The translations under genes were made by a program, and so were the position numbers. Shown piece after piece: positions 1 through 64,000 of a stretch of 64,000 bases of DNA. The DNA comes from Candidatus Zhuqueibacterota bacterium. Lineage in GTDB: Bacteria > Zhuqueibacterota > Zhuqueibacteria > Thermofontimicrobiales > Thermofontimicrobiaceae. Under the pieces are notes generated by a model that saw only the letters and a program-made list of their open reading frames with translations, searched no databases and was not told the DNA's origin. Position 1 is the first letter of the stretch, and every line of letters begins with the position of its first letter. The stretch is taken from positions 160,001 to 224,000 of the forward strand of contig JBMOPW010000032.1 of assembly GCA_049322915.1 (NCBI GenBank), given 5' to 3'.

Positions 1-2
1 TT

Positions 3-149
3 GATGACGGCGCCGTTTTTGATGGCCAATGCTCGATGCAGCAAGATGGCAAAATGCCGTTCGAGCCAAAAGTGAATCCGGTGGCAGGGAAATCAGGGCT
101 GAGCGTTGCAGGAAGCAATCCTGCTTCTACAGAGGAGAAGAAGAAATAA
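3..149 (+). CDS. Bactofilin (polymer-forming cytoskeletal protein), C-terminal fragment
   Basis: Frame 3 reads DDGAVFDGQCSMQQ...EEKKK*, matching the bactofilin C-terminal IxxGAxFxGxCxM motif; 5' end lies outside the window. Confidence 0.75.
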   Translation, partial: DDGAVFDGQCSMQQDGKMPFEPKVNPVAGKSGLSVAGSNPASTEEKKK

Positions 150-185
150 CGCCTCGCTCTCAGATTTATAAATAATCTGTAATAT

Positions 186-267
186 AAATCCTCTCGTGGT
201 TTTCAAGCCATTCGATAGCGGTTATGACGGTCATCGATACTGCGAATTGAAAACCGCGAGAGGATTT
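186..267. repeat. Long inverted repeat (21-bp arms) after the bactofilin gene
   Basis: AAATCCTCTCGTGGTTTTCAA (186-206) pairs with TTGAAAACCGCGAGAGGATTT (247-267) with one G-U. Confidence 0.85.
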
Positions 268-562
268 CTGCATTAGTCTTATTTGAACAATGAGTTAACG
301 TCCCCTTATCTTCAACCTTTATCCTGTCATATTGTTAACAAAAATTTAATCACTTTAAAATCGAAATTAGTTACAAAAAATTCATTGATTTTTTTATAAT
401 ATTATTCTGCATTCTATTACTTGAATTGTACTAAAGAATCAGTATGTCATGCCGAAATAATAGTATCATTTCTCTGCCAGTCTCGTAATTCAAATAAATT
501 ATGGTGATTATGAGAAAAAGGATTCTTTGCTTAGCTATTACAAAAATTTAAAAAAACTTTTA

Positions 563-591
563 TTGACTAACAGGAAAAAAAGTTATATAAT
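563..591 (+). promoter_or_regulatory. Sigma70-type promoter of the TPR/ExbBD operon
   Basis: TTGACT-17 nt-TATAAT, about 60 nt upstream of the ATG at 650. Confidence 0.75.
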
Positions 592-649
592 TAGTAGGTG
601 TTTTGGATAAACATCGCTGTGAAATGTAATATCATTCAAAGAGAAGATT

Positions 650-3553
650 ATGAGAAAGAAGAATATCATTTTAAGTTTTCTTATGTGGATCATGTTTTTT
701 TCGTTCGATGCACCGGGTGTTACAGGGTCGGAACTGCCGGATAAATATAAAAAGGACGATGTGACAATCGATTTTGAATCGCGGTTGCGCTTCTACCTGG
801 ATTTGAAGACCAAACGATTCATGCGAAAGATGGCAGTGAAGGAAGGCGCGTTGCTTGAGATGATACGCAGCGTGACTGATGAAGTTCGCATCCGTGGCAA
901 GGCTGGATTTCTGGATGGCGACCCTGGTTTCAATTTGATCTACGGGAAAAGCAACAAGATTCTGGAAGAATTTGATGCTGAAATTGATTCGATAAAACAT
1001 ATTGTGAAGGAACTCGATAGGTTGGAATTGACCATTCAGCGGATGGAAGATCTCAAACTTTTGAAAGAGCTGGAACAAATCAAAGACCGATTGCTCACTG
1101 TGCTGGATGATCAAAAATTGGCCACAAAACAGTTGACGAAACAGCAAGTGGCCAGTATGATCGATGATTATTCCCATGAAATAAACCGCATCCTGAAAAT
1201 TTACGAGGAGATCGAAACCTTTCAGAAAAAAGCCAGGGGCTATGGTGATACAGAAATCGTGAAACAATTGGATCTGCAGAAACAGCACGTGATTCAAGTG
1301 CTCGAACAGAGTCGTATCGCCGGAACAGCGCCGGAGACAGTTGTCAATAGCTACATTGAGGAGGCGGCTTCAATTGTTGAAATTCTGCAACAGATCGATG
1401 ATCTGAATCAGAAGTTTGGCGTTGATTCGACAGTCAATACAGATGTTGAATCCGTGCGGGATAATATCATCGCCAATGTGGATGAACGCATATTCAAGCT
1501 GTTTGGCTATCAGACCGGGAAAGATTTCAGCGGCGTCACCATCTCTGAACACTTCAACACCTGGAAATCCGAGCGCATTGCCGAATATCAATTGAAGCTC
1601 ACGCAATACCAGATTCTCCGAAAGAGTCTGATTCAGTCCGCGACTCCGCAGGAGCGAAACCGTATGTTGGAGCGCGAGATTACAAACGCTCTGCTCAATT
1701 ACTCTGAAGAGCGATACGAGCTTTCGGAATTATTATTCGCTGATATTTATGAAGCCTATGGCGAATATTTCCCGAATCTCGATGGTGTGATTTTCTACAG
1801 AAGTGAAGCGAATTACGCCAATCATTATTATGATGAAGCTATGGCCGGGTATCAAAAACTTATAACCGATTTCCCCCAATCCCAGTATGTGGGGCAATGT
1901 AACCTGCGGGTGGCAATGATCCATTACACGTATGGCGAGAATAGCCAATTCTTCGATTATTATAATAAGGTCTGGAATTCCACTGGCATAGAACCGGAGG
2001 ATCTGAATAACCTCCACTATCTTGCCGGCTATCTGTACCTGACAGATAGGCGCTTCAAAGACGCAGAAGCTGTTTTGTTGAATATTAAAGAAGATTCAAA
2101 ATACTATATGGCGGCCCAATATTTGCAAGGGATTGTCTTGACGAATCTGGAAAAATTTACCCAGGCAAAGGCAATATTTGAGAAACTGACGGATCAGCAA
2201 AACTATCCGTGGACGGACCTGAATACATCCATCATACGAAATGAGTCGCTTCTGAAATTGGGCTATATTCACTACCAGCATGGAGAATATCAGAAAGCAA
2301 GTCAATATTTCGACATGGTTTCCAAGGGCTACGATAGATATGATTCCAGCTTGTTAGCCAAGGCCTGGACCAATCTCAAAAAGGGCGAGTACGAGAATGC
2401 CATTTCCAACGTGGACTTGATTTGCAACAATTACTTACTCTCAAATTACACGTATGAAGCCCTGGTGTTATCGGCGCATTGCAAGCGTATTCAGAATCGG
2501 ACTGATGAAGCGATCAAGGATTTTCAATATGTGACCAATGCAAAGTATATCCTCAACCAGGTTCAGGAATATAACAAAGAGCGCGAGCATATTTTACAGC
2601 AATTGGATGAACTGGAAGTCCTCGAAGAGGATATTTTTGAACATCAAAATCAGCGTCTCTATCCCGAAGTCGTTCGAATCCGGGATGTGATCAATGACGC
2701 CCTGGTTGCTTTTCGGTTTCGAGGCGCAGCGAGCAGCCGGATGTTGGAGGGATACAACGACGAGCGCAAAATTCTCATTCGTCAGATTGAGGAATTTGAG
2801 CGAATCATTGAAATAGCTGATGCTGAAGGCGATGAAGAAATGAAGAAAGATGCCCTCCAACAAAAGAAACGTCTGGTTGCAGCGTTGGAAAATTTTCAGA
2901 CAGAAGAGTCTGTCTCTGGCGCCGAATATTTCATGGATTATCCTCTGGCCACCAAAGAGGGTGGTATTATTTACCGTCGCGGTATTGTGCAGAAATTATT
3001 GAGTGAACTGCTGGTAGAGAAACAGCGGGTTCAGGACGATCTGATCATAGTTTCGGAATTGATGTCCATCAATGAGGATAAACCGCGCATGGATGCGGCA
3101 ATTGATTTGGAGATAATTGAAGAAGAATTGCACGACTTGCAAAATCAATTGAATCAGTTTCAGGTGTATTTAGCCAATCACCAGGTCGAGCAGATTCACA
3201 CAAATGCAGAGCATTGGGCCGACCTCTCAGGATTTGGCTTGAGTGATTTGAACTATATGTCATATCACGAGAGAACCAAAAAGATATCCAGCTATTCAAA
3301 AAACCTCAATGAGATTGATGCGGTATTAGGCCAAAAAAGAAAGAGTCTGGAGGAGCGGATTTGGCGGTTTGACAATGAAGTGAAGAAGATACAGAAGGAG
3401 ATGGAAGCGGAAAAGACACGGCTGGAAAAATTAGAGAAAGAAAAATATTTCCAGGAAATCTATTTCGAGACGAAATCGAATGAAATTGATCTTCAGACAA
3501 ATGAGGAGTTTGAGGAGTTGAACTTCGAGAATGAAAGTGGGAAGAAATTTTAA
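650..3553 (+). CDS. Exported TPR/coiled-coil protein, GltC-like
   Basis: 967 aa; signal-peptide-like N-terminus; central TPR repeats (LKLGYIHYQHGEY...SLLAKAWT...YEALVLSAHC); long coiled coils on both sides. Confidence 0.75.
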   Translation: MRKKNIILSFLMWIMFFSFDAPGVTGSELPDKYKKDDVTIDFESRLRFYLDLKTKRFMRKMAVKEGALLEMIRSVTDEVRIRGKAGFLDGDPGFNLIYGKSNKILEEFDAEIDSIKHIVKELDRLELTIQRMEDLKLLKELEQIKDRLLTVLDDQKLATKQLTKQQVASMIDDYSHEINRILKIYEEIETFQKKARGYGDTEIVKQLDLQKQHVIQVLEQSRIAGTAPETVVNSYIEEAASIVEILQQIDDLNQKFGVDSTVNTDVESVRDNIIANVDERIFKLFGYQTGKDFSGVTISEHFNTWKSERIAEYQLKLTQYQILRKSLIQSATPQERNRMLEREITNALLNYSEERYELSELLFADIYEAYGEYFPNLDGVIFYRSEANYANHYYDEAMAGYQKLITDFPQSQYVGQCNLRVAMIHYTYGENSQFFDYYNKVWNSTGIEPEDLNNLHYLAGYLYLTDRRFKDAEAVLLNIKEDSKYYMAAQYLQGIVLTNLEKFTQAKAIFEKLTDQQNYPWTDLNTSIIRNESLLKLGYIHYQHGEYQKASQYFDMVSKGYDRYDSSLLAKAWTNLKKGEYENAISNVDLICNNYLLSNYTYEALVLSAHCKRIQNRTDEAIKDFQYVTNAKYILNQVQEYNKEREHILQQLDELEVLEEDIFEHQNQRLYPEVVRIRDVINDALVAFRFRGAASSRMLEGYNDERKILIRQIEEFERIIEIADAEGDEEMKKDALQQKKRLVAALENFQTEESVSGAEYFMDYPLATKEGGIIYRRGIVQKLLSELLVEKQRVQDDLIIVSELMSINEDKPRMDAAIDLEIIEEELHDLQNQLNQFQVYLANHQVEQIHTNAEHWADLSGFGLSDLNYMSYHERTKKISSYSKNLNEIDAVLGQKRKSLEERIWRFDNEVKKIQKEMEAEKTRLEKLEKEKYFQEIYFETKSNEIDLQTNEEFEELNFENESGKKF

Positions 3554-3583
3554 ATCAGGATGTTCACCTGATAGGGAAGGGAA

Positions 3584-6500
3584 ATGAAGAAGATAATTTT
3601 AATTGGCCTGTTTTTGGGGATGTTATTTTCGAGCCAACGGTGTTTTTCGCAACAGGAACCGCAAGAGGAAGGTCAGAAAAAAGCCGCGGTCGATTCGCTG
3701 ATCGATTCGTACTCGGTCGAGGATATTCTTAAATACCGGGAATACTATCAAAAACAGATCGAAAATATCACGGCTGAAAAGGTTGAGTTGCGCAAAAAGG
3801 GAATTCGCGATGCAGAAAAATTCCTTGAAAATAATCCGAATAGCAAGGTTCTGGATAAAGTGATGATGCGACTAGCCGAGTTGTATTATGAAGACGCCGA
3901 GGAGGAATTCATTCAGCAGATGCAGGCGTATGATCTGAAGTTAGAAGAGCTTGGCGATGCGCCAGCAGATACCACCCTTACGGAACCGGTAAAAAATTAT
4001 TCCAAGGCGTTAGGTCTGTACCAAATCATCATTGATGAATATCAACATAGCGAATTGTTAGACGATGCCTTATATAACAAAGCGTTCATCCTGGAGGAAA
4101 CGGGAAAAATTCAGGAAGCACTGACGATTTACAATTCAATCATCGCAGAATTCCAGGACAGTCGTTATGTACCCGAGTGTCTGATGCGAATTGCTGAGTA
4201 TTATTTCAATCCCCCAAAGAATGATATTGATACCGCCATCGACTATTATAAAAAAATTCTGGAATATAAAGATAGTCCCAAATATGACGAAGCCTTATAT
4301 CGTTTGGGCTGGTGCTATTATCGAAAGAGCGACTATCCTCTGGCAGTATCCTACTTCACCATTTTAGCTGACGATGTGCAGCGCGCCGGAGAGATCGATC
4401 CGGAGCAAAAGTTCTCCAATCCGGTGTTGCGCGATGAATCCATTGAATACATTGGTATCAGTTTTCTGGATTATGGCGGAACCGATCGGGCTGTGGATTA
4501 CCTGAATAGCATCGGCGGTCGTGACTATGGCGTGGATATTTTGAAGAAAATAGGCGATGTCTATTTGAACGAAAAGGAAATGTACGATCAGGCGGTTCAG
4601 GCTTATCAGACCTTGTTGAAGATGTACCCAGAAGATAAAGAAGCTCCGTTCATCCAGGATAAAATTGTGCTTTGCTACCGTCATCAGAATGATGATATGA
4701 TGGCCTACGTTGCCCGGGATAAACTATTCAACCATTACAAGCCGGGCAGCCCCTGGTGGCAGAATCAGCAAGATGAAACAATGAAGGAGAAAGTTTATGG
4801 TATAACGGAGCGTTCGTTACGCGATAATATCAATCTCCTTTTTCAACGCGCAGAAGCCGCCAATGATCAGGATCTGTACTTGCAGGCTGTCAACGATAGC
4901 CGGAAATATCTGAAATCGTTTGCCTCAGACAGCAGCGCGCCGCAAATTCATTGGAACATGGCGCTGACTCTGGATACCAAGCTGCATCAAACCGATGAAG
5001 CGTTTGAAGAGTACATGAAGATTTCCGATCTTTACTGGGGCAGCAAGTATCAAAAATATTCTGCTGAAAATTCCATCGCCCTGGCCAAAGATGCAGTGGA
5101 AACAGATACTTCGAAAAAGCAGATAGCGTCGGGAGAGACGGTCGCGGACTTGCAGAAAAAGGCCAGCAGTGTGCTGGAAGCGCTGGACTACGATCGCATG
5201 GAGTTCAGCGAGTACGAGAAGAAGTTATTGAGAGCTTATAATAATTATATCAAATTATTCCCCCATGAACCTGAGACCGCAACCATTCTGGCGAATGCCG
5301 GCGCTTTGAATTACAACAACAACCGGTTCCCGGAAGCGCTGCGGTATTTCAATACCATCATCAAACATTTCCCGGATAGCAAAGATGTGGATTACGCAAA
5401 ATACACCATCATGGAAAGTTATTTCGGGAAACGCGATTTTAAGAGCGCGGAAATCATCGCCAGAAATTTGAAGAACACCGAAGGCATCGATGCGAGTCTG
5501 GCGGATAAAGCGAAGAACCGATTGGCCGAATCCATTTTCCTCGCAGCAGAAGTGTTCGCAGATTCGGCGGATCATCTGCAGGCTGGCAATGAATATCTTC
5601 GCGTGGTCATGGAAGTCCCCAATGCAGAGTTTGCTGATCTGAGCGTTTTCAACGCGGCGCTGGAATATGACAAGGCCAAAGAATTCAGTCGCGCCGTGGA
5701 GACGTACAATTATCTGATCGAGACGCGACCCAATTCAAAATATCTGCTGGATGCCATGAATAACCTAGCCATCGATTACGGAGAACTGAAGGAATTCAAA
5801 AACGCGGCCCTGACGTATGAACGATTGGCGAATGCTGCCAAGGATTCCGCCCGGACCCACGATGCTTTATTCAATTCCAGCCTGTTCTTCGTGAAAGCGG
5901 AAGAATGGGAAGATGCCATTCGCATCAACCGGCAGTTTGTCCAGAAATATCCAAAGTCACAGGACGCCGATGATTTATTTTACGACATTGCCACTTATTA
6001 TTTGAAACTGGATGATCTGGATAAGGCAAATTCCCTCTATGGCGAATACGCCCAGTTATATCCCAATTCACCGCGCGTGATTGAAACATATTTCCATCGC
6101 GGTGAATATTATCGCAACAAGGACCTTCAGGCCCTGGCAAAGGGTGAATACGAAAAGGCAGTGGCCAAGAATACCGAATTTAAATCAAAGAATCTAGAGC
6201 AAAATGATTACTTCGCTGCAGAAGCGCTGTTTCAGTTAACACTACTGCATTTCGGTGAATTCAAAGCCATCGAATTCCAATTGCCGGTCGCGAAGATGGA
6301 ACAATCAAAATCACAAAAGCGGGGATTATTGATTAAGGTAGTGGATGGATTCACGCAGGTCGCGACGTTTGGAACGCTCCGATTGTACGAAGCAACATTT
6401 TATATCGGCGAGACCTATGATGAATTCGCCCGGTGCTGGGTGCGGCAGGAAATTCCTCAGATGGATGAAACCCGGCGCATCGTTACTCAGAAGGAAATCA

Positions 6501-8224
6501 ATAAAACCACGGCTGATCTGTACGAGAAAGCAGAGGAGTCCTACAAGCAAGCCGTGAGAATTCTGTCCCGCCTGGCGGATGAATATGAGCAGTCTCTGAT
6601 GACCGATTCGACAGCGCTGGCAGAAAACGAACTGACAAAGGTTGTTCGGGAAGATAGTACCCTGCGCGTGGCGCGCAAGTGGATCGATCGGAGCAAGGAG
6701 AAAATTTCCGAAGTCATTTATGATATTGCAGAGCTCAATTTTACTTCGGTGAATGGTTTTCTGGAAGCGCCCATTCCGGAAGGGCTGGATAATGTCGCTG
6801 AAATGGAGTACAGAAAACAAGTGCTGAGCAAAGCCATTGCTCCCTTGATTCAGGAAATTGTCGATGCCCATGTCCGCAATGTTCGCGAGGGCTGGAACCT
6901 GGGACTGGAAAACCAGTGGGTGAAATTATCCCGGCGTAAAATTCTCACGACAAGCAATTTGCTGGCATCCGAATATTATTCCTTGGCTGAGAAGTCACTC
7001 AGGCTGTACCGCGAGAGTTCAGAAAATTATATCAAAACGACCCAACAGGGTGGCTCCGCCGAAGGCCTGGATGCGACGACACTCTCGGATCAAATGGCAA
7101 ACCTGATCGACTTTACGCGGGCGTTTTCTGCGGTGACCGTTGAGATGTATCGAAAGACGCTGGAAAGGGCCGTTGAAGAGAATATCAACGATCCGAGTGT
7201 CTCTGAGACGAAAGAAATCATGCTAAAGGACCTTTATACGATCAGTCAGGAGTGCAGCGAACTTGAAAAAACCTGTCGGAACAATCGTAAGAATTATGAA
7301 AAGCAGTTCAAAGAGACTGATAAAATCGAATATGAAGATGCGCTGTTCACATACGAGGATAATTATTTTGCCTTCAGAGAGGCCAATAAGGAATTGTTGG
7401 AATTGGGCTACCAGATTGCACAGGACATGGAAATATCCAATCAGTGGGTTCCCAAAATTGTGCTGGCTCTGGTTCAGGCTAATCCCGAGGAATATGGCAA
7501 TCTGCTGAACCTGGAAGCGTCCACGACCCAGCATGCCACCAATGATAGCTGGAAAGCGACGACCCAATACACCGAGGGATGGACGCAACTCGAATTCAAT
7601 GACATCGACTGGTATACTGTTCAGCAGAAGTCGGGTGTGTTCCAGAATGCCGGCGAGGCGGATGTCGTTTGGCTTTCCGAGGTGGATACGACCGGGGTGG
7701 AATACGATACAACCGTAGTAACGGTACCAGTGATGACCGATACTTCCCTGAACGCCGAAGTTTTACCGGACTCATCGCTCAGCGACTCCAGCCGACTGGC
7801 TAACGAGACAAAATACGTTGTGACCACACGACACTGTATGGAGAATATCCCGGCGCGTCGGGTATTTTTCAGAAAGAAATTTTCTGTTACGGGTTTGCCG
7901 GTTTCTGCCGATATAAAAATAAAAGTGGATGATTCCTACAACTTGTTTTTGAACGGAGAATATGTGGCGGCGTTTGCCCAGGAAGACACGATGTCGGTGG
8001 ATCAGGAGCATTTTCATGAACTGACTGAAATTCTCGTCGAAGGCGATAATGTGCTGGCCATTGAGGGAATTGATAATAACGCCACCGGAGGTGGATTGGT
8101 AGCAGCGGTCTCGGTGAAAGCATTGCCGGAATGGAATGATAAAAAGCAGCAAATACAGATTGAGACAAGTGATATAAAAATTAAAAAGAATCTGGTGATG
8201 GATAAATACATTATCATGTATTAA
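3584..8224 (+). CDS. Giant exported TPR protein, GltD/AgmU-like, with C-terminal beta-sandwich (glycan-binding-like) domain
   Basis: 1546 aa; signal peptide; many TPRs (MRLAELYYE, RIAEYYF, ALYRLGWCYY); C-terminal FFRKKF...VDDSYNLFLNG...GDNVLAIEG. Confidence 0.75.
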   Translation: MKKIILIGLFLGMLFSSQRCFSQQEPQEEGQKKAAVDSLIDSYSVEDILKYREYYQKQIENITAEKVELRKKGIRDAEKFLENNPNSKVLDKVMMRLAELYYEDAEEEFIQQMQAYDLKLEELGDAPADTTLTEPVKNYSKALGLYQIIIDEYQHSELLDDALYNKAFILEETGKIQEALTIYNSIIAEFQDSRYVPECLMRIAEYYFNPPKNDIDTAIDYYKKILEYKDSPKYDEALYRLGWCYYRKSDYPLAVSYFTILADDVQRAGEIDPEQKFSNPVLRDESIEYIGISFLDYGGTDRAVDYLNSIGGRDYGVDILKKIGDVYLNEKEMYDQAVQAYQTLLKMYPEDKEAPFIQDKIVLCYRHQNDDMMAYVARDKLFNHYKPGSPWWQNQQDETMKEKVYGITERSLRDNINLLFQRAEAANDQDLYLQAVNDSRKYLKSFASDSSAPQIHWNMALTLDTKLHQTDEAFEEYMKISDLYWGSKYQKYSAENSIALAKDAVETDTSKKQIASGETVADLQKKASSVLEALDYDRMEFSEYEKKLLRAYNNYIKLFPHEPETATILANAGALNYNNNRFPEALRYFNTIIKHFPDSKDVDYAKYTIMESYFGKRDFKSAEIIARNLKNTEGIDASLADKAKNRLAESIFLAAEVFADSADHLQAGNEYLRVVMEVPNAEFADLSVFNAALEYDKAKEFSRAVETYNYLIETRPNSKYLLDAMNNLAIDYGELKEFKNAALTYERLANAAKDSARTHDALFNSSLFFVKAEEWEDAIRINRQFVQKYPKSQDADDLFYDIATYYLKLDDLDKANSLYGEYAQLYPNSPRVIETYFHRGEYYRNKDLQALAKGEYEKAVAKNTEFKSKNLEQNDYFAAEALFQLTLLHFGEFKAIEFQLPVAKMEQSKSQKRGLLIKVVDGFTQVATFGTLRLYEATFYIGETYDEFARCWVRQEIPQMDETRRIVTQKEINKTTADLYEKAEESYKQAVRILSRLADEYEQSLMTDSTALAENELTKVVREDSTLRVARKWIDRSKEKISEVIYDIAELNFTSVNGFLEAPIPEGLDNVAEMEYRKQVLSKAIAPLIQEIVDAHVRNVREGWNLGLENQWVKLSRRKILTTSNLLASEYYSLAEKSLRLYRESSENYIKTTQQGGSAEGLDATTLSDQMANLIDFTRAFSAVTVEMYRKTLERAVEENINDPSVSETKEIMLKDLYTISQECSELEKTCRNNRKNYEKQFKETDKIEYEDALFTYEDNYFAFREANKELLELGYQIAQDMEISNQWVPKIVLALVQANPEEYGNLLNLEASTTQHATNDSWKATTQYTEGWTQLEFNDIDWYTVQQKSGVFQNAGEADVVWLSEVDTTGVEYDTTVVTVPVMTDTSLNAEVLPDSSLSDSSRLANETKYVVTTRHCMENIPARRVFFRKKFSVTGLPVSADIKIKVDDSYNLFLNGEYVAAFAQEDTMSVDQEHFHELTEILVEGDNVLAIEGIDNNATGGGLVAAVSVKALPEWNDKKQQIQIETSDIKIKKNLVMDKYIIMY

Positions 8225-8237
8225 GAGGTGGTGTTTC

Positions 8238-8657
8238 ATGACTCGATGGAAAAAAGGAACATGGATTTTTTATGCTGCGTGGCTGTGCGTTTGTTCACCC
8301 GTAATAGTCACGGCCCAGGTAAGCAATCAGAATGCCAGTTCGGTCAATTCAGCCCGGGCAAAACAGGATTCAACGCTGCGCGTTATGGCTGATTCACTGG
8401 CATCATTGGGTGATGAAATTGAACTGCTGGAAATCAGCATCGAAGCTGTGATCGAAAAACCTCGAGTGTCAATTCTTCCGAAACGAGTCGAACCGGCATT
8501 AGGCGAGATGGATTTCGTTGACCGGTCCTTTGAAAGCGAACTGAAGCAGGTTCCTGATAAGCCCATGGTAACGGATGAACGTCTCTACACACCAAAGAAA
8601 ATTGAAAATCTTAAAGCGAAACTTCTTTCAAAGAAGAGAGAATTGGAGAAAAAGTAA
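8238..8657 (+). CDS. Small exported protein, GltF/CglF-like
   Basis: Signal peptide; IELLEISIEAVIEKPRVSILPKR...DRSF resembles the CglF IxIEGxxxKP...R pattern; lies between the TPR and motor genes. Confidence 0.55.
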   Translation: MTRWKKGTWIFYAAWLCVCSPVIVTAQVSNQNASSVNSARAKQDSTLRVMADSLASLGDEIELLEISIEAVIEKPRVSILPKRVEPALGEMDFVDRSFESELKQVPDKPMVTDERLYTPKKIENLKAKLLSKKRELEKK

Positions 8658-8813
8658 AGTTCTAAAACACGAGAAAGACCTTCCCTTTTCATTTTGAGAA
8701 ATTCAGTCAGCATGAATAACAACCGTGGAGAAATTTCCAGGGGAGGTCTTTCTATTTTAATCAGTTAACAAAGAAATAATTTACATGTAACTTAAATCAA
8801 TGATGGAGGTAGT

Positions 8814-9467
8814 ATGATTGGTGAAGTATTAAAAGGGTTTGCCACCACAGAGATGGGATGGGGATTCATGTGGGTCCTCTTGCTTTTCTTCATCGTTATG
8901 GTTGCTGTTGCCATTGAACGTGCGTATTACATCATGGTGCGGTCCAATATCAACGCGCCGCGATTCATGTCCGAGATTCGGAAGTTGGTGAAAGCCGGCG
9001 ATTACAAGAAAGCATTGTCCCTGTGCAGTTCCGCCCGGAACAAAGCTCTGGCCCAGGTTGTAGCTGCTGGTTTGAAAAAAGTGAGCGAAAGTGAAACGAT
9101 TGATTTTCGCTCCATTCAGAATTCGGTGGATGAAGGCACTCTGGAAGTGATTCCCAAGCTTCAGGATAGGACGTCCTATCTGGCAATGATTGCCAACATT
9201 GCAACACTGACCGGTCTGATGGGAACCATCTATGGCCTCATCGGAGCATTCAGAGCGGTATCAGCGCCTGGAATCGATGCCACTGAAAAATCCCGAATGC
9301 TGGCTTCGGGTATTGCAGTTGCTATGAACACAACACTGGTGGGTCTGGCAATTGCGATTCCAGCCATTCTTATTTACACGTATTTGCAGAGCAAGACTGT
9401 AAAAATCATCGATGAAATCGATGAGCATACGGTGAAGTTAATTAACCTAATTACAGGGAATCAATAA
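8814..9467 (+). CDS. MotA/TolQ/ExbB proton channel protein (AglR-like)
   Basis: Three TM segments; ANIATLTGLMGTIYGLI and GIAVAMNTTLVGL motifs; GGAGG RBS. Confidence 0.92.
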   Translation: MIGEVLKGFATTEMGWGFMWVLLLFFIVMVAVAIERAYYIMVRSNINAPRFMSEIRKLVKAGDYKKALSLCSSARNKALAQVVAAGLKKVSESETIDFRSIQNSVDEGTLEVIPKLQDRTSYLAMIANIATLTGLMGTIYGLIGAFRAVSAPGIDATEKSRMLASGIAVAMNTTLVGLAIAIPAILIYTYLQSKTVKIIDEIDEHTVKLINLITGNQ

Positions 9468-9469
9468 CA

Positions 9470-10006
9470 ATGGCTTTCAGACCTTCATTCAGAAGAAATG
9501 TAACTCAAGAGGAAGCGGAATTAAATATGACTCCGGTGATGAATTTAATGGTCTGTCTCATCCCATTACTTCTCACATCGGCTCAATTCATAAAAATTGG
9601 GATCATCGATTTGAATTTGCCGCCAGCCATTGGCGCTTCAGTGAGTCAGATGGAAGCGCCAAAAGAGACCGAGAAAAAGTTGGATCTGGCTGTGACCATT
9701 ACAGATGAAGGCTTTTTTATCTCAAGTTCCCTTGCTATTTTACGAGGGAGTGAGGGCGAAGGGCCTTCCATTCCGTTGATGACAGATGGCGAATACAATT
9801 TTGTGGAGTTATCCAATAAGTTATATGAATTGAAGCGCAAGGCGATTGGTAACTTCTCGGATACGGAGAAAATTGTCATTCAGGCAGAACCGGAAATTAA
9901 TTACCAACTGGTAGTGAATACGCTGGATGCCGCCCGTAACATTTCGGTGGAAGGGAAAACTTTCTCACTGTTTCCGGAAGTATCTCTGGCCGCTGGAGTC
10001 ATTTAA
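9470..10006 (+). CDS. ExbD/TolR family protein (AglQ-like), TM Asp replaced by Asn
   Basis: ELNMTPVMNLMVCLIPLLL TM; IVIQAEPEINYQLVVNTLDAAR periplasmic motif. Confidence 0.88.
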   Translation: MAFRPSFRRNVTQEEAELNMTPVMNLMVCLIPLLLTSAQFIKIGIIDLNLPPAIGASVSQMEAPKETEKKLDLAVTITDEGFFISSSLAILRGSEGEGPSIPLMTDGEYNFVELSNKLYELKRKAIGNFSDTEKIVIQAEPEINYQLVVNTLDAARNISVEGKTFSLFPEVSLAAGVI

Positions 10007-10205
10007 TTTCAGAAGTCCCGGAAGTCGTCCTGACCAAAACCAAACTGGGTTGAAACATCAGCCACAGCACGTGGAGGTTTTGTGCGTTCGCACTTCTTGT
10101 GATGAATTGAGGCCGGGACGATTCAAGTATATTTAAGTGGCACATTCCATGCAAATTAGAAGAAATTTAATGCAGAAACAATTACATTTATAATTGGAGA
10201 AGCTA

Positions 10206-10700
10206 ATGGCTTTTATACCTTCTCGAATCAAAAAACATGACACAAATGCCGGAGCAGTCAAAGTCAATTTAACATCGATGATGGATATGTTCACAATAAT
10301 CCTTGTGTTCCTGTTGAAAACATTTTCAGCGGAAGGATCGCTCATCCAACCATCGGAGTATCTGACTTTGCCGCACTCAGGCACAGAAAAACAGCCTGAA
10401 ATAGCTCTGGATGTTGTTGTGTCCAAGGAATGGATCATGGTGAACCATGAACCAGTTGAAAAGGTGAGCAATGTTCAAAACCAGAGAAGTTTGATCATCA
10501 AAAATCTTCAGGATAAATTATCCGTCTATGCCCGGGAGTCCAGGCGAATGGAAGAATTACATGGGATCAAGTTCTCCGGCAAGGTAGCCATACAGGGGGA
10601 CAAGGAAATCCCTTACAGTCTGTTAGTTAAGGTGATGGCGACATGTGGAAAATCAGATTATCCGAATATGCGACTGGTTGTGTATAAAAAGGGAGAGTAA
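10206..10700 (+). CDS. ExbD/TolR family protein (AglS-like)
   Basis: NLTSMMDMFTIILVFLLK TM; IQGDKEIPYSLLVKVMATC; start moved to ATG 10206 after a GGAG RBS. Confidence 0.9.
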   Translation: MAFIPSRIKKHDTNAGAVKVNLTSMMDMFTIILVFLLKTFSAEGSLIQPSEYLTLPHSGTEKQPEIALDVVVSKEWIMVNHEPVEKVSNVQNQRSLIIKNLQDKLSVYARESRRMEELHGIKFSGKVAIQGDKEIPYSLLVKVMATCGKSDYPNMRLVVYKKGE

Positions 10701-10718
10701 CTGGAAGATTTGGAATAA

Positions 10719-11906
10719 ATGGACGAGGTCGATGTGAACAATCAAGGTAAAAATCCGCCGTTGGAGAAGAACGGAGACATTGGTTCGGATGCGAGCGCAT
10801 CAACCGGCGATATCTACGCATCTGGATATTTTCCAAAAGAGTTCGAACGACGATGGAGTGATTTAATTGATAAGCGATACTATACGATATTATTAATCAC
10901 TTTCGTTGTCAATTTTTCCATTGTTTTTTATTATTCGTTAAATCCGCCGGTGATAAATGTCGAAGCTGAAAGCGCCCGAATTCAGCAGCAGTATGCGCGT
11001 CTGGTGCTGGATAAAACCGAGCCGCTGGAAGAACCTGCCGAAAAAACAGAAGCTCTGCCAGTGGAGGAATTGAAAAGTGATAAAACTGTAGCTGGCAGTG
11101 GCGGAGAAGGCAGTGGTAGCGGCAGTGGATCGGGAGATGAAAAAGCCGAACAGGCTGCTGAGACTCGGGTTGGAACAGTCGAGTCGCGTCGTGCTGATTA
11201 TTCTTCGGAAACTGAAAAACGCCGTACATCCCGCGAGCAAATTTCCCGCGAAGTGAGTTCCAAAGGCTTATTGGGTTTGCTCACCAGCGATGGCGGAACA
11301 GCCACGGGCGAGGGGGTGGCGGACGTGCTGGGTGATGCCGGCTCTGGAAGCCAGAAAAATCTGGATGAGGTTTTGGGCAATCTCGATGGGCTAAAAACAA
11401 CGGGCCAATCAACCTCAGGGTCTGGCGGTTCTGGCACAGGCTCCGGTTCAGGTGACCGATCGCAACGCGGCGGACGCGCAGCCGGGGGTGGTGGCATTGA
11501 TGATTTGATCAGCGGAAAGGAAGAGGCAAAATCAGCCCAGATTTCCCGCAAAGGAAATATTGTCGTTGAAAAGGTTTCTTCCATCGCCGACGAAAAAGGC
11601 ATCAAGTCGGAGAGTCGCGATGCGGACAAAGTGTCCGAAGTGATCAACGCGCACAACGCCGCCATTCAATATTGTTATCAGAGAGAACTCAAACAAAATC
11701 CTGATCTGAAAGGTAAGCTGGTGGTCCGATTCACGATTATGCCCAATGGCAAAACAACGAATGTGAAAATTGTATCGTCCACATTGAACAATTCGCGTGT
11801 GGAACGCTGTATCATCAGTCGGATCGAGCGATGGGACGATTTCGGCGTCATCGATGCATCCAAGGGAGACGCCACATTTAGACAGGTTTATACATTCGGG
11901 TATTGA
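10719..11906 (+). CDS. TonB-like protein with AgmX/PglI-type C-terminal domain (GltG-like)
   Basis: Single TM, Gly/Ser-rich linker, C-terminal IQYCYQRELKQNPDLKGKLVVRFTI...VERCI...YTF. Confidence 0.85.
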   Translation: MDEVDVNNQGKNPPLEKNGDIGSDASASTGDIYASGYFPKEFERRWSDLIDKRYYTILLITFVVNFSIVFYYSLNPPVINVEAESARIQQQYARLVLDKTEPLEEPAEKTEALPVEELKSDKTVAGSGGEGSGSGSGSGDEKAEQAAETRVGTVESRRADYSSETEKRRTSREQISREVSSKGLLGLLTSDGGTATGEGVADVLGDAGSGSQKNLDEVLGNLDGLKTTGQSTSGSGGSGTGSGSGDRSQRGGRAAGGGGIDDLISGKEEAKSAQISRKGNIVVEKVSSIADEKGIKSESRDADKVSEVINAHNAAIQYCYQRELKQNPDLKGKLVVRFTIMPNGKTTNVKIVSSTLNNSRVERCIISRIERWDDFGVIDASKGDATFRQVYTFGY

Positions 11907-12006
11907 TGAAGCCTTACAGTTCGTACCCAATAGATTTGGTCTCGTGGCGGTTGACCTGATCATTCCATCCTCGTCATTTATAAAACATTTATATTCTGCA
12001 AATTAA

Positions 12007-12039
12007 GTCGCTGGATATTTTATCCGGCGATTTTTTTTT
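12007..12039 (+). terminator. Rho-independent terminator closing the motor operon
   Basis: GTCGCTGGATA/TATCCGGCGAT stem followed by a T run. Confidence 0.8.
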
Positions 12040-12148
12040 GGATTATCAGTATGAAAATGAAATTGATATTGATTTTACTAAATAATTTAGTTAAATTGAA
12101 CGTTCAAAATTGGGGTGTAACAACTATCTCTGAAAAAGGAAATTTGCA

Positions 12149-13936
12149 TTGAAAACGCTTTTCATGGAAAAACGAACGCACCACTGCGGAGATCTGAGGG
12201 GAGCCCACGCCGGACAATCAGTCGTCCTGCAAGGATGGGTAAGTCGCCGACGGGATCACGGTAATTTAATCTTTATTGATCTTCGCGATATTCACGGCAT
12301 CACCCAAATTGTATTTGACCCGATTGAGAGAGATTCTGCTTACTCTGCGGCGAAAGAGTTGAAGCAGGAGTATGTCATTAGCGTAACCGGTCAGGTGAGG
12401 CTGCGGCCGGAGGGCATGGTCAATGAAAATATGGCGACCGGGGAGATTGAAGTTCTGGCCACCGGGATCAGCGTGTTAAACCCTTCGAAGACACCGCCAT
12501 TTCTCATCGTGGACAATGTGGATGCCACCGAAGAGTTGAGATTCCGCTATCGTTATCTGGATTTGCGTCGGCCTGAAATGCAGAAGAGCTTAATCGTACG
12601 GCATCGCGTCGCCCAGATTGTGAGGCGCGCGCTGGATGAACAGGGATTCCTCGAAATCGAGACGCCATTTCTGATGCGCAGCACCCCCGAAGGCGCGCGT
12701 GATTTTCTCATCCCGAGTCGCATGCATCGAGGGAAGTTTTATGCCCTTCCTCAGTCGCCGCAAACGTACAAACAGGTATTGATGATTGCTGGCTATGATA
12801 AATATTTTCAGATTGTCAAATGTTTCCGTGATGAGGATTTTCGCTCCGAACGACAGCCTGAATTTACCCAGATTGATATTGAAATGTCGTTCGTCGATGA
12901 ATACGATATTCGTCAGGTCACTGAAGGACTGGTTAGGAAAATTTTTAAGGACATCGTCCAGGTCGAGTTTAAGACACCTTTCCCAGTGTTGACCTATGAA
13001 ATGGCGATGGCGAAGTACGGGTCCGATAAGCCGGACCTTCGCTTCGGTTTGGAAATTCACGACCTGAGTCACATTGTAGCCTGCAGTGAATTCAAAGTAT
13101 TTTCAGGGACAGTGGCGGATGGTGGAATTATTGCAGCGGTGAATCTTAAAGGCAGAGCCGACTATTCCCGGAAGCAAATTGATGAACTAAATCTGTTCAT
13201 CCAGAATATGGGCGGGAAGGGTGTGTTGACGGCGAAAGTCAAAGAGAACGATGTAGAAGGGTCATTCCGAAAATTCCTTTCCGATGCGATGGTCTCCGAG
13301 ATGCTCAGGGTGATGGGCGGCGAGTCCGGCGATTTGTTGATACTCATCGCGGGTAGTCGGGCTGCCACGCTGGATATGCTGGGGCGGTTGCGTTTAAAAC
13401 TGGGAAAAGACGAAGGACTGATCGATTCCAATTCCTTTTCTCCGCTGTGGGTGATTGATTTTCCATTATTGGAATACAGTGAGGAAGAGCAGCGATTTAT
13501 CGCCATGCATCATCCGTTCACTTCGCCGAAGGTTGAAGATATTGAATTATTTGAAAAAGATCCATTACAGATGAAAGCCCGGGCGTACGATTTAGTCATC
13601 AATGGATACGAGATCGCCGGGGGGAGCATCAGAAATTATATATATGAAAACCAGATGAAGGTTTTCTCATTGCTCAAGATTGATGAAGCCGAAGCCCAGA
13701 GCAAATTCGGATTTTTACTGGATGCTTTGCAATATGGCGCGCCACCGCACGGCGGCATCGCTTTTGGCTTTGACCGGCTGGTGATGCTGTTGGCCGGGAA
13801 AAATTCCATTCGGGATGTGATCGCATTCCCGAAAACGACGAGCGCACTGTCACTCATGGACAATTCACCGGCAGAGGTCGATGACGCGCAACTTCGAGAA
13901 TTGGGCTTGAAGGTGGTTGACAAAGAGCAGCCATAA
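12149..13936 (+). CDS. aspS: Aspartate-tRNA ligase, probably non-discriminating Asp/Asn type
   Basis: RRDHGNLIFIDLRD, RYRYLDLRR, LPQSPQ, GAPPHGGIAFGFDR; the His in RRDHG is typical of non-discriminating AspRS; start may be ATG 12164. Confidence 0.97.
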   Translation: MKTLFMEKRTHHCGDLRGAHAGQSVVLQGWVSRRRDHGNLIFIDLRDIHGITQIVFDPIERDSAYSAAKELKQEYVISVTGQVRLRPEGMVNENMATGEIEVLATGISVLNPSKTPPFLIVDNVDATEELRFRYRYLDLRRPEMQKSLIVRHRVAQIVRRALDEQGFLEIETPFLMRSTPEGARDFLIPSRMHRGKFYALPQSPQTYKQVLMIAGYDKYFQIVKCFRDEDFRSERQPEFTQIDIEMSFVDEYDIRQVTEGLVRKIFKDIVQVEFKTPFPVLTYEMAMAKYGSDKPDLRFGLEIHDLSHIVACSEFKVFSGTVADGGIIAAVNLKGRADYSRKQIDELNLFIQNMGGKGVLTAKVKENDVEGSFRKFLSDAMVSEMLRVMGGESGDLLILIAGSRAATLDMLGRLRLKLGKDEGLIDSNSFSPLWVIDFPLLEYSEEEQRFIAMHHPFTSPKVEDIELFEKDPLQMKARAYDLVINGYEIAGGSIRNYIYENQMKVFSLLKIDEAEAQSKFGFLLDALQYGAPPHGGIAFGFDRLVMLLAGKNSIRDVIAFPKTTSALSLMDNSPAEVDDAQLRELGLKVVDKEQP

Positions 13937-13967
13937 TGAAAAAATCCCAGCGTATCAAATTTTTTCC

Positions 13968-13996
13968 TTGACTATTACTTTTTTTTTTGTTATTAT
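13968..13996 (+). promoter_or_regulatory. Sigma70-type promoter for the lipoprotein/LysM pair
   Basis: TTGACT-17 nt-TATTAT with TG extension. Confidence 0.6.
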
Positions 13997-14138
13997 TAAA
14001 CGATTTATTGGGTTAAATCTAATAAATTTGGTTGACACGATTGGCATGAATGATATTTGATACAAATACTGAATGGAGGGAAAAAGGTTTTTTTAATTTA
14101 AACGAATAATTCAATTTATGGAAGGAGGTGTTAACTTA

Positions 14139-14411
14139 ATGCGAAAGATGATGAGGACAATCATCGTGCTCATTTCAGTGGCGTGTTTAATTCTTTCTAT
14201 CACGCTGACCGGGTGCACGAAGCATCCGAATGAAGAACAGCGACAGGCGCTGGAAGAGCAAAAGAAGGCTGCCCTAGCAGCGGAAGAGCAGTTGGCGAAA
14301 CAGCAGCAAGTGAAAGCTGATCTCGAAAGAGAGCTGGCCGAGAAGAAACAGAAGTTAGAAGATGCTAAGAGCGAAAAAGAAGCAGTGAAAAATCGATTAA
14401 GCGGCATGTAA
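14139..14411 (+). CDS. Small coiled-coil lipoprotein
   Basis: Strong AAGGAGGTG RBS; lipobox LTGC; mature part is almost entirely heptad-like (ALEEQKKAALAAEEQLAK...). Confidence 0.85.
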   Translation: MRKMMRTIIVLISVACLILSITLTGCTKHPNEEQRQALEEQKKAALAAEEQLAKQQQVKADLERELAEKKQKLEDAKSEKEAVKNRLSGM

Positions 14412-14449
14412 AATTTTATCTCAAAAATTTCATTTGGAGGAAAATTTAA

Positions 14450-15295
14450 ATGAAAAATATCACCAAAATGGCTGCCGCCTTCGCACTGATTCTTTTATTT
14501 GTTCTTTCAGTGTCCTCTTTTGCACAAGAAAAAGAGATGACAATGGAAGAGTACAATGCTCAGATGGCAGAATGGGCAAAGAGAGAAGCAGATGCCAAAG
14601 CGGCTACAGTTCAGGTTAACGAAGAAATCGAAGCCCTGAAAAAACAGATCACCGAAGTAGATGGCGCCATCGTTGCAGAATGGCAAGAAATCTACACTCT
14701 GCTTGGTGTCGATGAAGCCGGCGTCAACGAGTACCGTTCCCAGTTAAACAGCCTTGAAAGTGAAATAGATGGATTGGCAAATCTTTCACCCGAAGAGCTG
14801 TACAAACGCCGCGCTGAGATCGATGCGCTGGAGCAAAAGCTGAACGGATTCAAACAGAGCAAAATCGCTTTGTTGAGTGAAATGCAAGATAAGCTTGCAA
14901 TGATTGAAGGGAAAATTGCCCAGTTGCGTGCCAGCCTTCCAAAAGCCGACTTTGATGAATACACCGTTATCAAAGGCGACTATCTCTGGAAAATCTCTGG
15001 TAAAGCCGATATCTATGGCGATCCCTATCAGTGGATGCGAATTTATACTTACAACAGAGAACAAATTAAAAATCCGGATCTGATTTATCCAGCTCAGATT
15101 TTCAAGATTCAGAGAAGCTGTGCCGATAACGAGTACCTCGTTGTAAAAGGTGACTGGTTGGCCAAAATCGCTGGCAAACCGGAAATCTACAATAACCCAA
15201 CTGCATGGACCAAGATTTTAGAAGCCAATAAAGATGTCATCACAGACAAGAATTTGATTTATCCCCATCAGGTTCTTATTCTGCCTGAAAAATAA
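14450..15295 (+). CDS. Exported coiled-coil protein with two LysM domains
   Basis: Signal peptide; YTVIKGDYLWKIS...NPDLIYPAQ and YLVVKGDWLAKIA...NLIYPHQVL. Confidence 0.92.
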   Translation: MKNITKMAAAFALILLFVLSVSSFAQEKEMTMEEYNAQMAEWAKREADAKAATVQVNEEIEALKKQITEVDGAIVAEWQEIYTLLGVDEAGVNEYRSQLNSLESEIDGLANLSPEELYKRRAEIDALEQKLNGFKQSKIALLSEMQDKLAMIEGKIAQLRASLPKADFDEYTVIKGDYLWKISGKADIYGDPYQWMRIYTYNREQIKNPDLIYPAQIFKIQRSCADNEYLVVKGDWLAKIAGKPEIYNNPTAWTKILEANKDVITDKNLIYPHQVLILPEK

Positions 15296-15524
15296 TCTGG
15301 CGGAAAATGGGCTTCAGCAGTTGCAGCATTAGTAATATGTACATTCATTTGAATAGATAACATTATTCAGGTATGAGAGAAAGCTCTTAGGGATTGGCGC
15401 ATGCCTTAACTGAGAGCTTTTTCTATTTATTTGAACGGTGAGAAAATTTAATTTTACGAAATGGAGTTCGATTAAAATTATCATTTCGAACATACGAAAA
15501 TCATGTTTTATTCCGATATAGCTT

Positions 15525-16493
15525 ATGGAAGTACAACGAAAAATAATGTTGCGCGGATTAGACCAGGTAAAGCTGTTTGGTTCGAATGACAAATATTTGA
15601 GAAAGATTGAGAGCAGCTTTCAGTCTAAAATAGTTGCGCGGGGCAGTGAAATTTACGTGGTCGGTGAAGCAGAAGAAGTCAAAGTCATTGAGCGCTTGAT
15701 CGCGGAGTTGATTCTGATTCTGGAAAAAAATGACCAGATTTCGGATAATGATTTTGCCACGGTTATGGAAGTATTGAATGCCGGCCAGTCCAAATTTGAA
15801 CCAGCGCACGATTTATCTTCGGTGATTCTTTATACCAAAGATGGCTATATTAAGCCGAAGACCGAAGGACAGAAATTATATTATCAATCGACATTGAAGA
15901 ATGATATTGTTTTTGCAATCGGGCCTGCCGGGACCGGAAAAACCTACCTGGCGGTTGCAATTGCGTTGGCGCATTTGCGCGATAAAGTAGTTGAACGAAT
16001 TGTGCTCTCCCGGCCAGCGGTGGAAGCTGGCGAAAGCCTCGGTTTTTTACCTGGCGATTTGCGGGAGAAAGTAGACCCCTATCTCAAACCCCTGTACGAT
16101 GCGCTTTATGATATGGTCATTCAGGTCAAACTTAAAAAATACATGGAAAATGGCACTATCGAAATTGTGCCATTGGCTTATATGCGGGGAAGAACGTTGA
16201 ACAATGCTTTCGTTATTTTGGATGAGGCGCAAAACACATTCCCCAATCAGATGAAAATGTTCCTCACTCGGTTGGGAACAAATTCGCGGGCGATTATTAC
16301 GGGCGATGTCACTCAAATCGATTTGCCAAATAAAAAGCAGTCGGGCCTGGTTCAGATTCAGGAAATTTTGCAAGGGATTGAAGGGATAGACTATGTCTAT
16401 CTATCGGATCGCGATGTGGTGAGACATCGTCTGGTCAGAGAAATAATAAAAGCGTATGAAAATTTTGACAATAGTCTTAATAACGATAAATGA
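15525..16493 (+). CDS. phoH: PhoH family ATPase
   Basis: GPAGTGKTYLA, RPAVEAGE, LAYMRGRTL, DEAQN. Confidence 0.96.
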   Translation: MEVQRKIMLRGLDQVKLFGSNDKYLRKIESSFQSKIVARGSEIYVVGEAEEVKVIERLIAELILILEKNDQISDNDFATVMEVLNAGQSKFEPAHDLSSVILYTKDGYIKPKTEGQKLYYQSTLKNDIVFAIGPAGTGKTYLAVAIALAHLRDKVVERIVLSRPAVEAGESLGFLPGDLREKVDPYLKPLYDALYDMVIQVKLKKYMENGTIEIVPLAYMRGRTLNNAFVILDEAQNTFPNQMKMFLTRLGTNSRAIITGDVTQIDLPNKKQSGLVQIQEILQGIEGIDYVYLSDRDVVRHRLVREIIKAYENFDNSLNNDK

Positions 16494-16509
16494 GCAGTTG
16501 AGATAAATT

Positions 16510-18825
16510 TTGCTGGAGAAAAGTGAGTTGAATAATTTTTTTAAGAAAGCACAAGGAGCATTGAAACCACAGCAAAACGGAAAAATAGCCAAGCCCGGCA
16601 ACGGGAAAAAGGTATCGTTTGTGAAGCAGTATGTGTGGGCATTGATCATTTTAGGTATAGTAATTTTTTTAATATCGCTCATGTTGCCGAGAGGAAGATC
16701 TTACACCTACAGTGATCTCAAAGAAGGCGAAGTCTATGTCGGTGAAGAAATCCTGGCCCCTTTCACTTTTGCAATTAATAAAAGTGAAGAAGAATATAAT
16801 CGCGACAGAAAGCGGGCTGAACAGGCAATACTCTCTGTATTCACGGAATCGGATAGCATTCGTTTAACACAGTTTTCAAGATTGGAAGCGTTTTTTGACT
16901 CATTGAAGATGATCAGAAGAAGTATAAGTGAAGCTACGCAGCAGCAAGAAATAACTGAATTGCTTCAGATCAATGCCATTATTGCTGATGAGTCTCTTTT
17001 GCAATTACTAACTACCAGTACGGATAAGCAAATCGACAATCTGGAAAAAAAGCTCAATCGCGTCGCCAAAGATTTTTACACCATGGGTATACTGGATATC
17101 CAAAAGGACTTGATTAACAAGGTGGATAATAAAATTCTGATCATTACTGAAAACGAAGAGATCATCGAAGAGGTAACTCAGTTCTATGACTCAAAAGAAC
17201 TTTCAGAAGCAGTACTGCAAAAAATTCAGACCGGTATGCAATTTGAAGAAATTGGGACGAAAGCTGGCTATCAGATCCTCTCGAGTTTTTTAAAACCGAA
17301 TATTTTATACAACGCCATTGAGACAAATAAGAAAATCGCCGAGGGCGTTAAAAATGTGCCGCTGGCGAAAGGTACGGTGCTAAAAAACGAGCGGATCCTC
17401 GACCGCTATGAGCGCGTGACTAAAGACCATATTGCGAAACTCAGTTCTCTCGCTCAGGAGTTAGTCGAACGTGAGGCCGGGCAGAACAGCCTGATGCTCA
17501 TCGTTCGTTTCTTTGGCAAATTTTTGATGATAGCACTGATGCTATCAATTTTCATTCTATTCCTTGTTTTCAACCGATTGTCAATTGTGAAAGATATAAA
17601 ACGGATCATTTTAATTGCTGTGATTTTTTTACTGGTCACGTTTTTAGCTTACTCGATCAACAATCTGGAACTCTCGCCTTATCTCATCCCCATCACCATC
17701 GGAACCATGTTACTGACAATTTTCTTCGATACGCGCGTCGGGTTTGTTGGCACCATCGTGCTGGGAATTCTCATTGGCTGCCTGAGAGGCAATGAGTTCA
17801 ATATTGCTGTTATCTCCATTGTTGCCGGTACTGTATCTGTGCTGGCTGTGAGCCGTATTAAAAATAGACACTGGTTGGTGAACTCCATATTTTTGAACAT
17901 TGCGTCGTACATTATTTCCATCACAATTATGGAAGTATTACGCTATACACCGTTCACGATGATCATCAAATCATGGGGATTTGGTGCAATGAACGGTCTT
18001 CTCTCCCCGCTGTTAGTGTACGGGCTCCTGGTAATTTTTGAATACTTCTTCGATATTGTCACAGACATGCGGTTGCTCGAACTGTCCGATTTGAACAGCC
18101 CGTTACTTCGCCAGTTAGCCATCGAAGCCCCGGGCACCTATCATCACAGTTTGATGGTTGGGAATCTTGCCGAAGCCGCAGCAGAAGCAATCGGCGCCAA
18201 TTCGCTATTGGCGCGGGTCGGTGCATATTATCACGACATTGGAAAAATGGAAAAACGGGAATATTTTATTGAGAATCAAATGCGAATGAAAAATCCGCAC
18301 GAGAAATTGTCCCCGTCGATGAGCTGCCTGATCCTCATTAATCATGTGAAGAAGGGATTGGAGATTGCCAAGAAGTATAAGCTCCCTAAAGAAATACGGG
18401 ATTTTATTGGGGAACACCACGGCACGAATTTAATATCATACTTTTATAATAAAGCGATGGAAAAGAATATCGGCGAGGAAATTGATGAATCGAGTTTCCG
18501 CTATCCGGGTCCGCGACCGCACACGAAAGAAACCGGCATTGTGATGTTGGCCGATACCGTCGAAGCCGCGGCTCGAACGCTGAAAGATCCGTCCGCCGGA
18601 AGAATTCGAGGCATGATCACCACGATTGTGCACGATCGTTTCGAGGACTCTGAACTTGACGAATGTCCTTTGACCATGCGTGATCTCAATAAAATTATCG
18701 ATAGCTTCGACACGATTTTGTTAGGTCGTTTTCACACGCGGATTGAATACCCGGAACGAAACGATAAACCGGGCGCGTCAAAAGAACGAAAGCTGAAAGA
18801 TAAAAATGCCGAAATACAAAATTAA
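16510..18825 (+). CDS. 7TM-HD phosphohydrolase (PgpH-like c-di-AMP phosphodiesterase)
   Basis: Large extracytoplasmic domain, 7 TMs, APGTYHHS, YYHDIGK, EHHGT, MLADTVEAA. Confidence 0.9.
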   Translation: MLEKSELNNFFKKAQGALKPQQNGKIAKPGNGKKVSFVKQYVWALIILGIVIFLISLMLPRGRSYTYSDLKEGEVYVGEEILAPFTFAINKSEEEYNRDRKRAEQAILSVFTESDSIRLTQFSRLEAFFDSLKMIRRSISEATQQQEITELLQINAIIADESLLQLLTTSTDKQIDNLEKKLNRVAKDFYTMGILDIQKDLINKVDNKILIITENEEIIEEVTQFYDSKELSEAVLQKIQTGMQFEEIGTKAGYQILSSFLKPNILYNAIETNKKIAEGVKNVPLAKGTVLKNERILDRYERVTKDHIAKLSSLAQELVEREAGQNSLMLIVRFFGKFLMIALMLSIFILFLVFNRLSIVKDIKRIILIAVIFLLVTFLAYSINNLELSPYLIPITIGTMLLTIFFDTRVGFVGTIVLGILIGCLRGNEFNIAVISIVAGTVSVLAVSRIKNRHWLVNSIFLNIASYIISITIMEVLRYTPFTMIIKSWGFGAMNGLLSPLLVYGLLVIFEYFFDIVTDMRLLELSDLNSPLLRQLAIEAPGTYHHSLMVGNLAEAAAEAIGANSLLARVGAYYHDIGKMEKREYFIENQMRMKNPHEKLSPSMSCLILINHVKKGLEIAKKYKLPKEIRDFIGEHHGTNLISYFYNKAMEKNIGEEIDESSFRYPGPRPHTKETGIVMLADTVEAAARTLKDPSAGRIRGMITTIVHDRFEDSELDECPLTMRDLNKIIDSFDTILLGRFHTRIEYPERNDKPGASKERKLKDKNAEIQN

Positions 18826-19237
18826 AGTTGAAGACATTTATTCCCAATGCCCGGCCGAAAAGAAAATTCTCAAGAAAATTGCAGAACATGTGTTGTCAGA
18901 AGAACGGGTGATGCTAGCGGATATAAATATCGTTCTGGTGGATGATGCCTTCATCATCAATCTCAATAAGCAGTATCTGAACAAGACAACAACCACAGAT
19001 GTGATCAGTTTCAATTTCGAAGAGCCCCCGGATCTTCAGAATCTGGATGGTGAAGTGTACGCCAATGTCGAGCAAATTCGACGGCAGGCTGAAGAGTATG
19101 AGGTGACGGAAGCGGAGGAGCTTCATCGCATTGTCATTCACGGATTGCTTCATCTCATCGGATATAATGATGCCAGCCCGGTCGACAAAAATGCCATGAC
19201 GGAGAAGGAAAATTTTTATCTATCTCCGATACAATGA
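18806..19237 (+). CDS. ybeY: rRNA maturation RNase YbeY
   Basis: TDVISF and HGLLHLIGYND metal-binding motif. Confidence 0.93.
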   Translation: MPKYKIKVEDIYSQCPAEKKILKKIAEHVLSEERVMLADINIVLVDDAFIINLNKQYLNKTTTTDVISFNFEEPPDLQNLDGEVYANVEQIRRQAEEYEVTEAEELHRIVIHGLLHLIGYNDASPVDKNAMTEKENFYLSPIQ

Positions 19238-19264
19238 ACATAATTTTAGGAGGTTTTTTCCCTT

Positions 19265-20575
19265 TTGGATAGCCAGTCATTTTTTCAATTGGTGCTATTT
19301 TTTATTTTAGTCTTGCTGTCTGCTTTCTTCTCCGGCAGTGAAGCCGCTTTTTTTTCGTTGTCAAAGGAGATGGTCGAGAGGCTGCGTGAAAGCAGATCCA
19401 AACATGCAACGAGAATCGTTCAGTTACTGGAAAAGCCGCGCTTTTTGCTAATCTCAATCCTGGTCGGCAACACAATCGTCAATGTCGCTGCAGCATCGGT
19501 CGCGGCATTATTTACCAGTGATTTGAGCAGCCGATACCACTTTTCAGAAGATGTGGCCATTTTTGTGGAAGTAATTGTCGTCACCACCGTTCTGATAATT
19601 TTTGCTGAATTGACCCCGAAAATATTTGCAGTCAAAAATGCCTACAAATTTGCTGCTACCATTGCTATCCCTTTAAGGATCATCACAATTATATTGTTTC
19701 CTATCTCTGCTATTTTGAACAATTTTCCGAAGCTCATCTCCGGCCTTGTCGCGACCCGGGTGAGAAAACATCTGTTGTCCAAAGATGAATTAAAAACGTT
19801 GCTGGAAGTGAGTGAGGAAAAAGGCGCGCTCGAAGAAGATGAAAAAGAGATGATTCATTCCATTCTGGAATTTTCTGAGACGACAGTGCGTGAAATTATG
19901 GTGCCTCGCATCGATATGATTCGCGTGGAAAAGAGAGCGTCTCTCGAAATACTCATTGAAACGATCAAGAAAGAGGGACATACCCGCCTTCCGCTGTACG
20001 ACCAGAAAATCGATAATATATTGGGGATAATTCACGCCAAGGACTTGCTGCCTTTTATTGGTGATAATTCTAAAAAGTTTGATCTTGAATCGCTGGCGCG
20101 GCCTGCCATGTTCGTCCCGGAAAGCAAACTGATCGGTGAATTGCTCAAGGATTTTCAGATCGAAAAGCAGCACATGGCAATTGTGGTGGATGAGTATGGC
20201 GGCACAGCCGGCCTCATCACTCTGGAAGACGTCATCGAAGAGATCGTCGGGGAGATACAGGATGAATACGACTCCGAATCGCCGCTCATCAGGAAGATTG
20301 ATGAAAAAACCTATCTCGTCGACGCCAAAATTGATCTGGATGTATTGAATGATGAGCTGGATATCCATCTGCCCGAAGATGCCAGCTATGAAAGTCTGGG
20401 CGGATTCATCCTGGACTTGATTGGCGCGGTGCCTCACAAGAAACAGGAGATAAGCTATTCCGGCTGCCGGTTTATTATTGAAAAAATCGAGCGCAATAGA
20501 ATCGTTCAGGTAATGCTCATTCGGGAACACAGCAGCAACAATAGCCAATCCGATTTTGAACCAGAGGAAAACTGA
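19265..20575 (+). CDS. Hemolysin/CorC (DUF21-CBS-CorC, GldE-like) membrane protein
   Basis: SAFFSGSEAA, ELTPK, EIMVPRIDM, VVDEYGGTAGLITLEDVIEEIVGEIQDEYD. Confidence 0.92.
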   Translation: MDSQSFFQLVLFFILVLLSAFFSGSEAAFFSLSKEMVERLRESRSKHATRIVQLLEKPRFLLISILVGNTIVNVAAASVAALFTSDLSSRYHFSEDVAIFVEVIVVTTVLIIFAELTPKIFAVKNAYKFAATIAIPLRIITIILFPISAILNNFPKLISGLVATRVRKHLLSKDELKTLLEVSEEKGALEEDEKEMIHSILEFSETTVREIMVPRIDMIRVEKRASLEILIETIKKEGHTRLPLYDQKIDNILGIIHAKDLLPFIGDNSKKFDLESLARPAMFVPESKLIGELLKDFQIEKQHMAIVVDEYGGTAGLITLEDVIEEIVGEIQDEYDSESPLIRKIDEKTYLVDAKIDLDVLNDELDIHLPEDASYESLGGFILDLIGAVPHKKQEISYSGCRFIIEKIERNRIVQVMLIREHSSNNSQSDFEPEEN

Positions 20576-20646
20576 GCCCGGACTTCTTTCTGCGAAACGA
20601 ACTGGCGGTGATGTCACTTCAATAAAACAGGCCTGGTTTCACGATT

Positions 20647-20718
20647 AAAAGATGGATTCCCTTTCAGCAGGCAAGCGAAATGCAGGATGCCCCTGGTGAA
20701 GTGGAGTCCATTTTTTTT
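20647..20718 (+). terminator. Long hairpin with T-tract after the CorC gene
   Basis: AAAAGATGGATTCC (20647-60) pairs with GGAGTCCATTTTTT (20703-16). Confidence 0.55.
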
Positions 20719-20760
20719 ATCCTGTAAGAATCGGAGATCTGTTATTGTCAGAAAAAAATC

Positions 20761-20789
20761 TTGACAAAGTAAATAAAATTTATTAATAT
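20761..20789 (+). promoter_or_regulatory. Sigma70-type promoter
   Basis: TTGACA-17 nt-TAATAT upstream of 20851. Confidence 0.65.
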
Positions 20790-20850
20790 ATGGGCGATTA
20801 AAATTAATAAAAAATCCGTTTACCATGTTGAATGTTTTGGGGAGGTTGTT

Positions 20851-22038
20851 ATGCAGAAGATGTATTTCGATGCGCGGGACATTTTTCGCTCGACACGGAT
20901 TGCACTGAGTTTGCAGAGAATCTGGCTGCAATTCGTTGGATTGGCTATTGGCTATCTGGGCTACCTCATGCTCACCTATATTAGCTTCATGACTGCTGGA
21001 TTGGAACTTGTCGGCGTGTGGAAAAAACATGGTTTACTGCCGTGTATTTTTTCAGAGCCCCATACCTGGATCGCGACGATGGTCTACAGCATCGGTGTGC
21101 TATGGCTGCTGGTGGTCTATTTAATCGCCACGACGGCTGTTGCCAGGGCGACGTACATGACTTCGAAGGGCAATCATTTTTACACATGGAGAGATGCTTT
21201 AAAATTTTCATTCAGGAAGATCAGTTCCATTATCCTTTCGCCGATGGCCATTTTGATTTTAATCGGATTATTCGTTTCAGGCGGCGCTGTCGTTGGATGG
21301 TTGGGAAAAATACCGTTCATCGGAGAATTTGGAATCACCATTTTTACGTTGTTTTGGTTCATCGCTTCTTTGCTCATTGTATTTTTTGGCATTGTGCTGA
21401 TTGTGGCGCTGATTCAGGCGCCGGCGATTTTGGCAACCACCGATGACGACGCATTCGAAGTTGTGTTTCAGTCGTTCTCCCTTGTCTGGGCTCAGCCCTG
21501 GCGTCTGATTCTATACGAAGCGATTTCGGCTGTCATGGCAGTGGTGGGTTTTGTCGTTCTGGCTACTATTTCAAAAAATGCCTACATCGTGATGGACAGA
21601 ATATTCAGCAATACCATGGGCGAAGATTTCATCAATATCTCCGCGCAGGGAATGTACATTCTTTCAGTATGGCTCACCCACTCTATGAACTGGGTTCACT
21701 CCGCGTTTCACGATATTTCCGATATGTTCTATTTCAGCCGTGAATATGATCCGCTGCAATTAGCGATTGGTTATCATTATGCGGCCTCTTACATTTTTGC
21801 CCTGTGGATGCTGTTCATTGGCGGTTTGATTCTCTCCTACGGAATCGCGTCGTTCAATGTGGGCAATACGCTCACCTATCTGGTGCTGCGAAAGAAGAAG
21901 GACGATGAGAATCTCCTTGAGCGCAAAGATAAAGAGGAGGAAGAAGACGAGGAGGAAGAATCTTCGGAAGAGAAGAAAGAGGGCAATGCCGACGAGTCAA
22001 AGGGTACGACCGAAGACGAAGAAAAAGAAGAAGCGTGA
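20851..22038 (+). CDS. Polytopic membrane protein of unknown function with acidic C-terminal tail
   Basis: About 6-7 hydrophobic segments; GGAGG RBS; tail KEEEEDEEEESSEEKK. Confidence 0.85.
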   Translation: MQKMYFDARDIFRSTRIALSLQRIWLQFVGLAIGYLGYLMLTYISFMTAGLELVGVWKKHGLLPCIFSEPHTWIATMVYSIGVLWLLVVYLIATTAVARATYMTSKGNHFYTWRDALKFSFRKISSIILSPMAILILIGLFVSGGAVVGWLGKIPFIGEFGITIFTLFWFIASLLIVFFGIVLIVALIQAPAILATTDDDAFEVVFQSFSLVWAQPWRLILYEAISAVMAVVGFVVLATISKNAYIVMDRIFSNTMGEDFINISAQGMYILSVWLTHSMNWVHSAFHDISDMFYFSREYDPLQLAIGYHYAASYIFALWMLFIGGLILSYGIASFNVGNTLTYLVLRKKKDDENLLERKDKEEEEDEEEESSEEKKEGNADESKGTTEDEEKEEA

Positions 22039-22124
22039 TAATGCTAAAATACTGTGTGGATGAAACGCGCCGAGAGGCCACCTGTGCGCTACCCAAATTT
22101 TTATAAGATGAATTTCTGATGAAT

Positions 22125-22163
22125 ACCATCCGTGATATGACCCACGGATGGTTTTTTATTTTT
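22125..22163 (+). terminator. Rho-independent terminator
   Basis: ACCATCCGTG/CACGGATGGT perfect 10-bp stem plus T run. Confidence 0.85.
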
Positions 22164-22270
22164 GAGAGCTATCTACGGATTTAGGCCGGTTCCAGCAACG
22201 ACTTTCTGGGCTTGTAGCTACCAAAATGAGACGATAGTTTAGCGGGTATTTCATGAGTTAACTCGAAGGG

Positions 22271-23311
22271 ATGAAAAATATGGCTATAAATCAGTTACGG
22301 AAAGATCCCATCTCCGGGCGATGGACGATTGTTCTGAAAGATGAATTTCAATTAGAAAAGTTAATAATAAATACGAAGACTAAATTTGAGGAGCCTAAAG
22401 TTGGCGTTTGTCCCTTCTGCGAGACGAAAGAACACCTGACGCCTCCGGAAATAATGGCGCTTCGCCGCGAGGGGTATCCCCAGAACGGACAGGGCTGGCG
22501 CGTTCGCGTGATACCGGATAAGAATCCGGTGCTCCAGATTTACGGCGATATCAACAACAGGGGAGTTGGTCTCTACGATGTGCTGGATGGAATTGGCGCG
22601 CATGAAATTGTCATTGAAACGCCGCGGCACGATGAATCGTTGGCGGATCTGGCGCCGGAGCAGATTTCGGAAGTACTCTGGACCTACAAGGAACGCATTC
22701 TTGATTTGAAAGAAGATGAGCGGCTACGCTACATCATGGTACATAAAAATTCCGGCGAGGCGGTGGGCGAGACAGCCGAACACTCATATTCATTTATCAT
22801 TGGCTCTCCGGTGACGCCCAAACGGGTGAAAGATGAATTGGTGAATTCCCGCGAATACTTCCAGTACAAGGAGCGCTGCGTTTTTTGCGACGTCATCCGG
22901 CAGGAGAAATTGATGGAGGAGCGAATCGTTGTGGACGATGGCAATTATCTTGCCTTCACTCCCTTTGCCTCGCGCCGGCCCTTCGAAGTGTGGATTGCCC
23001 CGCAACGGCATCAGACATTTTTCGAACAGGAAGCTGATATCCATGGGCTGGCGGTTATTTTGAAGTCGGTGTTGGGCAGGCTCTTTAAACTCCTGAATAA
23101 ACCGGCCTATACCATGGTGGTTCATTCCGGACCAAACATCAAAGCCGGTCGGAAGCGGGGCTTCTGGACGACGCTGGAGAAAGATTATCACTGGCACATT
23201 GAAATTACGCCGCGACTCCGAAGCTACACAAGTTTTGAGGTGAGCGCTGGCTTCCCGGTAAATTCAGTGATACCGTTCCGGGCCGCCGAGTTGCTGAGAG
23301 GGGTTGAATAA
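22271..23311 (+). CDS. GalT/HIT-superfamily nucleotidyltransferase-like protein with degenerate active site
   Basis: QLRKDPISGRW, CPFC, GAHEIVIETP, RCVFCD, YHWHIEITPRL; canonical HxHxQ reads HSYSF. Confidence 0.85.
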   Translation: MKNMAINQLRKDPISGRWTIVLKDEFQLEKLIINTKTKFEEPKVGVCPFCETKEHLTPPEIMALRREGYPQNGQGWRVRVIPDKNPVLQIYGDINNRGVGLYDVLDGIGAHEIVIETPRHDESLADLAPEQISEVLWTYKERILDLKEDERLRYIMVHKNSGEAVGETAEHSYSFIIGSPVTPKRVKDELVNSREYFQYKERCVFCDVIRQEKLMEERIVVDDGNYLAFTPFASRRPFEVWIAPQRHQTFFEQEADIHGLAVILKSVLGRLFKLLNKPAYTMVVHSGPNIKAGRKRGFWTTLEKDYHWHIEITPRLRSYTSFEVSAGFPVNSVIPFRAAELLRGVE

Positions 23312-23323
23312 TTCTCTGTTGCT

Positions 23324-24244
23324 ATGGCTTATTTTCAGCTCGAAAAAATGCCGTCCTGTCTGGCGCTGTATCAATCCGGCGAACTGTACCTGCGCATACA
23401 GCGGCTGCACGATATGTTAAAACAATGCAGCCTCTGTCCCCGTCGCTGCGGCGTTGATCGGACTGCCGGCGAAATTGGCGTCTGCAACGCCGGCGCCACA
23501 TTGAAAGTATCCAGCGCTTTTCCCCACTTTGGCGAAGAACGCCCGCTGGTTGGCAGGCGCGGTTCCGGCACGATCTTTTTCAGCCATTGCAACCTGCGCT
23601 GTAGTTTTTGCCAGAATTATGACATCAGCCACCACGGCGCCGGCGATGAAGTGAGTCCGGCGCAATTGTCCGGAATGATGATGTCGCTTCAGAACGCCGG
23701 ATGTCTGAATATCAATTTTGTCACGCCCACCCATTTTGTTCCGTACATTGTAGCAGCGCTGCCGCAGGCGATTCAGGATGGCCTGAAAATTCCCCTCGTC
23801 TATAATTGCAGCGGATATGAATCTCTGGAAGTGATCGAACTGCTCGATGGGATCATTGATATTTACATGCCGGATGCGAAATTTTCCAGCGTGGAGCATG
23901 CAACGCGATTCGCCTGTGCTGGTGATTACTTTTCAGTGTTGAAGCCAGTCCTCAAGGAAATGCATCGCCAGGTGGGCTCGCTCAAAACGACAGAACATGG
24001 GGACGCCTATCGCGGGCTGCTCATTCGGCATCTGGTAATGCCGAATGATACGGCTGGCTCGCGGGAGATTTTGAGATTCATTGCTACTGAACTCGGTGCG
24101 GACAGCTATGTGAATATCATGAATCAATACCGTCCCTGCTTTCACGCCACAGCTGACTCGCTGATCAACCGACCCATTACCTCATGGGAATATCAATCAG
24201 CCATTGAATTGGCAAAAGAATTTGGCCTCAATCGGGGCTTTTAA
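23324..24244 (+). CDS. Radical SAM protein (PflX-like)
   Basis: CSLCPRRC, HFGEE, GSGTIFF, CNLRCSFCQN, RHLVMP, NIMNQYRP. Confidence 0.92.
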   Translation: MAYFQLEKMPSCLALYQSGELYLRIQRLHDMLKQCSLCPRRCGVDRTAGEIGVCNAGATLKVSSAFPHFGEERPLVGRRGSGTIFFSHCNLRCSFCQNYDISHHGAGDEVSPAQLSGMMMSLQNAGCLNINFVTPTHFVPYIVAALPQAIQDGLKIPLVYNCSGYESLEVIELLDGIIDIYMPDAKFSSVEHATRFACAGDYFSVLKPVLKEMHRQVGSLKTTEHGDAYRGLLIRHLVMPNDTAGSREILRFIATELGADSYVNIMNQYRPCFHATADSLINRPITSWEYQSAIELAKEFGLNRGF

Positions 24245-24263
24245 GAATGGAAGGAGTACCGCT

Positions 24264-25760
24264 TTGGAAATCGCGAATTGTCCCCGCCTTCAGATGTCTA
24301 ACATAACCAAGAAATACGCCGGGATTACGGCGCTTCAATCCGTGAATTTCACACTGAACAGGGGTGAGGTGCACGCTCTCGTCGGGGAGAATGGAGCCGG
24401 AAAATCAACGCTGATTAAGATACTTGGCGGAGCTATTCCCAAAACTCAGGGGGAAATTTTCTTCGATGGCGTGAAGCAGGAAATCCATGATCCCCAGCAG
24501 GCGCAAAGGTTGGGCGTTGCAGTCATTTACCAGGAACTCATGCTGGCTCCGGATCTCACGGCAGCCGATAATATCCTGTTGGGCCGATTTCCCAAAAAAT
24601 GGAAACTGTTTGTGGATAAAAAAGAGGTGCTACGGCGGTCGAGGGAAATTTTATCCATGCTGGGCTCTCAGATTGATTTGAACATTCCCATTCATTTGCT
24701 GACCATCGCTGAACAGCAGATGGTTGAAGTTGCCCGGGCGCTATCACTGAACGCGAACATCATTGTCATGGACGAGCCCTCGGCTGTGTTGACGCCGCAT
24801 GAATTGGGAAAGCTGTTCGACGTGATTCGCACACTCAAACAGCAGGGCGTCTCATTCATTTACATCTCGCATCGGTTGGAAGAAGTGTTTCGAATCGCCG
24901 ATCGGGTGACGGTGCTTCGCGACGGCGCGCACCAGTGCACAAGAAATATTCGGGATGTGAATCGCGACCAGATCATCACCTTGATGGTGGGCCGAAATTT
25001 GACATTCGCTGATGCCGCCGCGCCGATAGGGAAAGGGCATCAGGCAATTTTGGAAGTCAAAGGGCTTCGCAGTGAATTTCTGCAGCATCCGATAGACTTC
25101 ACATTGTATCAGGGAGAAATTCTGGGCATCGCCGGGTTGGTCGGCGCTGGCCGAACCCAGGTGGTCCGGGCGTTGTTTGGCGCGGATGCAAAACTGGCCG
25201 GGCAAATTTTCATCAATGGCAAGACAGTGGAAATTCATTCACCGGCAGATGCTGTGCGGCAGGGATTGGGACTTGTTCCCGAGGATCGGAAAAACCAGGG
25301 ATTGCTGATGGATTTGTCCGTGGCTGAAAATATGACCATCACCAATCTCAAAAAATTAACGAGCGCCGGGGTGATTAAAAAATCAAGGGAAAAACAGACG
25401 GCGGAGTCGTTGATAGCCCGTCTTGACATTCGGACATCCTCAATCGCTGATAACATAACCAGCCTGAGCGGGGGAAATCAGCAAAAAGTGATACTGGCGC
25501 GGTGGCTGGACAGCAACGCGAAAATCATAATTTTTGATGAACCGACTCGCGGCGTTGACGTAGGGGCGAAGAGTCAAATTCATTCGCTCATGCGGGAGTT
25601 GAAGGCTCAGGGGACATCGATTATCATGATTTCATCGGAACTACCGGAGATACTCGATTTGAGCGATCGGATTCTTGTCATGCGTCAGGGTCGAATCACC
25701 GGGCAACTGCAGCGAGAACTGGCGACGGAAGAAAAGATCATTTCCATGGCAACTCAATGA
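24264..25760 (+). CDS. Sugar ABC transporter ATP-binding protein (RbsA/MglA type, two NBDs)
   Basis: GENGAGKSTL, MDEPS, YISHRL, VPEDRK, LSGGNQQKV, DEPTRGVDVGAK; TTG start after AAGGAG. Confidence 0.94.
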   Translation: MEIANCPRLQMSNITKKYAGITALQSVNFTLNRGEVHALVGENGAGKSTLIKILGGAIPKTQGEIFFDGVKQEIHDPQQAQRLGVAVIYQELMLAPDLTAADNILLGRFPKKWKLFVDKKEVLRRSREILSMLGSQIDLNIPIHLLTIAEQQMVEVARALSLNANIIVMDEPSAVLTPHELGKLFDVIRTLKQQGVSFIYISHRLEEVFRIADRVTVLRDGAHQCTRNIRDVNRDQIITLMVGRNLTFADAAAPIGKGHQAILEVKGLRSEFLQHPIDFTLYQGEILGIAGLVGAGRTQVVRALFGADAKLAGQIFINGKTVEIHSPADAVRQGLGLVPEDRKNQGLLMDLSVAENMTITNLKKLTSAGVIKKSREKQTAESLIARLDIRTSSIADNITSLSGGNQQKVILARWLDSNAKIIIFDEPTRGVDVGAKSQIHSLMRELKAQGTSIIMISSELPEILDLSDRILVMRQGRITGQLQRELATEEKIISMATQ

Positions 25761-25784
25761 ACAAAGGAAAAGGAGCGCTGACAC

Positions 25785-26927
25785 ATGTTGAAATTATTTA
25801 TCCTGATAAGTGCAATGCACTTATTTTTCAATAGCTGCATCGGGCAGGAAAAGGCGATTACGATTACTGTCACCGCCGCTGATTCCGTCATGCCGGCAGA
25901 TGATAAAATTTATATCACCGGAAATGTGAAGCAATTGGGAAATTGGCAACCGGATTCCGTTTCTTTGAATAAAATCGGCAATTCGACCTGGGAAATAACG
26001 TTGAAATTTCAGGTCGGCGAGCGGTTAGAATACAAATTCACCCGGGGAAGCTGGCAAAAAGAAGAGGTGCTGCCTGGCGGCGTTGTGCCCGGCAATAAAT
26101 ATTTGATTGTTCAGTCGGATCAACGGGTGGAACACACCATTTACAACTGGCGGGATTTCTACCACACCCGGGTCGGTGGAATGACCGGCGCTGTGTCGTA
26201 TCATGAAAATTTCCCTTCACAGAAGTTGGGCAATACCAGAACGCTCATCGTGTGGACTCCGCCAGATTATGAGCAAAGCACGACGCGATATCCGGTTTTA
26301 TACATGCACGACGGGCAGAATGTTTTCGATCCGGCAACGTCCTTCCTGGGCGTTGACTGGCAAATTGATGAAACCGTCGATAGCCTGATTCGTCGCCAAA
26401 GGATCGAGGAAATTATTGTCGTGGGAATTTACAATACCGCAGACAGACTGCTCGAATATACCGATACTGAAAAAGGCCGCGCCTACATGGATTTTCTTGT
26501 CAATGAAGTAAAACCGTTCATCGATCAAAATTACCGGACAAAAACAGACCGGGACAACACAGCGATTATGGGCTCGTCCCTGGGTGGCCTGATTTCGTTC
26601 TATCTTGTCTGGCGATTTCCGGACATTTTCAGCAAGGCAGCCTGTCTTTCCACGTCCATTTACTGGAATAACGGCGCCATGGCCAGGGAAATCGAAGCGT
26701 ACAATGGGCCAAAAAAAGATATTAAAATTTATTTTGACAGCAGCGGTGCGGGCAGAGAGGGGCTGCTGCTTCCATTCTATCATCGGATTAATGAATTATT
26801 GGGCGCCAAAGGCTTTCAGATGGGAGTGGATCTGGAATATTTCTACGACGAAAAGGCGGATCATTCTGAGCCCTCCTGGGCCAAACGTTCCTGGCGACCG
26901 TTGGAATTTATGTTTGGGTTGAAATAA
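25785..26927 (+). CDS. Exported CBM20-like domain plus alpha/beta-hydrolase (esterase)
   Basis: IYITGN..LGNWQP...LEYKFTRGSW; YPVLYMHDGQN; GSSLGG nucleophile elbow; HSEPSW. Confidence 0.88.
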   Translation: MLKLFILISAMHLFFNSCIGQEKAITITVTAADSVMPADDKIYITGNVKQLGNWQPDSVSLNKIGNSTWEITLKFQVGERLEYKFTRGSWQKEEVLPGGVVPGNKYLIVQSDQRVEHTIYNWRDFYHTRVGGMTGAVSYHENFPSQKLGNTRTLIVWTPPDYEQSTTRYPVLYMHDGQNVFDPATSFLGVDWQIDETVDSLIRRQRIEEIIVVGIYNTADRLLEYTDTEKGRAYMDFLVNEVKPFIDQNYRTKTDRDNTAIMGSSLGGLISFYLVWRFPDIFSKAACLSTSIYWNNGAMAREIEAYNGPKKDIKIYFDSSGAGREGLLLPFYHRINELLGAKGFQMGVDLEYFYDEKADHSEPSWAKRSWRPLEFMFGLK

Positions 26928-27124
26928 GGCGCCCGGCGGATGCCAATCTGCCGCGACCCAGCTTGTGCGTTCTCCGCCGATGTGAATCAGGCTTTTTCCG
27001 GGTCAGCTTCGAGCCGCAGTAATGTGTGGTTGAACTGAGTCACCCACATCGACGTAATTATCGATTCCGCGCCAATTGAATCTTTTTTCTTCTCCGATCA
27101 TCAAAATAGCAGGAGGAAAGAGAA

Positions 27125-27328
27125 ATGGAGAAGAAACCAGAGGCCATTATTCAGACGATTTGCGGCTCGATCGAGGATCGAATCGACGCATGTGCGGATC
27201 GGCATGTCGCTCAACTCTTGAAGGAGCGACTATGCTCGGAGCTGCGTGAGGGCTGCAAAAGTGAAATCGTAAATAATTTTTTAGATAAAATTGTCGATGA
27301 ATTGATAAAACGAAAATTCAGAAATTGA
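27125..27328 (+). CDS. Small hypothetical protein with 4 Cys
   Basis: AGGAGG RBS; 67 aa; adjacent to the next ORF. Confidence 0.7.
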   Translation: MEKKPEAIIQTICGSIEDRIDACADRHVAQLLKERLCSELREGCKSEIVNNFLDKIVDELIKRKFRN

Positions 27329-27332
27329 TGCA

Positions 27333-27545
27333 ATGGAAAAGGTGACCAAAAAAGTTACAATTGAAGAGTTAATCGTGGAGCACCCATTTTCAGTGAATTA
27401 TCTGATGGAGAAGAATATCCGCTGCATTCGCTGCGGAGAACCCATTTGGGGGACACTGGAGGAAGCTGCACGGGAAAAAGGCTATACAGATGATCAAATC
27501 GAATTAATTGTGAATGATATGAATGAAACAATCAGCAAACAGTAA
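27333..27545 (+). CDS. DUF1858-like small protein
   Basis: TIEELIVEHP...CIRCGEPIWGTLEEAA pattern. Confidence 0.8.
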   Translation: MEKVTKKVTIEELIVEHPFSVNYLMEKNIRCIRCGEPIWGTLEEAAREKGYTDDQIELIVNDMNETISKQ

Positions 27546-27569
27546 AATAGTCTGTGTTAAGGAGGATTA

Positions 27570-27992
27570 ATGAAAGCAAAATTAAGACAGGTGAATGGCC
27601 TGACCCTGGTCGGAAAAGGCGATTCAAATCATTGGGTAGCATTGGATACAGTGGAACATCTCGGAGGTACCGATGCTGGTACAAAGCCGATGGAATTGAT
27701 TTTATTGGGACTGGGTGGTTGCACGGCGATGGATGTGCTCTCGATTCTCAAAAAGAAACGGACGCCGATAACCGGATTTGAGATGGAGGTGGATGCAGAA
27801 CAGGCGGAAAATTTTCCCAAGGTATTCACGAAAATTACGGTCAAATATATTTTTTACGGCGATAAAACCAGGATCAAAACGACGGATATCGAGCATGCCA
27901 TGGAGCTTTCGGCTAATGTTTACTGCTCCGTGTCCGCCATGTTAAAAGCTACAGCAGATATTCGGTATGAGTATGAAATCAAAGAGGCATGA
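27570..27992 (+). CDS. OsmC family protein (YhfA-like)
   Basis: KPMELILLGLGGCTAMDV and YCSVS two-Cys motifs. Confidence 0.92.
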   Translation: MKAKLRQVNGLTLVGKGDSNHWVALDTVEHLGGTDAGTKPMELILLGLGGCTAMDVLSILKKKRTPITGFEMEVDAEQAENFPKVFTKITVKYIFYGDKTRIKTTDIEHAMELSANVYCSVSAMLKATADIRYEYEIKEA

Positions 27993-28103
27993 TTGATTCA
28001 GGGATTATATTGAAATAAATCTGGAACTTCCATCAAATAAAACTTGTTTTTTTCAATTTAATTATTTATTATTTCACGTTGTAAAAAAATTGGAAGACAG
28101 GGT

Positions 28104-28676
28104 ATGATGGAAGTTTCAGAGAAAGATCTAATTCAACACGCTCGAAATGGCGATCGAATTGCACAGGCTCGGATTGTAGAAAAGTATGAAAAGATGGTCT
28201 ACAATCTGGGATTGAAATTATTGGGCAACCCGGATGCTGCCGAGTGCATTTTGCAGGAGACGTTTTTAAAAGTACTTCAGGCATTGCCCAACTTCAAAGA
28301 GCAGTCCCAATTGTCAACGTGGATCTATCGCATTGCGACAAATCAGGCGTTGATGCGTCTACGCACCAAGAAAAAAGAGCGCGCATCGTTCGAATCGAAC
28401 CTGGAAGATGAAAACAAGGATTACTCAGTTTTCATCCAGTCCCTCGACGCCGGGCCATTGGATGCGTTACTCAACACAGAGCTCAAAGAAAAGATGGACT
28501 ATGCCATCAGCAAGCTGCCGGACAATTACCGGACTGTCTTTGTGTTGAAAGACATTGAAGGAATGGCGTTGAAAGAAATAGCCGAGCTGCTGGATCTTTC
28601 ATTGCCGGCTGTGAAATCCAATTTGCATCGCGCGCGGGTTTTTCTGAGAAACCAATTATCTGAAATTTGGAATTAA
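28104..28676 (+). CDS. ECF RNA polymerase sigma factor
   Basis: QETFLK, STWIYRIATN, YRTVFVLKDIEG, VKSNLHRAR. Confidence 0.93.
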   Translation: MMEVSEKDLIQHARNGDRIAQARIVEKYEKMVYNLGLKLLGNPDAAECILQETFLKVLQALPNFKEQSQLSTWIYRIATNQALMRLRTKKKERASFESNLEDENKDYSVFIQSLDAGPLDALLNTELKEKMDYAISKLPDNYRTVFVLKDIEGMALKEIAELLDLSLPAVKSNLHRARVFLRNQLSEIWN

Positions 28677-28688
28677 TTGAGTGACAGC

Positions 28689-28922
28689 ATGAATTGTATT
28701 GATACACTAAATAAAATCTGTGAAGAATTGGGCGAGTACATTGACGGCACGCTATGTTCGGACGTGCAGGAGCATTTACAACACTGCCCCAAATGCTGCG
28801 CTCATGTGGATTCCATTCGCAAAGTGGTTTACCTCTATAAAAAGTCTGCCCAGGAAGATGTCCCTCAAAAAATCGATGAAAGGCTCTGGAGAATTTTGAA
28901 TCTTCAAAAGCCATGTGATTGA
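28689..28922 (+). CDS. Soluble zinc-finger anti-sigma factor (zf-HC2/ZAS)
   Basis: EYIDG and HLQHCPKC (HxxxCxxC); directly after the ECF sigma; no TM. Confidence 0.88.
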   Translation: MNCIDTLNKICEELGEYIDGTLCSDVQEHLQHCPKCCAHVDSIRKVVYLYKKSAQEDVPQKIDERLWRILNLQKPCD

Positions 28923-28990
28923 TTTTTTTCTCCTCTCATGTAAACTTGTCATCCCCCCGATAGAGCTGAAAATAGGCCCAAACATTTCGC

Positions 28991-29019
28991 TTGACACATG
29001 AAAAAATATTTCGTATATT
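28991..29019 (+). promoter_or_regulatory. Sigma70-type promoter for rpiB-deoC
   Basis: TTGACA-17 nt-TATATT. Confidence 0.7.
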
Positions 29020-29155
29020 AGCGCAATTTCAACTCCCCGTTGAACATTCTGATTTTTAAAGAATAAGGCTTGTTGAAATATGAATTATTCATGCCTCTGG
29101 GAACAGCGCATAGCGTGTTCCGGGAGCGGTGAATGAAACAAGGGAGTCGGTTGCC

Positions 29156-30535
29156 TTGAAAAAAATTGCGCTTGGCTCGGACCATGCCGGCTTTGAAATG
29201 AAAGAAAAACTGAAAGATTATCTGTCTCAGTCTGGCTACTCAATAGAGGATTGCGGCACATTCAGCAGTGAATCGGTTGATTATCCGGTGATTGCGCTGA
29301 AAGTGGCGCGCCTGGTAGCCGATGCGGCTGTGGAACAGGGCATCATCATCGATGGCGCCGGAATTGGTTCGGCCATGGTTGCGAATAAAGTGAAGGGCGT
29401 TCGCGCGGCGCTCTGCTACGACCAGTCGACTGCCCGAAATAGCCGGGAGCACAATAACGCCAATGTGCTCACGCTGGGCGCTGGATTGATTGGATTTGAA
29501 TTGGCGAAACAAATCGCCGACATCTGGTTGAACACCAATTGCACTGTGGAGCGGCATTTGAAACGCGTGGCCATGATCGATGCTATTGAAAGCGGGGCGG
29601 GATTGGACAGCCAGCCGAAAATGACTACTACCGCATCGGGAAGCATCAATTCCAACGGTGTGACAGAAGCGGATCTGGCGAAGATCGTGGAGAAAGTCAC
29701 TGCCATGCTGAAGCTGCAACCGGGCGCGCCGGTCAAATCCGGTTGTGAAAACGAGCCCTGCAGCGGCTGCGGCCAATGCGCTGATAAAATTCCCGAGACC
29801 GTCCGCGAGATGATTCACGCGGGGGCGAGTCGCATTTCTCATTCTCCAGGAGGAGTCGGATCGCCGCAGGACATAGCCCGATACATTGACCACACGCTGT
29901 TGAAGCCCGAGGCTTCGAAGGAAGAAATCAAAACGCTGTGCAAAGAGGCAGCGGAACATCAGTTTGCCACCGTCTGCATCAATCCGACCTACGTGCGGCT
30001 GGCATACCAGATATTAAAAGATACTCCGGTCAAAGTGTGCACGGTCGTCGGATTTCCGCTGGGCGCGCATGCTTCGGAAATTAAAGCTCAGGAAACCCGC
30101 CGGGCAATTCGCGAGGGCGCCAGGGAGATTGACATGGTTATTAATATTGGCGCGCTGAAAAGCGGTGAGGACGAACTGGTTTACAGGGACATCAAATCTG
30201 TGGTGGATGCTTGTGTGGATGGATATGCGTTGTGCAAGGTGATCATTGAAGCCGCGCTGCTGACGGATGAAGAAAAAATCCGCGCGTGTGAATTGTCCAA
30301 AAAAGCCCGCGCCCACTTTGTAAAGACTTCGACGGGATTTGCCAAAGGCGGCGCTACTGTCCATGACGTCGCGCTCATGAGCAAAGTCGTCAGTGGAACG
30401 TCTATGGGAGTGAAGGCTGCCGGTGGAATCCGAACGTTGGAAGACGCCGAGAACATGATCGCTGCTGGCGCTACCCGGGTCGGAGCCAGCGCCGGTGTGA
30501 AAATAGTCCAGGAAGCGGTCAAAGCCGCAAGCTAA
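29156..30535 (+). CDS. deoC: Fused RpiB-type sugar-phosphate isomerase / deoxyribose-phosphate aldolase
   Basis: N-terminal [32 protein letters not shown]-terminal [38 protein letters not shown] start after AGGGAG. Confidence 0.93.
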
Positions 30536-30541
30536 TGCCAG

Positions 30542-31099
30542 TTGATTGAGGGATGCGTGAGCCATATTTTTCTTGCAGGTGAAAAAGTGCTGCTTTCTCC
30601 CATTGAACCTGAGGATGCGCTGTTCTTAGCCGCAGGTGAGAATGATCCTGAAGTTCGGGACGCGTTATTTCTGGCGTTGCCTGTCTCGACGCAGCAGCAG
30701 ATGGACAAAATCAGGCTCCATCAGGCGGCGAAGGATGCTGTTGTGTTTCTCATCCGCGAGCGCCAGACTGATAATCCGATTGGACAGACCGCCTTTTTTC
30801 GGATCGATTATGTCAGCCGGGCAGCCGTGTTCTATCTGGCTATTCTGGACACGGAGTATTGGTCCCGGGGTTTCGGGACCGAAGCGACGCAGCTCATGGT
30901 GAGATATGGGTTCGATACGCTGAATCTCCATCGAATTCAACTTCATGTCTGCGCCGAAAATATAGCAGCGATTAAAATCTATCAGAAAGTTGGTTTCAAA
31001 AAAGAGGGAATCCTGCGGCAGGCTATGTATCGTCGCGGCGCCTTTGTGGATTTCTGGGTGATGGGCCTACTGAAAGACGAATGGCCAGGTACCTTTTAA
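30542..31099 (+). CDS. GNAT N-acetyltransferase (RimJ/RimL/SpeG type)
   Basis: YWSRGFGTEA, LNLHRIQL, NIAAIKIYQKVGFKKEG; start may be GTG 30557. Confidence 0.9.
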   Translation: MIEGCVSHIFLAGEKVLLSPIEPEDALFLAAGENDPEVRDALFLALPVSTQQQMDKIRLHQAAKDAVVFLIRERQTDNPIGQTAFFRIDYVSRAAVFYLAILDTEYWSRGFGTEATQLMVRYGFDTLNLHRIQLHVCAENIAAIKIYQKVGFKKEGILRQAMYRRGAFVDFWVMGLLKDEWPGTF

Positions 31100-31131
31100 A
31101 AGAAAAGACATAAAATCGCTCGTAAATCACG

Positions 31132-31491
31132 TTACTCTCCCCCACCTTCTGCCCGTTCAATTGTGGCAAACATCGATCCCTTCGAATGCGGTAATCTCCA
31201 GTCAGCGCCGAAGTTCAAAATTTGATCTCGTTTCAACTCCGCCCGCTCTTTTGTTGTTGTATCGACGATGACGCGACCGTAATGATCCACAGTCCAAGCC
31301 ATCATCAAAGCGACCGAACGGGGATGCCCGAATAACTGCATCAACATTTCAATGACGTAGTCGTACGTGTGATCGTTGTCGTCCAGCAGAACTACATGAT
31401 ATCTGGGAATTCTCAAGGGCGCCTGTTTGCGGCGCTTATCAGTTTTTCTGGTTACCTTCGTGCGTGCAATGGACGCAGTTTTCATTTGCAT
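31132..31491 (-). CDS. clpS: ATP-dependent Clp protease adaptor ClpS
   Basis: PRYHVVLLDDNDHTYDYVIEML...VDHYGRVIV...AELK. Confidence 0.88.
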   Translation of the reverse strand: MQMKTASIARTKVTRKTDKRRKQAPLRIPRYHVVLLDDNDHTYDYVIEMLMQLFGHPRSVALMMAWTVDHYGRVIVDTTTKERAELKRDQILNFGADWRLPHSKGSMFATIERAEGGGE

Positions 31492-31821
31492 GACTTTTCG
31501 CTCGACCCATAGAAAAGATTTAACTCAACTGCGCTACCTTCGATGGCAAGCCGATGAAAATTGGCCGAACCCAAATAGCCAGGCCAATTCTTGCAGGATC
31601 GGGCAATCTTGAAATTTATACTTTTGCCGATCCAATCGGTGTTGTCATTTTTAATGGTGATAAAATAAAAAATCAAAAGTAGATTGTCAAGGGGAATAAA
31701 TTCATTTTCATGAGCAAGGCGGAGTCGCGTAGTCGGAATTGGTGTTAAATTTATTAACTGGTCCTCAGCCCAATTTTAATAGAGGGCGCGCTGTCGTGTG
31801 TGGTATAATTATTGTATAGCA

Positions 31822-32293
31822 GTAACGACTCAGGTTCCAGGTTTAAAGGTTCCCGATTTCGGGTTAAAGAGAATTTTCGTCGCTATCCAGGCATGTAGTC
31901 TCGCCGCGAAGTCACACGAAGAAGTCATTTTATTCGTTCGTATTTTGTGCAATTCATTTTTTTAAACCACGTTCAGCTTTTCTGTATCGATAATTCAGCC
32001 TGCATTATTCATAGTATTTTTAAAGGAGGCTGGCTAACCTGAATAGTGCTGTTTTTAGAATAAACGTATAAAAACTGAGTTTCAAAATAGCTTAGCCTTT
32101 AGCTAATTGAAAATCTGACTGTCGACTCAAATTCTGAGCAAGTTCATGAATAATTCAGGTTAGATGTATTTTTTTTTCGCTCCTTTGAGGCTTTGTGGCT
32201 GAGCAGTTTCGAATATTCAATTACCAAATAGACATAATGAGATGATTCTAACCTTGAACTCTGAACGCTGAACCAGCCAACCTGTGTAGTTAC
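31822..32293. repeat. Degenerate element bounded by imperfect inverted repeats (MITE/REP-like remnant)
   Basis: GTAACGACTCAGGTT at 31822 versus AACCTGTGTAGTTAC ending 32293 (13/15 complementary); internal CTGAxxAGT copies. Confidence 0.5.
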
Positions 32294-32446
32294 GTTCAGC
32301 ATTAAAAAGGGCGCTGGTCAAGGTGGAGAATTGGCCAGGTTATTCCATGGGCTCGAAAATGCTGTAGCCATGCAGTGCGACCAATGGTGAGTGCAGGAGG
32401 TAATTCTCTCCAGTTCTGGTTGAATCAAATTTGATTTAAATTATTG

Positions 32447-32475
32447 TTGATTTTTGAAGATATTATCGATATATT
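32447..32475 (+). promoter_or_regulatory. Sigma70-type promoter upstream of the phosphohexomutase
   Basis: TTGATT-17 nt-TATATT. Confidence 0.5.
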
Positions 32476-32662
32476 TCCTTTTGTTTTTCGACCTGAGGTC
32501 GGGAAAAGTCCGAGTAATTTATCGTAAGACAGGTATGTTGACCGCGATTAATTGGCGGTCGTTATCCGTCAGTGACAATTTATTTTGATAACTACTCTGT
32601 CAGAAAATGCAAAATCAGATATAGAAAAATAAGCACAAAAGTCCTAAGTGATGGAGGTAGAT

Positions 32663-34024
32663 GTGTCTAAGCTAATGATTAGCATCTCAGGCGTGCGAGG
32701 CATAGTGGGTGATGGACTGAGTCCTCAAGTGGTCACAAATTTTGCCCAGGCGTTCGGCAGTTATTTGGGGAATGGAAAAGTGATTGTGGGTAAGGATTCC
32801 CGCGTCACCGGGCCGATGATGAAACATGCGGTCTTTGCCGGGCTATTGGCTGCCGGGTGTGATATTATCGATATCGGAACGGTCCCAACGCCAACGGTGC
32901 AAATGGCCGTCGAGCATCTGAAAGCCCGGGGCGGCATCGCTATTACGGCGAGCCATAATCCAATTGAATGGAACGCGCTGAAGCTGATTGATTCCTCTGG
33001 ATGGTTTCTCGATGAGGTGCAGGGCAACAAAGTGATTCATATTGTGAATGACAAAAAATACCAGAACGTGAAATGGAATCAGATTGGCAAAGTTGAATAT
33101 TTTGATGGCGCCATTGAGCATCATCTCAAATCGATTTTGAAGCTCGATCTGGTCGATACTGAGTTCATCGCCGGCAAAAAATTTAAAGTGGTGGTTGATT
33201 GCGTGAACGGAGCCGGCGGGACGATACTCCCTGAATTACTGAATCGTCTCGGTTGCGAGGCGATCTTCATCAACGGAGAGCCCACAGGTCTGTTTCCCCG
33301 ATCACCGGAACCGTTGCCGGAAAATCTGAAAGAATTATGCGATAAAGTGAAGTCTGAGAAAGCAGATATTGGATTTGCAGTCGATCCTGATGTGGATCGG
33401 TTAGCCATTGTCTCAGAAAAGGGGAAGCCTCTGGGAGAGGAATACACGCTGGTTCTCGCTGTTAATTATGTCATGCAAAAGCGCCACGGCGCTATTGTTG
33501 TCAATGCTTCGGTAACTCAGGCTATCGATGAAATTGCAAAACGATACGGCACAGAGGTATTGCGCACCAAGGTCGGGGAAATCCATGTGGCGAAAAAGAT
33601 GCATGAAGTTAAGGCAGCCATCGGCGGCGAAGGTAATGGTGGCGTGATTCTGCCAGAGCTTCATCTCGGTCGCGATGCACCTTTGGGAATTGCCTTGATT
33701 CTACAGCACCTGGCTCAGTTCGGGGGAAAAATCTCGGAACTGCATAAGTCGCTGCCGCAATTTTATCAATCGAAAAATCGCATTGAATTGAAAGAAATCA
33801 ATGTGGCTTCTGTTCTCGATTCGCTCATTAGCAATCATCGCAGCGAGCGACTTGATCTGACAGACGGACTGAAAATACTATGGCCGGACCAGTGGGTTCA
33901 TATCCGACCTTCCAATACCGAGCCCATCATTCGTATCTATTCCGAAGCCCGATCTGTAGAAGAAGCCGATGCGCTTGGTTTCAGGTTCATCAAAGAGATC
34001 AAAGAAAATATCGGGCAAGCATGA
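32663..34024 (+). CDS. glmM: Alpha-D-phosphohexomutase (phosphoglucosamine mutase/PMM-PGM type)
   Basis: SISGVRG, TASHNP, DPDVDR, GGEGNGG, RPSNTEP; substrate uncertain; GTG start after GGAGG. Confidence 0.8.
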   Translation: MSKLMISISGVRGIVGDGLSPQVVTNFAQAFGSYLGNGKVIVGKDSRVTGPMMKHAVFAGLLAAGCDIIDIGTVPTPTVQMAVEHLKARGGIAITASHNPIEWNALKLIDSSGWFLDEVQGNKVIHIVNDKKYQNVKWNQIGKVEYFDGAIEHHLKSILKLDLVDTEFIAGKKFKVVVDCVNGAGGTILPELLNRLGCEAIFINGEPTGLFPRSPEPLPENLKELCDKVKSEKADIGFAVDPDVDRLAIVSEKGKPLGEEYTLVLAVNYVMQKRHGAIVVNASVTQAIDEIAKRYGTEVLRTKVGEIHVAKKMHEVKAAIGGEGNGGVILPELHLGRDAPLGIALILQHLAQFGGKISELHKSLPQFYQSKNRIELKEINVASVLDSLISNHRSERLDLTDGLKILWPDQWVHIRPSNTEPIIRIYSEARSVEEADALGFRFIKEIKENIGQA

Positions 34025-34047
34025 AATACCAGGATGAATGATTTACG

Positions 34048-34090
34048 AAAATGCCTTGATGCGTGAAATAAATGCATGAAGGCATTTTTG
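34048..34090 (+). terminator. Terminator-like hairpin between the mutase and the phosphorylase
   Basis: AAAATGCCTT...AAGGCATTTT with inner ATGC/GCAT pairing. Confidence 0.7.
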
Positions 34091-34154
34091 TTCTGGAGCA
34101 CTTCACGATGGAAAATGGGTGATACTCAATTATGTCTGCGAGCAGTGAAAAATT

Positions 34155-35471
34155 ATGAACACGGAGCAACTCATCATTAAAAAGCGGGACCGGGGAGCGC
34201 TGTCGGAACAGGAATTCAGGTTTCTGATCGAAGGCTACACCGGCGGTGAGATTCCCGATTATCAGATGTCCGCTTTCCTGATGGCGGTGTTTTTTGTGGG
34301 TATGACGCTGGAAGAGACACGGATTCTCACGAGTGTCATGATCGAGTCAGGGGAGTCATTCAGTTTCAAACATCAGCCAAAATTTGTGGTGGATAAACAT
34401 AGCACAGGAGGCGTCGGCGATAAAATTTCACTCATTTTAGCGCCGCTCGTGGCAGCGGCCGGTGTGGCAGTTCCAATGATTTCAGGCCGGGGGCTCGGTC
34501 ATACCGGCGGCACGCTGGACAAGCTGGAAGCGATACCCGGATTTCGCACCAATTTATCTTCGTATGAATTCATGGCCCAGGTGGAATCGATTGGGGTGGC
34601 GATGATTGGCCAGACCGAAAAAATCGTCCCGGCCGATAAAAAAATCTATGCTCTACGCGACCGGACCGGGACTGTCGCTTCCATTCCACTGGTCGTTGCC
34701 AGCATTTTAAGCAAGAAAATTGCCGAAGGTATACAGGCTCTGGTGCTCGACGTGAAAACCGGGAATGGCGCATTTTTCAGGAGTCAGGAAGATGCTCGTG
34801 AATTGGCCCGGACGCTCATCGCAATCAGTCGTAAATTTGGTTTGCCGGCAACAGCGCTGTTGACAGCGATGGATCAACCTCTGGGTAACGCGATTGGGAA
34901 TTGGCTGGAAACGCGGGAGGCCATCGAAACGTTGCAGGGCAATGGCCCGGAGGACGTGAGCGAACTAACTCTGGCACTTGGATCGCGCATGCTTCAACAG
35001 GCAAATATCGTTGCCGACCACGAGGCCGGCGTTAAGAAACTCACGGAGACTTTGGCGTCAGGGGCTGCGTTCAATAAGTTCGTGGCGATGGTGCACGCTC
35101 AGGCCGGCGATATTTCATTTATCGAACATCCGGAGCGATACCCCATGCCGGACAGGCGTGTCATTGTGCGGAGCAAATACACAGGCTATATCTCCAGATT
35201 GGATGCATTGTCGATCGGGTTGCTGGCGATGGAAACCGGCGCTGGTCGCAAGAAGATGACAGATAGCATTGACTACACCTCTGGAATTTTGCTGAAAAAA
35301 AAAGTTGGTGATTCAGTGGAAAAGGGCGAAGCGTTGGCTGAAATCTATGCTGCTGATTCCGGAACTGAAGCCTCATGGCAGGAAAAATTTCTCGCGGCAG
35401 TGACAATATCCGAAACCTGTCCTGCAACGCCAGCGGTGATTATTGCGGAGATAAAAGAAAACGGCCAGTGA
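34155..35471 (+). CDS. pdp: Pyrimidine-nucleoside/thymidine phosphorylase
   Basis: IPDYQMSAFLMA, DKHSTGGVGDK, SGRGLGHTGGTLDKLE, SILSKK. Confidence 0.95.
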   Translation: MNTEQLIIKKRDRGALSEQEFRFLIEGYTGGEIPDYQMSAFLMAVFFVGMTLEETRILTSVMIESGESFSFKHQPKFVVDKHSTGGVGDKISLILAPLVAAAGVAVPMISGRGLGHTGGTLDKLEAIPGFRTNLSSYEFMAQVESIGVAMIGQTEKIVPADKKIYALRDRTGTVASIPLVVASILSKKIAEGIQALVLDVKTGNGAFFRSQEDARELARTLIAISRKFGLPATALLTAMDQPLGNAIGNWLETREAIETLQGNGPEDVSELTLALGSRMLQQANIVADHEAGVKKLTETLASGAAFNKFVAMVHAQAGDISFIEHPERYPMPDRRVIVRSKYTGYISRLDALSIGLLAMETGAGRKKMTDSIDYTSGILLKKKVGDSVEKGEALAEIYAADSGTEASWQEKFLAAVTISETCPATPAVIIAEIKENGQ

Positions 35472-35516
35472 GTCTGGCCGTTGTTGAAATGGAAAAGTCT
35501 GTTGTGTCGGTGAAAT

Positions 35517-37706
35517 TTAGAAACGAATTCGTTTTTGTTTATCCCGGTTCGCTTTATTCGAAAATCCAATGTGCTTGTCGCATTTTTCCACCGGGGCTGT
35601 GGACACTTCGAAGACTTCGGAGATGATGTCCGGGCAGGATTCCGTGGCGAGCTTCTTCGTTTCTTTACAGATATCGACCCTGACGACGCCGGCAGGCATT
35701 TTGAAATCTTCAATCGGCAGGTTCAGCGTATCATGCGCAGTCTTCATGAAGGGCGCCCAGATCGGCAGGGCAACGGTAGCGCCTGCCTGGTTTCCGCCCA
35801 GCGTGGTCGCCGGATCGTCGAAGCCTACCCAAACGCCGGCCGTAATTTGCGGTGTGAAACCGATAAACCAGGCATCAGTGAAACTGTTCGTCGTTCCTGT
35901 CTTGCCCCCGGCCGGCCGCGTAAATTTGTAAATTGCCCGCGCTGTAAAACCAGTGCCGTGATTGATGACCGTGCCCAGCATATCCGCCATGATGTACGCG
36001 GTTTCTTTCCGCAAAACTTCCCGAACCTCGGGCTGATATTCTTCGACAATATTACCGTATTTATCTTCCACGCGTAAAATATAAAGTGGTTTAGCCAGCA
36101 CGCCCTGATTGGCAAAAACGCCGAACGCGGACGTCATTTCAATGGGATACACGGCCGATGCGCCAAGAGCGATGGCATCGACAGCATCGATGGGGGACGT
36201 TAATCCCAGCTTACGCGCATAATCGACGACCTGGGCTGGAGGGACTATTTCCTGAACCAATCGCGCTGTGACAAGATTGAGCGAGCGGCGCAGCGCTTCG
36301 CGGAGCATGGTCGGCCCACCCTGAGACAGGTCGTAGTTATGAGGCGCCCAGCGATCGCCATTGGGCAGATAAAGAACAACCGGTTGATTGAGCAATTCAA
36401 AGCAGGGCGAATAACCGTTGTCGATGGCAGCGGTGTAAACAACTGGCTTGAAGGTTGAACCAGGCTGGCGTTGCGCCTGAGTAGCGCGATTCCATTTGTG
36501 TTTGGCAAAATCTTTACCACCCACCAATGCCAGAATATAACCTGTTTTCGGATCAATGGCCACCAGTGCGGCTTGAATCGTGGCTTTTTCCGTGATCAGG
36601 GAATCGAGATAGTGGGTGTCTCTTCTGAGTTTGTCCCAACCTTGTTTGGATAGTACTTTCGGATCAATCAACTCTTTAGCGCGGCCATTGTTAATCATTC
36701 GCTTATTGTATTGTTCCTGCAGAACCGCAAGCTGTTTTTTAACAGCAAGTTCAGCGGCTGCCTGCAAACGGGTATCCAGCGTGGAGTAAACGGAGTAACC
36801 ACCCTTGTACAAATCCATGTGATAGCGTTCCTGGAGTTCCTGCCTGATTTCTTCGGTAAAATATGGAGCGATTCCGTGCTCGGCATCCGGATCGATCGCC
36901 TTCAATTGAATCGGCATCGATTTGGTTGCTTCATAAGTTTGTCTGTCGATGTATCCCATTTCCAGCATATTGTGAAGAACCGTGTTTCTACGGATCAGCG
37001 CCCGATCCGGATAACGATACGGATAATACGATGTCGGGCGTTGCAACAGCCCGGCGAGCATAGCGCATTCTTCCAATTGGAGATATTTTGCATCTTTTCC
37101 AAAAAACCACAAAGAGGCGGCCTGCACACCATAATTGCCATGTCCGAAATTCATCTGGTTGAGGTACATTTCCAGTATTTCGTTCTTCGTATAGGTGCGT
37201 TCGATCTGGATGGCCGTGATCCATTCTTTGATTTTTCGGGTCACGCGCTTCTCCAGTCCCAGATATAACTGCCTGGCTAATTGTTGCGTGATGGTGCTGG
37301 CGCCCTGTTCGTAGCTCATGCTCATAATATTCACCAGCATCACATAAGCGAACCGTTTTACATTTAGGCCCCAATGCGAGTAAAAAATGCGATCCTCTGT
37401 CGCCAGGACAGCCTTTGCCATGTTCTCAGGAATTTCTTCGAGTGGCAGGTAGATGCATTTCTTGGTGAACAACTCTTTAATGATCACGCCATCTTGAGAA
37501 TATATTTTTGTGGCCAGTTCGGGTTCATACTGCTCAAGCTGAGTCAGCGAGGGCAGATCGCGGCTCAACACTAATATGTAAATGAAAATGATGATAAAAA
37601 AAATCCCGATCCCAATGGGCGCCCAGAATTTCCAATTGAATCGTACCGGATTCTTTTCCGTGTACGCTGAACTTTCATCATTGCTATGTCGAATATGTCT
37701 CTTCAT
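35517..37706 (-). CDS. Class A penicillin-binding protein (PBP1A family)
   Basis: TEDRIFYSHWG, GASTITQQL, RKIKE, RQPGSTFKP (SxxK), SLN, GKTGTTN. Confidence 0.95.
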   Translation of the reverse strand: MKRHIRHSNDESSAYTEKNPVRFNWKFWAPIGIGIFFIIIFIYILVLSRDLPSLTQLEQYEPELATKIYSQDGVIIKELFTKKCIYLPLEEIPENMAKAVLATEDRIFYSHWGLNVKRFAYVMLVNIMSMSYEQGASTITQQLARQLYLGLEKRVTRKIKEWITAIQIERTYTKNEILEMYLNQMNFGHGNYGVQAASLWFFGKDAKYLQLEECAMLAGLLQRPTSYYPYRYPDRALIRRNTVLHNMLEMGYIDRQTYEATKSMPIQLKAIDPDAEHGIAPYFTEEIRQELQERYHMDLYKGGYSVYSTLDTRLQAAAELAVKKQLAVLQEQYNKRMINNGRAKELIDPKVLSKQGWDKLRRDTHYLDSLITEKATIQAALVAIDPKTGYILALVGGKDFAKHKWNRATQAQRQPGSTFKPVVYTAAIDNGYSPCFELLNQPVVLYLPNGDRWAPHNYDLSQGGPTMLREALRRSLNLVTARLVQEIVPPAQVVDYARKLGLTSPIDAVDAIALGASAVYPIEMTSAFGVFANQGVLAKPLYILRVEDKYGNIVEEYQPEVREVLRKETAYIMADMLGTVINHGTGFTARAIYKFTRPAGGKTGTTNSFTDAWFIGFTPQITAGVWVGFDDPATTLGGNQAGATVALPIWAPFMKTAHDTLNLPIEDFKMPAGVVRVDICKETKKLATESCPDIISEVFEVSTAPVEKCDKHIGFSNKANRDKQKRIRF

Positions 37707-37763
37707 GAGGGATTCCTGAAATTGATCCGTAACAATTTACAAATTTTTTAACAATACTAAGAG

Positions 37764-38489
37764 CTAACCGTTCCAGAAATGGAGCGTCAATTCACCCGCT
37801 TCAAATTTGCCGTAGCTGTCGTGTTTGATCCAATCGCCCAGGTTGAGAAAAACGTGATGATCGATCCTTTCCAGGGCAGGCCGATGGGAATGCCCAACGA
37901 TGACAAAGTCAAATCCATCCTTGAACTTATCTGTGGCGAAATCAAGATAATCTCCTTCATCATGAAGCACCAGATCAGTAGTGTGTTTTCGGCTGGTGGA
38001 TGACATCAGTCTGGCCAGCGGGATTCCCAGATCCGGATGCAGCAGCCGATATAGAAAGACATTGAATCGATTCCGAAAAATTCTTTTTAAAAGCCGATAG
38101 CCGACATCTTTTTTTGAAATGCCATCTCCGTGGAATAAATAAAATTTCTTAGTTTGAATTTCAGTGGTACAAACATCCGAATGGACTTGGATGCCGACCT
38201 GATCGCGGAAGAAATTTTTAATCCAGCTATCGTGATTCCCTGGGAGAAAATGCACCGCGACATTGTTCTCAATGAGTTTCGATATTTGAAACAGGACTGA
38301 GTAATTCTGGTTGGGCACGGCATATTTATACTCGAACCAGAAGTCAAATAAATCACCTAAAATATATAATCGGTTATTTGGTTGATTAATATAATTGAAA
38401 AACGCGGTGAGTTTTTTAAGTTTCGCTGAATCATCAGAATTTGTACCGGCGCCAAAGTGAATATCAGATATAAAATAAGTTCGTTCCAT
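37764..38489 (-). CDS. lpxH: UDP-2,3-diacylglucosamine diphosphatase
   Basis: FISDIHFG, LGDLFDFW, GNHD, FHGDG, GHSH, NLGDW. Confidence 0.88.
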   Translation of the reverse strand: MERTYFISDIHFGAGTNSDDSAKLKKLTAFFNYINQPNNRLYILGDLFDFWFEYKYAVPNQNYSVLFQISKLIENNVAVHFLPGNHDSWIKNFFRDQVGIQVHSDVCTTEIQTKKFYLFHGDGISKKDVGYRLLKRIFRNRFNVFLYRLLHPDLGIPLARLMSSTSRKHTTDLVLHDEGDYLDFATDKFKDGFDFVIVGHSHRPALERIDHHVFLNLGDWIKHDSYGKFEAGELTLHFWNG

Positions 38490-38834
38490 GAATCCTTTCC
38501 GACATTGATGTTGGGAGGAGAATCGCTGACCGTTTAAGATACAAAATCAAGATTTATATTGCAATAAAAATGTAAAATAGCTGTAAAAAAGTTATTGACA
38601 AAATCAAAATTATTTATTATTTTCGCTGACTATTTTTTGGTTCACAACGTTCAGGCAGCATGACATTGGCATTACAGACACTGAGTTATGAGAGTTTAAA
38701 ATTCGGTCGATTGATTTCACGATTTCAGGAGTGCATTGCCCGGGGAAAACAAAGCAAATCTCGAAAAAGTGCATCGAAGGTTCACAAGGAATATTAATAA
38801 ACTCCATATCGCTTATGGAGTTTTTTGGTTTTTA

Positions 38835-39707
38835 ATGATGAAAGAAATACACGTAAGCGCCTGCGCCAAGATCAACCTTGGCCTGAGAATCGTCTCAAAA
38901 CGTGAGGATGGCTACCATAATATCGAAACCGTATTTCAGCAGATTGATTTATGTGACGATATTACGATAACCACACTTTCGGACAGTGGCGTAAAAGTGC
39001 ACAGCTCCGATCCGCAGATTCCGCAGAACGAAAATAATATCTGTGCGAAAGCCGCAAAGTTATTGGGTTTGAGCTATGGGATTGGATCGGGCGTGGAAAT
39101 TTATATTGAGAAAAGAATTCCTATGGGCGCCGGTCTGGGTGGCGGCAGTAGTGACGCAGCCGCTGTATTGAAAGGATTGGCTCAGCTCTGGAATTTAAAC
39201 ATTCCTGAAAATGAAATGGTATCCCTCGCCAGGCAGGTTGGGGCTGATGTCCCTTTCTTTTTGAAAGGGGGCTCTGCGCTGGCAACAGGTATCGGGGATG
39301 AGCTGACTCCTCTCAATTTGGCAACAAATTATTATTGTCTTTTAGTATACCCAAATATTGAAATATCTTCAACATGGGCTTATAGTAATTATAATTTTAA
39401 CTTGACAAAGACAAAAAAAAGTATTAAATTACCACACCTTTTTTCTAATGATTGGGACATTTTTAAACTCAAGAGTACTGGTTGCAACGACTTTGAGGAG
39501 TTGGTATTTCAGAGATTCCCCGAGTTGAGTGATATCAAAACAACGCTTTATCAGGTGGGTGCATTTTTTGCCTGCATGTCGGGCAGCGGGTCAACAGTTT
39601 TTGGGCTCTTTGACAGTGAAGAAAAAACTCAGGAGGTGCGAAGTACAAACTTTAAACACTACCAGGTTTTTTTTACAAAACCAATGACACTACAAAATCG
39701 TCTGTAA
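38835..39707 (+). CDS. ispE: 4-diphosphocytidyl-2-C-methyl-D-erythritol kinase
   Basis: AKINLGL, KRIPMGAGLGGGSSDAA, GADVPFF, MSGSGSTVF; start moved to ATG 38835/38838. Confidence 0.96.
   Translation: MMKEIHVSACAKINLGLRIVSKREDGYHNIETVFQQIDLCDDITITTLSDSGVKVHSSDPQIPQNENNICAKAAKLLGLSYGIGSGVEIYIEKRIPMGAGLGGGSSDAAAVLKGLAQLWNLNIPENEMVSLARQVGADVPFFLKGGSALATGIGDELTPLNLATNYYCLLVYPNIEISSTWAYSNYNFNLTKTKKSIKLPHLFSNDWDIFKLKSTGCNDFEELVFQRFPELSDIKTTLYQVGAFFACMSGSGSTVFGLFDSEEKTQEVRSTNFKHYQVFFTKPMTLQNRL
39402..39430 (+). promoter_or_regulatory. Internal sigma70-type promoter within ispE
   Basis: TTGACA-17 nt-TAAATT in an AT-rich patch. Confidence 0.55.
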
Positions 39708-39902
39708 CGAATTATGCAAGTGCTTGTTCATCACATGAGGTGCAGACAAAGGGGCTTTTGGTGTATTTTCTGTTATCTGTTACAGGGATTTTCTAAAGAT
39801 GGTAATTCTGATTTTGTTGATGCTTCCAGATTTTTCCATTGAACCAGGGAAAATCATTTTTATTTTAAGGTTTAATCCAACAAATTATTACAGGAGAGAG
39901 GA

Positions 39903-40220
39903 ATGGAAATAACAGAAATTACCGTAACCCTTCGCAACGAGGATAAACTTAAAGCGTTCGTCAATGTAACTTTTGAAAATAAATTCGTTGTTCGTGGCAT
40001 GAAAGTTATTAAGGGGTCGACCGGCTTTTTTGTAAGTATGCCAAGTCGTAAAATGCCAGACGGCACATTCAGGGACATTGCACATCCTATCAATAATGAA
40101 TTCCGCCAGTTTATCGAAAAGGTAATTTTGGAGGAGTATAACAAAACTTTAGAATTAGAAAAAACCGAAGGCTCTCATTCAAAACGAAATGAAAATATTT
40201 TTGTGGATGATGAATATTGA
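39903..40220 (+). CDS. spoVG: Septation regulator / nucleic-acid-binding protein SpoVG
   Basis: MEITEI..., FVSMPSRK, FRDIAHPIN. Confidence 0.95.
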   Translation: MEITEITVTLRNEDKLKAFVNVTFENKFVVRGMKVIKGSTGFFVSMPSRKMPDGTFRDIAHPINNEFRQFIEKVILEEYNKTLELEKTEGSHSKRNENIFVDDEY

Positions 40221-40244
40221 TTCACGAAACCGATGAGTCATTTT

Positions 40245-40315
40245 TGGGGCGTCGCCAAGCGGCAAGGCACAGGGTTTTGGTCCCTGCATCGAAGGTTCGA
40301 ATCCTTCCGCCCCAG
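40245..40315 (+). tRNA. tRNA-Gln (anticodon TTG)
   Basis: Acceptor TGGGGCG/CGCCCCA; anticodon arm CAGGG-TTTTGGT-CCCTG; T arm GAAGG-TTCGAAT-CCTTC; CCA not encoded. Confidence 0.97.
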
Positions 40316-40500
40316 CTTATATTCATATAATAAAGTAAGCGTCATTTTTATTTTCGAATGACGAAACTCAATTAAAGAGCAATTCTAAAGTAATATGTGT
40401 GTTTAGCAGCAAATCAATCTGGAGTGAAACGACGCTATGAGTTCATTTCAGTATTGCTCTCTTGGGTATTCGTCATTTTTATGTATCGGGGTTATGGGGC

Positions 40501-41436
40501 ATGGTCAATGCACTGAAAATTTTTTCTGGGAATGCCAGCAAAAAATTGTCAGAGAAAATAGTTTCCTATTTGGGTCTACCTCTTGGCGATTCGAGCACCC
40601 AGCATTTCAGCGATGGAGAAATCTGGGTAAAATACAACGAGAATATTCGCGGGTGCGATTTATTCATTATCCAGTCGACCTATTCGCCAGGCGATAATTT
40701 GCTCGAACTGCTCATTATGATCGATACGGCGCGCAGAGCCTCAGCACGACGAATCACTGCAGTTCTTCCGTATTTCGGCTATGCCCGTCAGGATCGAAAA
40801 GATCAGCCGCGGGTAGCCATCACAGCAAAACTCGTCGCCAACTTGATAACAACCGCTGGTGCGGATCGCGTGCTCACGATGGATTTACATGCGCCGCAAA
40901 TCCAGGGATTTTTTGATATCCCGGTTGATCATTTATATTCATCAGCTATTTTGACGGATTATTTCCGAAGGAAAGGCCTGGAAGATCCAATCGTGCTTTC
41001 CCCGGATATTGGCGGCGTGAAACTGGCGCGAGCCTATGCGAAGCGGCTCAACGTGCCTCTGGCTATTGTGGACAAGCGGCGTCCCGGTCCCAATAAATCT
41101 GAGGTAATGAATCTCATCGGTTCTGTGGCCAATAAAGACGTCATTATTATCGATGATATTGTTGACACCGGCGGAACAATGGTCAAAGCTGCCGAGCGGG
41201 CAATGGAGGAAGGCGCCAGAAGTGTGTACGCGGCATGTACGCATCCAATCCTTTCGGGTAACGCGATTCAGACTATCAAAGAGTCCAGGCTTTCGGAATT
41301 TGTGGTCACAGATTCGATCCCGCTACCGCCCGAAAAAACACTGAATAATTTAACAGTACTGTCCGTTGCCAGTATGTTTGGCAATGGTATAAAAAGAATT
41401 CACAATGAAGAGTCTATAAGTATTTTATTTGATTAA
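40501..41436 (+). CDS. prs: Ribose-phosphate pyrophosphokinase
   Basis: FSDGEI, YFGYARQDRK, MDLHAPQIQGFF, SPDIGG, DDIVDTGGT. Confidence 0.97.
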   Translation: MVNALKIFSGNASKKLSEKIVSYLGLPLGDSSTQHFSDGEIWVKYNENIRGCDLFIIQSTYSPGDNLLELLIMIDTARRASARRITAVLPYFGYARQDRKDQPRVAITAKLVANLITTAGADRVLTMDLHAPQIQGFFDIPVDHLYSSAILTDYFRRKGLEDPIVLSPDIGGVKLARAYAKRLNVPLAIVDKRRPGPNKSEVMNLIGSVANKDVIIIDDIVDTGGTMVKAAERAMEEGARSVYAACTHPILSGNAIQTIKESRLSEFVVTDSIPLPPEKTLNNLTVLSVASMFGNGIKRIHNEESISILFD

Positions 41437-41460
41437 AAGTAATATGATTGGAGTGAAGGA

Positions 41461-42087
41461 ATGTCTGAACAATTATTAAATGCAGAAGTTAGAAAATTGA
41501 CTGGAAAAGAAATCGCTAAAAAATTGAGACGGGAAGGCAAAGTCCCCGGCATATTCTATTCGCATAATGAAGAGTCAATTCCCATCATTGTCGACGAACG
41601 TGAGTTGATGAAGGTACTGGTTTCCGAATCCAGTTTGATTGATATTCAAATTGAAAAAAAGAAGAAGCGAAAAGCGATTATCAGAGAAGTCCAGACCGAT
41701 CCAGTAAAACAGAATTTGGTACATGTCGATGTCATGGGCGTGAATTTGAAAGAGAAAGTCACTCTTGCGGTACCAATCCGGTTTGTCGGCGAGGCTGTTG
41801 GAGTAAAAACCCATGGCGGTATTTTGCATCAGTTGATGCGCGAAATAGAAGTTTCATGTCTGCCGCTTGATTTGCCGGAGCATATTGAAATCGACGTCTC
41901 TGCTTTGAATGTGGGAGATTTGATTACAGTGAGCGCTATCCACCTTGAGAATGTGGAAATACTGGGCGAACCGGACCAGGCCATCGTGCACGTCATCACG
42001 CCGACAGTTGCCAAGTCAAGTGAGACAGATCTATCTGAAGTAACCGAAGGTGAAGCAGGCGAAGAAGAGGCCGAGAAAGAAAAGTAG
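41461..42087 (+). CDS. rplY: 50S ribosomal protein L25/Ctc
   Basis: LRREGKVPGIFY, HVD, GVKTHGGIL, LPEHIEIDVS. Confidence 0.95.
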   Translation: MSEQLLNAEVRKLTGKEIAKKLRREGKVPGIFYSHNEESIPIIVDERELMKVLVSESSLIDIQIEKKKKRKAIIREVQTDPVKQNLVHVDVMGVNLKEKVTLAVPIRFVGEAVGVKTHGGILHQLMREIEVSCLPLDLPEHIEIDVSALNVGDLITVSAIHLENVEILGEPDQAIVHVITPTVAKSSETDLSEVTEGEAGEEEAEKEK

Positions 42088-42112
42088 AAAAGATACGCCA
42101 GGATATTTCTGA

Positions 42113-42700
42113 ATGGATGCGAAATTTGTCATTGTTGGGCTGGGCAATCCTGGCAAGAAATATGCACATACAAGGCACAATATCGGTTTCATGGTGTTAG
42201 ATCGGATCGCAGGAAAGGCTTCGAACACTTTCGAAAAATCAAATCGGCTTTATTGGAGCGCTTCTTATACTCACGGTCTGGAAACCGTGGCGTTGGTAAA
42301 GCCAGCAACGTTTATGAACTTAAGCGGTCAGGCTGTGGCTGATTACCTGACCAGTCAGAACGCTCAAGTCTCGCAATTGCTGGTGATTTGTGACGATATT
42401 AATTTACCATTCGGAACAATCAGAATTCGGTTCAAGGGAAGCGATGGCGGACAAAAAGGCTTGAGATCGATCATCGAGCATCTTGGCACTGATAATTTCC
42501 CGCGGCTGCGGATCGGAATCAGCAATGATTTTGAGGATGCTGCAGAATATGTTCTATCTCAATTTTCTGACTCGGAGGCGGCGCATTTGCCGATCATTTT
42601 GAGCCATGCGGCAGATGCTGTTCAATGTTTTTTGGAAAATGGAATCGAAAGCGCCATGAGTCGATTTAATAGAAATTACCTGGATGAGGATGTGGTTTAA
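42113..42700 (+). CDS. pth: Peptidyl-tRNA hydrolase
   Basis: GLGNPGKKYAHTRHNIGF, KPATFMNLSG, RLRIGI. Confidence 0.96.
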   Translation: MDAKFVIVGLGNPGKKYAHTRHNIGFMVLDRIAGKASNTFEKSNRLYWSASYTHGLETVALVKPATFMNLSGQAVADYLTSQNAQVSQLLVICDDINLPFGTIRIRFKGSDGGQKGLRSIIEHLGTDNFPRLRIGISNDFEDAAEYVLSQFSDSEAAHLPIILSHAADAVQCFLENGIESAMSRFNRNYLDEDVV

Positions 42701-43022
42701 AAGTCTGTACAGCGGGAGAATTAAAAGAGTCGGTTGTATTTCGTTGAGATGATTGAGTACAAAGGTTGCATGACGGTGCTGAATTGGTAAAGTTTAATTT
42801 CTTTGGAGTTCATTGTCAGGGTAGATTGAAAAAATCGGATTGTCACAATCGCCGGATACTCATTTCAGGGTATTAAAACATGGCAGCCAGTCTGCCGGTT
42901 GGGTAATTCGAGCGGACAAAGGTAACTCATTGCGTCGCACTCCGACCAAATGGGGAGGAGTTGCAATGCGAATTGAGACTTTGTTTTAATAATGAAAGAA
43001 TAATTTGGAGGTAAAAAAAGGC

Positions 43023-43487
43023 TTGAGAACGTACGAAACGGTAGTCGTTATTGATTCACTCTTAAAGAGCGAAGAAATTGATGCAGTCATTGAAAAGATA
43101 TCGAGAATAATTAATAACAATGGCGGAGTAATTAAAACTGTCGATCACTGGGGCAAAAAGCGTTTGGCGTATGAAATTAAGAAACGTCAATATGGTTATT
43201 ATGTTGAAATAATATTTGACGCTCCTGGCAATATTATCAAGACATTAGAGCGGGAATATAGATTGGATGAAAATATTTTACGCTATTTATCTTTATACCT
43301 TGACGCGAGTGCTATCGCCTATATTGAAGAACAGCGAAACCGGCAAACGAAAACCCAGGTCGAAAAAGCTAATGGTCCCGAGGAAAAACCAGGCAAAGAT
43401 GTAATTGAAACTGAGATATTAGCCCCGGTTGAAGAAAATGCAGAAGTCATCGCGCCATCGTCGGATCTGAAAGTAGATGCGGAATAA
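43023..43487 (+). CDS. rpsF: 30S ribosomal protein S6
   Basis: TTG start after GGAGG; RTYE, WGKKRLAYEIKK, ILRYL. Confidence 0.95.
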   Translation: MRTYETVVVIDSLLKSEEIDAVIEKISRIINNNGGVIKTVDHWGKKRLAYEIKKRQYGYYVEIIFDAPGNIIKTLEREYRLDENILRYLSLYLDASAIAYIEEQRNRQTKTQVEKANGPEEKPGKDVIETEILAPVEENAEVIAPSSDLKVDAE

Positions 43488-43564
43488 GATAAAGATTACG
43501 GGCTGAGGTAAGGTATCAAGGTGGTGAAAAAATGGTGTAAAGATAGTCTGGGAGGTCTTTGTTG

Positions 43565-44101
43565 ATGGCAAATTTGAAAATGCCGGATATTAATAATGTG
43601 TTAATAGCAGGCAATTTAACATGTGACCCTTCTTTCAGAAAAACGACCAATGGGACACCAGTAGCGAATTTTTTTATTGCATCCAATCGTAAGTTTAAAG
43701 ACAACAACGGACAGTGGCGTGAAAACGTTTGCTATGTCGGCGTTGTCGCATGGTACAAATTGGCGGAAAGCTGTTACGAAAATCTCAAGAAGGGGAACGC
43801 GATCATCGTCGATGGAGAACTACAAAGTCGCAGTTGGCGTAACGATGATGGTACGAGCAGAAACGTGGTTGAAATCAAAGCTAGAAGGATCCAATTCCTA
43901 AACCGAAAGAGCATCTCCAAAGATGATGATGACTCTGTCGAGTTTGCAGAGGAAGAGGATTATCATTCCAGCACTATCGAAACAGACGAACCTGGAGATA
44001 TGAATGAGACTGCCGCTCCTGATGGCGTATTTCGCGAAGGGAATAAGGACGAAGGTGGCAGTTCTGAGTACGATTTTGGCTATAAAGATTTTACCCTGTA
44101 A
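43565..44101 (+). CDS. ssb: Single-stranded DNA-binding protein
   Basis: NNVLIAGNLT.DP, LKKG..IIVDGELQSRSW; lies between rpsF and rpsR. Confidence 0.95.
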   Translation: MANLKMPDINNVLIAGNLTCDPSFRKTTNGTPVANFFIASNRKFKDNNGQWRENVCYVGVVAWYKLAESCYENLKKGNAIIVDGELQSRSWRNDDGTSRNVVEIKARRIQFLNRKSISKDDDDSVEFAEEEDYHSSTIETDEPGDMNETAAPDGVFREGNKDEGGSSEYDFGYKDFTL

Positions 44102-44167
44102 TTTGAAAATAGTCATCGTTTAAAAGAAAATAAGAAGAAGCTTTTTAAAGAGGAGATAAAAGCAATT

Positions 44168-44389
44168 ATGATGAGGAAAAAACGTATTTGTCGTTTTTGT
44201 GAAGATGGCTCTGATTACATCGATTTCAGAGATGAGAAAAAATTAATGCGGTTTACAACGGAGCAGGGGAAAATTATTCCCCGCAGAACTTCAGGGACAT
44301 GCGCGAAACATCAACGGCAACTGGTGAAATCAATTAAACGTGCCAGACACCTGGCGCTGATCCCCTACATTGCAGAGATGAGCCGATAA
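44168..44389 (+). CDS. rpsR: 30S ribosomal protein S18 (zinc-binding C+ type)
   Basis: CRFC, GKIIPRR.SGTCAKHQR, IKRAR. Confidence 0.97.
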   Translation: MMRKKRICRFCEDGSDYIDFRDEKKLMRFTTEQGKIIPRRTSGTCAKHQRQLVKSIKRARHLALIPYIAEMSR

Positions 44390-44416
44390 TTTTAAACACT
44401 ATGAGGAAATTTTGTA

Positions 44417-44860
44417 ATGAAAGTAATTCTGAAAAAAGATTTTAATAAGGTTGGCAAAGTTGGCGATGTTGTAAAAGTGAAAGACGGCTATGCCCGAAAT
44501 TATCTAATACCCCAGGGTATTGCTTTAAAAGCGGACGAAAGTAATATCAGGTTGCTGGAAGCGGAACGAAAGCTCATTCAAACGAGACTGAATAAAGATA
44601 GGAAGAGCGCAGAAAAATTAGCTGAGGAACTGGACAAAATATCTTGCACCGCAACAGTGACAGTCGGTGAAGAAGATAAGGTTTTTGGATCAGTCACAAG
44701 CCAAACAATCGCAGATCTGCTGAAAGATAAAGGCGTCGAGATCGATAAAAAGAAAATCTTGCTTGACGAGCCCATCAAAGCATTGGGTATTTACACGATT
44801 CCGATTAAGCTGCATTCCGAAGTCGAAGCTAAAATTAAACTCTGGGTGGTGAAGGAGTAG
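44417..44860 (+). CDS. rplI: 50S ribosomal protein L9
   Basis: MKVIL, VKDGYARNYLIP, FGSVT, PIKALG. Confidence 0.97.
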   Translation: MKVILKKDFNKVGKVGDVVKVKDGYARNYLIPQGIALKADESNIRLLEAERKLIQTRLNKDRKSAEKLAEELDKISCTATVTVGEEDKVFGSVTSQTIADLLKDKGVEIDKKKILLDEPIKALGIYTIPIKLHSEVEAKIKLWVVKE

Positions 44861-44984
44861 TATTGTTTCGCGGAGGGAGGAAAAGAAAGGAGAACAACTT
44901 ATTCAGAATTTAGCATTTTTAATTCCGAAATAAGTAACATGCATTGACGAAACAGCGGGCAATCTTTTCCAGGATTAATGCATA

Positions 44985-45725
44985 ATGAATGTATTCTGGT
45001 ACTTGATTTTAGCGCATCTTATTGCTGATTTTCCCCTCCAGTCAGATAAGATTTATGCGATACGCCTCAAGCATAAATGGGGCGTTCTGCTCCACGTCGG
45101 AATTTATTTCATCACCAACCTGGTCGTTGCCTTCCCATTTTTGAGTTTCAAACAATTCTGGTTCGCAATTTTATTTCTTGCCATAACCCATTTAATTGAG
45201 GACTGGACCAAAATCGCCTTGACAAGAAAGGCGCTTCAGGATTCCATCGTCCTATTTTTTGTTGACCAATTTATTCATATCTTTTTCATCTGGCTCAGTT
45301 GTTTTGTCCTTTTTGATATTCCAGCACCTGAAATCACCAATCAATTTGTGCAACGATATTATTTTAACTCTCATATTATATTTATGCTCATTGGATTGGT
45401 CTTTTCGGTTTTTGCCGGCGTCGTGCTCATTTATTATGTTCGGAAGTGCGTTCACAGAATAAAGTTCAGCAATGACGATAGTTCTGTGCAATTCCCAAAA
45501 ATTAAAAAACGGCGTATCGGTTACATCGAACGCCTTTTTTCAACCAGTGGGGTGATACTCGGTGGCTGGTTTCTCATTTTATTGCCGCTCGCATTTCTTC
45601 CCCGATTGATCATTTCTAAGGATCGAGAACTGGAAGAATTTCTCTTGATAAATTTATTGACCGGATTGGCCATCTCAATCGGGAGCGGTGTATTTGTGCA
45701 TGTTGCAAGCTATTATTTTGGTTAA
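44985..45725 (+). CDS. DUF3307-like membrane protein
   Basis: AHLIADFPLQ, LLHVGI, THLIED, DQFIH, IGYIER. Confidence 0.85.
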   Translation: MNVFWYLILAHLIADFPLQSDKIYAIRLKHKWGVLLHVGIYFITNLVVAFPFLSFKQFWFAILFLAITHLIEDWTKIALTRKALQDSIVLFFVDQFIHIFFIWLSCFVLFDIPAPEITNQFVQRYYFNSHIIFMLIGLVFSVFAGVVLIYYVRKCVHRIKFSNDDSSVQFPKIKKRRIGYIERLFSTSGVILGGWFLILLPLAFLPRLIISKDRELEEFLLINLLTGLAISIGSGVFVHVASYYFG

Positions 45726-45788
45726 TTGACCAGAAGAAAATAAATTACTGAAAGGTCGATTAAAATTTTGTGAGGCCATAAAAAAGTG

Positions 45789-45817
45789 TTGACTTTAACT
45801 TGAATATATATTAAATT
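45789..45817 (+). promoter_or_regulatory. Sigma70-type promoter for the zinc-ribbon gene (about 300-nt leader)
   Basis: TTGACT-17 nt-TAAATT. Confidence 0.55.
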
Positions 45818-46119
45818 TTTCTCAATGAAAATTCAAAGGATATACAGGCATGAGCGGATCGTGAATTTGTGTCCATCAGACCGGGAAAGGTGAGGCAGGC
45901 TATTTAAGGTTAAAATAGAAAAAATAAATTATCGAGCGAGGAAGATTTATAATCATTATGAATACGAAGCATTATATTTTATAGTGCGGACGATTCAAAG
46001 CAGGATAATAATCTTTGGTACGGAGGGAAGGAATCTTCCATAATTCATTGGTTATTAGGGAAATACTGTAAATTAGTTTTAGAAAGCTAACATATTAATT
46101 TGTGAGGGGAGGTTTTATT

Positions 46120-46311
46120 ATGGAAACTGTATATCCTGAATGTCTGAAATGTTCGACGGGCGTGCTGATCCCTTTATCTGATTATGGACGTGAAGGTTCA
46201 TCTATAATGTATAAAGCGTGGGTTTGCACCAATCCGGAGTGTGGCTTTAACATTAGAATCGATAATGGAGAATTAAGCATTGGCAAAGTGATAGGCCAAT
46301 CTTATAAATAA
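46120..46311 (+). CDS. Small zinc-ribbon protein (63 aa)
   Basis: GGGGAGG RBS; CLKC...WVCTNPEC (CxxC...CxxxxC). Confidence 0.85.
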   Translation: METVYPECLKCSTGVLIPLSDYGREGSSIMYKAWVCTNPECGFNIRIDNGELSIGKVIGQSYK

Positions 46312-46353
46312 TGAAGATTTTCCTCGCTCATAATTTTATTGGTTTCGGTCTTG

Positions 46354-46400
46354 TTGAAGAGGGTAAAGGGATTTAATTCCAATTACCCTTTTTCAATTTT
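46354..46400 (+). terminator. Terminator-like hairpin after the zinc-ribbon gene
   Basis: GAAGAGGGTAA...TTACCCTTTTTC followed by T-rich sequence. Confidence 0.5.
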
Positions 46401-46426
46401 ATACATCTCGAAATGAAGACAAAAAA

Positions 46427-47359
46427 ATGAAAGACTATCTGACCAGTAATCTGAAGATAAAATTAAGCGTTCTCGGCATTGCCTTGTTTGTATGGCTGTA
46501 TGTGAAAACTGAAGATAATTATAAATATAATTTAGATATTCCTCTCCGCATTACAAATTTAAGACCGAACCAGGTCATTGAAAATGAGCTTCCACGAAAC
46601 GTGACGGTGACTTCCTGGGGTAAGGGAAAAGCGCTTGTTTCGCTATTGATTCGTCGGGATGCATCCTATGTGCTGGACGTTGCCAATATTCATAAAAAAA
46701 AACGAGTCGCATTGGACAGGAATTCCATTCGCTTGCCCCGGAAAACAGACATTGAATTTTTTAACATCGTGACGCCTGAATCTGTCACAGTCGTGATTAC
46801 AGAACTCATTGAAAAAAAGGTCCCGGTAATAACTGATATTGAAATTGAAACGATTCCCGGGTATTCGAGCATTGATAATTTTATCATTGAACCAGAGTCT
46901 GTAATTGTGAGAGGCCCATTTGCTACGACTGATTCGATTAAGGCGATTCACACGGAGAAAAAAGTATATAAGAAGATTAAGCATGATTTTAATAAAAAAC
47001 TGAATCTCGTTTTCCCGCAGCAAAAACATGTGAGGCTGATGACCGAAGAAATTGATGTGTTCGTTGATGTTCAAAAGCTCATGGAAAAACAGATATATGA
47101 AATACCGGTCGAGGTGCGGAATCAGCCAGAAAATATGAGGATGACCGCCGCACCATCCACCTTATCGTTAGTGCTGGAAGGCGGTGCTGAACAGCTATTA
47201 ACGGTCACTCACAATGATGTAAAGGCATATCTCGATTATGAAAAAATAAAAGGATCAAAAGAGAAATATCACCTGGCCTATATCGAAACACCGGAAGGTG
47301 TCAGGTACAGGGACGTCAAGCCTAAACGATTTAAAATTGTTGTAGAACGAATACGATAA
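46427..47359 (+). CDS. YbbR-domain protein (CdaR-like)
   Basis: N-terminal TM (KLSVLGIALFVWLYV); YbbR-like repeats KKVPV...IEPESVIVRGP and EIPVEVRN...PSTLSLVLEG. Confidence 0.82.
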   Translation: MKDYLTSNLKIKLSVLGIALFVWLYVKTEDNYKYNLDIPLRITNLRPNQVIENELPRNVTVTSWGKGKALVSLLIRRDASYVLDVANIHKKKRVALDRNSIRLPRKTDIEFFNIVTPESVTVVITELIEKKVPVITDIEIETIPGYSSIDNFIIEPESVIVRGPFATTDSIKAIHTEKKVYKKIKHDFNKKLNLVFPQQKHVRLMTEEIDVFVDVQKLMEKQIYEIPVEVRNQPENMRMTAAPSTLSLVLEGGAEQLLTVTHNDVKAYLDYEKIKGSKEKYHLAYIETPEGVRYRDVKPKRFKIVVERIR

Positions 47360-47366
47360 GAGCGAA

Positions 47367-48362
47367 ATGATTGTATTAGGAATAGAAACGTCATGTGATG
47401 AAACCGCCGCGGCTATCTACGGGGATGAAGGATTACAGTCCAATATCATTGCATCCCAGACCGTGCATGCCGAATACGGCGGCGTGGTGCCGGAACTGGC
47501 TTCGAGAGAGCATATCCGGCTCATCCTTCCAATTGTCAGAGAGGCAATCGAACAGGCGAAAATAAAATTCGAACAGGTCGAGGGAATTGCTGTTACGTTC
47601 GGGCCGGGATTGGTTGGCTCAATATTGGTGGGCTTGAATGCCGCAAAGGCCATGGCCTACACGCGAAAGCTTCCCTGGGTTGGAGTGAATCATATTGAAG
47701 GGCATATTTTTTCAATATTTTTAAATCACCCTGAATTGACCATGCCCTTCATTTCATTGATCATTTCAGGCGGGCACACGCAATTGATCGCTGTGAAAGG
47801 TCTGGGCCATTATGAAATCCTGGGGCGGACGCTCGATGATGCAGCCGGCGAGGCATTCGATAAGGTCGCCAAAATGTTAGAACTTGGCTATCCCGGCGGG
47901 CCAATTATTGATAAAGTGTCGCGGAATGGCGATAGCGATTTTGCAAAATTCCCGCGCGCACTTATGAAAGAGGATGATTTCAATTTCAGCTTCAGTGGCT
48001 TAAAAACGGCAGTTTTGTATTTTCTTAAAAAGATGAGTCCTGAAGATCGCCACGCGAATCGAGCGAACATAGCGGCGAGTTTTCAATCTGCTCTGGTTGA
48101 AACGCTGGTTGAGAAGACCTTGCACGCTGCAAAGAAGATGCGGATAAAACAGGTTGTTCTGGCCGGGGGCGTAGCAAGAAATAGTTATTTACGCGCGACG
48201 ATGAGCGCGCGAGCGGAGCAAGAAAATTTGCAGGTGAATATTCCCGATCCAATCTTTTGCACGGATAATGCGGCGATGGTTGCATGGGTTGGGTATCAAA
48301 AACTCAGGAAAGGGATCACTTCTGATTATCAACTTGCCCCGCTTCCAAATTTAAAATTATAG
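47367..48362 (+). CDS. tsaD: tRNA N6-adenosine threonylcarbamoyltransferase
   Basis: GIETSCDET, GGVVPELASREH, NHIEGH, DDAAGEAFDK, SFSGLKT, CTDNAAM. Confidence 0.97.
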   Translation: MIVLGIETSCDETAAAIYGDEGLQSNIIASQTVHAEYGGVVPELASREHIRLILPIVREAIEQAKIKFEQVEGIAVTFGPGLVGSILVGLNAAKAMAYTRKLPWVGVNHIEGHIFSIFLNHPELTMPFISLIISGGHTQLIAVKGLGHYEILGRTLDDAAGEAFDKVAKMLELGYPGGPIIDKVSRNGDSDFAKFPRALMKEDDFNFSFSGLKTAVLYFLKKMSPEDRHANRANIAASFQSALVETLVEKTLHAAKKMRIKQVVLAGGVARNSYLRATMSARAEQENLQVNIPDPIFCTDNAAMVAWVGYQKLRKGITSDYQLAPLPNLKL

Positions 48363-48373
48363 TGGGAACTTGA

Positions 48374-48865
48374 TTATAATTTGGTCTGGTCAAAGATTTC
48401 CACAAGCACGATCAACAGCCAGAATAGATAGGCCTCGTCCTGCTTGTTCAACGCATAATTGTCCGCAATGTCCTCAATGAGCATGTCCAATGCGTAACTG
48501 ATGACCCCAATCTGCTTTATCTCGGGCTGTTTCTCGATGAAGTTATACGATTTCTCAATATCAAACTCATCGAATTTATCCAGCCAGAGTTCGCGTTTCT
48601 CCACAATATCCAGAATTTGGTTCGTTGAAATTTCTGATTGGGCATGCGGGAATGTCGATCTGAAAATAGCCCAGATGGTTCGGGTATAGTTATTTGTCAG
48701 TTCAGCTAATTCTGGATTCAGATGCTGATTGAACTTTTCAACAAATTCATGGATGTAGGGTTGCTCTTTTTTGAAATTTTCTTCAATCGCATTTAGCTCA
48801 GTAACTGTAGACCGACCGATTCGCATCCAAATTTCATCAACAGTTTTTCTGGGAATTAATTCCAT
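48374..48865 (-). CDS. Hypothetical protein (helical, acidic)
   Basis: 163-aa ORF with GGAGG RBS; no motif recognised. Confidence 0.75.
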   Translation of the reverse strand: MELIPRKTVDEIWMRIGRSTVTELNAIEENFKKEQPYIHEFVEKFNQHLNPELAELTNNYTRTIWAIFRSTFPHAQSEISTNQILDIVEKRELWLDKFDEFDIEKSYNFIEKQPEIKQIGVISYALDMLIEDIADNYALNKQDEAYLFWLLIVLVEIFDQTKL

Positions 48866-49093
48866 TTAACATTGCCTCCGTGTATCGATTCGGTAAAAGT
48901 ATAACCGGAAATATGTATCTTACTGAAGTATCGGAAAAAAGTCGGAAAATATTAGTTACGGACCATGCGAAAGGGGATAGGAAATCATGCGGTCGTTAGC
49001 TGGAATGCCGGCCAGAAGCGATCCGATGGAAGTGGAAAAAGGATAACTATCAGGATACCGAATTGGGGAATAGGCTGCATGCCGGACGATGAA

Positions 49094-49555
49094 TTACTTT
49101 TCAGTCAACGATTCAGGGAATTCCTTTTTCAATGTCCGGAGTAATTTCTGTGTGCTGGCCAGCGCCTGAAGCAATTGATCTTCTTCGTCCTCATCCTTTT
49201 CCTGCCTCAGGTTCCAGGCCTTTTTGAGGTTTTCAAAAATCAGGCTGGTCTTTTTTAGCAGAATGTCGCCTAATTCCTTTCGGTTCGGTTTTCGACTTTT
49301 GAGCATCACTCGGGGACCAACGAAAAATCCAATCTGCTCCAGGTTCTCGATCTGTTCATTGAATAATACATTTTCATGACTATCAAAAACATCGAAGCGA
49401 TTGTCCCTTTGAAGGATGATTAAAAACTCCTCAAATTGGATTTCGTCCAACTCCCCCATGAGACTGAGCTTCAACCAGATTTTCTTTATCGGGACAATGA
49501 AATCGTGTTCTTCCTGAAGCAGTTGCTCTGCCAGATCCACGATGCGTGAACTCAT
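49094..49555 (-). CDS. Hypothetical protein
   Basis: 153-aa ORF with GAGG RBS; GFFVGPRVMLKSR motif; coiled C-terminus. Confidence 0.75.
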   Translation of the reverse strand: MSSRIVDLAEQLLQEEHDFIVPIKKIWLKLSLMGELDEIQFEEFLIILQRDNRFDVFDSHENVLFNEQIENLEQIGFFVGPRVMLKSRKPNRKELGDILLKKTSLIFENLKKAWNLRQEKDEDEEDQLLQALASTQKLLRTLKKEFPESLTEK

Positions 49556-50073
49556 TGTTACCTCTCTTCTTATTGATCTAACTGTGACACAAATGTGTCA
49601 AAAAAGTAATTCGCGCTACCACTAATATAGAAATATTACAATCAGTTTCAAGGATTTTTTCAGCTAAATTTTCAGAATTTTAAAACTGAAAATCCTTTTT
49701 TCTAAAATGTAATTTTCCAGCATGACTTCCGACCAGCTCACTCATTTCACATGGTAAATAATGCTTGATTTTTATTCAAATTATTTTAATTTTAAATTTG
49801 CACAATGCGGAACGAGGACGATTGATTTCTTTGTTAAAGTGAATGACCAGTCTTAAGATTTCGGGAGAAAAATGGCTGATGCCAGACTCCTCCGGACAGT
49901 TTTTAGATTACTGTTTTTTAAAATGGAGCTATCCCAACCAGACGTTGTGATTAATTCCGTGATTTATGATGGTGTTACATTTAAATAAACTCTGTTCAAT
50001 AGGACTTTCACCCAAATAACTTTTAACCGGACATTCACCTACTGAACAGCCAGTCATTATTGAAGGGCCTGCA

Positions 50074-50463
50074 ATGGGATTAATATGCGCCATTTTAGCA
50101 TCTGTGTACATCGTCGCCGTTTTTGTTTTTATCTGGGTGAGCATACGATTGGCCGGCTTCTCTCAGCAAAAAATATCCCATATTGCTTTTATGGCATTGA
50201 ACATTTTGATGGTTTCTTGGTTGGCCGGGATGGGGCTTGTCTTTGTCCCATTGGAATTGAAGCCGTTCATTCTGTTAATTGGAATGGCGCTCATTGTCCT
50301 CATCTTCATCCTTCTTTCGGATGAACAGGTTTTAAAAACGCTGATCGCCGGATTCGTTTTCATTTTTTGCCAGCTCTTCTTGCTCATGATCTTGTTGAGA
50401 GAGATATCAAACCGCGACCTGTTCCGACCGTTGCGAATATTTCTCTTTGAAAAATTTTATTGA
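50074..50463 (+). CDS. Small membrane protein (about 4 TM)
   Basis: Four hydrophobic segments; start uncertain. Confidence 0.6.
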   Translation: MGLICAILASVYIVAVFVFIWVSIRLAGFSQQKISHIAFMALNILMVSWLAGMGLVFVPLELKPFILLIGMALIVLIFILLSDEQVLKTLIAGFVFIFCQLFLLMILLREISNRDLFRPLRIFLFEKFY

Positions 50464-50530
50464 GTCTTTCCAGTGCTTGCAACGGGGACCGAAAAATGTA
50501 GTATCGTCACTTAATAAATTCAGGATCACT

Positions 50531-51493
50531 ATGTTCTATGTCGATAAATACGGCGTCCGAATTTTCGATAGCTCCTTCTGGCTGGACGCGCAGAGAAAGG
50601 TCCCTCTCTCCTTTGTTTCGCACGCTCACTCGGATCATGTTAAACCCCATAATGAAATTATAGCTACTCCGGCGACAATCAGTTTGGTGCAGCTCAGAAA
50701 TTCCAAACTCAATGGCAGGCCCCTGCCGTATCATCAGAAATTGGATTTGGACGATTTCACCATTGAACTGTTTCCGTCCGGTCATATTCTAGGTTCAGCG
50801 CAGATTCTCATTCGGAAGAATGGCGCTTCGCTACTTTATAGCGGCGATTTTCGCCAGGGCGAGAGTTTGACGGCCGAAGCGATGGAATTTACTCGAGCGG
50901 ATATTTTGATCATGGAGAGCACTTTCGGTGATCCGAAATTTGTCTTTCCAAAGCGGTGGATGATAATTGAACGGTTGGTGAAATTCATTGATAAGTGTTT
51001 CCATCATGGCGTTGTGCCGGTCATTATGGGGTATGCGATTGGCAAAGCCCAGGAAATTATCAAGATTTTGATTAACCTCGATTACCAGGTTTCGGTTCAT
51101 GCGACCATTGCGCCGATTTTAAAAGTGTACGAGCAGTATGGCATCGACTTCAAAAATTATCAGGTCTATCAGGGCGAGGACTTGCGCGGAAGGGTGCTTG
51201 TGATTCCGCCCCATTTGTCGCGGAGCCATCTCATTGAAAAAATCTGGAAAAGTAAAAAGCTGATTCTCACCGGGTGGGCTGCATCGCCTGATGCCAGGTA
51301 CCGGTATCATGCGGACGAGGCATTGCCCTTCAGCGATCATGCTGATTTTGAACAGCTCATAGAATATGTGCATCGGGTTCAACCCCAGCAGGTATTTGTA
51401 ACCCACGGCGATAATAATTTCATCCAACATCTCAGACGAGAAGGATTCCAGGCCAGTCCTTTGAAAGAGACAAATCAAATGACCCTGTTTTAA
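50531..51493 (+). CDS. MBL-fold/beta-CASP-like nuclease (DNA-ligase-associated exonuclease-like)
   Basis: SHAHSDH, SGHILGSAQ, YSGDF, MESTFG, YAIGKAQE, FSDHADF, VTHG. Confidence 0.88.
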   Translation: MFYVDKYGVRIFDSSFWLDAQRKVPLSFVSHAHSDHVKPHNEIIATPATISLVQLRNSKLNGRPLPYHQKLDLDDFTIELFPSGHILGSAQILIRKNGASLLYSGDFRQGESLTAEAMEFTRADILIMESTFGDPKFVFPKRWMIIERLVKFIDKCFHHGVVPVIMGYAIGKAQEIIKILINLDYQVSVHATIAPILKVYEQYGIDFKNYQVYQGEDLRGRVLVIPPHLSRSHLIEKIWKSKKLILTGWAASPDARYRYHADEALPFSDHADFEQLIEYVHRVQPQQVFVTHGDNNFIQHLRREGFQASPLKETNQMTLF

Positions 51494-51744
51494 TCCCTCA
51501 GACGGAGGGGACTGTTGCGCGTCATCGCGGATAAGTTATAGAAAATATTTTGCCAATCAGGTTTGTATCTGTTCGTGGCGGCGCCGGCAGAATGAAACCG
51601 GATGCTCTCTCTGAGCAGGGCCAGTTTCATGCAGTTCCAAGTCGTTTGTTTACTGCGATGGAAACGATCTGACGATATGGTTCGAGATAAGTTGCCTCAT
51701 CATAATTTTCACAGCGTCAATTTTTACGTGCGAGGAAAAGAAGC

Positions 51745-54297
51745 GTGGCGATTCGTGTTGATGATTATTTATCACCTTCTGCGGTGGCTGAGATGAGGGT
51801 GACGATTGCAAATGCGGATGAAAACGAGGTGTTTTTCGTAGGCAAAACGAATGATAAGAATATCGTCGAAAACATTGCGCCGTTCGCCCGTGGAAATCAA
51901 TCTGCTGTGCCGATAGTGAAGGAGATAGCAGAGCGGGGTGATGTCGTGGTTCACAATCATCCTTCAGGCGTACTCATTCCCTCCCAAAACGATCTCTTCA
52001 TTGCTGCGGAATTATCGGATATGGGAATCGCGAGCTATATCGTCAATAATACTGTGGACAAAATTTATGTCATCATCGAGCCATTCTCAAAGTCGACGAA
52101 AGTCCCCATTGATAAAGCGAAATTGTGTGACATGTTAGCACCGGGAGGTGTAGTTGCGCAACGGCTTGCAGGGTATGAATATCGTCCGCAGCAAATTGAA
52201 ATGATTGAGCACATCGTCGATGCCTTCAATTCAGAGAAAATAGCTGCTGTAGAAGCCGGCACCGGGGTCGGAAAATCGATGGCCTATCTCATTCCGGCAA
52301 TATATTGGTCCATTACGAACAATGAGAGGTGCGTTGTCTCAACGAACACCATCAATCTTCAGGAACAGTTGATTCACAAGGATATTCCCTTTTTGCAGAA
52401 GGCGTTGGACGTGAAATTCAATGCGATCCTTGTCAAAGGCAGAGGCAACTATATCTGCCTGCGAAAGCTGAATTCATTACAAAGAAATCAGGAGTCGCTA
52501 TTTCCTGAAGCGGAGTTGCAGGAAATTCAGGCGTTGGCTGAATGGGCTGAGGTTACTCCAGACGGCAGCAAATCGGATTTGAATTTTATGCCAAAAAGCA
52601 GTGTGTGGGAGAATGTGTGCGCTGAAAGCGATAGTTGTCTGAGGTCGTTTTGCCCGTATTTCAAAAGATGTTTTGTCTACAAAGCGAAACGTCGGGCAAA
52701 TAAGGCGCATATCCTGATTGTGAACCATCATTTACTCTTTTCAGATCTGGCTGTGAAATCCCTCGGATTTGAAATTGCTGTCCTGCCAAAATACCACCAT
52801 GTCATTTTTGATGAAGCGCATAATATCGAGGAAATTGCCACAGACTACTTTGGTTTTGGGGTGACTCGGACCGGAATTAACCGGGTATTCCATCGCCTGC
52901 ATCATCGCAAAGAAGGAAAAAATCTTGGCTATTTAAATCTATTGGATAAAAAGCTGTCAGCAGCGCTCGATGAACGTCCGTACACGCCGTTTCAGAAAAT
53001 CGTGGATCGAATTCAGTTGGAGCTTTTATCATTATCTGAAACGCTGTACGACCAGAACAATGAAGTCATGCAGACCATGTTCAATCACCTCAACACCTAT
53101 GGCCAGGCGCAGCAAATGGAAAATCGGTTCCGGATTGATACCGATAATTTTTCAAACACGGAGTGGCGTCGAGATGTTTTGGCAGAGGTGAATAAATTTC
53201 TATCAGCATTGGAGCGTTTTTACAGCAGTCTGGTCTTTATGTTGAATTCAATGGATAGTGTGGACATTGTTCTGAGCGAGGACATTCTTTCAACAAAAAT
53301 TGATATCGACAGCCAGGCGCTGCGCATCAAGGCCATCATGGATTCTATGAAACGAATCCTCCTGACTTCAGATGAAGAAAACGTGCGCTGGATCGAAACG
53401 AAAAGGATGAGTTCCGGCAATGACATCGTTCGGTTGCGGTTGGCCCCATTGAATATCTCGGATCAGATGAAGGAGTTTGTGTTTGAGAAATTTAAAACGA
53501 TCATATTGACCTCCGCGACGCTCACTGTAAGCGGACTGAAACATGGCGATGAGTTCAGCTTTCTCTCCAGACAGATCGGATTGGATCAACTGAAGCCTGC
53601 GCAGATAAACAAAGTGAAAATTCCCCCATCGTTTGATTTTAAAAATCAGGTGATCATGGCCATTCCGACAGATGTTCCTGATGTGGATGATCGGAAATAT
53701 TCGGAAGAACTGGCGGATATTATTTTTCGCGCGCTGCTCGTCAGTGGAGGACGGGCGTTTGTCCTGTTCACATCCTATGGAATTCTGAATCAAGTCTATC
53801 AGATGCTGGAGCCAAAGCTCGCCAGGCAGCGAATTGCGTCATTGAAACAGGGACAAATCGACCGCCATCATCTGCTGCAGCAATTTAAAAAAGATACCAC
53901 CAGCGTTTTGTTCGGCACTGATAGTTTCTGGCAGGGCGTGGATGTCGAAGGCGAGGCGCTGGAATCGGTCATTATCACCAAGCTGCCCTTCAGAGTGCCG
54001 ACCGATCCCATTATTGAAGCGCGGATTCAAGCGATCGAGCGGAATGGCGGGAATGCTTTTATGGAATACAGCGTGCCACAGGCGGTGATAAAACTCAAAC
54101 AAGGTTTTGGTCGACTCATTCGGAAAAAAACGGACCGGGGTTCTGTTTTTATTCTGGATAAAAGGATTCTTGAGAAATTTTACGGACGAATTTTTCTTCA
54201 GTCTCTCCCAAATGCACAACTCGTCACTGGACCCTCACTTACGGTGCTTCAGTCGGTTGAACAATTTTTCAAGGCATTCCGAAATAATCAATCGTAG
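51745..54297 (+). CDS. DinG/YoaA family Fe-S helicase with N-terminal JAB/MPN domain
   Basis: HNHPSGVLIPSQND; YEYRPQQ, EAGTGVGKS, KGRGNYIC, DEAH, TSATL, LFTSY, FWQGVD, QGFGRLIR. Confidence 0.92.
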   Translation: MAIRVDDYLSPSAVAEMRVTIANADENEVFFVGKTNDKNIVENIAPFARGNQSAVPIVKEIAERGDVVVHNHPSGVLIPSQNDLFIAAELSDMGIASYIVNNTVDKIYVIIEPFSKSTKVPIDKAKLCDMLAPGGVVAQRLAGYEYRPQQIEMIEHIVDAFNSEKIAAVEAGTGVGKSMAYLIPAIYWSITNNERCVVSTNTINLQEQLIHKDIPFLQKALDVKFNAILVKGRGNYICLRKLNSLQRNQESLFPEAELQEIQALAEWAEVTPDGSKSDLNFMPKSSVWENVCAESDSCLRSFCPYFKRCFVYKAKRRANKAHILIVNHHLLFSDLAVKSLGFEIAVLPKYHHVIFDEAHNIEEIATDYFGFGVTRTGINRVFHRLHHRKEGKNLGYLNLLDKKLSAALDERPYTPFQKIVDRIQLELLSLSETLYDQNNEVMQTMFNHLNTYGQAQQMENRFRIDTDNFSNTEWRRDVLAEVNKFLSALERFYSSLVFMLNSMDSVDIVLSEDILSTKIDIDSQALRIKAIMDSMKRILLTSDEENVRWIETKRMSSGNDIVRLRLAPLNISDQMKEFVFEKFKTIILTSATLTVSGLKHGDEFSFLSRQIGLDQLKPAQINKVKIPPSFDFKNQVIMAIPTDVPDVDDRKYSEELADIIFRALLVSGGRAFVLFTSYGILNQVYQMLEPKLARQRIASLKQGQIDRHHLLQQFKKDTTSVLFGTDSFWQGVDVEGEALESVIITKLPFRVPTDPIIEARIQAIERNGGNAFMEYSVPQAVIKLKQGFGRLIRKKTDRGSVFILDKRILEKFYGRIFLQSLPNAQLVTGPSLTVLQSVEQFFKAFRNNQS

Positions 54298-55118
54298 TTA
54301 CACATGGACTTTTCGAGGCGGAATTGAAATGCCGCTCAACCGGGATGTTTCATCGCCCGCAGATCGCGCAGACAGTTAAGATCAGAAAACTGGAGTCTTT
54401 TCGACCTGATCTGAAACTTTGCAGCGACTGTTCACAGGCCAAGCCCGAGCGTCGGTCGTTCCCATCGCTGTATCCGAGGCGAAGCGCATAATATCGTCGG
54501 GAAAAAGTGTTTCAAAATAAAACGAATAGTGCATCGATTCATTCGAAACTAGAAATTCGAGATAACTTCTGCACCGATGGTTTTCAGAGAGTGTGGCAAT
54601 CTGACATAAAAACGGTAGAATAAAGTTGCCTAACATTTGAATGGATTGATTTTTCACATTGTTTTCAATCGTCAGAAGTGTATTATTGATGCACGCAGTT
54701 TTGAAATAGTACATTGAGATGAGTCGCATTGAAACAAATTTTTAAATCGAGAAGAGTAGTTACAATAAATTAAACTAATCCTAATAATATTTTTTATTTG
54801 TTGTCGATAATGAATTTGTTGTGGGTCATCAGGAAAATTTTGGACAACAGCTAAAATGCAAAGAACAGATGATCGCAGGATAACTCAAATAAAAATAGCC
54901 TGAAAAAAGAGTGTGAATGGTAGTTAGATTTCAATTCCTGTGCTGCCTGACAGGCTGCATATTAATTTCATGATGCATGACAATGAAAAAATATGGGATG
55001 ACACATTAATTATGTGTAACATTTTTGAATAATGGTTTAACAGGAATGATAATTGCAATGCGAAGAATGTTGTACTGAGTACGGGGGGTAAGTTATAATA
55101 TAAGCAAGGGAACGAGTT

Positions 55119-56408
55119 ATGAAAAGCAATTTGATGGTGCGAGTTAACATGAAACAGTATGGACCCTTAACCCAAACTGAACTACGTACTCTGGTGAAAA
55201 AAGGGAAGTTCACTCTCAATGATTACGTTTGGGACGAGGAAGATAGCGAATGGGTAAAGGCCGAGCAGATCGAGCAACTGAAAAAGCTTTTCAGTATGGA
55301 TACGCTGGAAAATTCAGAACGAAAGGTGATAGCCATTGGCAGTGGAAAAGGAGGTGTCGGAAAGACTGTATTCACGGCTTCTCTCGGGGTTGGTCTGGCT
55401 GCATTGGGGAAAGAAGTAATTTTAATCGATGCTGATTTCGGTGGAGCGAATCTTCACACGTGCATGGGATTGTTGGAACCCAAGTACACGTTTCTCGATT
55501 ATTACACCATGGAACGTGAGTCGCTCGACGACATTATTCTGGATTCTCCGATAGAGAATTTGAAACTGATCAGCGGGGCCTGTGGCACATTGGGAATGGC
55601 CAATCCAAAATACACGCAAAAACAGCGGTTCATCAAGGAATTGCGGGACCTGCAGGCTGACTATATCATCATCGATTTGGGAGCGGGTACTTCGTACAAT
55701 GTGATCGATTTTTTCCTGGCCGTTGACGAAGGGATTGTGGTCACGACTCCGGATCCCATGGCCATTCAGGAAGCCTTTGAATTTATCAAATTATGTCTGA
55801 TTCGCAAGTTGCAGCAAACATTTAAAAACGAACCTGAAGTATTATCCATCCTTGAAATTGAAGGATTCAATAACCTGGCGCAGTTCAATGCCCCTGTTTC
55901 CGAGTTGTTGGCGCGCGCAGAAAAGACAGGACAGGCGCTTGTCTCCCGTGTGGAAGAAGTGTTGAATGCGTTCCGGCCAAAACTGATTTTAAACATGGTC
56001 ATGGAACCGGATGAGATCAAGGAGGGAATGTCTATCCGCACTGCGGTAGGTGAGTTACTATCCATTGATGTGGACTATGTCGGGTATATCGAATACGATG
56101 AAAAAATGCGTCAGTCAGTCAAAGACCTGCGGCCGTTTATTTTGCACCATCCAAATTCTCCGGCCGCACGAAGCATTGCAAAAATCATTACACTCAAATT
56201 GTTCAAAGACAGCAAATTCAAGTCAATCATGCACAACTGGCGCATGCGACAGAATATTCAACAGCAGGCGAATGGCTATCCCGCGGCGCAGGAACAACAG
56301 AACAACACAATTTGTTCGGTAAACTGTTTTTATTGGGACGATTGCGAATTTCAAAATGGCGGAATGCCCTGCCGAATACGTCATCTGGAGCCCATTTTCA
56401 AAATCTGA
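55119..56408 (+). CDS. GYF_2-domain / MinD-FlhG-type ATPase fusion with C-terminal Cys4 motif
   Basis: QYGPLT..EL...YVW....EW (GYF_2-like); GSGKGGVGKT, DADFGGANL, IDLGAGT; CSVNCFYWDDC...PC. Confidence 0.85.
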   Translation: MKSNLMVRVNMKQYGPLTQTELRTLVKKGKFTLNDYVWDEEDSEWVKAEQIEQLKKLFSMDTLENSERKVIAIGSGKGGVGKTVFTASLGVGLAALGKEVILIDADFGGANLHTCMGLLEPKYTFLDYYTMERESLDDIILDSPIENLKLISGACGTLGMANPKYTQKQRFIKELRDLQADYIIIDLGAGTSYNVIDFFLAVDEGIVVTTPDPMAIQEAFEFIKLCLIRKLQQTFKNEPEVLSILEIEGFNNLAQFNAPVSELLARAEKTGQALVSRVEEVLNAFRPKLILNMVMEPDEIKEGMSIRTAVGELLSIDVDYVGYIEYDEKMRQSVKDLRPFILHHPNSPAARSIAKIITLKLFKDSKFKSIMHNWRMRQNIQQQANGYPAAQEQQNNTICSVNCFYWDDCEFQNGGMPCRIRHLEPIFKI

Positions 56409-56437
56409 GACGGTTCATATAAAACGATTGGACTAAC

Positions 56438-56473
56438 GAACCAGGAATGATAGCCATTTCTGGTTCTTTTTTT
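56438..56473 (+). terminator. Rho-independent terminator
   Basis: GAACCAGGAATG/CATTTCTGGTTC stem plus T run. Confidence 0.75.
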
Positions 56474-56735
56474 GTCCCTCGACGAAAGCAATCTAAATAC
56501 TTTCTGTCTGCTCTTGAATGTCAATTGCCCACGGTGCCGACAAATCCGATGCTCATCCGTGTCAGCGCAACAGCGCAGGCAGAGCCTCGGTTCGGGTCTC
56601 TTCAATCGAACATAAATTTTTCCTTCCTTCCTCCGATGATAAGCAAATAATAATAAGAAAACTCTTTTTTTTTGAATGATAAATTCTTATATTCGGAATC
56701 CCAATTTGACATAAAACAGGAAGGTAGATTCGTCA

Positions 56736-58067
56736 ATGAATAAAACGATGCGCGCAGACGCCCTGAAAATTTTTAAATCCTCGCTGGATGCTGTTGACCC
56801 GGTTGCCGCGGTAAAAAAATTCCTGATAAAAAAGAACAGGACTGTGTCTGTCCAGGATCAATCCTTTTCGCTGGCCTCATTTGACGACGTGTACGTGATT
56901 GGTTTTGGCAAGGCAGCCGCAGCGATGGCAAAGGGTGTGGAGCAGGTTCTCGGCGATGATTTGAAACAGGGAATTATCAGCGTGAAATACGGCCATCTCG
57001 ATGAAGTTACATCCAGAATAAAAATCAATGAGGCGGCGCATCCAGTGCCGGATGAAGCGGGCGTTGCCGGCGCTACGGAGATAATTGAATTCCTGAAACA
57101 GCGAGGAGAACGGGATCTAGTTTTCTGTGTAATTTCAGGCGGGGGCTCTGCAATTTTCCCTCTGCCGTGCGAAGGGATTACTCTGGCTGAGAAGCAGGAA
57201 ACGACCCGGCAGTTGCTTTCGTGCGGAGCGGACATTAAAGAAATCAACGCCATCCGAAAACATATTTCGCGCGTGAAAGGGGGGCAACTGACGCGGGTTG
57301 CCTATCCTGCGACGCTGGTGACGCTCATTCTATCCGATGTCATTGGCGATCCGCTCGATAGCATCGCCTCGGGACCGACGGTGGCGGATCGCTCCACTTT
57401 TCAGGAGTGCCAGGCAATTCTTGAAAAATACCGGTTAGCGGGCAAAATACCTAAAGCAGTTGAGTCTCATCTCAGAAATGGCGCTGCGGGACAAATTCCG
57501 GATACGCCGAAGGAGGGTGATCCCGCCTTCAGCCGAACTCATAATTTTATCATTGGCAGCAATTGGGAGGCGGTGCAATCGGCGCAACGCTGCGCGGAAA
57601 GTCTGGGCTACCGTACGTTCGTGTTATCAACCTTCATCGAGGGAGAAACGAAAGACGTGGCCCGGGTGCATGCGGCCATTGCCAAAGAAATTAAAAAGAC
57701 AGGCAATCCCGTTGCTGCTCCAGCCTGCGTTATTTCCGGCGGGGAAACAACAGTGACGCTGCGCGGTGATGGCCTGGGTGGCCGCAATCAGGAATTCGTT
57801 CTGGCGGCTGCCATGGATATTAAAGGCATGGAGAACGTCGTTGTTCTCAGCGCCGGCACAGACGGCACTGATGGCCCAACCGATGCAGCCGGCGCCATCG
57901 CCGACGGCGAGACAATTGTTCGCTCCGAAAGCATGGGATTAAAAGCGCTCGAATACCTCCAGCGCAATGATTCCTACACCTATTTCAATATATTGGGCGA
58001 CCTGATCAAAACCGGGCCGACGAACACGAACGTGATGGATATTCGGTTATTGCTCGTGCGAAAATAG
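56736..58067 (+). CDS. Glycerate 2-kinase (MOFRL family)
   Basis: GKAA, AAHPVPD, ISGGGSA, IRKHISRVKGGQL, SDVIGD, GGETTV, GGRNQE, TGPTNTNVMD. Confidence 0.94.
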   Translation: MNKTMRADALKIFKSSLDAVDPVAAVKKFLIKKNRTVSVQDQSFSLASFDDVYVIGFGKAAAAMAKGVEQVLGDDLKQGIISVKYGHLDEVTSRIKINEAAHPVPDEAGVAGATEIIEFLKQRGERDLVFCVISGGGSAIFPLPCEGITLAEKQETTRQLLSCGADIKEINAIRKHISRVKGGQLTRVAYPATLVTLILSDVIGDPLDSIASGPTVADRSTFQECQAILEKYRLAGKIPKAVESHLRNGAAGQIPDTPKEGDPAFSRTHNFIIGSNWEAVQSAQRCAESLGYRTFVLSTFIEGETKDVARVHAAIAKEIKKTGNPVAAPACVISGGETTVTLRGDGLGGRNQEFVLAAAMDIKGMENVVVLSAGTDGTDGPTDAAGAIADGETIVRSESMGLKALEYLQRNDSYTYFNILGDLIKTGPTNTNVMDIRLLLVRK

Positions 58068-58101
58068 AGATGATCGGAGATTTTGCTAAGGTAGCATCAA
58101 A

Positions 58102-60192
58102 ATGATAAGTCAACGTTTTATTAGTCAGTCTATTACAAAGTTCAGTGATACCTTTATCCACTATACAAAAGTTAGCCAGAACACGTATGTTTTTATTCTT
58201 GGAATTTTAGTAGGAATTCTCGGTGGATTTGTATCGATTGGATTTCGCTGGTTAATTAGTTTTTTTCAGAATATCACTGTTGGTGATTCCCATAATATTT
58301 TAGAATCACTGCGTGTGATGCCTGTCTATTGGAAAATATTATTGCCGGTTCTTGGAGGGGCGATTGTCGGTCCGATCATCCATTTTTTTGCCAGGGAAGC
58401 CAAAGGACACGGCGTTCCCGAGGTTATGCAGGCCATCGCATTGAAGAATGGAGTCATCCGGCCGCGAGTCGCTATTATTAAATCGTTTGTCTCCGCAATT
58501 ACAATCAGCACCGGCGGCTCTGTTGGACAGGAAGGCCCGATCATCCAGGTTGGCTCTGCATTAGGGTCCACCATCGGACAATGGCTAAAAGTTTCGCCGG
58601 ATCGCCTGAAAATATTGGTCGGCTGTGGCGCCGCGGCCGGGATTGCTGCTACATTCAATGCGCCCATTGCCGGAGCATTTTTTGCGCTGGAGATAATCAT
58701 CGGCAATTTTGCACTGTTGAATTTCAGTCCCATCATCATTTCGTCGGTAATGGCGACTGTAATTTCACGAGCGTTTTTCGGCAACTATCCCATTTTTACA
58801 ATTCCTCATTACTCATTGGTGAGTAGCTATGAAATCCCTCTATACATGGTTCTTGGATTTATAGCCGGATTTGTTGGATTAGCCTTTACGAAATCTGTCT
58901 ATGCCAGTGAGAGATTTTTTCACCGGCTCACAATGCCTGATTATTTGAAAACGCCATTTGGTTCGATATTTTTGGGAATCATCATTGTATTTATGCCAAA
59001 CGTTTTTGGCGGCGGGTATGAAACAATTGAGTTAGCTTTAAAAGGCGAGATAATTTGGTATACACTTTTCATTCTAATTTTTGTAAAATTGTTAGCGACC
59101 AGCATCACGCTCGGCTCCGGCGGATCCGGTGGAGTTTTTGCCCCATCCCTTTTTGTTGGCGCAGTTACCGGCGGTGCCTTCGGGTATCTTGTAAATTATT
59201 TATTTCCAAATGTGACCGCCAGTAGCGGCGCGTATGCAATGGTTGGAATGGGAGCTGTGGTTGCCGGAACAACACACGCGCCGATCACTTCCATTTTGAT
59301 GCTGTTTGAAATTACCAATGATTATAAAATTATTCTGCCAGTGATGATTTCATGTACCATTTCAACAATATTGGCCCGAAAGCTCAACGAAGATTCCATT
59401 TATACTCTGAAACTCAAGCTTCGTGGCATCACATTGAACCAGGGTCGGGAGGAGATTATCATGAAATCGTTTTGTGTCGGGGATCTGATGAAATCCAATC
59501 CGCCGACAATTGATGAATGCGCCCAACTAAAAAAGATAATCAAAGTTTTTATGACCAGCCAGGAACCATATTATTATGTGGTGAAAGAAAATGGTGAATT
59601 GGTCGGTTCATTGTCCACGCATTTGGTTAAAAATGTTTTGAGTCCTGACGAAAATTTGAATAGGTTAATCATTGCCAGAGATTTGTTAATTCCGGTAGAA
59701 TCCTATGTAATGTCGAGTACCACGCTGGCCGATTGTATGGATCAGTTCGAACGAGTGGAGAGTGAACATTTGCCAGTAGTGGAAAGCAACGAAGTCCGAA
59801 AATTGATAGGCAGCATTTCAAAGAAAGATATTATAAAATTGTACAACAGGGAAATTCTTCGGAAGGATGTGTTAGGAATAAAATATGTCAGGGAGTTCGG
59901 GACCGAAAAACAGCGGAACCTTGTGCAGCTTCCCAGGGAATATAAAGTCGAATATATTCCTGTGCCGGATGATTTTATCGGTCGCACACTAAAGGAATTG
60001 AACATTCGTGCTGCCCACAGAGTGACAATTCTGGCAGTGAAAAAAAAGTTGAGCGATCTTGCACTGACAAGTGAAATCCCTAATCCAGAGCGTGTTTTTG
60101 AAAAAGGGGATATTTTAATCGTAGCTGGCAAAGATGAAGACGTGGAACGAATCCGGAAAATGGCAATAATAAAGAGAAGTGAAAAGAAATGA
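58102..60192 (+). CDS. ClC family chloride channel/transporter with CBS pair and C-terminal RCK_C (TrkA-C) domain
   Basis: GHGVPEV, GQEGP, GGVFAP, SIYT; CBS repeats; FIGRTLKELNIR...ILAVKK...GDILIVAG. Confidence 0.92.
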   Translation: MISQRFISQSITKFSDTFIHYTKVSQNTYVFILGILVGILGGFVSIGFRWLISFFQNITVGDSHNILESLRVMPVYWKILLPVLGGAIVGPIIHFFAREAKGHGVPEVMQAIALKNGVIRPRVAIIKSFVSAITISTGGSVGQEGPIIQVGSALGSTIGQWLKVSPDRLKILVGCGAAAGIAATFNAPIAGAFFALEIIIGNFALLNFSPIIISSVMATVISRAFFGNYPIFTIPHYSLVSSYEIPLYMVLGFIAGFVGLAFTKSVYASERFFHRLTMPDYLKTPFGSIFLGIIIVFMPNVFGGGYETIELALKGEIIWYTLFILIFVKLLATSITLGSGGSGGVFAPSLFVGAVTGGAFGYLVNYLFPNVTASSGAYAMVGMGAVVAGTTHAPITSILMLFEITNDYKIILPVMISCTISTILARKLNEDSIYTLKLKLRGITLNQGREEIIMKSFCVGDLMKSNPPTIDECAQLKKIIKVFMTSQEPYYYVVKENGELVGSLSTHLVKNVLSPDENLNRLIIARDLLIPVESYVMSSTTLADCMDQFERVESEHLPVVESNEVRKLIGSISKKDIIKLYNREILRKDVLGIKYVREFGTEKQRNLVQLPREYKVEYIPVPDDFIGRTLKELNIRAAHRVTILAVKKKLSDLALTSEIPNPERVFEKGDILIVAGKDEDVERIRKMAIIKRSEKK

Positions 60193-61547
60193 ATGGTGTT
60201 CGCAGGACTAAATTTTTGGCCTCCTCCCGAATATTAATTATCAGTTTTCTATTAATCATCCTCATTGGGACTGGATTACTCATGCTGCCCCAGGCGACAG
60301 TGGGAGAGACACTCTCATTTATTGATGCCTTGTTCACAGCAACTTCCGCCACCTGCGTTACCGGCCTTGTAATTGCGGATACCGGTACTAAATTCACTGT
60401 GTTCGGGCAGTTAGTTATTCTCGCTTTGATTCAAGTTGGCGGACTTGGCATAATGACATTTTCCACCTTCTTCGTTTTCCTGCTCATGGGTAAATTTTCG
60501 CTGTCCGATCGGGATATCATCCAGGAGACGTTCACCCAGTCCCCTTTCAAAAATGTATCAGGCCTGTTGAAATATGTATTTGTCTTGACAATTATTATCG
60601 AAAGCATTGGCGCTTTACTTCTCACCGCTTGTTTCGCAGAGCAATATTCTCCAGGAAAATCCCTTTACCTGGGAGTTTTCCATTCTGTCGCGGCTTTTTG
60701 TAACGCTGGATTTTCGTTGTTCAACGATAATCTAATGGGATATGTCGGAGACTGGCGTATCAACGTTATCATTATGCTACTGATTATTTCTGGTGGAATT
60801 GGGTTTGTAATTCTCCATGAAGCAAAGAACATTCTTTTTTCAAAAAGACGCACAGTCTTTTCATTCCATTCGCGAGTCGTGTTTATTGTGACGGCTGCCC
60901 TCATTGCCGGAGGCGCCCTCCTCATTTTTTTATTTGAAAGGCAGAATACGCACTTCAATCTTCCACTTCATACGCAGGTGATGGCGTCATTCTTTCAATC
61001 GGTCACCTGTCGCACTGCTGGTTTCAATACAATGGACATTTCGCTCATGGCGAATGCAAGTCTGGTGTTAATGATTTTTCTGATGTTCATCGGCGCATCG
61101 CCGGGATCATGCGGAGGAGGAATTAAAACCAGCACTTTTGGCGTTCTGGTGGCGCTGATGGCGGCGCAATTTAAAAATAGTCAGGATGTGAATTTGCTCG
61201 AACGCCGCATCCCAGTGGATGTCATTTCGAAAGTGCTTTCCGTTTCATTTTTTTCAGTGGTTATCCTTTTTCTGGCCACGACATTACTGATGATTTCGGA
61301 GACAAGCGGGGCATATTCCGTGCAAAGTCGTGGGCTATTTCTGGATGCATTGTTTGAGGTGGTTTCAGCTTTTGGAACTGTCGGGCTTTCAGCAGGTTTA
61401 ACGTTCAAATTATCAACGCTGGGGAAACTGATCATTATTATCACTATGTTCATTGGTCGCCTGGGACCTCTGACCATCGTAATGGCTATTGGAAAAAAAG
61501 GTTCGCCCGGATTCAGATATGCCCAGGAAAAAGTGTTAATTGGATAA
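60189..61547 (+). CDS. ktrB: KtrB/TrkH potassium uptake membrane subunit
   Basis: SATCVTGL, FCNAGF, RTAGFN, SAFGTVGLS, GRLGPLT. Confidence 0.93.
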   Translation: MNGVRRTKFLASSRILIISFLLIILIGTGLLMLPQATVGETLSFIDALFTATSATCVTGLVIADTGTKFTVFGQLVILALIQVGGLGIMTFSTFFVFLLMGKFSLSDRDIIQETFTQSPFKNVSGLLKYVFVLTIIIESIGALLLTACFAEQYSPGKSLYLGVFHSVAAFCNAGFSLFNDNLMGYVGDWRINVIIMLLIISGGIGFVILHEAKNILFSKRRTVFSFHSRVVFIVTAALIAGGALLIFLFERQNTHFNLPLHTQVMASFFQSVTCRTAGFNTMDISLMANASLVLMIFLMFIGASPGSCGGGIKTSTFGVLVALMAAQFKNSQDVNLLERRIPVDVISKVLSVSFFSVVILFLATTLLMISETSGAYSVQSRGLFLDALFEVVSAFGTVGLSAGLTFKLSTLGKLIIIITMFIGRLGPLTIVMAIGKKGSPGFRYAQEKVLIG

Positions 61548-61563
61548 TGGAATAGAGAGGTTT

Positions 61564-62220
61564 ATGCGACGTTTTGCTATCATCGGGCTGAGCGCGTTTG
61601 GCTCGTACTTGACTCGGTATTTGTCTGAAAGCGGTTTGCAGGTTATGGCGCTGGACTCTAATGAGAGTCGGATCGAAAAAGTAAAAAACCTCGCGTACAA
61701 GTCCGTCATTGTAGATGCGCGAGATAAAACAGCGTTGGAGAATCTTGGCATCGCTGATTTTGATGTGGTGGTGGTGAGTCTTGGCGACCAGATTGATGCC
61801 AGCATTTTGGTCACACTCTATTTGAAGGAACTTGGCGTGAAAGAAATCATCGCCAAGGCGACAACAGAAGATCACGGCAAAATATTGGATAGAATTGGCG
61901 CAACTAACGTCGTTTTCCCGGAGAAGGACATGGCGTTCCGGCTGGCCAGAAGCCTGGCAAATGTGAATGTTCTGGATGCCATTCCGCTCCTTCCGGGAGT
62001 GAGCATCCTGGAATTTGGCGCGCCGGTATCATTCCTCGGAAAATCATTGAAGGAACTCGATATTACCAATCGATTCGGGGTTCAAATTATTGTCATCAAA
62101 GAAATCGTTCCGGAGAACCTGGTGGTTGTCCCTCGCGCCGATCACATTTTAAAAGATAGTGATATTCTCATCGGAATTGGCAAGGATGAAGATCTGGAGA
62201 GATTGCTAAAAGTGAAATGA
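61564..62220 (+). CDS. ktrA: KtrA/TrkA potassium uptake regulatory subunit
   Basis: FAIIGLSAFG, VVFPEKDMA, RCK_C LGKSLKELDI. Confidence 0.92.
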   Translation: MRRFAIIGLSAFGSYLTRYLSESGLQVMALDSNESRIEKVKNLAYKSVIVDARDKTALENLGIADFDVVVVSLGDQIDASILVTLYLKELGVKEIIAKATTEDHGKILDRIGATNVVFPEKDMAFRLARSLANVNVLDAIPLLPGVSILEFGAPVSFLGKSLKELDITNRFGVQIIVIKEIVPENLVVVPRADHILKDSDILIGIGKDEDLERLLKVK

Positions 62221-62469
62221 ATAGCATGCCGGCCGTGATTTTCTGAAGAGGGAAAGCACTTTAGCGTATTGCATTTCGAAAGAGGGGAAGTCAGTTAGTT
62301 GATTGCAGTGTGCCTTTGGCTTTTCAGAGGTTCAGTGAAGAAAAAGCAACTGAATTAACCTGAAACGCGTCAGAGGCGCCGGGATAGCTGAGCATGAAAA
62401 CCAGACCGCAGTGGCGGTCAAAGAACGATAGAGATATGAATTGAAGTGAAAACATTGGGAGAGTGATTT

Positions 62470-64000
62470 ATGATGGAGGGCAATTTTACGCGACTGAAAG
62501 ATATTGATGAAATCGATGATATCATAGTTCCTGATGAGCTACCGATACTACCGCTTCGTGACTTCATTGTCTACCCCCACATGGTGTCTCCGCTGATTAT
62601 TGCCCGGCCTAAATCTTTGCAGCTTGTCGATAATGTCATGGCCGGTGAGAAAATCCTGGGCCTTGTCGCCCAGCGCATGCCTGAAGAGGAAGAACCCAGT
62701 TTTCAATCGCTTTTTAAATATGGCACGGCTGCTTATATTTTGAAAATGCTTCGTTTCCCGGATGGAAGTCTTAGAATTTTGGTGCAGGGACTGGCGCGAA
62801 TTAAAATCACCAAAGCTGTCCAGCATGACCCGTATTTTATCGCGCGCGTGAAGCGCCTCGAAGAAAAATTTGAGATGAATATCGAAGTCAAAGCGCTGGC
62901 GCGTAACATCGCTACCCAATTCCAAAAAATAATCACGCTGGTACCAAATCTTCCCGACGAGCTGCAAATCGCAGTGATGAACATGGATGATCCCGGCCGG
63001 CTGACAGATTTATTGGCTTCCAATATCAATCTGTCTTTGGTGGAGAAGCAGAAGATACTGGAATTGCTGGACACCCGCGAACGGATGGAACAGCTCACCA
63101 AGTATCTGAGTCGTGAACTTGAAGTGCTGGAGATGGGAACGAAAATTCAAACTCAGGTTCAGTCCGAGATGGGAAAAAATCAGCGGGAATATTATCTTCG
63201 TGAGCAGCTCAAGGCAATTCAAAATGAACTGGGTGAATCGGATGAACGAACCACGGAGATAAATGACCTCCGCAATAAAATCGCCAAGGCGAATATGCCG
63301 GAGACCGCTGAAAAAGAAGCGCTGCGGGAATTGAATCGCCTTTCCAAAATGCCATTAGGCGCTGCGGAGTATACAGTCTCCCGGACTTATCTCGATTGGC
63401 TGATTGCCATTCCCTGGAATAAATCCACTGAGGACAATCTCGATATAGCTGTCGCAGAGAGGATTCTCAATGAAGATCATTATGACCTGGAAAAGGTGAA
63501 AGAGAGAATTCTGGAGTTTTTAGCCGTTCGAAAGCTAAAGAGAGATATGAAAGGACCGATTCTCTGCTTTGTCGGGCCGCCGGGGGTTGGTAAAACTTCA
63601 CTGGGTCGCTCCATCGCCCGGGCGCTGGGCCGAAAATTCATCCGCATTTCATTGGGTGGTGTTCGAGATGAAGCAGAAATTCGAGGTCATCGACGAACCT
63701 ACATTGGCGCGCTTCCCGGCAGAGTTATTCAGGGAATTAAAAACGTCGGCTCCAATAATCCCGTATTCATGCTGGATGAAGTGGATAAAATTGGCCAGGA
63801 TTTTCGCGGCGATCCAAGTTCGGCGTTGCTGGAGGTGCTTGATCCTGAGCAGAATTTCTCGTTTTCAGACCATTACCTGGATGTCCCGTTCGACCTTTCC
63901 AGGGTGTTGTTCATTACGACCGCGAATTATTTAGATCCCATTCCTGCAGCGTTTCTGGACAGAATGGAGGTCATTGAACTGCCAGGCTATACTGCCGAAG
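62470..64000 (+). CDS. lon: ATP-dependent Lon protease (3' end outside the window)
   Basis: Frame 1 from ATG 62470: LPILPLRD, QREYYLREQLKAI, DHYDLEKVKERILE, GPPGVGKTS, IRGHRRTYIGALPG, LDEVDK; missing from the ORF track because it has no stop. Confidence 0.96.
   Translation, partial: MMEGNFTRLKDIDEIDDIIVPDELPILPLRDFIVYPHMVSPLIIARPKSLQLVDNVMAGEKILGLVAQRMPEEEEPSFQSLFKYGTAAYILKMLRFPDGSLRILVQGLARIKITKAVQHDPYFIARVKRLEEKFEMNIEVKALARNIATQFQKIITLVPNLPDELQIAVMNMDDPGRLTDLLASNINLSLVEKQKILELLDTRERMEQLTKYLSRELEVLEMGTKIQTQVQSEMGKNQREYYLREQLKAIQNELGESDERTTEINDLRNKIAKANMPETAEKEALRELNRLSKMPLGAAEYTVSRTYLDWLIAIPWNKSTEDNLDIAVAERILNEDHYDLEKVKERILEFLAVRKLKRDMKGPILCFVGPPGVGKTSLGRSIARALGRKFIRISLGGVRDEAEIRGHRRTYIGALPGRVIQGIKNVGSNNPVFMLDEVDKIGQDFRGDPSSALLEVLDPEQNFSFSDHYLDVPFDLSRVLFITTANYLDPIPAAFLDRMEVIELPGYTAE

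Follow-up and report, generated by a model that had tools for sequence, protein, structure and literature searches.

The operon described here, carried by an uncultured KSB1-type bacterium, is an example, from a new phylum, of the known core complex on which the Myxococcus gliding machine was built. It is in all likelihood a KSB1 member of the Agl-Glt core-complex family, combining an inner-membrane motor of the TolQR/ExbBD kind, driven by the proton motive force (PMF), with a transducer that spans the periplasm. A sequence-only reading of the window (the whole 64,000-nucleotide stretch of DNA analyzed) had proposed an Agl-Glt-like machine, and it holds in its main point: canonical Tol/Ton motors lie outside the clade of this one, and the largest TPR protein aligns colinearly with proteins in the GltD position. 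It overstated the novelty of such a system outside the myxobacteria, where Luciano et al. (2011, PLoS Genet, PMC3169522) had already described operons of this kind; new here are a second operon headed by a barrel, a phylum-wide GltD-like protein, an Asn in the first ExbD-like subunit, and a predicted β-sandwich in the scaffold P0002.

Operon Organization

An ORF check recovered seven co-oriented genes, all on the forward strand, with the boundaries originally assigned to them (Table 1). The ORF of P0006 opens at TTG 10194 (10194-10700, 168 aa); ATG 10206 is the more likely start, because GGAG precedes it and it matches the orthologue N termini (MAFIPSR). The proposed bracketing of the genes by one promoter and one terminator stands in part: both sites are present, as consensus matches only (33 promoter-like sites in 14 kb versus 24.1 expected from shuffles; 22 terminator-like sites versus 14.0). 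The terminator-like hairpin has 13 pairs, 5 of them G-C, and is followed by TTTTTTGGAT. Internal promoters may also exist, since gaps of 156 nt (8658-8813) and ∼199 nt (10007-10205) lie inside the operon. The upstream flank is the end of a bactofilin gene and the downstream flank is aspS; no gene for a TonB-dependent receptor, TolB, or Pal is found among the seven genes or in the flanks, as first reported, and none of the seven codes for an outer-membrane component.

Table 1. Features of the operon (window coordinates)
Feature	Position	Strand	Description
Sigma-70-like promoter match	563-591	+	TTGACT-17-TATAAT, 11/12 positions; consensus match only
P0001	650-3553	+	967 aa, exported coiled-coil/TPR protein, GltC position
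P0002	3584-8224	+	1546 aa, exported TPR scaffold, GltD position
P0002 C-terminal β-sandwich (predicted)	7520-8125	+	Residues ∼1313-1326 and 1425-1514; AlphaFold2, Foldseek
P0003	8238-8657	+	139 aa, small exported protein, "additional small gene" of core complexes
P0004	8814-9467	+	217 aa, MotA/TolQ/ExbB-family proton-channel subunit, AglR position
P0005	9470-10006	+	178 aa, first ExbD/TolR-like subunit, Asn at transmembrane Asp position
P0006	10206-10700	+	164 aa, second ExbD/TolR-like subunit, transmembrane Asp kept
P0007	10719-11906	+	395 aa, GltG-like connector
Terminator-like hairpin and T run	12005-12043 (hairpin 12005-12033)	+	Pattern match only

The Motor Belongs to a Clade Separate from TolQ and ExbB

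P0004 matches PF01618 (MotA_ExbB) with 88 bits and lies below the equivalog cut-offs for TolQ (66.8 of 221) and ExbB (48.7 of 206). In a tree from a fast inference method, whose outgroup branches are long and whose sequences come from organisms other than M. xanthus and F. succinogenes, P0004 falls within a clade of 49 of the 63 rows (SH-aLRT 99, stem length 0.71), which holds 9 sequences of the window type, 8 of the paralogous type, 12 from Gammaproteobacteria, 11 of the Myxococcota type, and 9 from delta/Bdellovibrionota/Nitrospinota. Outside it are E. coli TolQ and ExbB together with 12 other paralogues (5 of this genome, 4 of genome G151, 2 of genome G152, and a second gene at locus L083). 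The connection with AglR itself is drawn from the tables of Luciano et al., the NCBIfam models built on Myxococcales, and the operons of Myxococcota MAGs. An AU test, on a group chosen after the tree had been seen, rejected a single clade of all MotA/ExbB genes of this genome (p = 1e-6). Motor profile scores are bimodal, with 216-308 bits for the core type and at most 156 for all others (TolQ, 72.8; ExbB, 61.8). The phylogeny of the ExbB-like protein thus places it with operons of the same architecture and apart from canonical Tol/Ton systems, which agrees with the earlier view that this is not a standard Ton or Tol locus.

P0005 and P0006 match PF02472 (ExbD) with 52 and 54 bits, respectively. 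Where E. coli TolR has D23, P0005 has an Asn (PVMNLMV); across 75 operons the first ExbD-like subunit carries N in 72, S in 1, and D in 2, and the second, at the P0006 position, carries D in all 75. The control ExbD/TolR proteins have D in 10 of 10.

Periplasmic Scaffold and Connector

Family profile searches identify TPR repeats in P0002, many of them of the YbgF/CpoB-type TPR_6 kind (TIGR02795, 104 bits summed over four stretches). P0002 is colinear with a 988-aa protein of a paralogous operon elsewhere in the genome (23% over 910 aa, E = 3e-62) and with proteins in the GltD position of same-build operons from Myxococcota, Gammaproteobacteria, and delta-type loci. Of the 11 matches to these operons, seven reach 113-177 bits across 780-910 aa and four have a shorter span or a lower score (minimum 88 bits); generic TPR proteins of the same genome reach at most 63 bits. 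The gltD-like assignment is therefore upheld. Full-length homologues (40-80% identity) carry the record names KSB1 or Calditrichaeota, bearing out the host type deduced earlier. AlphaFold2 modeling of residues 1097-1546 (mean pLDDT 81.4) predicts that P0002 ends in a sugar-binding-type β-sandwich, interrupted by a disordered insert (residues 1367-1422). Foldseek against the PDB matches this fold to the N-terminal sugar-binding domains of GH2 β-glucuronidases/galactosidases and α-L-rhamnosidases (E from 1e-4, ∼100-110 columns, rmsd 2.5-3.5), and a profile search gives a weak rhamnosidase match for residues 1418-1513.

For P0001, which has TPR_6/TPR_2 repeats at residues 450-630, the gltC-like label is based on position and on similarity generic to TPR proteins (GltC model NF033756, 47.7 bits with a cut-off of 450; YbgF-type TPR, 57 bits). 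Its central part shares 25% identity over 312 aa with the paralogous operon's 483-aa TPR protein, and its orthologues have signal peptides that lack a lipobox Cys. P0003 matched no Pfam or NCBIfam family. Its N terminus resembles a signal peptide, and 19 type-1 operons conserve the protein, E73, P75, V77, R83, F98, and E101 being invariant; a signal peptide followed by a P0003-like strand motif recurs in the same-position small genes of the paralogous operon, of Gammaproteobacteria (∼99 aa), and of Myxococcota (∼80 aa). The suggested kinship with GltF finds no sequence support, and P0003 fits instead the "additional gene" of non-myxobacterial core complexes.

P0007 consists of a short cytoplasmic N terminus (∼55 residues), a hydrophobic helix (about residues 53-75), a long Gly/Ser/Glu-rich linker, and an AgmX/PglI (TonB-CTD-like) domain at residues 300-395, whose C319 and C364 do not vary among 18 orthologues. 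It scores 93.6 bits against the AgmX/PglI C-terminal domain (NF033768, cut-off 40) and 86.4 bits against the GltG model (NF033760, model positions 324-626), far above two TonB C-terminal models (24.9 and 19.4 bits, both below cut-off), as expected of the GltG-like protein first proposed. A family profile search found no FHA domain in P0007.

Distribution in the Genome and Phylum

The first gene of the paralogous operon encodes an outer-membrane barrel, and the genome also holds orphan GltD- and GltG-like genes. The description of the operon as self-contained is thus doubtful, given also that no outer-membrane part is encoded within it. The genome also has an MglB-like gene that adjoins a small GTPase gene; the operon lacks a gene for a GltE-like TPR lipoprotein, and GltJ is represented only by a shared C-terminal domain. 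A GltD-like protein is encoded by 148 of the 151 genomes sampled from the phylum and by all 105 of high quality. In 31 of the 151, some of them 96-100% complete, the window-type scaffold finds weak matches at paralogue level only, and the window-type operon is therefore dispensable there. Among 79 related loci in which a motor was called, 58 show the full pattern (GltD-like protein upstream, motor, two ExbD-like subunits, and AgmX-type protein downstream), most misses being at contig ends.

Alternative Readings and a Working Model

The operon might instead be the phylum's working substitute for Tol-Pal, which would tether and constrict the outer membrane and coordinate it with the cell wall in growth and division. 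The abundance of YbgF/CpoB-type repeats in P0002 and the near-universal GltD-like protein are consistent with this, as are genome searches for TolB at equivalog level (none of 50 weak PD40 matches above cut-off) and, with the E. coli proteins as BLAST queries, for a tolQRAB-pal cluster (none found). Housekeeping neighbors also favor it (aspS follows the operon, and atpD-atpC precedes it in 6 of the 9 relatives examined), but the parAB-M23-bactofilin genes upstream here are not conserved neighbors among the relatives compared. The same kind of operon is, however, also found in Gammaproteobacteria, which also have Tol-Pal; the motor clade is separate from TolQ, the operon has no linked partner resembling TolB or Pal, and the operon type is dispensable in the 31 genomes noted above. 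We consider this reading unlikely.

A true surface-gliding machine, resembling the M. xanthus Agl-Glt focal-adhesion complex, is highly improbable despite the homology of motor, connector, and scaffold, the barrel heading the paralogous operon, and the MglB-like gene beside that of a small GTPase: Thermus and Deinococcus controls also match MglA/MglB-like pairs, and the CglB adhesin model has no match in the genome (96% complete). Of GltJ there is only a shared C-terminal domain, and P0007, with its short cytoplasmic segment and no FHA domain, lacks the link to the cytoplasmic platform described in PMC11761067. Luciano et al. argue, moreover, that the core genes are insufficient for motility and are found in nongliders (PMC3169522). 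It is scarcely credible that the operon is an ordinary ExbB-ExbD-TonB energizer whose outer-membrane receptors are encoded elsewhere. Its proteins do belong to the MotA/ExbB, ExbD, and TonB-C superfamilies, and an ExbB-ExbD-ExbD-TonB order is common in the superphylum and present at L020 of this genome, but three sets with proper TonB_C proteins already exist here (L018, L019, and L020). The separate motor clade, the domain scores of P0007, the two giant TPR proteins co-inherited with the motor throughout, and the loss of an Asp that control ExbD/TolR proteins keep all argue against it.

For the core-complex reading, we infer motor stoichiometry, contacts, force direction, and cargo by analogy. 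Five copies of P0004 would ring one P0005 and one P0006; since P0006 alone of the two keeps the protonatable Asp, this plug would have to be a heterodimer, with one site to carry protons. P0007 would ride, by its transmembrane helix, on the stator as TolA or TonB does, its flexible linker (∼220 residues) would span the cell wall, and its putatively disulfide-braced TonB-CTD-like domain would dock onto P0002. P0001 and P0003 may join this scaffold, a periplasmic shaft that would receive the motor cycles. The β-sandwich suggests that a glycan could be gripped or moved, be it cell wall, outer-membrane, or surface polysaccharide, and the cellular role would be an envelope task other than TonB-type import.

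Comparison with Known Systems

The operon shares its superfamilies and an ExbB-ExbD-ExbD-TonB-like gene order with the ExbB-ExbD-TonB systems of FCB-group bacteria (in this genome, at L020), and differs in receptor linkage, which it lacks, in its subthreshold TonB_C score, its giant TPR partners, its motor clade, and the Asn of its first ExbD. With Tol-Pal (TolQ-TolR-TolA-TolB-Pal-CpoB) it has in common a 5:2-type PMF motor family, a TolA-like connector (long linker, small C-terminal domain), and CpoB/YbgF-type TPR repeats; in contrast to Tol-Pal, it has two different TolR-like subunits, no TolB or Pal, a connector domain of AgmX/PglI type, and a motor outside the TolQ clade.

The M. xanthus Agl-Glt and Agl-Nfs spore-coat machines share with it an AglR/Q/S-type motor, a GltG-type connector with an AgmX/PglI domain, a GltD-type TPR shaft, and the predicted logic of passing force across the periplasm. 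An AlphaFold model of the M. xanthus complex comprises AglR5-AglQ-AglS plus GltG; there, GltG has its linker wrapped in a crevice of GltD and its C-terminal domain placed on the N terminus of GltD (PMC11761067). The KSB1 system differs in lacking a CglB match, an FHA domain in the connector, outer-membrane barrels in the operon, and GltJ other than as a shared domain. According to a review, AglQ and AglS both keep the Asp (PMC9389320); the Asn variant therefore separates these operons from the gliding motor itself.

The closest likeness is to the core complex, defined as the Group B genes gltC, gltD, gltE, gltG, aglR, aglQ, and aglS plus one small extra gene and reported in Gammaproteobacteria, Geobacter, and Fibrobacter succinogenes (Luciano et al. 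2011, PMC3169522). Table S3 of that study lists for F. succinogenes a 746-aa TPR, a 1292-aa TPR, a 212-aa MotA, an ExbD of 164, and a TonB-like protein of 308, and for Marinobacter 550, 939, 162, an extra gene, 221, 176, 162, and 321; it labels the Saccharophagus homologues "cellulose binding, type IV". The KSB1 operon has the same order in one co-oriented cluster (TPR, giant TPR, small gene(s), MotA/TolQ-like, two ExbD/TolR-like, TonB-like), proteins of comparable size, and a motor that shares a clade with those of such operons. It differs in that it lacks a gene for a GltE-like TPR lipoprotein, both TPR proteins are larger and have ordinary signal peptides, whereas gammaproteobacterial GltD-position proteins have lipoprotein signals, and the scaffold is predicted to add a C-terminal helical bundle and the sugar-binding-type β-sandwich. 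Two copies occur in this genome, as Luciano et al. report for Fibrobacter, and the KSB1 system spans the whole phylum rather than being patchy as a recent transfer would be.

Gene Order Matches a Described Agl-Glt Core Complex

All seven plus-strand ORFs of the operon lie exactly where the sequence-only reading had placed them. Their order (TPR 967 aa, TPR 1546 aa, small protein 139 aa, MotA 217 aa, ExbD 178 aa, ExbD 164 aa, AgmX-type 395 aa; herein P0001 to P0007) agrees with that of the core complex formed by the Agl-Glt Group B genes of Luciano et al. 2011, in which gltC, gltD, (gltE), a small extra gene, aglR, aglQ, aglS and gltG make up one cluster (PMC3169522). Pfam and NCBIfam detect TPR repeats in the 967-aa and 1546-aa proteins, and Pfam assigns MotA_ExbB to the 217-aa protein (88 bits) and ExbD to the two products encoded after it (52 and 54 bits). 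The published Fibrobacter row lists Fisuc_1892 (746 aa TPR, GltC homologue), Fisuc_1893 (1292 aa TPR, GltD homologue), Fisuc_1894 (212 aa MotA/TolQ/ExbB, AglR homologue), Fisuc_1896 (164 aa ExbD, AglS homologue) and Fisuc_1897 (308 aa TonB family, GltG); the Marinobacter row has, in the same order, 550, 939 and 162 aa, an unlisted gene, and 221, 176, 162 and 321 aa (PMC3169522 Table S3). Compared with both rows, the order in the window is identical and the GltE position alone is empty.

The published cluster has one extra gene without Myxococcales homologues, is known from one Betaproteobacterium, several Gammaproteobacteria and Fibrobacter succinogenes, some of which carry it in duplicate; it is assigned no function and is considered unlikely to power motility alone (PMC3169522). 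The operon is a further example of this already described complex. Among the matches listed in our literature search, we found no report joining KSB1, Calditrichota or Caldithrix with AglR or GltG.

A promoter-like element (563-591) and a hairpin (12005-12033), previously read as bracketing the operon, are both present; such matches are only modestly enriched vs shuffled sequence. Two internal gaps, of 156 nt and about 199 nt, could accommodate internal starts, and the sixth gene most likely starts at ATG 10206. The longer gap (10007-10205) separates the two ExbD-like genes and showed no ORF and no obvious repeat on inspection. Among relatives with operons like P0001-P0007 (herein the window type), it measures 241 nt in locus L043, 64 nt in L042 and 4-26 nt in 19 of the 20 others measured; the ORF calls of L054 overlap by 62 nt.

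As the sequence-only reading stated, no receptor, TolB or Pal gene adjoins the operon. Downstream lies aspS, also conserved across window-type loci, then other housekeeping genes. A cell-division context, which the upstream parA, parB, M23 peptidase and bactofilin genes (table) might bring to mind, was rejected because this neighborhood is not kept: upstream of nine window-type loci tested are atpD-atpC (six), an FGE-sulfatase-like gene (one) or a C25 peptidase gene (two).

The Motor Belongs to a Clade Apart from Canonical TolQ and ExbB

Our tree (IQ-TREE quick search, LG+C20, 223 columns) comprises 63 MotA/ExbB-family proteins from relatives' loci, paralogues in the same genome as the window, the paralogues of one Myxococcota and one Lentisalinibacter genome, and E. 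coli TolQ and ExbB; to limit its size, 31 of 80 loci stand outside it, as do two very divergent MotA-like genes linked to the type IX system (T9SS). One clade of 49 rows (SH-aLRT 99, stem 0.71 changes per column) holds all operon-type motors and nothing else. It excludes E. coli TolQ and ExbB together with 12 other paralogues, bearing out the proposal that the motor is distinct from canonical Tol/Ton systems. Inside the clade, the window type (99), the paralogous type represented by a second operon in the same genome (100) and the Gammaproteobacteria (99) each form one group; the window type sits beside the Myxococcota group with a support of 93, not a starred value. Forcing all MotA genes of the genome into one group lowers the log-likelihood by 128 units (AU p 1e-6, for a group chosen after seeing the tree).

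With a profile of close relatives, operon-type motors reach 216-308 bits and none of the others exceeds 156, a clear if partly circular gap. Against equivalog models the motor stays below the cut-offs (TolQ, 66.8 of 221 bits; ExbB, 48.7 of 206 bits), as do the ExbD-like subunits against TolR (25-26 of 127 bits). As M. xanthus and F. succinogenes proteins are absent from the tree, in which operons of Myxococcota MAGs stand in for AglR, the tie to AglR proper rests on the Luciano tables, the NCBIfam GltG/AgmX models and these MAGs. One Myxococcota genome, G151, also has a near-full-length GltG-like gene elsewhere (342 bits, model positions 3-647); a search of 121 genomes of its phylum with the GltG model gave no match at E up to 1e-150.

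Only One ExbD-like Subunit Keeps the Proton-Site Aspartate

The column of E. coli TolR D23 was scored in 75 operons (73 loci and the two operons of this genome). The first ExbD-like gene encodes Asn in 72, Ser in one and Asp in two, and the second encodes Asp in all 75; control ExbD/TolR proteins have Asp in 10 of 10. M. xanthus AglQ and AglS both keep the conserved Asp, and whether they form hetero- or homodimers is described as an open point in the field (PMC9389320), on which the clade-wide Asp/Asn asymmetry bears; a published AlphaFold model favors AglR5-AglQ-AglS (PMC11761067). Because one subunit lacks the Asp across the clade, the alignments argue for a stator that would be an obligate heterodimer of AglQ/AglS-like subunits in these core-complex operons.

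Scaffold, Connector and Small Protein

P0002 is colinear over 780-910 residues with seven of 11 matches among GltD-position proteins of Myxococcota, Gammaproteobacteria and delta-type genomes. All 11 score 88-177 bits with P0002 and 107-223 bits with its paralogue, above the other TPR proteins of the genome (at most 63-81 bits); the earlier proposal of a giant GltD-type TPR protein is thus upheld. Full-length homologues of P0002 (40-80% identity) come from records named "candidate division KSB1 bacterium" or "Calditrichaeota bacterium". In the AlphaFold2 model of its last 450 residues (pLDDT 81.4, 23-row alignment), a β-sandwich is predicted along with a helical bundle and a disordered insert. 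Foldseek aligns this sandwich (E from 1e-4) with the sugar-binding domains at the N termini of GH2 glycosidases and rhamnosidases. The C-terminal part is missing from the paralogous 988-aa scaffold. P0001 scores 47.7 bits with the GltC model NF033756 (cut-off 450) and 57 bits with YbgF-type TPR, and its operon position fits GltC. Signal peptides of the window-type TPR proteins are plain, in contrast to the lipoprotein-type ones of gammaproteobacterial GltD-position proteins.

The connector, P0007, has a GltG-type build of a membrane helix, a long linker and an AgmX/PglI C-terminal domain (NF033768, 93.6 bits vs a cut-off of 40) with two invariant cysteines. It partially matches the GltG equivalog NF033760 (86.4 bits, model positions 324-626 of 650), matches the GltJ model NF033761 through the common C-terminal domain only (42 bits of 450), and falls below the TonB cut-offs (TonB_C, 19.4 vs 24.6 bits; TIGR01352, 24.9 vs 27.1 bits). 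The stretch before the membrane helix is about 55 residues long and matches no FHA family.

P0003 matches no Pfam or NCBIfam family at E up to 0.1. It represents a conserved family with a signal peptide followed by the core I-E-x-x-I-E-K-P-x-V ... R ... S-F-x-x-E, in which six residues are invariant across 19 sequences. As small genes from the paralogous type, Gammaproteobacteria and Myxococcota encode a similar strand motif, we equate P0003 with Luciano's "additional gene". Its earlier designation as GltF, a protein with a predicted bridging role (PMC11761067), is supported by no family match; NF033759 is a TraA model. A complex prediction for P0003 with the P0007 C-terminal domain scored 0.18 (mark, 0.32) and counts neither way, and the best ESM Atlas score, 0.82, is under the level of a meaningful match.

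The Core Complex Is Almost Phylum-Wide in Two Paralogous Forms

At E up to 0.001 the searched library contains 13,473 relatives of the motor protein, of which 102 reach 1e-30. A search with an eight-sequence motor alignment yielded 597 relatives in species-representative genomes; of these, the best 80 were taken with 10-kb flanks and typed by BLAST with the proteins of both operons. They comprise 27 window-type loci (KSB1, Calditrichia and Caldithrix MAGs and some records labelled Cytophagia or Bacteroidota), 10 paralogous-type loci, and 43 others from Myxococcota, "Deltaproteobacteria", Bdellovibrionota, Nitrospinota and Gammaproteobacteria. Among loci with a called motor, the full pattern (GltD-like upstream, motor, two ExbD-like, AgmX-type downstream) is found in 23 of 26, 9 of 10 and 26 of 43, respectively; misses lie mostly at contig ends, and L083, L100, L112, L113 and perhaps L069 are incomplete well inside contigs. 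The gammaproteobacterial loci, from Woeseiaceae (including two cultured Lentisalinibacter species), Acidiferrobacterales and Chromatiales, match the Marinobacter sizes (about 630, 940, 210, 100, 215, 170, 165 and 310 aa). They and the Myxococcota loci carry a GltE-type gene with a lipobox, whereas no GltE-type TPR lipoprotein gene lies between scaffold and motor in the window or in 26 window-type loci.

With the 1546-aa protein as query (E up to 1e-20, three candidates scored per genome), a match is found in 148 of the 151 genomes sampled from the window's GTDB phylum, among them all 105 of high quality, and in all 93 genera; leaving aside the unpublished G144 and G088, which both match, the count is 146 of 149. 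Strong matches (E at most 1e-110), equivalent to a window-type scaffold, occur in 117 genomes. Another 31, including most of family f9 and several nearly complete genomes, have matches at 1e-27 to 1e-70 alone, the level of the paralogous type. Thus at least one form is nearly universal, and the window type is not; the complex is stable and almost phylum-wide in KSB1/Calditrichota-type bacteria.

A Second Operon and Other Motor Genes in the Same Genome

The assembly (6.25 Mb, 45 contigs, 96% complete), in which the window is C32:160001-224000, contains nine MotA/ExbB-family genes and four proteins above the AgmX/PglI cut-off (table). The second operon encodes proteins of 344 aa, TPR 483, TPR 988, small 144, MotA 208, ExbD 156, ExbD 169 and AgmX-type 456 aa. 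The motors of the two operons are 40% identical, their large scaffolds are colinear (23% over 910 residues, E 3e-62), and the middle of P0001 matches the 483-aa TPR protein; the small proteins have a short motif alone in common. The 344-aa head-gene product is predicted to form a 12-strand outer-membrane β-barrel with a long C-terminal helix (pLDDT 73), for which Foldseek retrieves FapF, NanC, OmpG and porins (E down to 3.5e-10). This barrel-headed arrangement was found in 10 related loci. The barrel gene has two further paralogues, of 395 and 389 aa, each adjoining a gene for a 483-514-aa protein with a C terminus resembling the OmpA/Pal peptidoglycan-binding domain.

The L021 cluster is another uncharacterised motor-TPR combination: it encodes an 877-aa protein (weak SlpA-barrel match), a 1042-aa TPR protein in which YbgF-type repeats abound (270 bits), MotA (265 aa), a single ExbD (134 aa) and two DUF4159 proteins. 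The divergent MotA-like genes of L022 and L023 each adjoin a PorP/SprF-like gene and genes for large proteins with type IX C-terminal sorting domains, and their motors may be linked to type IX cargo handling. Three orphan genes stand amid unrelated genes with no motor: a third GltD-like TPR gene (1017 aa, 29% over 984 aa to the 988-aa scaffold) and two GltG-like genes whose products are 32% identical to P0007 over nearly the full length. By analogy with several TonB proteins sharing one ExbBD, their products might share the operon-encoded motors.

Positions of features in the window and in its own genome (G000; C, contig; L, locus). Where a locus has a range, positions count within it.
Feature	Locus or contig	Position	Strand
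Second operon of the same build (paralogous type, eight genes)	L017 (G000:C4:30001-46000)	4495-13585	-
ExbB-ExbD pair, no TonB gene identified	L017		+
Three ordinary ExbB-ExbD-TonB sets	L018, L019, L020		
TPR-MotA-ExbD-DUF4159 cluster	L021 (G000:C14:313001-331000)	3673-13587	+
Divergent MotA-like gene, 310 aa	L022 (G000:C32:80001-100000)	10265-11197	-
Divergent MotA-like gene, 525 aa, Big_1 domain; two ExbD-like genes after	L023 (G000:C7:290001-305000)	8791-10368	+
parA, parB, M23 peptidase gene, bactofilin gene (end at window 1-149), directly upstream of the operon	L149 (G000:C32:145001-161000)	11851-15149	
Barrel-gene paralogue	G000:C44	89072-92030	+
Barrel-gene paralogue	G000:C16	222139-225472	
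Orphan GltD-like TPR gene	G000:C7	217908-220961	-
Orphan GltG-like gene, 417 aa	G000:C12	50328-51581	-
Orphan GltG-like gene, 390 aa	G000:C16	267202-268374	-
MglB-like Roadblock gene, 169 aa, 82 bits (cut-off 200), adjoining a 194-aa small GTPase gene	L151 (G000:C14:70819-74088)	691-1839	-
TolB-like PD40/TPR gene, 439 aa	G000:C34	657741-659060	
ParA/MinD-like P-loop ATPase gene, 429 aa, N-terminal GYF_2 domain	Window	55119-56408	+

Possible Roles and Comparison with Known Systems

The evidence supports a transducer of Agl/Glt type driven by the proton motive force, against TonB-type import and classical Tol-Pal. The motor clade, connector models, scaffold alignments and gene order together show the sequence-only reading to be right in substance. 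For the role of this complex, the core behind Myxococcus gliding and assigned no function since 2011, the predicted sugar-binding-type domain and the precedent of Agl-Nfs, which moves spore-coat glycan (PMC3858216), make glycan handling the most concrete hypothesis, a testable proposal on cargo for the form with that scaffold end. A Tol-Pal-like envelope role is a live alternative, because neither a TolB equivalog (TIGR02800, no match above cut-off) nor a tol-pal cluster was found in the genome, where BLAST with E. coli TolB and Pal returned just PD40 repeats and OmpA-C ends, carried by large proteins that are unlinked; the 31 sampled genomes without the window type weaken this alternative. 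The TolB-like PD40/TPR gene in the table was rejected, having unrelated neighbors, no Pal and no motor.

A true gliding machine is not shown. Myxococcus gliding uses the CglB adhesin, and the CglB model NF033757 has no match at E up to 0.001 in this genome (96% complete), nor did any control genome match. Myxococcus GltG binds the cytoplasmic platform through an N-terminal FHA domain (PMC11761067), which P0007 lacks, and the operon encodes no outer-membrane part. The MglA/MglB-like polarity pair of L151 belongs to a kind that many non-gliders also have.

Glycan handling may be extended to a bolder, and in our judgment improbable, scheme. The KSB1/Calditrichota core complex would be an ancient, vertically inherited machine and not a recent import from Deltaproteobacteria; its single-Asp heterodimeric stator would drive a glycan-gripping shaft, ending in the sugar-binding-type domain of the 1546-aa scaffold, that couples outer membrane and cell wall with no recognisable TolB-Pal. 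Under this scheme, a widespread envelope motor for handling glycans would have been specialised late for gliding and for spore-coat assembly in Myxococcus.

Tol-Pal is distinguished by TolB and Pal partners and equivalog TolQ and TolR, whereas the operon has none of these. It likewise differs on every point from ExbB-ExbD-TonB, which has an equivalog ExbB, a TonB C-terminal domain and Asp in both ExbD subunits. The range of known system kinds is unchanged by the operon; what it adds is detail that is new relative to the cited papers, namely the proton site, the P0003 family, the fold of the scaffold end, the signal-peptide contrast and the connector cysteines.
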